A stretch of DNA of 32,000 nt, taken from assembly GCF_000260965.1 (NCBI RefSeq), contig NC_017856.1, positions 1,080,001 through 1,112,000 on the forward strand, in the 5' to 3' direction. Below the pieces are notes generated by a model. It did no database searches, had not been told where the DNA came from, and saw only the letters and a program-made list of their open reading frames with translations. The translations under genes and the position numbers were made by a program. Of the stretch, positions 1 to 32,000 are shown one piece after another. Numbering within the stretch: position 1 is the first letter of the stretch; every line of letters begins with the position of its first letter. The DNA comes from Methylophaga frappieri. GTDB lineage: Bacteria > Pseudomonadota > Gammaproteobacteria > Nitrosococcales > Methylophagaceae.

Positions 1-1
1 C

Positions 2-124
2 CTGTTTGTTGCCTGGTTTCCTAATAAATACTTGAGTGTCACCGGGGCCTTATTAGATATGGGTGAGATTGCCGGCGCGCGTTCTCAACGTGGGACTTAT
101 GTTTCTGTCACAGGGTATTTCTGA
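2..124 (+). CDS. 3' end (40 codons) of an upstream CDS with an outer-membrane beta-barrel-like C-terminus
   Basis: The frame is open from the window edge and ends ...SQRGTYVSVTGYF-stop, with a terminal Phe and alternating hydrophobic residues. Its TGA (122-124) overlaps the ATG of the next gene (TGATG). Confidence 0.35.
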   Translation: MFVAWFPNKYLSVTGALLDMGEIAGARSQRGTYVSVTGYF

Positions 125-543
125 TGCGGTCAGCGATTGTTACGTTATTAATTCTGGCGCTTTCCGGCTGTGCTTCGCAACCCAAACAACGCACGCTTTA
201 TGATGACTTAGGTGGCGCGGAAGGAATTGACCAAATTGTCAGTCATTTTATCAATCAGATTGGTCACGACCCGGTTATTTTGCCCTATTTTGCCGACAGC
301 CACGTCAGTCGGTTTCGTGAAAAAATTACTGAGCACTTTTGCCATATCAGTGATGGGCCTTGCGCATATACCGGCGACAATATGGTCGATATTCATGTCG
401 GCATGGATATCAATGAGCATGACTTTAATCGGGTCGTAGATTTACTTTATAACGCATTGGAACAATCTGGCGTGCCGCATCCCGCTCAAAACCGGCTAAT
501 CGCTCGGTTAGCGCCTTTACGCAGCGATATTATTTATCGATAG
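124..543 (+). CDS. Group-I truncated haemoglobin (trHbN-like) with a lipoprotein signal peptide
   Basis: 139 aa. The N-terminus MRSAIVTLLILALSGC carries a lipobox. The rest follows the trHb pattern (LYDDLGG..IDQIV..F, candidate proximal His in MVDIHVGMDI, C-terminal helix). Confidence 0.8.
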   Translation: MRSAIVTLLILALSGCASQPKQRTLYDDLGGAEGIDQIVSHFINQIGHDPVILPYFADSHVSRFREKITEHFCHISDGPCAYTGDNMVDIHVGMDINEHDFNRVVDLLYNALEQSGVPHPAQNRLIARLAPLRSDIIYR

Positions 544-553
544 TAAATTCGCT

Positions 554-2311
554 TTAGGGTAAAGCCCAGACCTGTAATTTCTGCCCTGTCGGATAACCAA
601 ACAACTTATTGCCACCGGCAGCGACAGCAATATATTGTTTGCCGTCAATTTGATAGGTGATGGGTGGTGCATTAACGCCAGCTTGCGTCTTGCCCGCCCA
701 GAGTTTTTCACCATTATCGGCATCGAAGGCCATTAATTCACCTTTGCCTTCCCCGGTAAATACCAGACCACCTTCGGTACTCAACACACCACCGATCAAA
801 GGATTGTCAGATTGATGTTGCCAAACAATCTTGCCGGTATCGATATTAATCGCGGTCAGTAGCCCGTAACTTTGTTTGGCATCCACCGGTGCCATGGACG
901 AATATTTTTGCGCCGGTTTGCCATCTGCCGCAGGGCGTTCGTGTAACTTGTATTCAACTGGCCAATGCACCGCGGCAATGTAGACACGACGCTTGTTTTC
1001 ATCGAGCGCAACCGGCGACCAGTTGGCCCCACCCAATACGCCGGGATACAGCAAATTACCGTCTTGTGTTGGTAGCGTAAACATATTGTGTTGAGGAACA
1101 AATGCTTCACTTTTGTACAAAAAGCGGCCGTTACGACGATCGTGAACATAAAACCAGCCCGTTTTACCCGCCTGCCCAATAGCCGGAACAGGCTGACCAT
1201 TGACCGTAATATTGAATAGTACTGGTGGGCTAGCGACATCATAGCCCCAGTTATCATGCGGTACCTGCTGGTAATGCCAGCGATAAGCGCCGGTCGAGGC
1301 ATCCACTGCCAGCAACGAGCTGGTGTACAAATTATCGCCCGGTCGAGAACTGCCTTCCATTTGTGGTGAAGGGTTACCGGTGCCAAAATGCAGGATACCC
1401 GTGTGTTTATCAATAACCGGCGTACTCCACGCCGATCCGCCGCCATAACGCCAGGCATCTTGATGGTCTGCCAAAGTCGCTTTTTCTGTCGCGATATCTC
1501 TGGGCAAATTGACGCCATCTTCGGTCACCGCGGTAAACTCGCCTTGCCAGTTTTTATGGCGAATAGTGTCGAATTGCCAGACTTTTTTGCCATTATTCAT
1601 ATCAAAGGCAGCTAGAAAACCCATCCGCCCATATTCGCCAGCAATGCCCACCACTGCGCCTAAAGGCGCGTCTGCGTCGGGCGCATCCAGATGCAAACCA
1701 TAGCCAACCCCGGTGATGCCAATAATAACCTTGCCGTCATAAATGACAGGCGCCATGTTGATACCCACACCAGACGTACCCGTAGCTTCACCAAATTGCT
1801 CACCAATACCATCTGTTTCTTCCTGAATACCCCGATTTTCGCCAACGACATCGCGATCCCAAATAACCGAGCCATCATCTGCATCCAGCGCGATCAATCG
1901 AGCATCTATGGTGCCCATAAATACCTTACCATCGGCAACGGCGACACCGCGATTTGCTGGTCCACAGCATGATTGATGATCGGCCACGAGCTGATGTTCA
2001 TATCGCCAAAGTTGCTTTCCATTGGTCGCATCAAGCGCCACGACGTGGTTGTAAGGCAGTGATAAATACATCACCCCATCAACCACCACGGGGGTTGCTT
2101 GAAAGGCAGCCGAAATCCCACTATCGAAGGTCCAGGCCGGACGTAAAGCACGGACATTAACCGGATCTACCTGAATAGCCGGGCTATGCCGATGGTGGTA
2201 AATATCGCCACCATAAATCGGCCATTCGATATCTTTTGCCAAGCTAACGGTTGACCAAGTTAATAACGCCGTCATTAGCGCAAGTTTGATACGAAACATG
2301 CTAATCATCAT
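554..2311 (-). CDS. PQQ-dependent dehydrogenase, methanol/ethanol family (periplasmic quinoprotein)
   Basis: 585 aa with a signal peptide. It has the vicinal Cys-Cys segment HQSCCGPANRG typical of this family, repeated propeller-blade motifs, and a PHDNWGYD active-site segment. It lies 5 nt downstream of the isochorismatase-family gene. Confidence 0.9.
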   Translation of the reverse strand: MMISMFRIKLALMTALLTWSTVSLAKDIEWPIYGGDIYHHRHSPAIQVDPVNVRALRPAWTFDSGISAAFQATPVVVDGVMYLSLPYNHVVALDATNGKQLWRYEHQLVADHQSCCGPANRGVAVADGKVFMGTIDARLIALDADDGSVIWDRDVVGENRGIQEETDGIGEQFGEATGTSGVGINMAPVIYDGKVIIGITGVGYGLHLDAPDADAPLGAVVGIAGEYGRMGFLAAFDMNNGKKVWQFDTIRHKNWQGEFTAVTEDGVNLPRDIATEKATLADHQDAWRYGGGSAWSTPVIDKHTGILHFGTGNPSPQMEGSSRPGDNLYTSSLLAVDASTGAYRWHYQQVPHDNWGYDVASPPVLFNITVNGQPVPAIGQAGKTGWFYVHDRRNGRFLYKSEAFVPQHNMFTLPTQDGNLLYPGVLGGANWSPVALDENKRRVYIAAVHWPVEYKLHERPAADGKPAQKYSSMAPVDAKQSYGLLTAINIDTGKIVWQHQSDNPLIGGVLSTEGGLVFTGEGKGELMAFDADNGEKLWAGKTQAGVNAPPITYQIDGKQYIAVAAGGNKLFGYPTGQKLQVWALP

Positions 2312-2316
2312 CCTAG

Positions 2317-2916
2317 TTAAGCCGGCAAATCTGCTATCGAGTTAATGACAGCAGCATACAAATCACGCGTTGATGCCAAAGCGGCATGTTGAACCTGTTC
2401 GGCAGGAACAATTTGACCTGATGCGTCAGGTAAATCACGCGTCGCCGTCGCACTAGCCACCACGGTTACCTGATAACCCAAATTAAATCCACCGTGCGCG
2501 GTCGAATTGATACACATATGGGTCATAAAGCCAGCCAGTACGATTTGATCGATACCCAATGTTTTTAACCGCTCATCCAATTCCGTCTGAATAAACGCAT
2601 TGGGGAAATGTTTGGTAATGACGATTTCACCCGGCTGCGGCGCAACTTCATCGGCAATTTGCCCTAGATCGGTTTCCAAATCATAGGGAGACCCCGGCCC
2701 GGCATCATGTTGAATATGAATTATCGGCACTTGCATATCTCGAGCCCGTGCCAATAATTTTTGCGCTTGTACCAATGCCGGTTCAACATCTGTCAATTGC
2801 ATCACCCCCTGACGATAAGTATTTTGACAGTCAATCATGATTAACGCCGCATCAGCCAGATTCGCCGGCTTATGGCCAAGACCAACAATCTCTCTCAATG
2901 TTGTACTTTGCGTCAT
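2317..2916 (-). CDS. Isochorismatase-family cysteine hydrolase
   Basis: 199 aa. It shows MIDCQN (catalytic Asp region), KHFPNAF (Lys) and THMCINSTA (nucleophile Cys), which are characteristic of isochorismatase/nicotinamidase-like hydrolases. Confidence 0.85.
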   Translation of the reverse strand: MTQSTTLREIVGLGHKPANLADAALIMIDCQNTYRQGVMQLTDVEPALVQAQKLLARARDMQVPIIHIQHDAGPGSPYDLETDLGQIADEVAPQPGEIVITKHFPNAFIQTELDERLKTLGIDQIVLAGFMTHMCINSTAHGGFNLGYQVTVVASATATRDLPDASGQIVPAEQVQHAALASTRDLYAAVINSIADLPA

Positions 2917-3141
2917 TTTGACTCCTTACCTATTTCTTTGTTAAGCGAACTGATCACCGTCATTTGTTAGTGCTGAACTCGCTGTTTTCGTGACCTAACA
3001 GTGAGACTCAGCTCTGTCGCGTTTAACTGGCAGTTTAGTCCAAGCTCACAAGGCAATTTCATTACGAAACTTAACATATTCATTCACAGGTAAATATAAG
3101 CGCTGATTCTGAGATGATGAATTCGGGAAAAACCCCTCGCC

Positions 3142-3170
3142 TTGCACTAACTAGACGATTGGTCTATTAT
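3142..3170 (+). promoter_or_regulatory. sigma70-type promoter of the TetR gene (TTGCAC-17 nt-TATTAT)
   Basis: The -35 TTGCAC is at 3142-3147 and the -10 TATTAT at 3165-3170, with a 17-nt spacer. Operator 1 sits inside the spacer. A CATAAT on the opposite strand (3167-3172) could serve the divergent operon. Confidence 0.55.
3152..3166. promoter_or_regulatory. TetR-type operator 1 (TAGACgattgGTCTA)
   Basis: Inverted repeat TAGAC-N5-GTCTA. It is part of a 16-nt element, CTAGACGAtTGGTCTA, that is repeated 30 bp downstream. Confidence 0.6.
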
Positions 3171-3181
3171 GCTTTCATCAC

Positions 3182-3196
3182 TAGACGACTGGTCTA
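3182..3196. promoter_or_regulatory. TetR-type operator 2 (TAGACgactgGTCTA)
   Basis: Second copy of the palindrome, 15/16 identical to copy 1. It ends 6 nt before the TetR ATG. Confidence 0.6.
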
Positions 3197-3202
3197 CTTA
3201 GA

Positions 3203-3806
3203 ATGACTCGAACAGAAACGCGTAAACATTTGATTGACGTCGGTACGTGCGTCATTAGCGAGCAAGGCTTTAATCCAACCGGGCTTAACCTTGTTTTGCA
3301 AACGGCCGGCGTCCCCAAAGGGTCTTTCTATTATTACTTTGCCAGCAAAGAAGATTTTGGCCTTGCCATCATTGACGAAACGGCAGCGGAGTACAGCGAA
3401 TTGATTGATAGTTTTTTTACTGAATACTCAGCATTCGCCAATAACGCGTATCCGCCATTATCTAGAAGCCGGCTTGCAACGGATCGAGGCGGGTCAGTGC
3501 AAACGCGGCTGTCTGATTGGCACACTCGGTCAAGAACTCTCCTCTCAAAATGAAACCTTTCGGTCTCGTTTGGATGCCGTTTTTGAAACCTGGAAACAAC
3601 AGTTTAGCCGCTGTTTGCAAGCTGCAATTCATGACGGCGAATTACCGGATGATGCCGATATTGGCGCACTCGCGGAGTTTCTGCTGTCTGGCTGGCAAGG
3701 CGCTATTTTGCGCGCCAAAATGCAACAAAATGTCGCCCCGATACGGGCTTTCATCCATTTAATGTTCAAACATGTGTTAACTAATCAAACTGCCCGTATT
3801 GAATGA
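3203..3806 (+). pseudogene. TetR/AcrR-family regulator split by a +1 frameshift at a T7 run (or an assembly error)
   Basis: ORF 3203-3553 encodes the HTH half (TRKHLIDVG...GVPKGSFYYYFASKEDF). ORF 3405-3806, in another frame, encodes the ligand-domain half (SPITRIRHYLEAG...GCLIGTLGQELS...). The frames overlap around the T7 run at 3412-3418. Removing one T gives a continuous protein of about 200 aa. Confidence 0.75.
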
Positions 3807-3921
3807 ATCATCACGTTTTTCATCAATGGCAAATATTGTCGCCGGACTGGATATGGTTCGCGGCAAGATAATCTGCGCCCCCCTCGATTCTCTTATGTTT
3901 CTCTCTCAAACAGGAGTTGTT

Positions 3922-5862
3922 ATGAATGCTACTCGTAAAACATTAAGCGGACTGCTCTTTTCCGCTATCGGAATGCTATCTGCAAATGTCTTGGCAGATA
4001 CCACTGATGCAGAAAAAAACCTGCATAAATTGAACGTGCCAGAGGGCTTTAACGTCGAAATCTATGCAGAAGTCCCCAATGCCAGACAAATGGCATTGGG
4101 CCAATCCACCGGCACGGTCTTTGTTGGCACCCGTAATAAACAGGTCTATGCCGTTGTTGATAAAGACAAAGATCGCAAAGCTGATCAAGTGGTCACCATT
4201 CTCGATGATCTGAAAGTCGGAAATGGCGTAGCGATGTTTGAGGGCAATCTTTACGTTGCAGAGCAAAACCGAATCGCGCGTTATGCGGCGCCAGGTTTTG
4301 ATTTGAGCTTACCTTTTGCTGATATGCGCGAAGTGATTTTTGAAGACTTGCCTGATAAAGGTCACCATGGCTGGCGCTATATTGCTTTTGGTCCTGATGG
4401 CAAGCTCTATGTGACTGTCGGTGCACCGTGTAATATTTGCGACGTGAATGGCTATGAAGCCACGATTATTCGTATGAATCCAGATGGTTCCGATGCCGAA
4501 ATTTATGCTGAAGGGGTGCGTAACTCGGTAGGCATGGATTTTCAACCAGAAACCGGAGCGCTGTTCTTTACCGACAATAATACCGACATGATGGGTGATG
4601 ATAACCCGCCAGGCGAGTTGAATGCCGCTTCACAAATTGGACAGCATTTTGGCTTTCCCTATTACGCTGGCGGTGATGCGCGTCATAAAGATTGGGCAGA
4701 TAAAGCCGTTCCAACCGACGTGACGTTTCCGGTTGCCGAGTTTCAAGCACATACTGCCAATCTCGGTTTCAAGTTTTATACCGGCAAACAGTTTCCTGAT
4801 ACCTATCAAGGCGATGCCATTATTGCCCAGCATGGCTCCTGGAATCGCACCGAGCCCGTAGGTTATGCTCTGGTCAGAGTCACGTTTGATGACAATCATA
4901 ACGTCACTGGTCAAGAAACTTTTATTGACGGCTGGCTAAATGACGGCGAGGCATGGGGACGCCCAACAGACGTGTTACAACTTCCAGATGGTTCGTTATT
5001 GGTGTCAGACGACTACAATGGTGTGATCTACCGCATCAGCTATGGCGAAAACATGGAAAAAGCGGTGGTCAAAACCAGCACCAGCCAGTCCAAGCCATTA
5101 ACTGATCTGGTCATGCCAGAATCGGCCATTGCCGCGCCAAATGGTAATATCTATATCACTGAAATCGGCGAGTTTGGCAAAGCTGGTGATGGCAAAGTGA
5201 CACGGCTAAACGCTGATGGCAGCACGCAAACGTTGGCTGATAACCTCAATGATCCCAAAGGCATCGATTTATTCAACCACCACCTGTATGTTGCCGATGT
5301 CGATCAATTGGTCAAAATCAGTTTGGATGGCAAAACTGAGATACTGGCTCGCGCAGCAGATTTTCCGGGTAAACCCGTCTTTTTAAATGATGTTGAAATT
5401 GATGGCAAAGGTAATATCTTCGTCTCAGATAGCGGCGATGATGATGGCAAACATGCCGGTATTTATCGTGTTACGCCAGAAGGCAAAGTCACTGAAGTGA
5501 TTAGCGATAAATCTGGTATCAAGCGGCCAAATGGTTTGCTAAATAACGGCGTCAATCAGTTACTGGTTGCGGACTTTGGTACGGGTGATTTGTTCACACT
5601 CAACCTTAGCAGCGGCGCTATCAAAAAAGTGAATCAAGGCTTTGGTGGTGCGGATGGCCTGGTTAGAGACAGTAACGGTCAGCTCTATGTCAGTGACTGG
5701 GCGAATGGCAAAGTCTGGCAATTGAGTGAACCCAAAGCCACACCATTACTAATGCGAGATGATTTTGTATCGGCAGCAGATATTGCTTTATCAGCTGATG
5801 GCAAACACTTGTTGGTACCCGACATGAAAGCTGGTGAAATGACTTTTTTACCGCTTCATTAA
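3922..5862 (+). CDS. PQQ-dependent sugar (sorbosone/aldose) dehydrogenase-like beta-propeller fused to a C-terminal NHL/SMP-30-like beta-propeller
   Basis: The ATG at 3922 follows a CAGGAG RBS and gives a signal peptide (MNATRKTLSGLLFSAIGMLSANVLA). The N-terminal half has HHGWRYIAFGPDGKLYVTVGAPCNIC and RNSVGMDF motifs of the soluble PQQ sugar-dehydrogenase family. The C-terminal ~250 aa has repeated G-x-hydrophobic-YV-x-D blades. Confidence 0.8.
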   Translation: MNATRKTLSGLLFSAIGMLSANVLADTTDAEKNLHKLNVPEGFNVEIYAEVPNARQMALGQSTGTVFVGTRNKQVYAVVDKDKDRKADQVVTILDDLKVGNGVAMFEGNLYVAEQNRIARYAAPGFDLSLPFADMREVIFEDLPDKGHHGWRYIAFGPDGKLYVTVGAPCNICDVNGYEATIIRMNPDGSDAEIYAEGVRNSVGMDFQPETGALFFTDNNTDMMGDDNPPGELNAASQIGQHFGFPYYAGGDARHKDWADKAVPTDVTFPVAEFQAHTANLGFKFYTGKQFPDTYQGDAIIAQHGSWNRTEPVGYALVRVTFDDNHNVTGQETFIDGWLNDGEAWGRPTDVLQLPDGSLLVSDDYNGVIYRISYGENMEKAVVKTSTSQSKPLTDLVMPESAIAAPNGNIYITEIGEFGKAGDGKVTRLNADGSTQTLADNLNDPKGIDLFNHHLYVADVDQLVKISLDGKTEILARAADFPGKPVFLNDVEIDGKGNIFVSDSGDDDGKHAGIYRVTPEGKVTEVISDKSGIKRPNGLLNNGVNQLLVADFGTGDLFTLNLSSGAIKKVNQGFGGADGLVRDSNGQLYVSDWANGKVWQLSEPKATPLLMRDDFVSAADIALSADGKHLLVPDMKAGEMTFLPLH

Positions 5863-5880
5863 ATTATTTTTCTGTAAAAA

Positions 5881-5911
5881 GGCCGGTGGTAACTGTCACC
5901 GGCCTTTTTTT
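5881..5911. terminator. Bidirectional rho-independent terminator
   Basis: GGCCGGTG-gtaactgt-CACCGGCC stem, flanked by A5 upstream and T7 downstream. Confidence 0.75.
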
Positions 5912-5970
5912 GTAAGCGAAAATTCATATTCGATTGATAAGCTGCATCTCATTATCACTGGAGATGCACT

Positions 5971-6147
5971 ATGTCAGCTTTATTGATTGGTTTGATTCGA
6001 GGATTATCACTCAGTATTTTATTTTTTCTGACCTTGCTTTTAATTGTTCAGGAATGGATTCAAAAAGGCCAAGCAAAGCGCCATCGTTCCAAACGCACTC
6101 AATCGACTGCGATACAAAAACTCATTAACGCCAGGCTGACTACCTAA
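5971..6147 (+). CDS. Possible 58-aa small membrane protein
   Basis: The ATG is preceded by GGAG at 8 nt. Product: MSALLIGLIRGLSLSILFFLTLLLIVQEW, then a basic tail (KGQAKRHRSKR...). It is below the 60-aa cutoff of the ORF track and has no homology support. Confidence 0.3.
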   Translation: MSALLIGLIRGLSLSILFFLTLLLIVQEWIQKGQAKRHRSKRTQSTAIQKLINARLTT

Positions 6148-7670
6148 AGTTCAGGCGTACTGGCAAACGCCAGTGCACTCTTACCGGTTTGTTTGACTTG
6201 ATACATGGCTTTATCAGCCATTTTCAACAGTTTTTCGACTTCTCCCCCATCCCTTGGGAAACAAGCAACCCCAATACTGGCGCCAATCTGGCAGCGCTGC
6301 TCTTCGATCACAAAAATATCTGATAAGGCACGGATGATCTTGTTGCCAACCAATCGAATACTGGCCTGCGAGGGGACATCATCAAGCAACACGACAAATT
6401 CATCTCCGCCAAAACGGAAAACACTGTCTGCGGCACGCAAGCTACCGGCGAGTCTGGTTGCCACGGCTTTGAGCAAGGCATCACCAATATGGTGCCCATA
6501 GTCATCATTTATGGCCTTAAAATTATCCAGATCAACAAACATAATCGCCACCGATCGCCCTTGTCGCCGCGCCTGCTGCAAGATCTGCGTCGCACGGATA
6601 GTAAACTGCGTCCGATTGGGCAAACTGGTCAAGCTATCAGTATGGGCTTGCTCCGTAAGCGCTTTTTCCAACTGTTTGCGATCTGAAATATCACGAATAT
6701 CCGCACTGATTTCTGTGGAGCGGCCATCCTCACTTCGCGTTACTTGCAGCAGCATTTCGGCATCGATCAGCTCCTCATCCGCACGATGCAATTGCACTTC
6801 ACAACGTTGATAGGGCAACGGTTTATGACGTTTTACTAACAGCAACAGATGGGCAACTTGTGCTTGTGATTGTGGGCTAAACAGCCGGTCAAAACTTTGT
6901 CCGAGATAATAGGACTCATCATGTTGTAATAATCGTTTGACCGAGGAACTGATAAAGGTGATGCGTCTGTTCGCCGCATTAATACCCAGGACAATGTCAG
7001 AACTTTTCTCCATCAGTTTGCCAAAATACTGCTCACGTCGAATCAACCGATAGATCGCCAAGCTGAATGACATCAGAATCAGCATCACGACAATGGTCTG
7101 TAAGCCGCGCAGTTGATAGGTTTGTTGCTTTGCCTGCACTTCAAGATGATTGGTCAAATCATTCATCATGATTAATAATGATCGATTGACGGTCAGCACA
7201 TTGTCTATCACTGCCGAGATTGCTTCTGGCTCCAATGTAACCTTGGCAAGCGAACGCTGCACCGGCATCCATAGCTGAGCCGCATCATTTAAAAGTAATC
7301 TTGCGGCACTTTTTTGTAATGGCTCGATACGGCTGCGTTGACCATCAGCACCCGTTACCTCGCCGCCTTCCAAAAAGCCACGCAGCGTTTCATCAAATAA
7401 GCTGACCGCATTTGTTAAATCTTGATAAACAGCATCATCGCCCCCTTCCCCACGCGCTTGTATCCGCTCGATATGCAGTAGAGATTGGTTGATTTGTTGA
7501 GATAACATGCGTTGCCGTCCGGCAATATTAATATTTAGAGATGATGCTTCAAGCTGTGCCGTAATCGCATAGTTCATGGCCAGCAACAGAATATCCATGA
7601 CCATGACCAAACCCAGCGGTAATAAAAACCGACGGTATTTATAGAGTACTTCCAGTATCGACTCGTTCAT
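6144..7670 (-). CDS. Sensor diguanylate cyclase: TM - PilJ/NarX-type periplasmic module - TM - PAS - GGDEF
   Basis: 508 aa. INIAGRQRMLSQ matches the P-box-like motif of PilJ-N/NarX sensors. There are two TM segments and a PAS region. The active site is RFGGDEF, with an RAAD I-site 5 aa upstream. Confidence 0.9.
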   Translation of the reverse strand: MNESILEVLYKYRRFLLPLGLVMVMDILLLAMNYAITAQLEASSLNINIAGRQRMLSQQINQSLLHIERIQARGEGGDDAVYQDLTNAVSLFDETLRGFLEGGEVTGADGQRSRIEPLQKSAARLLLNDAAQLWMPVQRSLAKVTLEPEAISAVIDNVLTVNRSLLIMMNDLTNHLEVQAKQQTYQLRGLQTIVVMLILMSFSLAIYRLIRREQYFGKLMEKSSDIVLGINAANRRITFISSSVKRLLQHDESYYLGQSFDRLFSPQSQAQVAHLLLLVKRHKPLPYQRCEVQLHRADEELIDAEMLLQVTRSEDGRSTEISADIRDISDRKQLEKALTEQAHTDSLTSLPNRTQFTIRATQILQQARRQGRSVAIMFVDLDNFKAINDDYGHHIGDALLKAVATRLAGSLRAADSVFRFGGDEFVVLLDDVPSQASIRLVGNKIIRALSDIFVIEEQRCQIGASIGVACFPRDGGEVEKLLKMADKAMYQVKQTGKSALAFASTPEL

Positions 7671-7687
7671 CCCTGCCCCAATTGTTG

Positions 7688-8941
7688 CTAATCATCCTGC
7701 CAGTCCAAATCACAACAAAATACAAATAACCGATCATCCACTACCACGGTTTGCGATACCGTAATGCACATGCGCGAATCTGCTACCGATAAATAAGGGC
7801 GGCTCACCTGTATCTGCCCCGGGTTTTCTATCGCGCGAAAATGATAGTGTTTATGTGACCAATTGGCGTTATCTCCTGATATCAAAGGCGTAAAACGTTT
7901 ATCCAGCTGTTGCTGATAAAAAGGCGAATAAATGTTTCGCGCCATTTGGTAACCGGCCTCATCCAGCAGATAGCATCGTACTGCCCGACGCTCCTGAAAA
8001 AGCAGATTACAGCTGATATCAAAGGCATTACTTATGGCAAAGTGGCTGGTCGCCTGACGAAACAAGGTTTCGATTTTTTTAAAATCCTGATTATGCTGAT
8101 AGCTAGCTTTAAAACGCTGAGATCGTTGTTTGGCTAATAAGTCATCGATGGCATCAATATAATCTGCGGCGGGATACAAATCCGGTCTCGGTTTAGCAAA
8201 ATAAAATCCTTGCACCATATCAGCATTGGCGGCTATCGCAATCAGCGCTTCCCGTTCGGATTCAACGCCCTCTATCACTACCAAGCTACCGGCCTCATGA
8301 ATCAAGGAAACGATACCTGTCAAAATCCGCTCCACTCGACTCGAGTGACTGGCACTTTGGATAAGGCTGCGATCTATTTTGACGATATCCGGCTCCAGCT
8401 CCCAAATACGATCAAAATTGGAATGCCCCGCACCAAAATCATCAATCGCAATCAGACACCCCATTTCTCTGAAGTGTGCAATTAGCCACCTGAGATAAAC
8501 GCGATCGTGGATTTCACTCTCCAGAATTTCAATGACCATTCGATGTGCCGGTAATCCAGTTTGTGTAAACAAAGACTGCATAAAGCCGACATCAGGCTGT
8601 TGCTCTACCAGAGACTGTGCATTCAAGTTTAAAAATAACCAGCTTTCATCTTGCACTTGTCTGGCAAAATTGTGCATATGCAAGCGCCGGCAAAGCCTGT
8701 CCAAAGACAGATGCGCTTCGCTGGTTTGTGGCAGATTTAATAACACCGCCGGCGATAACGAATGGCCGCGGCTGTCTCGGCTTCGGATTAGCCCTTCAAA
8801 GCCAACTGGACGACGGTGAGAGACACTTAAGATCGGCTGGAAGTGGCTGACCAACTGTAAGCCCCGATATGTTGCCGCCATATTTAACGGTGTATTCTGA
8901 TTCTGTGAGGTTAACGGTTTGTTTGGTGTGTTAGCTTTCAT
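7688..8941 (-). CDS. EAL-domain c-di-GMP phosphodiesterase with a C-terminal PAS/Cache-like domain (YkuI-like layout)
   Basis: 417 aa. Motifs present: QPI...FEGLIRS (EAL as EGL), LNLN, EILESE, DDFGAGHSNF, KIDRS, EGVES, QGFYF. The C-terminal ~150 aa has a Cache/PAS-like SRPYLSV...ITVS pattern. Confidence 0.85.
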   Translation of the reverse strand: MKANTPNKPLTSQNQNTPLNMAATYRGLQLVSHFQPILSVSHRRPVGFEGLIRSRDSRGHSLSPAVLLNLPQTSEAHLSLDRLCRRLHMHNFARQVQDESWLFLNLNAQSLVEQQPDVGFMQSLFTQTGLPAHRMVIEILESEIHDRVYLRWLIAHFREMGCLIAIDDFGAGHSNFDRIWELEPDIVKIDRSLIQSASHSSRVERILTGIVSLIHEAGSLVVIEGVESEREALIAIAANADMVQGFYFAKPRPDLYPAADYIDAIDDLLAKQRSQRFKASYQHNQDFKKIETLFRQATSHFAISNAFDISCNLLFQERRAVRCYLLDEAGYQMARNIYSPFYQQQLDKRFTPLISGDNANWSHKHYHFRAIENPGQIQVSRPYLSVADSRMCITVSQTVVVDDRLFVFCCDLDWQDD

Positions 8942-8955
8942 GATATCAGCCTTGC

Positions 8956-10899
8956 TTAGACGCCAGCGTTGGTCAACGACATTGGTTGACGCATCTGCAG
9001 CTGCGAACAGCTTAAGTTGATGGGCATCCCTTTAACTAATCCACTCGACGCTGCGGTCGATGTCATCTGGCCGACTTCTGACGCGAGAGCATGACGGTGT
9101 TCAACAAACCAGTTATCAAACATTTCAACTTGCTCCGCATCCAGCGCTACTGAGGTGGCACTTGCCACAGTCAGCCACAAGTACAACAGCAGTAAATTAC
9201 TCAAAACCAGAAGCAGACTGAAAGTCCGCCAAAAGGCCAGCGGGTTACGCTCTAACAGTGGTGGCCGCTCTTCATGTAGATAACTCGGGTTCGGTTTTTT
9301 GATATCGGCTTCAAACTCAGACAATGCCTCATAACGCCGTTCTGGGTTCATTGCCACAGTGCGCCGAATCGCTTTATCCACCCAATGTGGAATATCGCCT
9401 TGATACTCACTAAGTGACTGATACTGCAATCGGTTTAGTTGCTGTGGATGGCGGATTTTGGCGTAGGCCTCACCGAAGGGCAACCGATTGCTCAAAAGCT
9501 GATAAACCAATATCCCCAAAGAAAACTGATCGGATTGTGGACTGCCTGGTTCACCCCGCAAATACTCGGGCGCCGAGTAGTGTCTAGTACCAAGCAATGC
9601 TTGTCGCTCCACCGGCGAAACAATATCAGCGATACCGGCAATTTTTGTTGAACCAAAATCGATTATCTTTAACACACCATCATCCGTCATCAAAATATTT
9701 GCTGGCTTAATATCCTGATGCAGCATGTCCAGCCGATGAAAAGCGCGTAACCCGGAAATAATCTGTGGCAATATCTGACGGACTGTCTGTAAACTCAGGC
9801 TGCCCTCATCATCCAGCCACTGCTCCAGTGTTCTGCCCTCAACATACTCGAGAACGTAATACAAAAATCGGCGCGGGCGTTGCTGCTCAATGACACGAAC
9901 CACATGCGCATGATCGATGCGTCGGCCAATCCATTCTTCCAGTTGAAAGCGCTCCAGATAAGCCGGGTCATCTTCAAAGTTAACAGACGGTGTTTTCAAC
10001 ACTACTTTATTGCCGTTATCCGTGTCTATCGCCAAATAGAGTTGACTGGTGGAACTGGCATGCAGCGTTTTAATGACACGGTAGCCATCAAGAATCACAC
10101 CTTCATATAATTCTGGTGGAAATGGCAAGGCAGTAAGGCGGGCAAACGCTTCATCAGCATCCGGCTGGGGCACTTGCGTGACTTCAACCAACTGACAGCT
10201 GAGATTATCATCGCTGCCTCGCGCTAATGCCTGTTGGCAGATATGTTCCGCCAACTCCTGTAGATCGGCTTTCTCTGACAATAAATGCTTTAATTCCGCA
10301 TCGCTCAACCATTCATGCACACCATCTGTCAGCAATACGAAACAATCACCAGCCTCAATTGGTAACGATTTGTAGTCAATATCCAACGCATAATCGACGC
10401 CTAAAGCACGTCCCAGATATGCGCGCTCATCACTAATCCGAATACGGTGATCGGCCGTGAGTTGCTCCAGAGACTGGCCTCGCAACAAGTAAATTCGAGC
10501 ATCGCCAACGTGGAATAGATGCGCAGTACTGGATTTCAGAATAAGCCCGGAAAACGTCGTTGCCCAACCGCGGCTGCTGTCGCGAAAATGCTGGCCCTGG
10601 CCACACAGCCAGACATTAATTGCGGTCAAAACTTTGCCACCAGACTGCTTTACCGACCAGCTATCCGGTGTGCTGAAATAGTCTTCAACAAAACCGGTTA
10701 TCGCCGCGTGGCTGGCCTGCCTGGCACGTTCACTACTACTGATACCATCAGCTAATGCACAAACAATGCCTTTACTTTCCAGCATGACCGGGTTGTCTGG
10801 TACCAGACAACCCAGCGCATCCTGATTTTCTGCTTTCGCACCGGCCAGTGATTGCTGACCGTATCTGACAGCAAGTGCAACCAATTCCTTATGCCTCAA
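8956..10899 (-). CDS. Bifunctional PP2C phosphatase / Ser-Thr protein kinase, C-terminally membrane anchored
   Basis: 647 aa. PP2C motifs: [26 protein letters not shown]. Kinase motifs: [25 protein letters not shown] helix ([17 protein letters not shown]) is followed by a ~75-aa tail. The TTG start overlaps the nasA stop. Confidence 0.85.
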
Positions 10900-12362
10900 T
10901 GAACATCAATCATCTGTACTGTACCATCAGGAAGTACTTCCGCCATTTGGCCACGTGGCTCATCCATGAATTGCACCACAAACAGCGTTACAATTGCGGT
11001 GGCCGCAATAACCCAGAAAAACGTTTGTGCAGAGACCACTGATAGCACGGTCAAGAACAAAACCGCACCGACATTGCCATAAGCCCCAGCCATGCCAGCG
11101 ATCTGCCCAGTTAAACGACGTTGCACAAGCGGGACAACTGCGAAGACGGCGCCTTCACCCGCCTGAACAAGAAACGAACACATCATCGTTGCCAATACCG
11201 CTAATACCAGAAACCACTCCGGCGTAATCAAGCCCATGACAAAGTAGCCAAAGGCTAAACCGCTCAGACAAATAGTCAACGTCCGTTTACGGCCCAGTTT
11301 GTCACTGAAGTAGCCCCCTGTTGGTCGAGAGACCAGATTCATAAACGCAAAACCAGAGGCCAACAAACCCGCCTGAACCGGGCTGATATTAAAGGTATCA
11401 CTGAAAAATAGTGGCAGCATTGAAACCACCGCCAGCTCAGATCCGAATGTAGCCAGATAAGCCAGGTTCAATACGGCAACCTGTTTAAATTTATATTGAT
11501 GAATTTGCGGCACCGGCGTGTGAAAAATGGTCTTATTGACTTGCCAAATATGATAAATCTGATAGGCAAACAGTAACGCCAGCACGACATATACCGCTTG
11601 GGTAATAGGTGCCGATAACAGTGAGACACCGGCTGGCGATAATTTCCAGGCGAGCAACGCCAGCGCACCGTACAACGGCATACTCATGACAATGTACAAA
11701 AAGAAATCCAGTTTACTGGTCACTTCCATCGCACCCGATTTTTTGGGTTTGAAATAAGTTGAGCCTTTCGGCGTGTCCGAGACGCTGTTGTAATAGATAA
11801 ACGCATAGACAAGCGCCATCGCACCGGTGGTCGCCAAAGCGTAGCGCCAACCATTTTCACCACCGAACAACAAGGCTAGTGTCGGTAGGGTCATCGCCGC
11901 CGCGGCAGAGCCAAAATTACCCCAACCACCGTAAATTCCCTCAGCAAGCCCAACCTGTTTTGCCGGGAACCACTCTGAAATCATGCGAATCCCGATAACG
12001 AATCCGGCACCGACAAAACCGAGTAAAAAACGGGCCAGCGCCATTTGTTCAAAACTGTCGGCAATGGCAAAAAAGAAACACAACACACTGGAAATACCCA
12101 ATAACAGGGTGTACATGATTTTGGGGCCGTATTTATCGACTAGCATACCGACGACAATTCGTGCCGGTATGGTGAGCGCGACGTTCAAAATCAACAAGGT
12201 TTTTAACTGTTGATCCGTCAGCCCCAATGCCTCTCGAATCGACACCAGTAATGGCGCGTGATTAAACCAAACAACAAACGTGATGAAAAAAGCGATCCAG
12301 GTGAGGTGTAAAATACGACTGTTACCGCTAAAAGATAAAAGCTTAAGTTTAGATGCTGACAT
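10896..12362 (-). CDS. nasA: MFS nitrate/nitrite transporter (NarK/NasA type)
   Basis: About 488 aa and 12-TM MFS, with NNP-family glycine-rich motifs ([15 protein letters not shown]). The ATG at 12362 lies behind a purine-rich AAAGAGAGAG. The gene sits in a nitrate-assimilation context. Confidence 0.9.
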
Positions 12363-12406
12363 GACTCTCTCTTTCACAGATTTACCAAAATCGGTTTTGT
12401 CACTTA

Positions 12407-12422
12407 AGCGGGAATCATGCCA
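12407..12422 (-). promoter_or_regulatory. sigma54 promoter of the nasA operon (TGGCATGattcCCGCT)
   Basis: GG-N10-GC spacing is correct. Flanks and spacing match the nirB promoter. The predicted leader is about 35 nt. Confidence 0.65.
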
Positions 12423-12427
12423 ACACT

Positions 12428-12440
12428 TAACACCTTGATT
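12428..12440 (-). promoter_or_regulatory. IHF-like site (AATCAAggtgTTA)
   Basis: Full match to WATCAANNNNTTR, 5 nt upstream of TGGCATG. The same element occupies the same position at nirB. Confidence 0.4.
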
Positions 12441-12505
12441 TTATTAACATTTAAAAATATAAAACAGGCATGTAATGCACTTGTTTAAAGCAATAGTCAA
12501 TCATT

Positions 12506-12522
12506 CGCACCAGCGTGATGCA
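12506..12522. promoter_or_regulatory. NtrC-like enhancer dyad (CGCACCagcgtGATGCA)
   Basis: 10/12 match to TGCACC-N5-GGTGCA. Its centre is 93.5 bp upstream of the GG of the nasA -24 element. Confidence 0.5.
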
Positions 12523-12523
12523 C

Positions 12524-12549
12524 AAAAAACAAGGCCTACGTTGCCATTG
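12524..12549 (-). terminator. Hairpin plus T6: nasT terminator or a regulated leader terminator
   Basis: Minus strand: CAA(T)GGC-aacgtag-GCCTTG followed by TTTTTT. The stem is modest (6 bp with one bulge). Confidence 0.4.
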
Positions 12550-12611
12550 AGACAGCATTACAGCCCACAATAAGTTGCCAGATCTGGTGAACTTTGCGCT
12601 CCGTGTTAGCT

Positions 12612-12627
12612 TGCATTCAGCATGCCA
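12612..12627 (-). promoter_or_regulatory. Additional sigma54-like element (TGGCATGctgaATGCA), 25 nt after the nasT stop
   Basis: Near-consensus -24/-12 with correct spacing, but no NtrC-like dyad at the 93-bp position. Confidence 0.4.
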
Positions 12628-12651
12628 TTTTGACAATCACGACTCTTCGTT

Positions 12652-13272
12652 TTACAAAACGGAGGTGGCATTTTCCAAGTGGTTAGCACCGGTCAACACC
12701 TGTTGTGCCAGCATGGCTAGTCGCATATTTTTGTTCATCGCCGTAGTGCGCAGTAATCGGTATGCTTCATCCTCACTACACTGGCGCTGCTGCATCAGCA
12801 AGCCTTTTGCGCGGTCAATGATTTTGCGATCTGCCAGACGTGTCTGTAAGTCTTGCAATTCACCGAGCATTCTTTGCTGATGCTGAAAACGACTGCGCGC
12901 CATCGACAATACAGGCACAATCCGATGCGGCTGCAAGCCGTCAACCACAAATGCGCTGACCCCGGCTTGAATAGCTTGTTGTTGCAGCACCGCATCATAA
13001 GTCTGGGTAAAAATAACAACCGGTAGTGGATGTTGCTTGAGCAACGTTGAGATCAAGGTAATTAAATCAGCGCTCAGTGCTTCACAGACAATCAATAACA
13101 TGACCGGCCGATCAACCACTTCTGCGGCAGCAACCTGTGACAAGCTGTTGGCTTGGTAGCTCACCGCGTAAGGTGTTTGATACAACGCATTTTCAACGAT
13201 TGCCGTTAGTTTTGGCGCATCACTGATGAGTATCGTGCGCAACGGTGCGCCAGTATCAGGTAAGTTTTGCAT
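12652..13272 (-). CDS. nasT: ANTAR-domain antiterminator with a pseudo-receiver domain (NasT/AmiR family)
   Basis: 206 aa. The C-terminal ANTAR signature is DRKIIDRAKGLLMQQRQCSEDEAYRLLRTTAMNKNMRL. The N-terminal REC-like fold has CE where the phospho-accepting Asp is expected (MLLIVCEAL). Confidence 0.85.
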   Translation of the reverse strand: MQNLPDTGAPLRTILISDAPKLTAIVENALYQTPYAVSYQANSLSQVAAAEVVDRPVMLLIVCEALSADLITLISTLLKQHPLPVVIFTQTYDAVLQQQAIQAGVSAFVVDGLQPHRIVPVLSMARSRFQHQQRMLGELQDLQTRLADRKIIDRAKGLLMQQRQCSEDEAYRLLRTTAMNKNMRLAMLAQQVLTGANHLENATSVL

Positions 13273-13426
13273 TCCTCAGGAATCCCAGCTCAACAGAAGT
13301 GCCGCTGCCAAACCAAGCGGCGAAATTAATACTAACAACGACAGCCTAAATAATTCCCGGCACAGGAAGTATCCATCGACTATATAGCCCATTTTTGGCC
13401 CTCCTCGTAGTCACCGAGATTATTAA

Positions 13427-13442
13427 AGCATAAGGCATGCCA
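13427..13442 (-). promoter_or_regulatory. sigma54 promoter of nasT (TGGCATGcctTATGCT)
   Basis: GG-N10-GC spacing is correct, with the same TGGCATG -24 box as nasA and nirB. The predicted leader is about 145 nt. Confidence 0.6.
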
Positions 13443-13525
13443 TATAATTAATTTAATAATTTCAATATGTTACAAAACACCCATAGCCAATATCGCTTAT
13501 CAAGACGGTGCATCAGATGGTAAAT

Positions 13526-13542
13526 CGCACTATTTTTGTGCA
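13526..13542. promoter_or_regulatory. NtrC-like enhancer dyad (CGCACTattttTGTGCA)
   Basis: 9/12 match to TGCACC-N5-GGTGCA. Its centre is 93.5 bp upstream of the GG of the nasT -24 element. Confidence 0.45.
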
Positions 13543-13543
13543 A

Positions 13544-13568
13544 AGAAAAAGCCGGCGAATGCCGGCTT
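13544..13568 (-). terminator. Rho-independent terminator of the porin gene
   Basis: Minus strand: AAGCCGGC-attc-GCCGGCTT followed by TTTCTTTG, 11 nt after the stop codon. Confidence 0.75.
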
Positions 13569-13578
13569 TGAAATGGGG

Positions 13579-14820
13579 TCAGAATTTAACCATGCCATAC
13601 AACCAGATTTTTTCGGTATCAACGCGTGAGGCAAACGTCTTATCAGCACGATAATCCGCATATTTGAGACCAATGGTATAGTGACTGGCAATCGTTTTTT
13701 CGAGCAAGACATTCAGCTCATTACCGGCATCAAGACTGGCAAAATCCGTTTCAAAATCATGGTAGACCATCACTAACTTGGCGCCTAAAACTGACCCAGC
13801 CAATGTCACATAGGTATCTTTCAGCCCTTGAACCGGCGTAGTCAGGAATTGATCTGCCCAGCCTTGAAAAGCATGGTTTGTGCCCAGCGGCGTGGTAAAG
13901 CTAAACTGTCCATCACCTTGTTGTACCTCATGCGACAGTTTGACCAACCATCCTTGATATTTACCTCCCAATTCTGCCAGTCCATAGTTTTGTCTGGCCA
14001 TATTGCCACCGCGAAACCCGTCCTGCGAGGCATACTCCAGTGTATAAACCAGCGACAATGACTCTGACAATGGTCTGCTGCCACTGAGACGCACCCCGAG
14101 GGTTTTTGATGAGCGTGACTCAACATCCTGATAGTCCAAAAAATAGCCATATCCCTCCAGTTTGGCCACTGACCATCCTGTGTATTGCAGGTTGATTAAA
14201 TGACCGTGTAAATCAATATTGCCATTTTTTGTGATGCCGCCATCAAAATCCTCACCGTTGATAGTATTGACGTTATGAATATAACCATAATGTAGTGTTG
14301 TGTCTGGCAGACTGGTGTTTTGCAAAGTGAACGCATCAAATGTCTGATGATTTTGTCGCCACAGTACATTTCCCACGAAGCGATGAAACGGGGCGTCACG
14401 GTAAGTGATATTCTGACGACCATATTTAAAGAGCGTCTCCATGGCCTGAAAACTCACATAGCCTTGATTAAGCTCCGTTCCATCTGGATCCGCAATGACT
14501 GAGTAGCCAGTCTTTCCATTGCTGGTACTGTTAAATTGTTCACCACCAATATGACTGACATCTTCCAGTTCCAGATAGGCTGCAAAGCCTTTGAATTGGG
14601 CGGTTTGATACCCTAATGTAGTTCGGAGAGTAAAGGCATCAGCTTGTTCCAGCGTATTATCCTGATCAACCGACTCGTATCTGGCACGCGCTGAAAAATT
14701 GAATTTTCCAGTAGTCAGTGCCTCTAAAAATGTGGTTTCCGCCTGAACTGGCGCGATCAGAAAACTACTGCCTGAGAGAATCAGGGCACCGAATAAATGT
14801 CTCAATAAAGAAGATGACAT
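13579..14820 (-). CDS. Outer-membrane beta-barrel porin (OprD / alginate-export-like), possibly an anion channel
   Basis: The ATG at 14820 lies behind AAGGAA and gives a signal peptide ending PVQA-ETT. It has an ARARYESVDQDN-type N-terminal strand, alternating beta-strand patterns, and a C-terminal ...YGMVKF. Confidence 0.7.
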   Translation of the reverse strand: MSSSLLRHLFGALILSGSSFLIAPVQAETTFLEALTTGKFNFSARARYESVDQDNTLEQADAFTLRTTLGYQTAQFKGFAAYLELEDVSHIGGEQFNSTSNGKTGYSVIADPDGTELNQGYVSFQAMETLFKYGRQNITYRDAPFHRFVGNVLWRQNHQTFDAFTLQNTSLPDTTLHYGYIHNVNTINGEDFDGGITKNGNIDLHGHLINLQYTGWSVAKLEGYGYFLDYQDVESRSSKTLGVRLSGSRPLSESLSLVYTLEYASQDGFRGGNMARQNYGLAELGGKYQGWLVKLSHEVQQGDGQFSFTTPLGTNHAFQGWADQFLTTPVQGLKDTYVTLAGSVLGAKLVMVYHDFETDFASLDAGNELNVLLEKTIASHYTIGLKYADYRADKTFASRVDTEKIWLYGMVKF

Positions 14821-14957
14821 GCGCTTTTCCTTTACATACAAAAAAGCCATGCTTTAACGACTATAAAGCATGGCATCATTACCATTATTTTCCAGCGACT
14901 TTGCTAAAACTTGCGTTGCCAACGACCTTGCTGGCTCTGACCAGGCGTCAGTTCTGT

Positions 14958-17618
14958 TTAATGCGCACCATCAAGTTTGGTGCGCGCTAAAATTTGTCGT
15001 AACTCGGGAATACAAGAACCACAATTTCCCCCGGCCTGGCAGGCAGCGGTAATCTGCTCTACCGTTTGCAAACGTTGCTCACGGATAGTGTTGCAAATAC
15101 GTTGCTCTGCCACACCAAAGCAGGCGCACACCATGGCACCGGCATCTTCCTGCACACCCGGCGCTTTGCCCATCAGCAAGCTCTGACGCTGACGTGTATC
15201 AAGTGTTTCAGAGGTAAACAACTGACTCAGCCATTGCCGGTCAGGCAAATGATGATCCGGGCCAATAAAGACAACGGCCTGCAATTGATCATTGATGATT
15301 TTTGCAGCCCGGAAGCGACCGGCACGACTATCGGTAAACTCCAGCCATTCGCCCTCTTCGCCGATGACTTTTTGTGCCCAATGTCCGGGTTGGAGTAGAG
15401 ATTGCTCGCCTGCTAATTCATAGCGCCAAAATTGCTGTCCCTTTACTTTTACCCAGTAACTCGTCACAGGTAACGCTATCGGCTGGCGAGATAAAATAAA
15501 ACCATGCCATTTAGCTTTGAAATCACGAATCGATACAGCGGCTTGTTTGGCCTGTGGCTGACCTGATAACGGATCGGTTATCGCAGGCACCAGCGCTGCG
15601 ACAACGGCATCTGCAGCATATTGTCCATTCCAGTGTATAGGCACGAACACACTGCCGGGCTGTTGTCCTTCATTGCATTGTACCCGACCAATAAACTGGC
15701 CATGTGGGCTTTCCAGTACTGCCAGAGATTTGTCCGCACATTGCCAGCGTGCCGCATCTCGGGGATGCATTTCGATGACTGGCTCTGGCGTATGCGTACC
15801 CAGTCTGGCAACCCGACCGGTGCGGGTCATGGTGTGCCACTGATCTCGGACCCTGCCGGTGTTCAGAATCAGTGGAAAGTTTTCCGGATCCAGTAACTGC
15901 GGTAACTCAGGCGTAATGGGTAACATTCGCGCTTTACCACTGTCGGTATAAAAGTGATGATCGCTAAACATCCTTGCCGTACCGACTTTATTGTCACCGG
16001 TCACCGGCCACTGGATTGGCGACAGGGCATCGTAATCAGACTTGGCTATTGCGGACAAACCACTGATATCAAAGTCCCGACTGCCAGCATTTTCAAATCC
16101 TGACAAGGCTGCATGTTCGCGAAACACCTCATAGGCACTATCAAAAGAAAACGCCGTTTCATGGCCCATTCTGCATGCCACATCAGCGATGATCTGCCAG
16201 TCGGCACGGGCACCACCCGGCGCTGACAAAAATGATTTTTGTCTTGAAATGCGTCGTTCCGAATTGGTAACCGTGCCGTCTTTTTCGCCCCAGGCGAGCG
16301 CCGGTAGCAGGACATCGGCAAACTCGGTGCAATCGGTCTGTGCTTCACAATCGCTGACCACCACAAATTCACATTGCTGCAATGCCCGTTTGACTGCACT
16401 CGCATCGGGCAAACTGACCACCGGATTAGTGGCGATGATCCAGATAGCCTTAATTTTGCCCGACGCAATATCGGCAAACATATCCACCGCTTTTGCCCCG
16501 GCAGTTTGGGTCAGCCTGTTAGTCTGCCAAAAGCGAGAAACTTTGTCATGATGGCTGGGATTCGTGATCTCCATATGGGCAGCCAACTGATTAGCCAGAC
16601 CGCCCGTCTCCCTGCCGCCCATTGCATTGGGTTGACCGGTAATGGAAAACGGCCCCATTCCTGGCTGGGCAATACGGCCCGTCGCTAAATGACAATTAAT
16701 AATGGCATTGCACTTGTCTGTGCCCGTCGCAGATTGATTAACCCCCTGAGAGAACACGGTGACCACTTTGTCAGTAGTCGCAAATAACCGAAAGAAATCG
16801 GCCACATCGGACTCGGCAAGCTCACAGCTCGCTGCTGTTTTTGGAACACTACCGGCCGTTTTTTTGGCCATGTTCAGCGTCGCAGCAAATCCTTCCACAT
16901 GCGCTTCGATGTATTCCCAGTCGAGTGCGTCACTATCCTTGAGGTAATGCAACAACCCGTTAAACAAGAACGCATCACTACCCGGCTTTAATGACAAGTG
17001 TAGGTCGGCCATGTCGCAAGTCGCTGTTTTACGCGGATCAATAACCACGATTTTCATCTCTGGTCGGGCCTCTTTGGCCGCGCTAATCCGCTGAAACAGC
17101 ACCGGATGACACCAGGCCAGATTGGAGCCGGTTAAGATCAGCAAGTCGCACTGTTCCAGATCTTCGTAATTACCGGGCACGGTATCACTGCCAAAGGCCC
17201 GTTTGTGAGCAGCTACTGCTGACGACATGCAAAGTCGGGAATTGGTATCGATATTGCCCGTACCCACAAAGCCTTTCATGAATTTGTTGGCCACATAATA
17301 ATCTTCAGTCAGGATCTGGCCGCTGACATACATGGCAACCGCATCCGGTCCATGCTCTTCAATAATACGGGAAAACTCGATGGCTACTTTGTCCAGCGCG
17401 GTATCCCAATCGACAGTTTGTCCGGCCACCTTCGGTGCCAAAAGTCGATTATCCAGCGCCAGTGTTTCGCCCAGCGCCGAGCCTTTAGAACAGAGTCGAC
17501 CAAAATTGGCAGGATGCGTTGTATCACCACTGATAAGGACACTGCCATCCGTTTGCGGTGCCGCAACAACGCCGCAACCGACGCCACAATAGGGACAAGT
17601 CGTTTGGGTTGAGACCAC
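14958..17618 (-). CDS. nasC: Assimilatory nitrate reductase catalytic subunit (molybdopterin, N-terminal 4Fe-4S, C-terminal BFD-like 2Fe-2S)
   Basis: The GTG at 17618 follows an AAGGAG RBS at 6 nt. It has the CPYCGVGCG cluster motif and MopB-family body. The C-terminus reads CACFGV...CQAGGNCGSCIPEL. The symbol follows Pseudomonas nomenclature. Confidence 0.9.
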   Translation of the reverse strand: MVSTQTTCPYCGVGCGVVAAPQTDGSVLISGDTTHPANFGRLCSKGSALGETLALDNRLLAPKVAGQTVDWDTALDKVAIEFSRIIEEHGPDAVAMYVSGQILTEDYYVANKFMKGFVGTGNIDTNSRLCMSSAVAAHKRAFGSDTVPGNYEDLEQCDLLILTGSNLAWCHPVLFQRISAAKEARPEMKIVVIDPRKTATCDMADLHLSLKPGSDAFLFNGLLHYLKDSDALDWEYIEAHVEGFAATLNMAKKTAGSVPKTAASCELAESDVADFFRLFATTDKVVTVFSQGVNQSATGTDKCNAIINCHLATGRIAQPGMGPFSITGQPNAMGGRETGGLANQLAAHMEITNPSHHDKVSRFWQTNRLTQTAGAKAVDMFADIASGKIKAIWIIATNPVVSLPDASAVKRALQQCEFVVVSDCEAQTDCTEFADVLLPALAWGEKDGTVTNSERRISRQKSFLSAPGGARADWQIIADVACRMGHETAFSFDSAYEVFREHAALSGFENAGSRDFDISGLSAIAKSDYDALSPIQWPVTGDNKVGTARMFSDHHFYTDSGKARMLPITPELPQLLDPENFPLILNTGRVRDQWHTMTRTGRVARLGTHTPEPVIEMHPRDAARWQCADKSLAVLESPHGQFIGRVQCNEGQQPGSVFVPIHWNGQYAADAVVAALVPAITDPLSGQPQAKQAAVSIRDFKAKWHGFILSRQPIALPVTSYWVKVKGQQFWRYELAGEQSLLQPGHWAQKVIGEEGEWLEFTDSRAGRFRAAKIINDQLQAVVFIGPDHHLPDRQWLSQLFTSETLDTRQRQSLLMGKAPGVQEDAGAMVCACFGVAEQRICNTIREQRLQTVEQITAACQAGGNCGSCIPELRQILARTKLDGAH

Positions 17619-17628
17619 GTTCGGCTCC

Positions 17629-17940
17629 TTACAAGGCGACGAAGACGACGCCGTTTTCGATTTTGGTATCAAAATGATGTGTGCAGCCTTCATCGGGTCC
17701 GGTGGCTTCACCATTTTCAAGATCAATAACCCAGTTATGCAGTGGACAAGCTACCCGCTTACCGAAAACAATACCTTGCGACAACGGCCCTTTTTTATGG
17801 GGACAAGTGTCAAAAAGTGCAAAAACTTCGTCGTTACTGGTGCGAAATACCGCAACATCTCCGGAATTGGCACGGATAACGCGTGAACCCTTCTGTGGAA
17901 TATCGGCCAATAGACCGACTTCAAGCCATTGTGTGTCCAT
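17629..17940 (-). CDS. nirD: Nitrite reductase small subunit (Rieske-fold NirD)
   Basis: 103 aa with CPHKKGPLSQG...CPLHNW. Its ATG overlaps the nirB stop (TAATG). Confidence 0.9.
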   Translation of the reverse strand: MDTQWLEVGLLADIPQKGSRVIRANSGDVAVFRTSNDEVFALFDTCPHKKGPLSQGIVFGKRVACPLHNWVIDLENGEATGPDEGCTHHFDTKIENGVVFVAL

Positions 17941-20372
17941 TAACTTACCTGTTTGATTGGAATATATTTCTGAGGCTGTTTAGCCGCTTCTTCTGCCCAG
18001 GGATCGTTCTGTGCATTTTTCTGTGAGTCGTAAAAACGCTGAGCAAGTTGTTTGCGGTTAGCTTCATCATCAACCACTTGTGCCTGAACGCTTTTCAGAC
18101 CCACGCGTTCAATCCAAGGTGCGGTACGCTCCAGATAATGTCCATCCTCGCGATACAGCTGCATGAACGCTGCACAATATTCCATGGCCTCTTCTTCTGT
18201 TTTCACCTTGCAGAGAAAGTCTGTCGCCCGAACTTTGATGCCACCGTTGCCACCAACATGCAGCTCGTAGCCAGAGTCCACACAGACAATGCCAAAGTCT
18301 TTAATAGTTGCTTCGGCACAATTCCGTGGACACCCAGATACCGCAATTTTAAATTTGTGTGGTGTCCAACTGCCCCAGGTCATTTTTTCAACCTTGATGC
18401 CGAGTCCGGTCGAATCCTGTGTACCAAAACGGCACCATTCACTGCCCACACAGGTCTTAACGGTACGCAGCGATTTGCCATAAGCATGGCCGGAAACAAA
18501 ACCAGCCTGGCTCAGGTCGGACCACATTTTGGGCAAGTCATCTTTCTTAACACCCAATAAATCAATCCTCTGACCACCGGTAATCTTGACGGTCGGCACC
18601 TGGTATTTTTCAGAAATATCGGCAATCGCACGTAATTCGCCCGGATTGGTCACGCCGCCCCAAATACGTGGCACAACGGAATAGGTGCCATCTTTTTGAA
18701 TATTGGCGTGCACTCGTTCATTAATAAACCGAGATTGCTGATCATCAACGTATTCATTTGGCCAACTACTGAGCAGGTAGTAATTGAGCGCAGGCCGACA
18801 GGAGTGACAACCATCTGGCTGTTGCCATTCCAAAGCCGTCATCACATCTGGAATTGTCTTGAGATTTTGCGCTTTGATTGCTGCCTTGACTTCATTGTGA
18901 CTCAGGTGAGTACAGCCACACATCGCCTTTTTACTCGGTGTTTCATTAAAATCACTGCCCAGCGTCGATGCCAGTAACTGCTCTACCAGACCAGTACATG
19001 AGCCACATGAGGCAGCCGCTTTGGTTTGGGCCTTCACTTCATCAAGCGTAAACAGATTGTTTTTGGTAATGGCCTGAACAATATCGCCTTTGCATACCCC
19101 ATTACAGCCGCAAATTTCGGCATTATCGGGTAAGCCATCTACCGAGTTACTGGCGCCATGACCAGAATCACCCATGTGATGTTGACCAAACAACATGGTT
19201 TCGCGCAACTCGGAAACATCGGTGCCATCCCGCATCAATTGAAAATACCAGGCACCATCCACGGTATCGCCATACAGTACGGAACCAATCAACTGATCTT
19301 TTTTAATCACCAGTTTTTTATAAACGTTTCTTGCCGCATCTTTAAAAATCAAATCTTCGCTGTCTTCATCACCTTGGAAGTCACCGGCAGAAAACAAGTC
19401 AATGCCCGTCACTTTTAACTTGGTTGAGGTGACCATGCTCATGTAACGGGCGATACCCATTTGAGCCAGATGGTTAGCACAGACCTTGGCTTGCTCAAAC
19501 AAGGGGGCAACCAGACCAAAAGTATCCCCACGATGCTGCACGCACTCACCAACGGCATAGATGCGCGGGTCAAATGTTTGCATGGTGTCATCAACCACAA
19601 TGCCCCGCTCGCAATGAATACCCGCAGACTGTGCCAGGCTGATACTGGGACGAATGCCGACGGCCATGACCACCAGATCGGTATCAATATGACTGCCATC
19701 TTTAAAAACCAGCCTTTCGACACGATCAGTCCCTTCAATGGCAGCAGATGCATGGCCCATCAGAAAGTTCAGGCCTTTATCAGTCAGTTGCGCCTGCATC
19801 ATGTCAGATGCGGTCTGATCCAATTGCTGGTTCATCAACGTGTTGCTGATATGCACCACGGAGACATCCATCCCTTGAATCATCAGACCGTTTGCCGCCT
19901 CAAGTCCAAGTAATCCACCACCGATCACAACCGCTTTTTTATGGGTTTTGGCCGTTTCGATCATGGTATCGACGTCGGCGATATCACGGAAACTAATCAC
20001 GCCGGGGAGATCTGCGCCCGGCAGGGGTAACATAAATGGACGAGAGCCCGTAGCTAATAACAATCGATCATATTCCACAATCAAACCGTCATCGGTGATG
20101 ACGCGTCGCTTCATTCGATCAATTTTGGTCACCCGCTGCCCGCTATACAGGGTGACGTTATTATCTTCATACCATTGCAAATCATTAATCATGATCTCAT
20201 CAATGGTTTTTTCACCAGCCAAAACCGGCGACAACATGATTCGGTTGTAATTACCATAAGGCTCATCACCGAATACCGTAATTTGATACCTATCCGGGGC
20301 CAGCTTGAGTAGTTCTTCAAGCGTGCGCATCCCGGCCATGCCATTGCCTATCAGCACCAGTTTTTCTTTCAT
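17940..20372 (-). CDS. nirB: NAD(P)H-dependent assimilatory nitrite reductase large subunit
   Basis: 810 aa. It has an FAD/NAD Rossmann N-terminus (LVLIGNGMAG), a BFD-like 2Fe-2S segment (CGCNGVCKG...CGSC), and a sirohaem/4Fe-4S domain (CVGSEWCRFG...SGCPRNCAE). A GGAG RBS lies 7 nt upstream. Confidence 0.95.
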   Translation of the reverse strand: MKEKLVLIGNGMAGMRTLEELLKLAPDRYQITVFGDEPYGNYNRIMLSPVLAGEKTIDEIMINDLQWYEDNNVTLYSGQRVTKIDRMKRRVITDDGLIVEYDRLLLATGSRPFMLPLPGADLPGVISFRDIADVDTMIETAKTHKKAVVIGGGLLGLEAANGLMIQGMDVSVVHISNTLMNQQLDQTASDMMQAQLTDKGLNFLMGHASAAIEGTDRVERLVFKDGSHIDTDLVVMAVGIRPSISLAQSAGIHCERGIVVDDTMQTFDPRIYAVGECVQHRGDTFGLVAPLFEQAKVCANHLAQMGIARYMSMVTSTKLKVTGIDLFSAGDFQGDEDSEDLIFKDAARNVYKKLVIKKDQLIGSVLYGDTVDGAWYFQLMRDGTDVSELRETMLFGQHHMGDSGHGASNSVDGLPDNAEICGCNGVCKGDIVQAITKNNLFTLDEVKAQTKAAASCGSCTGLVEQLLASTLGSDFNETPSKKAMCGCTHLSHNEVKAAIKAQNLKTIPDVMTALEWQQPDGCHSCRPALNYYLLSSWPNEYVDDQQSRFINERVHANIQKDGTYSVVPRIWGGVTNPGELRAIADISEKYQVPTVKITGGQRIDLLGVKKDDLPKMWSDLSQAGFVSGHAYGKSLRTVKTCVGSEWCRFGTQDSTGLGIKVEKMTWGSWTPHKFKIAVSGCPRNCAEATIKDFGIVCVDSGYELHVGGNGGIKVRATDFLCKVKTEEEAMEYCAAFMQLYREDGHYLERTAPWIERVGLKSVQAQVVDDEANRKQLAQRFYDSQKNAQNDPWAEEAAKQPQKYIPIKQVS

Positions 20373-20416
20373 GAATGACTCCGACAGATTGCTTTTTATC
20401 GTAATGAACGATGTAT

Positions 20417-20432
20417 TGCAGGCTTCATGCCA
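20417..20432 (-). promoter_or_regulatory. sigma54 promoter of nirBD-nasC (TGGCATGaagcCTGCA)
   Basis: Near-consensus -24/-12 with correct GG-N10-GC spacing. The predicted leader is about 35 nt. Confidence 0.7.
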
Positions 20433-20437
20433 ATAAC

Positions 20438-20450
20438 TAAGTGACTGATT
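20438..20450 (-). promoter_or_regulatory. IHF-like site (AATCAGtcacTTA)
   Basis: One mismatch to WATCAANNNNTTR, 5 nt upstream of TGGCATG, exactly as at nasA. Confidence 0.35.
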
Positions 20451-20514
20451 TTAAATAACTATTAATTTAAACAGGTAAGTAATATGTTTGTTTATGGTGC
20501 AATATGGTGCGTCA

Positions 20515-20531
20515 TGCACAAAATTGGTGAA
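20515..20531. promoter_or_regulatory. NtrC-like enhancer dyad (TGCACAaaattGGTGAA)
   Basis: 10/12 match to TGCACC-N5-GGTGCA, centred 92.5 bp upstream of the -24 GG. Extra GGTGC half-sites lie at 20496-20510. Confidence 0.5.
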
Positions 20532-20533
20532 AT

Positions 20534-20564
20534 AAAAAAGCCGTCATCAACATTGATGACGGCT
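20534..20564 (-). terminator. Rho-independent terminator of the MarR-lipoprotein operon
   Basis: Minus strand: AGCCGTCATCAA-tg-TTGATGACGGCT (about 10 bp stem) followed by TTTTTT. Confidence 0.8.
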
Positions 20565-20591
20565 TCGCGGTAAGCTGACAGAAAAGGTGGC

Positions 20592-21047
20592 TTACGGTGC
20601 CATGTTCCAGATATGGGATCCGACCTGCCATTCTCCATCGGCGTTTTGTTGCAATACGGTCATCAAGACACCACGATAAGTCATCGTCTCGCCCGCTTCG
20701 TTATTAACATCCGCTGACCAATTAGCCAACTGACTCACTTGCCCACCAGAGACATAGGTTGCCACCGTTTCAATTTGGTGATTGTGCAATCCATTATCAA
20801 AAAAGCTCTGGAACAATGTCGCAATTTCTTGCTGACCATTTCGCACGCTGCCATCACCTGCGGACAACGTGGCTTCTTCGGCGTATAACTCAGACAACGC
20901 CTCACTGTCAGCAGCATTAAACGCGGCATTCCAGTCTTCATTTGCGGTTTGTGCAACCTGTTGTGCATCAATAGTCGTTTTATCGCTACATGCGGATAGA
21001 AACGCGACCAGACCAACGGTTGCCATCAGGGAAAATAATGATCTCAT
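20592..21047 (-). CDS. NTF2-like (SnoaL/DUF4440-type) lipoprotein
   Basis: 151 aa with lipobox LSAC and an AAGGAG RBS. The pattern W..AFNA.D...L..LY.EDA.L....G....G...I...F is typical of the DUF4440/SnoaL-like fold. Confidence 0.6.
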   Translation of the reverse strand: MRSLFSLMATVGLVAFLSACSDKTTIDAQQVAQTANEDWNAAFNAADSEALSELYAEEATLSAGDGSVRNGQQEIATLFQSFFDNGLHNHQIETVATYVSGGQVSQLANWSADVNNEAGETMTYRGVLMTVLQQNADGEWQVGSHIWNMAP

Positions 21048-21074
21048 TTAAGACTCCTTAAATTAGTGAATGAA

Positions 21075-21590
21075 TTAGGATGGATCAGAAAAAAAAGCAT
21101 CCCGCTGTTGATTCAGCAGGCGCATTGCTTCCTGCAAGGATTGCAACTGAACCGGGCTCAAGCAGCCCATAATGTCACTGACATGCTGATAATAACCAGG
21201 CATCAAACTATCGAGTCGTGCCTGTCCCGCTTCTGTCAGCCGAATCATAACCTGGCGACGATCGGTCGTTGCCGGCTCTCTGGTAATCAGGTTTTCGCGG
21301 AGCAGGCCATCCAGCAATCCGGTCATGGTTGCTCTAGAAACCCCTGCTTTTTCAGCGAGTTTTGATTGTGTTGCACGAAAATCTGACTCACGCATCAGCA
21401 AAATCAAGACCCACCAGCGCCCCTGAAGCAAGTCATACTTTGCTAAATACTGATTTAACGCCTGTGTCAGCGCTGTACCAGTATGAAGCAACGTCAGAAA
21501 CGCCAGTACCGACTCAATATTCGCTTCTGGGTATCGCTCGGCAAAACGGCCAAGGATATGAGCATCAGGAAGATCTGCTAATTCCAGCAT
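21075..21590 (-). CDS. MarR-family transcriptional regulator
   Basis: 171 aa. It has a winged-HTH core (SKLAEKAGVSRATMTGLLDGLLRENLITREPATTDRRQVMIRLTEAG). Confidence 0.85.
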   Translation of the reverse strand: MLELADLPDAHILGRFAERYPEANIESVLAFLTLLHTGTALTQALNQYLAKYDLLQGRWWVLILLMRESDFRATQSKLAEKAGVSRATMTGLLDGLLRENLITREPATTDRRQVMIRLTEAGQARLDSLMPGYYQHVSDIMGCLSPVQLQSLQEAMRLLNQQRDAFFSDPS

Positions 21591-21606
21591 AATGAATACA
21601 TTATAA

Positions 21607-21618
21607 TTAGCTAGCTAA
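21607..21618. promoter_or_regulatory. Perfect 12-bp palindrome TTAGCTAGCTAA, candidate MarR operator
   Basis: It lies 17 nt upstream of the MarR ATG, in the 101-bp divergent region shared with ycjX. Confidence 0.45.
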
Positions 21619-21691
21619 CTATTTCAATGCGACTGCCGACTTTTTTAATATCGTCTGGTATGCTCGGCTTTATTTAATGCATCCGTGACGC

Positions 21692-23104
21692 ATGACAAAA
21701 ACAGCAGATTCAGTCCGCAATCAGTTCAAATCGCAGTGGCAAAAATGGCAGCATCGGGGCGAAAACCTGCTGGGCCGATCCTTTGATCGCCACTTGAAGA
21801 TCGGTGTCACCGGTTTTAGTGGCAGTGGCAAATCTACCTTTTTGACCAGTTTAATCCACCAGCTGAAGTATTCGCATCATCCCGGTCTGGGTGGATTCTT
21901 GCCGGCGCGGGACAAACAGCTATTGAGCGTTGACAGCACAGCCATTCCGGGCTTTGCGTTGTTTGATTATGCCGGCGGGATTGCCGCTTTGTCGGATACG
22001 CCACCCCGTTGGCCAAATCCCACTTCTGAAGTCAGTGCAACACGTCTGCACATCACCTTTAAAAAGGGTTCTGTGTGGTCTGGTTTATTGGGCGATGCGC
22101 GGCAACTGACACTCGACTTGCGCGATTATCCAGGTGAATGGTTGATGGATATGCCAATGCTTAAACTCAGTTATCGTGACTGGTGTCTGGATCAGCAACA
22201 GTTGTTATCCCGGGCACCACGGGCGGATCTGGATCCAACGCTCTTGGCTGACTTACACAAACTGGACCCAATGCAGACAGCAGATACCGATTTCCTCACC
22301 AGTTTATTTCAGCGCTGGCAAACCTATTTACGTCAAGCCAAGCAGGCTGGTCTGACTTTGTTGCAACCGGGACGGGCCTTGCTCGACACTGACGACAACC
22401 TACCCATGGTATTGCCTTTATTATCGTTGCATGACTATTCCCCAGAGCAGCTAGAGAAGGCGAATGAAACCACGCTTTATCAACAACTCAGGCAACAATA
22501 TCATCAGTATCTGGATAATCTTGTTAAACCATTTTATCGACAGTTCTTCACCGGTATTGATCGGCAGGTCATGCTCATTGATGTGGTCAAAGCCTTAAGT
22601 CATGGCGAAGAGTGCTTTAATGACATGATGATGGCCTACAGTCGCATTATTGACTGCTATCAAATGGGCAACCAGATCTGGCTAAAGCAATTGTTCACCC
22701 CCACCGTGAATAAAATCCTGTTTTTGGCATCCAAGCCAGATCGGCTGCTCATGCATCAGCATGAAGCACTGCGTCAGTTAGTCGATGCCATGATTAAACG
22801 CATTTGCCCGCAGTCGGTTCGGCATCGGATCCGTATCGAAACGGAAATCGCCGCGGCAGTCAGAAGCAGTATTGACCATCAAGATTACCTGACCGCCACC
22901 TTGCAGGATGGTCGATTTGGTGAGCTACGTCATCCACCGATCCCGGATGAACTACCCCAACTCAGCCATTGGCAGCAACTGGCAGGCTGGACGCCGCCGG
23001 TGTTACGCCCGCCTGTTAATCCACAACTGGCACAGGGCGGACGTCTTGCGCATATTAGAATGGACAAGGTACTGCGGGATCTGATTGGAGATAAATTTTC
23101 ATGA
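21692..23104 (+). CDS. ycjX: YcjX-family P-loop NTPase
   Basis: 470 aa with Walker A GVTGFSGSGKST. The family-typical length and the ATGA overlap with a YcjF-like gene support the call. Confidence 0.85.
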   Translation: MTKTADSVRNQFKSQWQKWQHRGENLLGRSFDRHLKIGVTGFSGSGKSTFLTSLIHQLKYSHHPGLGGFLPARDKQLLSVDSTAIPGFALFDYAGGIAALSDTPPRWPNPTSEVSATRLHITFKKGSVWSGLLGDARQLTLDLRDYPGEWLMDMPMLKLSYRDWCLDQQQLLSRAPRADLDPTLLADLHKLDPMQTADTDFLTSLFQRWQTYLRQAKQAGLTLLQPGRALLDTDDNLPMVLPLLSLHDYSPEQLEKANETTLYQQLRQQYHQYLDNLVKPFYRQFFTGIDRQVMLIDVVKALSHGEECFNDMMMAYSRIIDCYQMGNQIWLKQLFTPTVNKILFLASKPDRLLMHQHEALRQLVDAMIKRICPQSVRHRIRIETEIAAAVRSSIDHQDYLTATLQDGRFGELRHPPIPDELPQLSHWQQLAGWTPPVLRPPVNPQLAQGGRLAHIRMDKVLRDLIGDKFS

Positions 23105-24135
23105 CCGAAAAAGACCCTTATTTTGAGGCACGCCAGACATCACAAAGCCGAACATCAGCGACCGCACCTGCCGATTTTTTCAAACCTCGTGCTGAACAAC
23201 AAATCGGTTTGCCAGAGTCGGTCGATATGGATGAGGATCTATTCGAACTGCCTGAGCCAGTTGCCGGCGAGACTTCGTATTTCAAGGCCTGGACACTCAG
23301 TCTCGCCAGCGTTTTTTTGGTATGGATTGGTTACGATCTGTATCAATTTATGCAGCAGCTAATCCAGCAGAATCCTATATTAGCCGTCGGTTTTGGCCTG
23401 TTACTGCTTCTTCTGCTCACACTGAGCTTGCATCAAATCTGGATCAGCTGGCGCAACCGCCGGCAACGGAAACGTATCGACAAATTGCGCCATCAAGCTG
23501 AAACCATGCGTGACGATTTCAGCCAGCGTCAGGCCAAACCGTGGTTAGCTGAATTATCTACATTGTATGCGGGCACCCAGCATGCTGCTTCCATACAGAG
23601 AATCCAGACAACATTGCCGGATTATCTTCACGATAGCGAAGTGATAGACACGGTTGACCAGCAATTTTTTCAACAGCTCGACAAACAGGCAATGCGATTG
23701 ATTCAGCAAGAAAGTGTCAACAGTGCAGTATTAGTCGCCGTCAGCCAACTGGCGATTATTGATACCTTACTGGTTGTCTGGAAAACGCTGAAGATGGTGA
23801 ATCGCATTAATCTCATCTATGGTGCCAAGCTAGGCAAACTGGCTCGCTGGCGAATGAATCTGCAAATTTGCAAAGTCGCCCTTGTTTCCTACGGTACTCA
23901 GGCTGGCTTGACCTTAATGGCGGAAAAAACCAGTCTTGGGTTGAGTGGCAAACTGGTTGGCAGTGTTGCCCAAGGAATCGGCGTCGGCTTATATCAGGCG
24001 CGTATTGGGATGAGCGCGATGCAGCAGATAAGGCCGATACCTTTTGCAGAAAACGCATTGCCCAAAAACCGCTTCCTGGCCAATATCGCGCAAAGTTGTC
24101 TCTCTAGGTTACGGCGTCAAGCGCCTGAGGCTTGA
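23101..24135 (+). CDS. ycjF: YcjF-family (UPF0283/DUF697) inner-membrane protein
   Basis: 344 aa with two central TM helices and the usual pairing with ycjX. Confidence 0.8.
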   Translation: MTEKDPYFEARQTSQSRTSATAPADFFKPRAEQQIGLPESVDMDEDLFELPEPVAGETSYFKAWTLSLASVFLVWIGYDLYQFMQQLIQQNPILAVGFGLLLLLLLTLSLHQIWISWRNRRQRKRIDKLRHQAETMRDDFSQRQAKPWLAELSTLYAGTQHAASIQRIQTTLPDYLHDSEVIDTVDQQFFQQLDKQAMRLIQQESVNSAVLVAVSQLAIIDTLLVVWKTLKMVNRINLIYGAKLGKLARWRMNLQICKVALVSYGTQAGLTLMAEKTSLGLSGKLVGSVAQGIGVGLYQARIGMSAMQQIRPIPFAENALPKNRFLANIAQSCLSRLRRQAPEA

Positions 24136-26816
24136 TACAGGCTCGCACCATTTCTGCCAGCGGCTTTAACATCATACAACGCCATATCCGCTTGTTTTAA
24201 ATAATGCGTCATTGCATCGTCGACCGTTGGAATTCCAGCGGTGACACCAATACTTAAGGTTACTTGAACAGCCGTGCCGTCTTCTAATTCTATGGGCTCC
24301 GATACCGATGCGACCAGGTTTTGTGCAACATGTAAGGCAGCATCTGGTGAAGACACCTCATGCAAGACAACCACAAACTCATCGCCTCCCAATCGGGCTA
24401 ACGTGTCGCTTGCCCGCAAAGTGTTGGACATCTTCTCCGCGACCACCTGAATGATCAAATCGCCGGCATCATGGCCATAGTTATCATTAATTGACTTAAA
24501 GTAATCAATATCCACAAACATCAAGGCCAGCACTTGTTTATTGCGCCTTGCCTGTTGAATCGCCATACCAAAATGCTCTTCGTACAAGCGTCGGTTTGGC
24601 AGCCCGGTTAGTGCATCATAAAACGCCATTTTGCGAATATGTGCTTCTTCTTGTTTTCGGGTGGTGATATCTTCAACTTGGGAAACAAAATGTAACACCC
24701 CACCTTGCTCATCATGGACAACAGACACACTGAGCAAAACGTCAATAATTTCGCCCCCCCGACAGAAATAACGCTTTTCAATGTGATAGTGATCTAACTC
24801 TTTATCAAGCAATTTCCTGACAAAATGCTGATCTAAGTCGAGATCCTCAGGATGAGTAATATCCATAAAGGTCAACGCCATCAATTCTGCTTCGGTATAA
24901 CCAAGCATATCGCACAATGCGGGGTTCACCTCCAGCCAGCGGCCTTCAATACTAACCAGTGCCATACCAATCGCTGCCGTATCAAAGGCATTTCGAAACC
25001 GCTCCTCACTTTGACGCAAAGCCAATTCGGTGTCCTTACGCCAGCTGATATCACTGTTTGTCCCAACGGCACGTAATGGCTCGCCATGTTCATCACGTTC
25101 AATCACAATCCCTTTGGCTAAAATCCACTTCCAGCTACCATCACGGCATTTAATACGATGTTCATTCCGATACGCCGGCTGACTGCCATCAAACAAAGCG
25201 GTCAGATCTTTTTGCACTTGAGGCAAGTCATCCGGATGAATGCGGTCTGCCCATTCACTGAAATGCGGGGTAAAATCGTCCGGTGAATAGCCCAGCATCG
25301 TCACCAGTCTTTCTGAATAAATGACACTGTCATCCGTTAACGTCCAATCCCAAACCCCTTCCCCACTCCCTTCAAGTGCAAACTTCCATCGCGCTTCAGT
25401 CTGCTCCAGACGAGATTGGTAAAACCATCTATCTGTAATATCAAAACTGACCCCAACCATACCGGTTGGTTGGCCTGAGTGATTAAATCTCATAACAGCA
25501 TTCAGCTGAATCATGCGTGAGTTGTAGGCATCCAGCTGGAACAGCAATTCAATATTCAAATCAACGCGGTTGTTAATGACATAGTCGATCTCCTGCTCCA
25601 GCCGCGCTCTATCCTGCTCATCAAAAAGGGCGCACCAATCTTGAAATAAGATCTGATGACTTCGGGTACGTTGTAATCCCATCAGCTTTGCCAGATTGCC
25701 ATCCAGCCACATCCTATCTGTCTCAAAATCCCAGTCCCAAATGCCCATTTTGGCGGTTTCGGTTGCCAGCGATAACCGCTGGTTTTGCTCACGAAGTTGC
25801 GCGGTCATATTATTTGCCAGCTTTTCTGCCCGCAACTTACCATTAATCAACAGCCAACTGATGGCCATCAATGCCACAGTAAACAGTAACTCCAATACCA
25901 ACCGAATAATTGGCCAGTTGGTCAGATACTGTGCTCTAAAGGCCATATCGGGTTGGGCAGAAAATTGCCATTGCCGACCGGCAAGCACACTGGTCTCAGT
26001 CAATTGCCAATGATCATCAAAGTCGCCCGTATCAAATAACACATCCCCATTGAGCGGGCTGATATCATTGATTTGTAATCGCGTTAATGAAGGAAAATGC
26101 GCAAGTGTGGCCCGAATAATATCTTCGATGCGAAATACCACATAAACCCAACCGGTATGTTCTCGTTTAGATGCACTGACGGAATCATTGAGTAGACCCA
26201 CATTTTTAAATGTCGGTAGATACATCAACAAACCGGTGACAGACTCACCGGGCAAATCCTGAACCAGTTTAACCCCACCCGACATTGCCGTCGTTAAGGT
26301 ATCGCGTGCTCGCCACATCGCCTCACTTCTCACCGAATTTGAGGCCATGTCATAGCCGAAGGCACGCAAATTTCTCTCTTTAAAAGGTTCGAGATAAATA
26401 ATACTGGAGTATATTTCTCGCTCACCTTCAGGGTAGATTTTGTAATCTGGAAACCCTTGTTTGCGGATCATCGCCTCATGTTCGACGCGCGCTTCTGGTA
26501 GAACCAACTGGCTATATCCCAACCCTAACAATCCGGGGTAAATGGTCTCCAATTGCAGTTTGTCAGCAAACACTTTGAACTCATTACGTGACACATAGTA
26601 ACTTGCTTGAAAAAGCCCTTGAGTCGCCCTCAGCATCTGATCATAGGAGTTGACTTTGTCTGAGATAACCAAGGTAACTTGCTGAAAGATAGTATCAAAA
26701 CGACTTTTGAGCGCGGTTTCAGCTTGAGATTGATTCTGATGGAATTGATTGATGCTGAAAAAGACACCCATGACGAGAATCACTAACGGGATGAATTTGA
26801 ACGCGCGTTCTCTCAT
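24117..26816 (-). CDS. Sensor diguanylate cyclase: TM-CHASE-TM-PAS x3-GGDEF
   Basis: 899 aa. CHASE hallmarks: YLEPFKERNLRAFGYDM, ARDT. There are three PAS/PAC repeats. The active site is RLGGDEF with an RASD I-site. No EAL domain is present. Confidence 0.9.
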   Translation of the reverse strand: MRERAFKFIPLVILVMGVFFSINQFHQNQSQAETALKSRFDTIFQQVTLVISDKVNSYDQMLRATQGLFQASYYVSRNEFKVFADKLQLETIYPGLLGLGYSQLVLPEARVEHEAMIRKQGFPDYKIYPEGEREIYSSIIYLEPFKERNLRAFGYDMASNSVRSEAMWRARDTLTTAMSGGVKLVQDLPGESVTGLLMYLPTFKNVGLLNDSVSASKREHTGWVYVVFRIEDIIRATLAHFPSLTRLQINDISPLNGDVLFDTGDFDDHWQLTETSVLAGRQWQFSAQPDMAFRAQYLTNWPIIRLVLELLFTVALMAISWLLINGKLRAEKLANNMTAQLREQNQRLSLATETAKMGIWDWDFETDRMWLDGNLAKLMGLQRTRSHQILFQDWCALFDEQDRARLEQEIDYVINNRVDLNIELLFQLDAYNSRMIQLNAVMRFNHSGQPTGMVGVSFDITDRWFYQSRLEQTEARWKFALEGSGEGVWDWTLTDDSVIYSERLVTMLGYSPDDFTPHFSEWADRIHPDDLPQVQKDLTALFDGSQPAYRNEHRIKCRDGSWKWILAKGIVIERDEHGEPLRAVGTNSDISWRKDTELALRQSEERFRNAFDTAAIGMALVSIEGRWLEVNPALCDMLGYTEAELMALTFMDITHPEDLDLDQHFVRKLLDKELDHYHIEKRYFCRGGEIIDVLLSVSVVHDEQGGVLHFVSQVEDITTRKQEEAHIRKMAFYDALTGLPNRRLYEEHFGMAIQQARRNKQVLALMFVDIDYFKSINDNYGHDAGDLIIQVVAEKMSNTLRASDTLARLGGDEFVVVLHEVSSPDAALHVAQNLVASVSEPIELEDGTAVQVTLSIGVTAGIPTVDDAMTHYLKQADMALYDVKAAGRNGASLYQASGA

Positions 26817-27037
26817 GACAGACGATAACTCGGTTTATTTTTCACATCGGGCCTTAAAAACAGTTTCGTCATAGTCGTCAGATGACGCTGAAGACTTACA
26901 CTCGGTGTAAGCATTGTTATGGCAGAAGTGGCGATGGGTCAAGCTTGGTCTCGCATATTGAGAAGTAACACGCATTTTTGCCACCTGCGTGAACAAGTCA
27001 GTTTCAAACAAAACGCATCAATAATGAATAACTGACC

Positions 27038-28024
27038 TTATTGTGCTTCCATTTTGATATTGAATAGCTGCGTGACAACTTGAGGGGTAATAACGCTAGT
27101 CATCATCGTCATCATGATGCTGTTCCCCCCGGGATGCGTTGATGCCACATCAACCTGCAGATAGGGTTGTGGGCTATCTATGGAAACCGCCAGCTTATCC
27201 GCGACCGTTTGTTTAAGATCGGCTGGTAAATAGCGCCAGGTGTCGACTGATTGCTGCGCCTGCTGCTTTAACTGTGTGCGAAAATCCGGTTCCGTCATAT
27301 TTTCACGTGCCGCCGCGGAACGCACTAATGGTTCCCATGCGCCTTGATCCTGAAGCGTCAACTCAGAGTGGATCAAATTGAGCTGTGTCCACGCCAGTGC
27401 CAGTGCTGCGTGATTTTCCGGTTTCCCCAGTAAAATCAATTGTTGCCGCAAGTCGGGCACATTACTGAAATGGCCTTTCCAGCGAAAATCAGCCATAGAA
27501 CGGCTACGACTATCGGCAGGATGATGAAACTGGCCTTCCATCTCCAACTGCAATTGCGATCGCGCTGCCAGATAATTCACCGTCAGTGTTTGCTGGTGTC
27601 CGATACGGCCGCTATTAATGCCCAGTGCTTGCAGGTAATAATTCAGTACATTTAACCGGTTTTGCTGATCAGTTAGTCGAATCAGTGTTACCACCGCATC
27701 ATCAATATCGACCTGAAATGATTCGACAAAATCGCGCTCTTTATTTAACTCAATATTTTTTAGGGTAATAGCTTCAATCGCATGGGCGCGTCCGGCTTTA
27801 TCACGAATACGAATATTGTCGACCTCGACACTGCGCGCGCTTGGTGAGGTTTTGACTTCGCCGACTTCAACCTGAATACCAGACTGATTCAGCTTGGTGA
27901 CCAGCGCTTCAACCATCCCCCTAGCCACATCATCGGCACGTTGCGCAGCCCAAGCATGAACACTGAAAACGCCCACCATGAGTAAACTAGCGGCAACCAG
28001 AAAACGCGAACGAAACAAGGACAC
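27038..28024 (-). CDS. Secreted hypothetical protein (third gene of the unknown cluster)
   Basis: 328 aa. The GTG start lies behind GGAG. The signal peptide ends HAWA-AQ. I recognise no family. Confidence 0.6.
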   Translation of the reverse strand: MSLFRSRFLVAASLLMVGVFSVHAWAAQRADDVARGMVEALVTKLNQSGIQVEVGEVKTSPSARSVEVDNIRIRDKAGRAHAIEAITLKNIELNKERDFVESFQVDIDDAVVTLIRLTDQQNRLNVLNYYLQALGINSGRIGHQQTLTVNYLAARSQLQLEMEGQFHHPADSRSRSMADFRWKGHFSNVPDLRQQLILLGKPENHAALALAWTQLNLIHSELTLQDQGAWEPLVRSAAARENMTEPDFRTQLKQQAQQSVDTWRYLPADLKQTVADKLAVSIDSPQPYLQVDVASTHPGGNSIMMTMMTSVITPQVVTQLFNIKMEAQ

Positions 28025-28148
28025 AGACGAACTCCGAAAATTAAATTTGGCATAGTATGACGCAGTCCGTTAAAACTGCGAAAAAATCTTATAAAAACCG
28101 ATATTTAGACGCCACTTTTCCAGTGGTGTTCCCACTACTGACCATACC

Positions 28149-30818
28149 TTATTGGCGGAATTGTTCCAGCAACTGCAAACGCTGTGGCTCAGGCAAAGCC
28201 CGGAAGGTTGCAATATTTGCCTCGCGTATGGCGTCAGGCAAATTTTTGGCTTTCAGTAACGCATCCAGTTCAGCCGCCTGTGCGGCCAGTGTCTTGTCAC
28301 CAGCGGTTTCTGATGCCGGCGATGGACAGGTTTGCCACGCTGTTTGGCATTGCGACTGACATGCAGTTTGTGCACTTTCCTGCTGATGCACAGCACAATC
28401 ACAACGACAATGAGGCGTCGTAACCGCTGATGTTGACTCAGTCTGATTGCCACATCCTGACTTAAAGCCCATCGCACTCAGCTCCGCGTCCGTTATCCCG
28501 GCAGCACATAAATCGGCAGGTGGTGCCGACATATTTTCAATAATCGCCTGAATGGGGGCGGCACCAAAAGGCGTTGTTTTCAGGGTATTTTGTATCAACG
28601 CCTGTCGCGTTGATTGTTCATCCACCTGAAAGTCATCATCACCACGCCACGGACTGGGTATCAAAAATTCCCCGCGAATTTGGGTTGCCACGAGTGGTGC
28701 TTCATCTGGCCCGGGGTTTGCTTCATCAATCAAATCGGCTTCGAATGTTCCGCTTAGTTGGGTCGGGCTGTAGGTTTTAATATGCACGCGCCCATTAGGT
28801 GGCTGATGATAGGTTCGATTGCCATCACGCACTGTCGGACCATAAGCTCGATATTGATAGTGGCTATCGTTAGCTTTGGCAACGATCAACTCGGCATTAT
28901 CAAATTGCCCACTAAAACCATAATCAATTTTTGGCACAGCAATCCGGATTTTTCTGCCATCAATCGCCGCTATTTCCTGATCCAGAATCGCGCTGACTTG
29001 GCGGATTTCATCAAGATTATTAGGGTTTACGCCAAGAAAACTTTGCGGCGACTCAAAGCTATCTGCGGCAAGCATAGCGCGTTGTGCCGGAAACCCGACT
29101 ACCTGCAGATCAATCAACAATTGTGCATCACACAAATTCAGCTGTTTTTGGGTCAGGTTGCACTCGGTTGGATCAGCATAGTTTTTCCGGTTCGCTTTGC
29201 CGACCGGTGACAACTGCATCGCTGGATCACGTAAGGCATCTGCCTGTTTCTTTTCCGCCAATTTTTTACGCGTGGGTTTGGTTGGGTTCGGTTTGCCCGA
29301 GGAGGCAGGCGGTGTCATTTGTTGCGGCCCATAAATGCCCGGCAACACGGGGCCTACCTCGCCCCCACCCAGCGTAAATCGATAATTACCCGCCATAATC
29401 TGAAAGTCTGGCGTGACAGACTGACTGCGTTCCGGCTCACTAGCCATATTGGCCACAACAAACGTCATTCGCGTATTTTTCAAGGCGGGAAAGGTCCAAG
29501 AGGCAACGACTTGAACCGCATAATCTTCGCTACGACTCGAAAGAATCGGGGCGCTTAGAAATGAACCATCCTGCATACCAATACGCAACTGCTGCATGGC
29601 CTTGACATCAGTCCCTACCAATTCAATTTTAATCGCCGACTGATTGGTGTTCGGATCAACCATGATAAAAAAACATGCTGCCCCGTTTTCCTTGATAACA
29701 ATTTGATGTTGCAGTGAATCAAAGTCACTGACATGCCCCACAAATGGACATCGGCCAAATAGCCGTTTCAACCACCGCGGCTCCCACTCTGTCGGGTCTG
29801 GAATAAAACTTAACTGCCCGACACGCGTATGAAGAATTTCTGCGAAGGTCGTGACAAAACCTGAGTAAGCTGTTGCCAGATTAGTCCGAATATGCGGATA
29901 CGTTCGCATCCAGCGATTCAGCCATTTGATTTCATTGTCTGGGGTGAGTTTGTCTGTATAAGGGGTATTTAACAGATCGGCAAGATAACGATAATCTTCA
30001 TCCGCTGGCGCTGCCCCCGGATGTACTATGCCTTGACGCGAAGCAGCCGACACCTCTGCCAAATAACGCCAGAAAGAGCTCGTCAAATACCCACCTAACG
30101 CATCTTCTGGCTTGTTTAGCGGCGTGTTGTAGCCGCGAGCACCATACAATTTTATCGTCTGAATATTACGACGCTCCAACTTAAACTGTGTCTTTCTCAG
30201 TTTATTGCTGGCAAAGTAAGCCACCGCGTCCGCTGTTCCCTCACTAATCCAATCGCTTAACCCGCATTGAGTATGAGAATCTGAAGCTCTTTGCACAGCA
30301 TGGAACAATTCATGAGCCAGCGTCTGATAAGCCGCATCGGACACCTGCTTGCCTTTATATCGGTTAAAGGTATTGATATTCAACACTTTCCGCGAGGTAA
30401 CAGGCATCGCACATGGCTTGCCAGAGCTGTACCAGCCACCCGGACCATTTTCAGTAGGATAAACGTAGACTCGGATAACTTTTCTGCCATTTTTGCCGAT
30501 CACCACTGAGTCAATCGCCCCTTTGGCGACCGGGTCAGCAAAACCCAACTTTGCGTATAACTTGGCAGTCTGACCTAAAAATTCTTCAATATCCTGAATC
30601 ATTTCATCAGATAAGGCAGGCTGAATCGACGCGCTTTCTTCAGCGATCCAGTCATGTTCATCTACCGGCGCATCACCATACAGTTCAAACTCAGTCACTT
30701 GCCAGGTTTGACCATAAGCCGGTGCTGGCAACACTGCTTGCCACAGCATTAAAACAAACCCTAGTGTCAGAACCACGTAGGGGTGAACGCTTCGCAAGCA
30801 GCTTGCTTGAGTCGTCAT
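28149..30818 (-). CDS. Large secreted HExxH protein (MA-clan / Peptidase_MA_2-like gluzincin domain) with a Pro/Lys linker and Cys-rich C-terminus
   Basis: 889 aa from the ATG at 30818, which forms an ATGA overlap with the upstream gene. The signal peptide ends PAYG-Q. HELFHAVQ is followed 19 aa later by WISEGTADAV, a candidate third zinc ligand Glu. Confidence 0.7.
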   Translation of the reverse strand: MTTQASCLRSVHPYVVLTLGFVLMLWQAVLPAPAYGQTWQVTEFELYGDAPVDEHDWIAEESASIQPALSDEMIQDIEEFLGQTAKLYAKLGFADPVAKGAIDSVVIGKNGRKVIRVYVYPTENGPGGWYSSGKPCAMPVTSRKVLNINTFNRYKGKQVSDAAYQTLAHELFHAVQRASDSHTQCGLSDWISEGTADAVAYFASNKLRKTQFKLERRNIQTIKLYGARGYNTPLNKPEDALGGYLTSSFWRYLAEVSAASRQGIVHPGAAPADEDYRYLADLLNTPYTDKLTPDNEIKWLNRWMRTYPHIRTNLATAYSGFVTTFAEILHTRVGQLSFIPDPTEWEPRWLKRLFGRCPFVGHVSDFDSLQHQIVIKENGAACFFIMVDPNTNQSAIKIELVGTDVKAMQQLRIGMQDGSFLSAPILSSRSEDYAVQVVASWTFPALKNTRMTFVVANMASEPERSQSVTPDFQIMAGNYRFTLGGGEVGPVLPGIYGPQQMTPPASSGKPNPTKPTRKKLAEKKQADALRDPAMQLSPVGKANRKNYADPTECNLTQKQLNLCDAQLLIDLQVVGFPAQRAMLAADSFESPQSFLGVNPNNLDEIRQVSAILDQEIAAIDGRKIRIAVPKIDYGFSGQFDNAELIVAKANDSHYQYRAYGPTVRDGNRTYHQPPNGRVHIKTYSPTQLSGTFEADLIDEANPGPDEAPLVATQIRGEFLIPSPWRGDDDFQVDEQSTRQALIQNTLKTTPFGAAPIQAIIENMSAPPADLCAAGITDAELSAMGFKSGCGNQTESTSAVTTPHCRCDCAVHQQESAQTACQSQCQTAWQTCPSPASETAGDKTLAAQAAELDALLKAKNLPDAIREANIATFRALPEPQRLQLLEQFRQ

Positions 30819-31564
30819 TGCAACGGTGCTGGCAAGCAATCAGCGTAATCTGACGGCAAATCACCTACCCGTACCAGAGGGTTGGCAATACCCTCAATAT
30901 CATGCGTAAAAGCAACCGCCTGCTGTTGCGGGTTTAATTCAAACGCCACCGCAAAATCGGTAAAGCTATCTGAATAGGTGAACACGGTATCGGTAGCACT
31001 GCGCATTCGCCATGGGGCAAGATCAGCCCATATCGGTGACATAGCTAGCAACCCATCACACGTTTTGCCAACAAATATACTTTTGGCTGGCGGGTCTCCG
31101 GCTTTGGCGTATAAGCCTGAAAATCGATCCAAGTCTGTCCGAGCCTTGCCTTTTTTCTGTTGATTAATCGCCATTGCCTGCTGCGTATCGTCCGCATTGG
31201 CTTGCGTTTCTTGTTTGGTAACAGCCTCATTAATCGCCGCCGAGTGATCCTGATAATCAATCATATTTTCCAACTGCTGTTGATTAAGCTGATCTTGTAA
31301 GACTTGACCATTGATATTGCCAAACACCGAAATAGCCGCCATATCGCCGGTCTGTGCTACCTCCTGCATCAAGACCATCAATTCGGTGGGGTTTGCGTCA
31401 TATTCCGCTTTGTCGGCTGGCCAGATTTGCTCAAACTTTGCGCTGACCGCCTCAATGCCACCCGTGGTGTAAGCAGCGCGAAGTGTCTCTGCCAAAGACA
31501 CTTTATCAGCAGCAATAACCGCCAAGCTCAGACAGATTAAGACACTCCCGATTAAAAGCTTCAT
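30815..31564 (-). CDS. Secreted hypothetical protein (first gene of the unknown cluster)
   Basis: 249 aa from the ATG at 31564, which lies behind a strong GGGAGGTGGGGAGA RBS. The signal peptide is MKLLIGSVLICLSLAVIAA. A Gln-rich linker precedes a C-terminal beta-rich domain. Confidence 0.6.
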   Translation of the reverse strand: MKLLIGSVLICLSLAVIAADKVSLAETLRAAYTTGGIEAVSAKFEQIWPADKAEYDANPTELMVLMQEVAQTGDMAAISVFGNINGQVLQDQLNQQQLENMIDYQDHSAAINEAVTKQETQANADDTQQAMAINQQKKGKARTDLDRFSGLYAKAGDPPAKSIFVGKTCDGLLAMSPIWADLAPWRMRSATDTVFTYSDSFTDFAVAFELNPQQQAVAFTHDIEGIANPLVRVGDLPSDYADCLPAPLQ

Positions 31565-31804
31565 TCTCCCCACCTCCCTGGTTAACCAGTACTGATTGAC
31601 TATGCTTTTCACGCTCAGCGGATGATCACGTTTGCCTGGCAACGAGCATGAAGTTGCAAACAAACTCGTAGAGTGCTTAAGTACATCCTAACCTAAGCAA
31701 CAATGACGATGCCACAAAATAAGATATTTTTAACTTTTTATTCAGTCAGTTACCTTTAACTCTTAAGCCAACGACTCTCACCAGTTTATTAAAGGATCCC
31801 CCTC

Positions 31805-32000
31805 ATGAAACCTTTCTACATTTATACTGGATTCACTTTAGCGCTATTGCTCACAGCTTGTGGCACAGATGAGGACACCACTGCCAACTCAACAAGCAAC
31901 ACGCCGCTGATTCAGTGGTGTATGGAAACAGAAAGCCAAGCTATTTGTGATTGTGCGGATGCGTCGCTGCGAGCGGAAGCCATAAAAAAAGATTATGAAA
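31805..32000 (+). CDS. 5' end of a lipoprotein gene (truncated by the window edge)
   Basis: The ATG lies behind AAGGA. Product: MKPFYIYTGFTLALLLTAC, with a lipobox. The frame is open to the end of the window. Confidence 0.45.
   Translation, partial: MKPFYIYTGFTLALLLTACGTDEDTTANSTSNTPLIQWCMETESQAICDCADASLRAEAIKKDYE

What the first reader, a model, noticed from the sequence alone, without database searches (positions are those of the whole stretch)
6144..12422. Nitrate-transporter operon continues into a kinase/phosphatase and a c-di-GMP enzyme pair with a NarX/PilJ-type sensor
These four minus-strand genes are packed like a single transcription unit.
- nasA and the PP2C-kinase overlap (the TTG start sits inside the TGA stop region).
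- The kinase-to-EAL gap is 14 nt and the EAL-to-GGDEF gap is 17 nt.
- The only promoter I can see is the sigma54 element at 12407-12422.
- The first convincing terminator is at 5881-5911.

From memory, a nasA plus Ser/Thr-kinase pair is known from Pseudomonas nas clusters. I do not know of a described case where such an operon also carries an intact EAL phosphodiesterase and an intact GGDEF cyclase.

The cyclase's periplasmic module carries INIAGRQRMLSQ, the counterpart of the nitrate-binding P-box of NarX/NarQ (AGSLRMQS), with the Arg retained. This suggests a nitrogen-limitation-induced module that reads external nitrate or nitrite and converts it into c-di-GMP turnover, and possibly into phospho-regulation of the transporter.
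Basis: partly seen in the sequence, partly recalled or inferred. Interest (0 to 1): 0.78.

Follow-up and report, generated by a model that had tools for sequence, protein, structure and literature searches.

The report
Nitrate-sensing c-di-GMP pair in nitrate-assimilation operon
In the marine methylotroph Methylophaga frappieri, the nitrate-uptake operon also encodes an enzyme pair that makes and breaks the signalling molecule c-di-GMP, and the maker carries a predicted external nitrate sensor, which suggests, untested, that nitrate supply is wired directly to second-messenger signalling.

Summary
The window is Methylophaga frappieri JAM7. Four minus-strand genes are tightly packed: nasA, a PP2C/Ser-Thr kinase, an EAL phosphodiesterase and a PilJ-PAS-GGDEF cyclase. 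They lie between a sigma54 promoter and a strong terminator.

- **Sensor.** The motif INIAGRQRMLSQ exactly matches the published N-box of the nitrate-binding McpN PilJ domain. The best solved-structure match of the sensor profile is McpN (6GCV).
- **EAL protein.** It is a full-length YkuI-type protein: an EAL domain plus a cytoplasmic Cache-like domain.
- **Gene order.** The JAM7 order is a derived rearrangement. Five other Methylophaga lineages have nasT-nrtABC-EAL-cyclase-nasA-kinase. Another keeps only NIT-nasT-EAL-cyclase. Three have the pair alone.
- **Promoters.** Wherever the pair was seen without nrtABC directly upstream, and upstream of nasA in JAM7 and L092, a sigma54 element lies 100-123 nt downstream of an NtrC-like site.
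- **Wider pattern.** YkuI-type EALs also sit beside NIT or N-box sensor genes in Pseudomonas, Vreelandella and a Cellvibrionaceae nitrate cluster.

The most likely reading is a nitrogen-limitation-induced, nitrate-gated c-di-GMP module. Its target is unknown. Feedback on NasT is possible, but the published binding residues are mostly not conserved. No biochemical or transcript data exist. I rate it a new variant of a known kind.

The parts
12506..12522 (-). NtrC-like enhancer site TGCATCACGCTGGTGCG, 100 nt upstream of the nasA sigma54 element
   Evidence: Conserved as TGCAYC-N5-GGTGCG in 4 of 5 aligned Methylophaga sequences (L088 has TGGTTCA in the 3' half). Coordinates. The same GCAC-N7-GTGC to GG-N10-GC spacing of 100-123 nt is seen in L003, L008, L086, L092 and L093.
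   Evidence: Pattern match. Conserved in five Methylophaga nasA upstream regions; one -12 position and two spacer positions vary.
10896..12362 (-). nasA, NarK-family nitrate/nitrite MFS transporter. The likely start is ATG 12362; the longest ORF starts at GTG 12377.
   Evidence: TIGR00886 336 bits against a cut-off of 312. 87% identical to L001 NasA. Relatives are 488 aa.
8956..10884 (-). Bifunctional PP2C phosphatase / Hanks-type Ser-Thr kinase with a C-terminal membrane anchor. The likely start is TTG 10884; the longest ORF starts at TTG 10899.
   Evidence: PP2C_2 at residues 21-226 and Pkinase at 281-525. Family members are 570-579 aa and named 'bifunctional protein-serine/threonine kinase/phosphatase'. 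Start context.
8959..9168 (-). JAM7-specific 70-codon C-terminal extension of the kinase ORF; marks the rearrangement junction
   Evidence: Relatives stop 2-3 residues after the TM helix. There is no similarity to relatives beyond about 9170.
7688..8941 (-). YkuI-type c-di-GMP phosphodiesterase: EAL domain (nt 8189-8857) plus cytoplasmic YkuI_C Cache-like domain (nt 7703-8164)
   Evidence: EAL 167 bits. phmmer to YkuI 2BAS gives E 1.7e-22 over residues 30-408. Foldseek top hit is 2BAS/2W27, TM 0.73-0.77. Catalytic residues are invariant.
6144..7670 (-). Membrane diguanylate cyclase: TM1, periplasmic N-box PilJ domain (nt 7224-7565), TM2, PAS (6681-7016), GGDEF (6177-6647)
7497..7532 (-). N-box INIAGRQRMLSQ, the predicted nitrate-binding site; the key Arg is R54
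   Evidence: Exact match to [IVL]-[ND]-x-A-G-x-Q-R-M-L-[ST]-Q. Aligns with INVAGAQRMLSQ of 6GCV.
6396..6437 (-). RAAD-x5-GGDEF: I-site plus active-site motif
5876..5911 (.). Bidirectional intrinsic terminator AAAAAAAGGCCGGTG-ACAGTT-ACCACCGGCCTTTTT
12523..12627 (-). Remnant of the ancestral nasT-nrtA leader: a sigma54-like element at 12612-12627 and a terminator-like hairpin CAAUGGC-AACGUAG-GCCUUG plus U6 at 12523-12549. The first ANTAR-type hairpin is degenerate.
   Evidence: Aligns with TGGCATATTnnCTGCA and GGC-AACGUA-GCC of relatives.
12652..13272 (-). nasT, REC-ANTAR antiterminator
   Evidence: ANTAR 78 bits. PDB 6WSH and 1S8N match full length.
13276..13442 (-). Conserved 38-aa membrane peptide ORF (13276-13392) behind a conserved sigma54 element (13427-13442), at the head of the nasT unit
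13579..14935 (-). Porin-like outer-membrane protein (13579-14850), preceded by ANTAR-type A..G.. hexaloop hairpins (14870-14935)
   Evidence: The orthologue in L087 hits Alginate_exp. Hairpins.
14958..20432 (-). nirB (17940-20372), nirD (17629-17940), nasC (14958 to about 17610) and their sigma54 element (20417-20432)

Best explanation
This is a nitrogen-limitation-induced, nitrate-gated c-di-GMP module built into the assimilatory nitrate cluster of Methylophaga frappieri JAM7.

1. Under nitrogen limitation, NtrC bound at 12506-12522 activates the sigma54 promoter at 12406-12423. One transcript then covers nasA, the PP2C/kinase, the EAL gene and the cyclase gene, and ends at the hairpin at 5876-5911. 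This step is inferred from sequence and conservation.
2. The cyclase sits in the inner membrane. Its periplasmic four-helix PilJ domain binds nitrate at the dimer interface through the N-box, with R54 as the key residue. The signal passes through TM2 and the PAS domain to the GGDEF domain. That domain has an intact GGDEF motif and a product-inhibition I-site. This step is inferred by homology to McpN; the sign of the response is unknown.
3. The soluble YkuI-type EAL protein degrades c-di-GMP, or acts as a trigger enzyme, under control of its strongly conserved cytoplasmic Cache-like domain. The ligand of that domain is unknown.
4. The pair therefore converts 'nitrogen-starved and nitrate outside' into a c-di-GMP level.
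5. The downstream target is not shown. The default expectation is attachment or motility, which would fit a strain isolated from a nitrate-fed biofilm reactor.

The JAM7 gene order arose by loss of nrtABC and of the NIT gene, and by relocation of the pair from upstream of nasA to downstream of the kinase.
For: - **Domains and motifs.**
- **Sensor.** The N-box match is exact. The sensor family profile hits McpN-LBD 6GCV at E 4.8e-8, with the N-boxes aligned. The AF2 model is a confident helical bundle, pLDDT 90.
- **Family conservation.** Of the 97 listed homologues that carry a precomputed PilJ domain (P0001-P0114 and P0119), 79 match the N-box pattern exactly. Four others checked (P0012, P0014, P0061, P0084) differ only by A to S. 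All but four keep GGDEF plus RxxD.
- **EAL.** It has YkuI architecture with all catalytic residues invariant.
- **Linkage to nas/nrt across rearrangements.**
  - nasT-nrtABC-EAL-cyclase-nasA-kinase in L001/L002, L087, L088 and L089, and with a 4-gene insert in L092.
  - NIT-nasT-EAL-cyclase in L086.
- **Promoters.** NtrC-like site plus sigma54 element at 100-123 nt spacing:
  - upstream of nasA in the window and L092;
  - upstream of EAL in L003, L008, L086 and L093.
- **Internal signals.** There are no convincing internal terminators or promoters. Counts are at shuffle level, and there is no sigma54 element in the kinase tail.
- **Independent recurrence.** YkuI-type EALs lie next to NIT or N-box sensor genes, and in L043 inside a nasT-nrtABC-porin cluster.
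Against: - There are no transcript, ligand-binding or enzyme data.
- Foldseek on the sensor model finds only generic four-helix-bundle sensors at E above 0.01, and 6GCV is not in the top 50.
- From my own recollection of Minasov et al. 2009, B. subtilis YkuI binds c-di-GMP but showed no phosphodiesterase activity in vitro. Intact residues therefore do not guarantee turnover.
- In three sequence-distinct loci (L003/L004, L008, L093) the pair is not next to nas genes. More distant N-box cyclases (L005, L090, L091) stand alone.
- The JAM7 junctions are products of a recent rearrangement, so operon membership here need not reflect long selection.
Confidence: 0.55

Rival explanations
1. Local feedback on nitrate assimilation itself. 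In this reading the c-di-GMP made and removed by the pair acts on NasT, encoded next door, as c-di-GMP does in Pseudomonas putida. There it binds NasT and blocks leader-RNA binding. The module would then tune antitermination of nas/nrt/porin transcripts rather than lifestyle.
For: - PMC10783516 shows that c-di-GMP binds P. putida NasT, that it inhibits NasT-NalA binding, and that three cyclases interact with NasT.
- In the ancestral layout the pair is transcribed behind the nasT-proximal leader. That leader has ANTAR-type A..G.. hexaloop hairpins with covarying stems.
- L086 keeps just NIT-nasT-EAL-cyclase.
- JAM7 has lost the NIT partner of NasT, which leaves the N-box cyclase as the only nitrate sensor in the cluster.
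- ANTAR-type hairpins precede the porin gene.
Against: - Of the five NasT residues needed for c-di-GMP binding, JAM7 NasT keeps only R140. The others are K70, H72, Q123 and L127. The M. muralis type keeps R70, Q72 and R140 and has R127, but Q123 (numbering by proxy P0381).
- The same paper reports that only Pseudomonas NasT proteins bound c-di-GMP and that the four other residues are not conserved outside Pseudomonas.
- In JAM7 the nasA-proximal promoter leaves no room for a NasT-controlled leader.
Confidence: 0.2
2. The EAL protein is not a working phosphodiesterase. It would be a c-di-GMP sensor or trigger protein whose Cache-like domain, or a partner such as NIT, MCP or the cyclase, sets its state. 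The pair would then act as a cyclase-plus-receptor unit.
For: - It has YkuI architecture.
- The C-terminal domain is extremely conserved, with family-specific His and Cys residues: NWSHKHYHYRA, SRPYLSVADSRMCITVSQ and VFCCDLDW.
- Close relatives pair with NIT and MCP-signal proteins instead of a cyclase.
- The reported in-vitro inactivity of YkuI is from my own knowledge, not checked here.
Against: All catalytic residues are invariant in 20 sequences: E49, R53, N105, E138, E141, D167, D168, K188, E224, E227 and Q244. Degenerate receptor-type EALs usually lose several of these.
Confidence: 0.2
3. Adjacency without function. In this reading the pair landed behind the kinase gene by rearrangement, is expressed on its own, and senses something other than nitrate.
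For: - The junction is recent and specific to JAM7.
- In other genomes the pair occurs away from nas genes.
- The PA4520 NIT domain did not bind nitrate in PMC6381276. Sensor-domain names are therefore not proof of ligand.
Against: - Linkage to nas/nrt persists across at least three different architectures and five lineages.
- The N-box match is exact.
- NtrC/sigma54 elements precede the pair even when it is unlinked.
- No promoter-like site is found in the kinase tail.
Confidence: 0.08

Closest known systems
McpN (PA2788) nitrate chemoreceptor of Pseudomonas aeruginosa, PilJ-type ligand-binding domain with N-box (PDB 6GCV; PMC6381276)
   Same: Both have a periplasmic PilJ domain between two TM helices. 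The N-box consensus matches exactly, including the nitrate-bonding Arg. McpN is the best solved-structure match of the sensor profile. Both are tied to nitrogen or nitrate starvation.
   Different: The output here is PAS-GGDEF (c-di-GMP synthesis), not an MCP signalling domain. Overall identity outside the N-box is low. Nitrate binding has not been shown here.
NarX/NarQ nitrate/nitrite sensor kinases (P-box; PDB 3EZH, 6XYN)
   Same: Both are four-helix periplasmic sensors that bind a single anion through a conserved Arg at the dimer interface. NarQ appears among the fold matches at rank 24.
   Different: NarX/NarQ have a histidine-kinase output and serve respiratory rather than assimilatory regulation. 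They also bind nitrite, whereas N-box McpN does not. No sequence-level hit was found.
YkuI of Bacillus subtilis (EAL plus YkuI_C PAS/Cache-like domain; PDB 2BAS, 2W27)
   Same: The architecture and fold match along the full length. YkuI_C is a cytoplasmic member of the Cache superfamily (PMC4822843).
   Different: Identity is 22-24%. The gammaproteobacterial clade has its own invariant His/Cys-rich motifs in the C-terminal domain. It also has a genomic association with nitrate sensors.
NasS-NasT and NasR antitermination systems, and the c-di-GMP-binding NasT of Pseudomonas putida (PMC10783516)
   Same: A REC-ANTAR NasT lies next to nas genes. ANTAR-type hexaloop hairpins occur in leaders of relatives and upstream of the porin gene. 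There is a conceptual link between c-di-GMP and nitrate assimilation.
   Different: The window has no NasS. Relatives use a stand-alone NIT protein, and JAM7 has neither. Four of the five c-di-GMP-binding residues are not conserved in JAM7 NasT. In Pseudomonas the cyclases involved (WspR, PP_2557, PP_4405) are not described as part of the nas cluster (cluster position from my own knowledge).
nasA-PA1782-type transporter/kinase pairs of Pseudomonas nas clusters
   Same: A NarK-type transporter gene is followed directly by a Ser/Thr kinase gene. The pair is conserved in every nas-linked Methylophaga locus.
   Different: PA1782 is listed only as an uncharacterised third Ser/Thr kinase of P. aeruginosa (PMC8560001). 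Its adjacency to nasA is from my own memory and was not tested here. No substrate is known in either case.

Membership tests
N-box PilJ nitrate-binding sensor domains (McpN type) | Pfam PilJ (PF13675) match above the gathering score | tested here: met
   37.1 bits against a cut-off of 26.6, residues 36-149.
N-box PilJ nitrate-binding sensor domains (McpN type) | N-box pattern [IVL]-[ND]-x-A-G-x-Q-R-M-L-[ST]-Q, including the nitrate-bonding Arg (McpN R61) | tested here: met
   INIAGRQRMLSQ at residues 47-58; R54 corresponds to R61.
N-box PilJ nitrate-binding sensor domains (McpN type) | Periplasmic four-helix bundle between two TM helices | tested here: inconclusive
   Hydrophobic stretches flank the domain. 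The AF2 model has four long helices at pLDDT 90. Foldseek returns only generic four-helix sensors at E above 0.01, and 6GCV is not in the top 50.
N-box PilJ nitrate-binding sensor domains (McpN type) | Specific binding of nitrate | not testable with these tools
   Needs ITC or thermal shift on the purified domain.
GGDEF diguanylate cyclases | GG[DE]EF active-site motif and RxxD I-site five residues upstream | tested here: met
   RAAD-SVFRF-GGDEF at residues 412-425. GGDEF domain 163 bits.
GGDEF diguanylate cyclases | c-di-GMP synthesis from GTP | not testable with these tools
   Needs an enzyme assay.
YkuI-type EAL proteins | EAL domain with the catalytic set E-R-N-E-E-D-D-K-E-Q | tested here: met
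   E49, R53, N105, E138, E141, D167, D168, K188, E224 and Q244 are invariant in 20 homologues. The identity of the catalytic set is from my knowledge of the RocR and TBD1265 studies.
YkuI-type EAL proteins | C-terminal YkuI_C (Cache-like) domain and the full-length YkuI fold | tested here: met
   The Pfam YkuI_C hit is only weak (E 0.029). However, phmmer to 2BAS covers residues 30-408 at E 1.7e-22, and Foldseek gives TM 0.73-0.77 over about 408 columns.
NtrC/sigma54-dependent promoters | GG-N10-GC -24/-12 element with an upstream GCAC-N7-GTGC enhancer site | tested here: met
   Elements at 12406-12423 and 12506-12522 are conserved across Methylophaga at about 100 nt spacing. Function was not tested.
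NasT/ANTAR-controlled leader | Two hairpins with A-x-x-G-x-x hexaloops ahead of a terminator, between the promoter and the first gene | tested here: not met
   For the window's nasA unit, the leader remnant (12523-12627) has lost hairpin 1, has a heptaloop in hairpin 2, and lies upstream of the proximal promoter. Relatives' nrtA leaders and the window's porin leader do have such hairpins.
c-di-GMP-binding NasT (Pseudomonas putida type) | Residues R70, Q72, D123, K127 and R140 | tested here: not met
   The window NasT has K70, H72, Q123, L127 and R140. Numbering is through proxy P0381, which shares Q72, Q93, D123, R133, Q136 and R140 with the residues listed in the paper.
Hanks-type Ser/Thr kinase fused to PP2C phosphatase | Kinase Lys (VLK), catalytic loop HxDxKxxN, DFG and APE motifs; PP2C metal-binding Asp motifs | tested here: met
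   [20 protein letters not shown] and SAPE are present, as are [19 protein letters not shown] and SDDNLS. These were read directly from the translation. Pfam and NCBIfam hits.

The most novel reading that the evidence does not exclude
Marine Gammaproteobacteria may carry dedicated c-di-GMP circuits inside their nitrate-assimilation clusters. The parts would be an N-box nitrate-sensing cyclase (or N-box/NIT sensor proteins) and a YkuI-type EAL with a so far unrecognised His/Cys-rich cytoplasmic sensor domain. The second messenger would act locally on the assimilation machinery itself, through NasT antitermination, the transporter/kinase, or the porin. On this reading c-di-GMP is a direct, nitrate-gated regulator of nitrogen assimilation rather than only a lifestyle switch.
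Probability: 0.2. Interest if true: 0.75.

Novelty: new variant of a known kind. Interest (0 to 1): 0.55.

Why it matters
How bacteria couple nutrient sensing to c-di-GMP is known for only a few signals. No diguanylate cyclase has been shown to bind nitrate, although N-box PilJ cyclases were predicted in 2019.

This cluster offers a compact and testable case. It combines a predicted nitrate-binding cyclase and a partner phosphodiesterase under nitrogen-starvation control, next to the antiterminator NasT. In Pseudomonas NasT was recently shown to be a c-di-GMP receptor.

The comparison across Methylophaga, Pseudomonas, Vreelandella and Cellvibrionaceae suggests that the YkuI-type EAL clade is generally tied to nitrate sensing. 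That would give a first physiological context to a domain (YkuI_C) whose ligand is unknown.

The organism comes from a nitrate-fed denitrifying biofilm. A link from nitrate to c-di-GMP to attachment would therefore have practical relevance for reactor biofilms.

Tried and rejected
- **Rfam.** A scan of the whole window at gathering thresholds found nothing. The nasA-to-porin stretch at E up to 1 gave only a chance sRNA hit.
- **Leader fold.** The whole nasT-nasA leader folds no better than shuffles, z = +0.64.
- **Sensor against PDB, single sequence.** phmmer found nothing. The family profile was needed.
- **Foldseek on the sensor model.** Uninformative beyond 'four-helix sensor'.
- **Genome-collection scan.** It sampled YkuI-type and other EALs broadly and did not list all Methylophaga. 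It still gave the NIT/MCP and L043 contexts.
- **Exact-protein look-up.** The window's cyclase was not on record.
- **Origin of the kinase tail.** I tested whether it derives from nrtD or from the nrtD-EAL spacer of relatives. No similarity was found.
- **True P. putida NasT.** I looked for it among 150 representatives and it was absent. The closest proxy (P0381) was used for numbering.
- **Nitrate genes near distant N-box cyclases.** Negative: L090 lies about 6 kb from glnA-ntrBC but is not adjacent, and L091 has nothing relevant nearby.
- **Literature.** I found no paper describing the nas-EAL-GGDEF layout, an N-box cyclase characterised experimentally, or a function for PA1782-type kinases.

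Full report
**Source and layout**

The window comes from Methylophaga frappieri JAM7. The cyclase, EAL and kinase proteins are 100% identical to records from a 2,697,465-bp contig, and the EAL protein is Q7C_1060.

On the minus strand the window holds a complete assimilatory nitrate cluster:

| Gene | Coordinates | Note |
|---|---|---|
| nirB | 17940-20372 | |
| nirD | 17629-17940 | |
| nasC | 14958 to about 17610 | |
| porin-like protein | 13579-14850 | |
| small ORF | 13276-13392 | 38 aa |
| nasT | 12652-13272 | REC-ANTAR |
| nasA | 10896-12362 | |
| PP2C/Ser-Thr kinase | 8956-10884 | |
| EAL protein | 7688-8941 | |
| PilJ-PAS-GGDEF protein | 6144-7670 | |

**Check of the observation**

Domain calls, the 14-nt and 17-nt gaps, the motif and the terminator are all as described. 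The terminator is a 13-bp hairpin with flanking A- and T-runs at 5876-5911.

Three details need correction.

- *The nasA/kinase overlap.* It is an artefact of taking the longest ORF. The deposited protein and all homologues begin at the TTG at 10884, behind AAGGA. This leaves an 11-nt spacer.
- *A second sigma54-like element.* One lies at 12612-12627.
- *The kinase-EAL junction.* It is tight only because the JAM7 kinase ORF reads 70 codons beyond the point where every relative stops, which is 2-3 residues after the C-terminal TM helix. That tail matches nothing in relatives.

Promoter-like and terminator-like hits inside the four genes are at shuffle level. There were 11 promoter-like sites against 11.9 expected, and 13 terminator-like sites against 8.7 ± 2.9, all with weak stems.

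**The proteins**

*Cyclase.* Its order is TM1, a periplasmic PilJ domain, TM2, PAS, then GGDEF, with RAAD-x5-GGDEF. Residues 47-58, INIAGRQRMLSQ, match exactly the N-box pattern [IVL]-[ND]-x-A-G-x-Q-R-M-L-[ST]-Q. Martin-Mora et al. derived that pattern from the nitrate-bound structure of the McpN PilJ domain, in which R61 makes the hydrogen bonds to nitrate (PMC6381276).

A profile of 20 sensor domains from this cyclase family finds McpN-LBD (6GCV) as the best solved structure, at E 4.8e-8, with the N-boxes aligned. PilJ (7ZJR, 8WDF) comes next. The AF2 model is a confident four-helix bundle with a short beta-hairpin insert. Foldseek cannot separate it from other four-helix sensors.

The same paper states that 941 N-box proteins include diguanylate cyclases. 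The domain combination is therefore predicted but uncharacterised.

*EAL protein.* It aligns along its full length with B. subtilis YkuI (E 1.7e-22), and its AF2 model matches 2BAS/2W27 at TM 0.73-0.77. It is therefore an EAL domain plus a cytoplasmic YkuI_C domain, a member of the Cache superfamily (PMC4822843). All catalytic residues are invariant. The C-terminal domain carries strongly conserved clade-specific motifs: NWSHKHYHYRA, SRPYLSVADSRMCITVSQ and VFCCDLDW. These are not shared with YkuI. I have no explanation for these His/Cys residues; a bound metal or cofactor is one possibility.

*Kinase/phosphatase.* It has intact motifs and belongs to a well-conserved family of about 574 aa.

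**Comparative context**

| Locus | Organism | Layout |
|---|---|---|
| L001/L002 | unclassified Methylophaga | nasC-porin-small ORF-NIT-nasT-nrtABC-EAL-cyclase-nasA-kinase |
| L087 | M. muralis | same as L001 |
| L088 | M. lonarensis | same as L001 |
| L089 | MAG | same, without NIT |
| L092 | more distant lineage | same core, four unrelated genes between cyclase and nasA |
| L086 | Methylophaga sp. OBS3 | NIT-like protein (39% identical to M. muralis NIT, E 4e-63)-nasT-82-aa ORF-EAL-cyclase; no nas structural genes |
| L003/L004, L093, L008 | — | EAL-cyclase pair alone |
| L005, L090, L091 | — | more distant N-box cyclases, no EAL partner |

The JAM7 order (nasT-nasA-kinase-EAL-cyclase) was seen nowhere else.

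The window's nasA-proximal 145 nt are homologous to the cyclase-to-nasA spacer of relatives. The nasT-proximal 130 nt are a decayed copy of the nasT-to-nrtA leader. JAM7 has therefore lost nrtABC and NIT, and the pair now lies downstream of the kinase.

**Regulatory signals**

The nasA-proximal region has TTGGCATGATTCCCGCTT (near-invariant in five sequences) and an upstream TGCAYC-N5-GGTGCG.

The pairing of GCAC-N7-GTGC with GG-N10-GC, 100-123 nt apart, recurs in these places:
- upstream of nasA in L092;
- upstream of EAL in L003, L008 and L093, where the pair is unlinked from nas;
- after nasT in L086.

This is the classic NtrC-enhancer/sigma54 arrangement, which I state from established knowledge of Ntr promoters. 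Wherever the pair was seen without nrtABC directly upstream, it sits behind such a promoter.

In relatives the nrtA leader carries two hairpins with A-x-x-G-x-x hexaloops and covarying stems: CAAUCC/GGAUUG versus GACCC/GGGUU, and GGC-AACGUA-GCC followed by a U-rich tract. This is the signature of ANTAR targets. In JAM7 that leader is degenerate and lies upstream of the proximal promoter. The four genes here are therefore probably NtrC/sigma54-controlled without NasT control. ANTAR-type hairpins do precede the porin gene, in the window and in relatives.

**Wider association of the EAL clade with nitrate sensing**

- In two Pseudomonas genomes (L006, L007) the EAL is 61-62% identical to the window's. 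It directly follows an MCP-signal protein and a NIT-domain protein.
- Vreelandella utahensis (L027) has EAL-MCP-NIT.
- A Cellvibrionaceae MAG (L043) has, in order: nasT; a divergent N-box PilJ protein with the identical INIAGRQRMLSQ; MCP; NIT-like; YkuI-type EAL; nrtABC; porin.

A c-di-GMP phosphodiesterase of this type inside a nitrate cluster is therefore not peculiar to Methylophaga.

**Mechanism**

The best-supported reading has four steps.
1. Nitrogen limitation switches on nasA-kinase-EAL-cyclase through NtrC/sigma54.
2. Periplasmic nitrate binds the N-box domain and changes cyclase output.
3. The EAL protein counteracts it under control of its own cytoplasmic sensor.
4. The result is a nitrate-dependent c-di-GMP level.

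Shown here are the gene content, the motifs, the homology and the conservation of linkage and promoter elements. Inferred are co-transcription, nitrate binding, enzyme activity, the sign of the response and the target.

A specific alternative target is NasT. In P. putida, c-di-GMP binds NasT and blocks leader binding (PMC10783516). However, JAM7 NasT keeps only R140 of the five binding residues, and the authors found binding only in Pseudomonas proteins. I give this reading about 0.2.

**Novelty and verdict**

Sensor-cyclase fusions are common, and N-box cyclases were predicted earlier. What is new is the conserved embedding of an N-box cyclase/YkuI-EAL pair in nitrate-assimilation clusters behind Ntr promoters, and the broader link between YkuI-type EALs and nitrate sensors. 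I found no description of this in the searched literature.

I rate it a new variant of a known kind. It is of moderate interest (0.55) and readily testable. The four-gene unit, however, is a lineage-specific rearrangement of a more widely conserved arrangement.

Noticed in passing
window 13276-13442 (-): A 38-aa membrane peptide ORF (MGYIVDGYFLCRELFRLSLLVLISPLGLAAALLLSWDS) lies just upstream of nasT. It sits behind a GGAGG site and a sigma54 element (13427-13442). Both the ORF and the element are conserved in L001, L087, L088 and L089. Function unknown.
   Followed up: partly
window 14870-14935 (-); L089 2729-2923, L087 1740-1924, L001 1500-1684: The nasC-to-porin spacer holds ANTAR-type hairpins with A..G.. 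hexaloops (GCCAGC-AAGGUC-GUUGGC and UUUUAGC-AAAGUC-GCUGGAA). Similar hairpins with different stems occur in relatives. This suggests that NasT antitermination controls the porin-like gene.
   Followed up: partly
L001 3502-4368, L087 3572-4438, L088 2172-3035, L086 6732-7586: A stand-alone NIT-domain protein is translationally coupled to nasT, where Pseudomonas has NasS. This looks like a split, NasR-like nitrate sensor/antiterminator pair. It is absent from the window and from L089.
   Followed up: partly
L007 7763-11188; L006; L027 9902-13193; L043 5935-16342: YkuI-type EAL genes lie next to MCP-signal plus NIT genes in Pseudomonas and Vreelandella. In a Cellvibrionaceae MAG one lies inside a nasT / N-box-PilJ / nrtABC / porin cluster.
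   Followed up: partly
window 5971-6147 (+): A 58-aa single-TM ORF converges on the cyclase gene and overlaps its stop by 4 nt. A 58-aa gene is called at the same place in L086. The cyclase transcript would run antisense to it before reaching the terminator.
   Followed up: no
window 8959-9168 (-): The JAM7 kinase has a 70-residue C-terminal extension beyond the TM anchor. It is absent from all listed homologues (570-579 aa, apart from three shorter entries of 540-541 aa and one of 586 aa) and has no detectable similarity to anything in related loci.
   Followed up: yes
window 7703-8164 (-) and alignment A1: The YkuI_C domain of this EAL clade has invariant or near-invariant His, Cys and Trp residues (W361, H363, H365, H367, C392, C409, C410, W414) that B. 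subtilis YkuI lacks. This hints at a metal or cofactor site.
   Followed up: no
window 17629-17940 (-): nirD (103 aa) overlaps the nirB stop by one base. It also overlaps the 5' end of the longest nasC ORF, so nasC probably starts near 17610 rather than at 17726.
   Followed up: partly
window 24117-26816 (-): A second cyclase gene encodes CHASE-PAS-PAS-GGDEF (899 aa). It is syntenic with the one in Methylophaga sp. OBS3 (L086 142-2889).
   Followed up: no
L001 8551-8665, L087 8557-8688: The nrtD-to-EAL spacer of two relatives holds a 14-bp hairpin (AUCACACCUGCCCA-AUU-UGGGCAGGUGUGAU) followed by AUUU. It may be an attenuator between the transporter genes and the c-di-GMP pair.
   Followed up: no
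P0036/P0038 (M. lonarensis type); P0012 (OBS3): Some orthologues vary at key motifs. The M. lonarensis cyclase has SGDEF or AGDEF and no RxxD I-site. OBS3 and a few others have an A-to-S change in the N-box (INISGRQRMLSQ).
   Followed up: no

Follow-up and report, generated by a model that had tools for sequence, protein, structure and literature searches.

A conserved gene pair of Methylophaga frappieri encoding a predicted exported gluzincin-type metallopeptidase and its putative partner protein

Three consecutive genes on the minus strand of Methylophaga frappieri, located in the window analyzed here (a stretch of 32,000 nucleotides taken as a whole), encode proteins with apparent export signals, and the central one of these carries an HExxH motif. 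The question raised by this locus is whether the three genes together constitute a single envelope system, as proposed in the initial annotation, or whether only some of them belong together and, furthermore, what kind of enzyme the central gene encodes.

Gene layout, starts and export signals

Gene 1 (30815-31564, minus strand), as delineated from the open reading frame and the sequence, encodes a putatively exported partner protein of 249 aa. Its ATG at position 31564 is preceded at a distance of 8 nt by the Shine-Dalgarno sequence GGGAGG (31573-31578, minus strand), in agreement with the strong ribosome binding site ascribed to this gene initially. The TGA stop codon of gene 1 overlaps the ATG of gene 2 by 4 nt in the form of ATGA, and this tight coupling, likewise recognized in the initial annotation, turned out to be evolutionarily conserved. 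Gene 2 (28149-30818, minus strand) encodes a protein of 889 aa, predicted to be an exported multi-domain zinc metallopeptidase of the gluzincin type. Gene 3 (27038-28024, minus strand; 328 aa, GTG start), whose product also appears to be exported, is a neighbor specific to the Methylophaga lineage and starts 124 nt after gene 2, as the coordinates confirm; a CHASE-PAS-GGDEF gene is located near it at 24117-26816. Since each of the three has homologues, they are judged to be real genes.

The N-termini of all three proteins are composed of a charged n-region, a 12-residue hydrophobic core with a mean Kyte-Doolittle score of 2.5-3.0 (2.99 in gene 1) and an AxA-like site (VIA/A, AYG/Q and AWA/A, with the slash marking the presumed cleavage position), in line with the claim of three co-directional genes with Sec-type signal peptides. 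Assigned by inspection and conservation and not by a predictor, the putative signal peptide of gene 1 comprises aa 1-18 (31511-31564, minus strand; MKLLIGSVLICLSLAVIA/A), and that of gene 2, with its hydrophobic core, approximately aa 1-36 (30711-30818, minus strand; ...PAPAYG/QTWQVTEFE). A hydrophobic N-terminus is kept in 10 gene 1 homologues, and the homologues of gene 2 retain theirs as well. The stored gene calls start later, resulting in 866 aa for gene 2 and 236 aa for gene 1, which would delete the signal peptide of the former and shorten that of the latter. Because the 4-nt overlap recurs in three further loci (L001, L002 and L107) and the N-termini are conserved, sequence comparison favors the longer starts (249 and 889 aa). 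Outside the signal peptide, gene 2 contains an even number of cysteines, 14. Promoter and terminator scans gave nothing above shuffled expectation. As no terminator was found in the spacer between genes 2 and 3 by terminator scan and folding relative to shuffled sequences, gene 3 may be co-transcribed with gene 2 in this genome. Rfam and tRNA scans of the whole window returned no matches.

Catalytic domain and appended regions of gene 2

The AlphaFold2 (AF2) model of gene 2 (pLDDT 87.3, pTM 0.82) contains a catalytic domain at aa 37-355 (29754-30710, minus strand), which is composed of a β-sheet subdomain and a helical subdomain. The predicted zinc-binding and catalytic motif HELFH (aa 169-173 with H169, E170 and H173; 30300-30314, minus strand) sits on helix 161-178, while E193 (30240-30242, minus strand), the glutamate of WISEGTADAV and predicted third zinc ligand, is found 20 residues after H173 on the consecutive helix 189-208. 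In thermolysin, the spacing between H146 and E166 is the same as that between H173 and E193. Additionally, Y244 (30087-30089, minus strand) in the motif Y-TSSFWRYLAE is a candidate for a transition-state-stabilizing tyrosine. H169, E170, H173, W190, E193, R228 and Y244 are all invariant in 49 gene 2 homologues at 21-51% identity. Based on this fold and conservation, zinc binding and proteolysis can be predicted, and the assignment of gene 2 as a gluzincin-type HExxH+E protein of clan MA, with predicted activity, is supported. Hence, the initial proposal of an HExxH...E arrangement of the MA-clan gluzincin type is borne out by the modeled fold as well as by the invariance of the catalytic residues, and the modeled helices together with the matches to M30 and M4 peptidases indicate that the motif folds into a metalloprotease-like site.

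These structural matches range from E 5e-5 to 0.17 with probabilities of 0.75-1.0, at TM scores of only 0.36-0.46 relative to the target. The best match in the PDB is M30 lugdulysin (E 5e-5 and 5e-4), followed by the M4 enzymes Gentlyase, thermolysin and vibriolysin with probabilities of 0.75-0.99. Lugdulysin/hyicolysin (PDB 7bb8, 7bb9) resembles the gene 2 catalytic domain with a probability of 1.00 over 270-300 aligned columns, and both share HExxH, a downstream glutamate and a tyrosine approximately 73-74 residues past the catalytic glutamate (E242/Y315 versus E170/Y244). As the mutated residues of the lugdulysin entry E242Q/Y315F are 73 positions apart and Y244 lies 74 residues after E170, Y244 may be the equivalent of lugdulysin Y315. 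In contrast, identity amounts to 15% at TM scores of 0.38-0.42, and gene 2 differs from lugdulysin by its missing propeptide, by some 530 additional residues that make up two β domains, a linker and a Cys hairpin, and by its coupled partner gene. Neither single-sequence nor profile searches of PDB sequences with full-length gene 2 or its catalytic domain retrieved lugdulysin or another meaningful match. Membership in MEROPS family M30 found no support at the sequence level, there being neither profile nor PDB-sequence similarity; a literature search on lugdulysin gave passing citations only, none of them about the enzyme itself. With M4 peptidases (thermolysin, Gentlyase, vibriolysin MCP-02 and the neutral protease of B. 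cereus), gene 2 shares the identical 20-residue spacing between the second histidine and the glutamate as well as an ExxxD motif (E193...D197). D197, however, is not conserved in the gene 2 family, and the C-terminal architecture differs. M4 membership was not supported either, as neither a Peptidase_M4/M4_C match nor a propeptide of the FTP/PepSY type was present.

At the level of sequence models, neither gene 2 nor any of 49 scanned family members passes a Pfam or NCBIfam cut-off. Peptidase_M30, M4/M4_C and M9 gave no Pfam match to gene 2 (E≤1) or to the 49 members (E≤0.1), and Peptidase_MA_2 (PF13485), to which gene 2 had been likened initially, was absent at these same thresholds, so that this more specific likeness could not be upheld. 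Only two models display significant similarity to gene 2. The first one, NF045524 (MXAN_6640 family), matches aa 72-259 with E 4.7e-9 and 36.4 bits as compared with a curated cut-off of 140, and is matched by 42 of the 49 family members at E≤0.01 (best E 3.8e-13); judged by these scores, gene 2 is a remote homologue of NF045524 and not a member. MXAN_6640 itself is uncharacterized, and a literature search on it yielded no papers. The other one, the flagellinolysin model NF033876, is matched around HExxH...E by 40 of the 49 members; the score of 22 bits is far below its cut-off of 205. Flagellinolysin has experimentally confirmed activity and is a gluzincin far removed from M9, M2 and M4 (PMC5595980); gene 2 differs from it by the absence of flagellin domains. 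For gene 2, no match was obtained among viral structures (Foldseek) or plasmids (tblastn).

In the gene 2 homologues, the AxA-like site directly precedes a conserved W(Q/E)(V/I)TxFE strand. Since a signal-peptidase-like site is thus found directly before the conserved first strand, gene 2 is, as judged from its sequence, devoid of a propeptide.

The catalytic domain is followed by a first β-sandwich domain (aa 356-481; 29376-29753, minus strand) with strands at 359-481 and pLDDT >90, and by a Pro/Lys-rich linker (aa 482-516; 29271-29375, minus strand), which is predicted to be disordered (pLDDT <50 at 486-488 and 493-508) and is gappy and poorly conserved in the family alignment. A second, α/β plus β-rich domain (aa 517-733; 28620-29270, minus strand) carries the conserved motifs PxIDYGFTG, GxVTIxEY and ISGxF; a 22-sequence profile of aa 515-733 found nothing meaningful among PDB sequences. 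β-Sandwich fold matches for one or the other of these two domains include PliG, C-CPE and the collagen-binding domain of ColG at E 0.006-0.1. Further downstream, the six-Cys motif C-x-C-x-C-x11-C-x3-C-x6-C (aa 804-831, CRCDC...C...C......C; 28326-28409, minus strand) is modeled as a helix pair (808-815 and 818-828), and all six cysteines are invariant in the 49 sequences. Many family members end with this motif. The three-helix tail thereafter (aa 832-889, model helices 844-888; 28152-28325, minus strand) is present in part of the family only, as about 18 of the 49 members in the alignment lack it, and many profile matches stop at position ~817. Both the Pro/Lys-rich linker and the Cys-rich region had been pointed out initially, and the remark that the remaining ~650 aa match nothing known holds by sequence in the Pfam, NCBIfam and PDB searches.

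The family is sizeable: a word search found 73 homologues of gene 2, and a profile search 968 representative clusters (~970 at 50% identity), which are spread over Proteobacteria, Acidobacteriota, Nitrospirota (Nitrospirales) and Gemmatimonadota and mostly originate from metagenomes or metagenome-assembled genomes (MAGs). Several paralogues per genome occur, such as a tandem pair in L004 and four copies in one alphaproteobacterial MAG.

The partner protein and its linkage to gene 2

Gene 1 is composed of an N-terminal helical module (aa 20-95; 31280-31507, minus strand) with four helices modeled at pLDDT 83-92, and a C-terminal β domain (aa 140-249; 30818-31147, minus strand), in which C169 and C243 are invariant. 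Gene 1 and 10 family members gave no Pfam or NCBIfam match above cut-off, and a gene 1 profile found nothing meaningful among PDB sequences. Initially, the C-terminal part had been described as loosely resembling the lipocalin-like domains of serine hydrolases. In favor of this, DUF3471 (PF11954) matched the C-domains of two of seven members (E 0.0027 and 0.072), at 18.5 and 13.9 bits and thus below its cut-off of 29.3 bits, with both alignments in a consistent register (profile positions 7-89 of 103). The top fold match, to the PBP-type hydrolase SurE (PDB 6ksv), is non-significant: it aligned at E ~1 over ~100 columns with an rmsd of 3.6-5 Å to a low-confidence model, built from a 5-sequence alignment, whose C-domain pLDDT of ~31-73 renders fold searches unreliable. 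Hence, the likeness is weakly supported, and the C-domain is possibly DUF3471/lipocalin-like. While such domains (SurE) are fused to PBP-type serine hydrolases, that of gene 1 is located on a separate protein whose gene is paired with that of a metalloprotease.

The linkage of both genes is best seen from gene neighborhoods. Within the closer gene 2 clade, all 13 loci with readable flanks have an adjoining gene which carries the gene 1 N-module, and in 12 of 12 loci with readable upstream DNA a gene 1 homologue is located immediately upstream of gene 2. The gene 1 homologues found directly upstream of gene 2 relatives display 29-55% identity. The 13th locus is L103, where an otherwise unrelated neighbor of 573 aa in convergent orientation carries the N-module (E 4e-19) joined to a different C-terminal domain; by this synteny, the N-terminal helical module is the portion of gene 1 that keeps its linkage to gene 2. 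No neighbors other than these two genes recur across the closer-clade loci and, on these comparative grounds, they form a conserved pair. A gene 1-gene 2 fusion (Rosetta stone) was not present among 215 retrieved proteins. Gene 2 relatives at ≤29% identity are equally propeptide-less and have no gene 1 nearby in the loci examined; a diverged gene 1 was not found beside these distant-clade loci either, where upstream ORFs were unrelated or antisense artefacts. As distant, propeptide-less relatives thus occur without gene 1 nearby, the enzyme does not, from this distribution, generally require gene 1. Conversely, there are gene 1 relatives that lack an accompanying gene 2, among them one in L105 with 48% identity, and these unpaired relatives are interleaved with paired ones in the tree.

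From the observed gene structure and synteny, we infer an interaction between the two gene products, including its direction, and for gene 1 a role as holder, inhibitor or adaptor. The alternative that survives best, while still rather unlikely, is that gene 1 serves a number of exported hydrolases as a general substrate-binding or adaptor protein, i.e., a free-standing version of modules normally fused to serine hydrolases, which delivers ligands or peptides or tethers enzymes instead of blocking an active site. The gene immediately downstream of a gene 1 relative encodes a secreted Peptidase_S9/PD40 enzyme in L086 (after 7 nt), a GDSL hydrolase in L087 and a TIR-FGE-DLH protein in L092, and in L105 gene 1 relatives are found unpaired in the midst of genes for esterases, tannases and carboxylesterases. 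These contexts, however, are few and heterogeneous, and some are convergent or unrelated (RHS, nar genes, a POT transporter). The domain exchange in L103 would fit such an adaptor, as would the DUF3471 and SurE matches, though the latter two are non-significant, and the pairing in 13 of 13 closer-clade loci together with translational coupling points to a specific partnership.

Proposed function and comparison with known systems

With a probability of roughly 0.6, we regard the locus as a two-gene operon of genes 1 and 2 encoding an exported gluzincin protease and its partner, and not as a trio. Gene 2 would be a Sec-exported, disulfide-rich zinc metalloendopeptidase, the mature N-terminus of which begins at the thermolysin-like catalytic domain. 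Zinc would be bound by H169, H173 and E193 with E170 as general base, while Y244 probably stabilizes the transition state. Binding of substrate or of the cell envelope is the most likely task of the two β-rich domains, and the C-terminal six-Cys region would form a cysteine-stapled hairpin; extracellular or periplasmic proteins or peptides are the most likely substrates to be degraded. Translation of gene 1 would be coupled to that of gene 2, and its product would reach the same compartment, where it most likely binds gene 2 via its N-terminal helical module, acting as holder/inhibitor or as targeting adaptor. It would thereby substitute for the propeptide missing from gene 2.

A working analogy for gene 1 is provided by CpaA-CpaB of Acinetobacter, in which a secreted zinc protease is encoded adjacent to a dedicated chaperone, the tail of which blocks the active site (PMC7542363). 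In both cases, a secreted zinc metalloprotease stands beside a small partner acting in the periplasm, which would replace a zymogen-type block. CpaA, however, is a glycoprotease grouped with the metzincins and CpaB has an N-terminal transmembrane domain as its membrane anchor (PMC7542363), whereas gene 2 is of predicted gluzincin type and the signal peptide of gene 1 is apparently cleavable. A more far-reaching version of the two-gene reading, which has to be regarded as doubtful, sees here a new two-component secreted protease system, in which a propeptide-less gluzincin of a new family at the MEROPS level, with a unique invariant Cys hairpin, is kept latent, folded or targeted by gene 1 as a trans-acting prodomain. 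In this version, gene 1 would dock via its N-module, as suggested because the N-module alone is kept on a different protein in L103, and its family would also serve other exported hydrolases (S9 peptidases, GDSL enzymes).

It is quite improbable, in turn, that gene 2 is a specialized hydrolase acting on a non-protein or modified substrate (e.g., lipoproteins, glycopeptides or the stem peptides of peptidoglycan), or that it retains a gluzincin scaffold for binding only. About 530 of its 889 residues belong to non-catalytic domains, but the invariance of all catalytic residues over deep divergence argues for catalysis and against a pseudoenzyme. Among the β-sandwich matches, a lysozyme inhibitor (PliG) and toxin- or collagen-binding modules are indeed found, yet these matches are generic and weak. 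A PG_binding_1 protein is encoded just upstream of the pair in L001, whereas besides genes 1 and 2 no neighbor recurs in the closer-clade loci, and the multiple paralogues per genome would fit nutritional secreted proteases.

Finally, a single envelope system that unites a protease, a chaperone/inhibitor and an accessory factor, perhaps with a tie to CHASE-GGDEF, is hardly credible: the genes are co-directional, all export-like and without a clear terminator before gene 3, but no gene 3 homologue was found in 78 loci with gene 2 or gene 1 relatives nor in 20 gene 1-derived loci, so that the co-occurrence check speaks against the initially proposed three-gene system. The gene 3 family has 13 listed proteins including the window's own (12 outside), all named sources being Methylophaga, and in L079, L080 and L081 gene 3 is found in the same block with genes 1 and 2 absent. 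This block comprises gene 3, C39_2/DUF6627, CHASE-GGDEF, YcjF/YcjX, MarR and SnoaL; upstream of gene 3, pgsA is located in L079 and an MCP gene in L081, while the L080 contig ends 393 nt upstream. As judged from this synteny, gene 3, which gave no Pfam, NCBIfam or PADLOC match above cut-off and no meaningful match among PDB sequences, is an unrelated, lineage-specific exported protein and a neighbor only. It would have ended up downstream of the pair, which lies upstream of gene 3 in this genome only. Because the CHASE-GGDEF gene belongs to the gene 3 synteny block, its adjacency, which had been pointed out initially, predates genes 1 and 2, does not depend on them and is incidental; a link of the pair to c-di-GMP signaling was rejected on this basis. 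A role in anti-phage defense was also rejected, and PADLOC scans gave nothing above cut-off.

The two-gene reading opens no new category of biology, and catalysis is expected to follow the chemistry of known gluzincins. The six-Cys C-terminal motif and the helical module of gene 1 represent concrete experimental handles and, if confirmed, the pair would offer a testable case of how a propeptide-less, thermolysin-like enzyme is handled after export. Should the more far-reaching version prove true, the gene 1 family would constitute a general, previously unrecognized class of periplasmic hydrolase escorts. Bacteria of the groups in which gene 2 relatives occur are thought to break down proteinaceous matter in the environment. 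If confirmed, gene 2 and its relatives would represent a sizeable family of exported zinc proteases outside the Pfam and NCBIfam models searched.

Gene 2 and its predicted protease family

The layout proposed in the initial annotation, with three co-directional open reading frames, a ribosome-binding site, an ATGA overlap, an HExxH...E motif, a linker and a Cys block, is present in full. On the minus strand, gene 1 (30815-31564, 249 aa) has a GGGAGG Shine-Dalgarno sequence 8 nt upstream of its ATG, and its TGA overlaps the ATG of gene 2 (28149-30818, 889 aa) as ATGA, followed after a gap of 124 nt by gene 3 (27038-28024, 328 aa, GTG start). All three proteins begin with a charged n-region, then a hydrophobic core (mean Kyte-Doolittle value of 2.5-3.0 over 12 residues) and an AxA-like site; signal peptides were assigned by inspection, with conservation in homologues as support. 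Database entries start gene 1 at position 31525 (TTG at codon 14, 236 aa, signal peptide truncated) and gene 2 at position 30750 (M24, 866 aa, without signal peptide). The longer forms are favoured by the homologues' N-termini and by conservation of the 4-nt overlap.

In gene 2, HELFH occupies aa 169-173, the Glu of WISEGTADAV is aa 193, and both a Pro/Lys linker and a Cys-rich block (aa 804-831) are found. Modelled with AlphaFold2 on a 49-sequence alignment (pLDDT 87.3, pTM 0.82), the protein comprises a signal peptide (aa ~1-36), a predicted catalytic domain (aa 37-355) consisting of a beta-sheet subdomain, helix 161-178 with HExxH, helix 189-208 with E193 and a helical bundle, a beta-sandwich (aa 356-481), a disordered linker (aa 482-516), a second alpha/beta plus beta-rich domain (aa 517-733) and a helical C-terminal region with the Cys motif (aa 734-889). 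Across the 49 sequences (21-51% identity), H169, E170, H173, W190, E193, A198, G226, R228, Y244, S248 and W250 are invariant, as are six cysteines (C804, C806, C808, C820, C824 and C831). The top Foldseek match of the model in the PDB is lugdulysin (M30; E 5e-5 and 5e-4), followed by the M4 enzymes Gentlyase, thermolysin, B. cereus neutral protease and vibriolysin; generic beta-sandwich matches comprise PliG, C-CPE and the ColG collagen-binding domain (E 0.006-0.1). The His-to-Glu spacing of 20 residues is identical to that of thermolysin. Additionally, 74 residues separate E170 from Y244, compared to 73 between the mutated residues of lugdulysin (entry E242Q/Y315F), and E170/Y244 are probably the equivalents of lugdulysin E242/Y315. 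In the homologues, a conserved W(Q/E)(V/I)TxFE strand directly follows a signal-peptidase-like site and, hence, the family lacks a propeptide.

No curated Pfam or NCBIfam threshold was passed by gene 2 or the 49 family members. Significant sequence similarity of the family is confined to two NCBIfam models: the MXAN_6640 HExxH domain, on which gene 2 scores 36 bits (cut-off 140) and which 42 of the 49 members match (best E 3.8e-13), and flagellinolysin, matched by 40 of the 49 (best E 5e-7). The latter is a gluzincin of experimentally shown activity and constitutes a separate family, remote from M9, M2 and M4 (PMC5595980). An exhaustive profile search gave 968 representative clusters when the threshold was E<=1e-3 and 391 when it was E<=1e-30, the majority of matches being full-length proteins of 800-1000 aa; among 73 relatives from a word-indexed search, no Pfam domain is recorded and "hypothetical protein" is the sole name. 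Judged by sequence, this is a real and fairly large family for which neither Pfam nor NCBIfam has a model. Membership of the catalytic domain in M30, M4, Peptidase_MA_2, MXAN_6640 or flagellinolysin was rejected. From the initial annotation, the gluzincin idea is retained, consistent with the invariant HExxH/E193 and the M30/M4 fold matches, and the Peptidase_MA_2 assignment is dropped.

Gene 1 and its pairing with gene 2

Gene 1 consists of a signal peptide (aa 1-18), a four-helix module (aa 20-95, pLDDT 83-92), a charged Q/E/A-rich spacer and a beta domain of ~110 aa, in which C169 and C243 are invariant and the motif reads RFxGxY...CDGxL...W.D..W.RSA..VF.Y.D...F...D..G. The model of this C-domain is poor (pLDDT ~31-73). 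Two of seven gene 1 C-domains align to the DUF3471 profile over nearly its full length (E 0.0027 and 0.072, below cut-off), and the top match of the fold search, obtained with the low-confidence C-domain model, is SurE, a PBP-type hydrolase that carries a C-terminal lipocalin-like domain. Since the profile hits are sub-threshold and the fold match is not significant, the lipocalin-like character proposed earlier is plausible but unproven.

Relatives of gene 2 were located at 75 loci in the GTDB species genomes scanned, with sources including Burkholderiaceae, Acidobacteriota, Woeseiaceae, Lysobacterales, Arenimonas, Hyphomonas, Nitrospirales, Halieaceae and Paraglaciecola. In the closer clade, whose gene 2 relatives are 33-52% identical to that of the window, all 12 loci in which the upstream DNA is readable (the window, L001, L002, L004, L006, L007, L082, L083, L088, L090, L094 and L096) carry a gene 1 homologue (29-55% identity) directly upstream of gene 2, and the 4-nt overlap often recurs. 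At the thirteenth closer-clade locus, L103 (gene 2 relative of 36% identity), gene 1 is not upstream; here, a convergent gene downstream of the gene 2 homologue (5614-7335, minus strand) encodes a 573-aa exported protein with the gene 1 signal peptide and helical module in its first ~120 residues (aa 15-122, E 4e-19), followed by a ~440-aa C-terminal part unrelated to gene 1 and without Pfam/NCBIfam match. Hence, the helical module is apparently a mobile unit with linkage to gene 2. All-against-all clustering of the neighbouring genes in the closer clade retained only genes 1 and 2 as conserved neighbours.

The dependence is asymmetric in two ways. In the loci examined, the 3-6 kb flanking gene 2 relatives of <=29% identity on each side hold no gene 1. 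Gene 1 relatives lacking a gene 2, in turn, are present in L105 and in about nine of those metagenome loci where at least ~750 nt of downstream sequence is available, and these unpaired relatives are interleaved with paired ones in a neighbour-joining tree. Several genomes, MAGs among them, carry two to four gene 2 paralogues; in a Burkholderiaceae MAG (L004, 8782-12216, plus strand), a 1144-aa paralogue stands in tandem directly after the pair. At L091 (4776-4943), similarity to gene 2 after a gene 1 homologue is confined to 57 residues, corresponding to gene 2 aa 67-123; no more was detected in ~3.7 kb downstream, and this locus may represent a decayed pair.

Other enzymes are encoded on the same strand after some solitary gene 1 relatives: a secreted Peptidase_S9/PD40 protein, across a 7-nt gap, in L086 (620-3406), a GDSL-like hydrolase in L087 (1006-2543) and a TIR-FGE-sulfatase-DLH fusion in L092 (325-3943). 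The L105 homologue (397-4142, 48% identity) is solitary, with no accompanying gene 2, and diverges from a BufA1 / MbnB_TglH_ChrH / HvfC_N / DoxX set, which resembles bufferin-type RiPP clusters; esterase, tannase and carboxylesterase genes lie nearby.

Gene 3 and the remainder of the window

The proposal of a three-gene conserved unit did not hold. Among 5.8 billion proteins, 13 gene 3 relatives are listed, the window's own included; the others share 56-60% identity and every source-named one is from Methylophaga. By tblastn, gene 3 homologues were absent both from 78 loci, of which nearly all carry a gene 2 relative, and from 20 loci located via gene 1. Three loci of the listed gene 3 relatives (L079, L080 and L081) share the window's block of gene 3, CHASE-PAS-GGDEF (24117-26816 in the window), YcjF/YcjX, MarR and SnoaL genes at ~67% DNA identity over the common genes; upstream of this block genes 1-2 are missing, with pgsA (L079) or an MCP gene (L081) in their place, and genes 1-2 of the window have no DNA match there. 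Because the block occurs without genes 1-2 in Methylophaga and gene 3 is absent from gene 1/2 loci, gene 3 is a lineage-specific neighbour. The CHASE-GGDEF adjacency, pointed out in the initial annotation, is part of the older gene 3 block. Gene 3 and its synteny suggest Methylophaga or a close relative as the probable source of the window. In L079 (8993-10377) and L081 (8992-10377), Peptidase_C39_2-like and DUF6627 genes on the opposite strand separate gene 3 from the CHASE-GGDEF gene. In the window, a spacer of 221 nt (26817-27037) is all that lies in this position and, therefore, the C39_2-like/DUF6627 pair was lost or never gained.

Elsewhere, the window carries YcjX/YcjF, MarR and SnoaL-like genes, a nitrate/nitrite assimilation cluster and c-di-GMP genes. 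Between the ANTAR regulator and assimilatory nitrate reductase genes lies a 423-aa ORF (13579-14850, minus strand) without Pfam/NCBIfam match at E<=1e-3, which is surprising as the surrounding cluster is well annotated. Just downstream of the nitrate/nitrite assimilation genes (8956-12377, minus strand), the gene for a 647-aa PP2C phosphatase-Ser/Thr kinase fusion shares 4 nt with the end of a gene encoding an MFS transporter, suggesting phospho-regulation of the transporter. Divergent from gene 1, a lipoprotein-like gene (MKPFYIYTGFTLALLLTAC followed by GTDED...; 31805-32000, plus strand) continues past the window edge and has no counterpart in the Methylophaga loci compared.

Proposed roles of the pair

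As the best-supported reading from sequence and model, gene 2 would be a gluzincin-type zinc metalloendopeptidase that is exported and whose additional domains bind substrate or envelope. Gene 1 would be made in step with gene 2 and exported into the same compartment, most likely docking on it via the helical module, because that module is what stays linked in L103. In CpaA/CpaB, likewise a protease with an adjacent partner, the partner is required both for stability and for secretion, and it blocks the active site in the manner of a zymogen segment (PMC7542363); the pair here is known from sequence, fold and synteny. By analogy, gene 1 may act as holder/inhibitor or adaptor of gene 2. The main rival would make gene 1 a general hydrolase adaptor, and some solitary copies do adjoin other exported hydrolases. 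Within the closer clade, the coupling to gene 2 claimed initially is borne out by all 12 readable loci and the N-terminal module in L103. A role as strict trans-prodomain is argued against, since gene 1 is sometimes solitary and is missing from the vicinity of the distant gene 2 members examined, which likewise have no propeptide.

The predicted catalytic domain of gene 2 falls in a known clan. The libraries searched contain no description of the protein's architecture, of its invariant C-terminal six-Cys motif or of its coupled partner. As a conserved unit, the three-gene system is not real. Genes 1-2 would not constitute surprising new biology, but they would add a new and useful family of proteases, together with a protease-partner pair that lends itself to testing.
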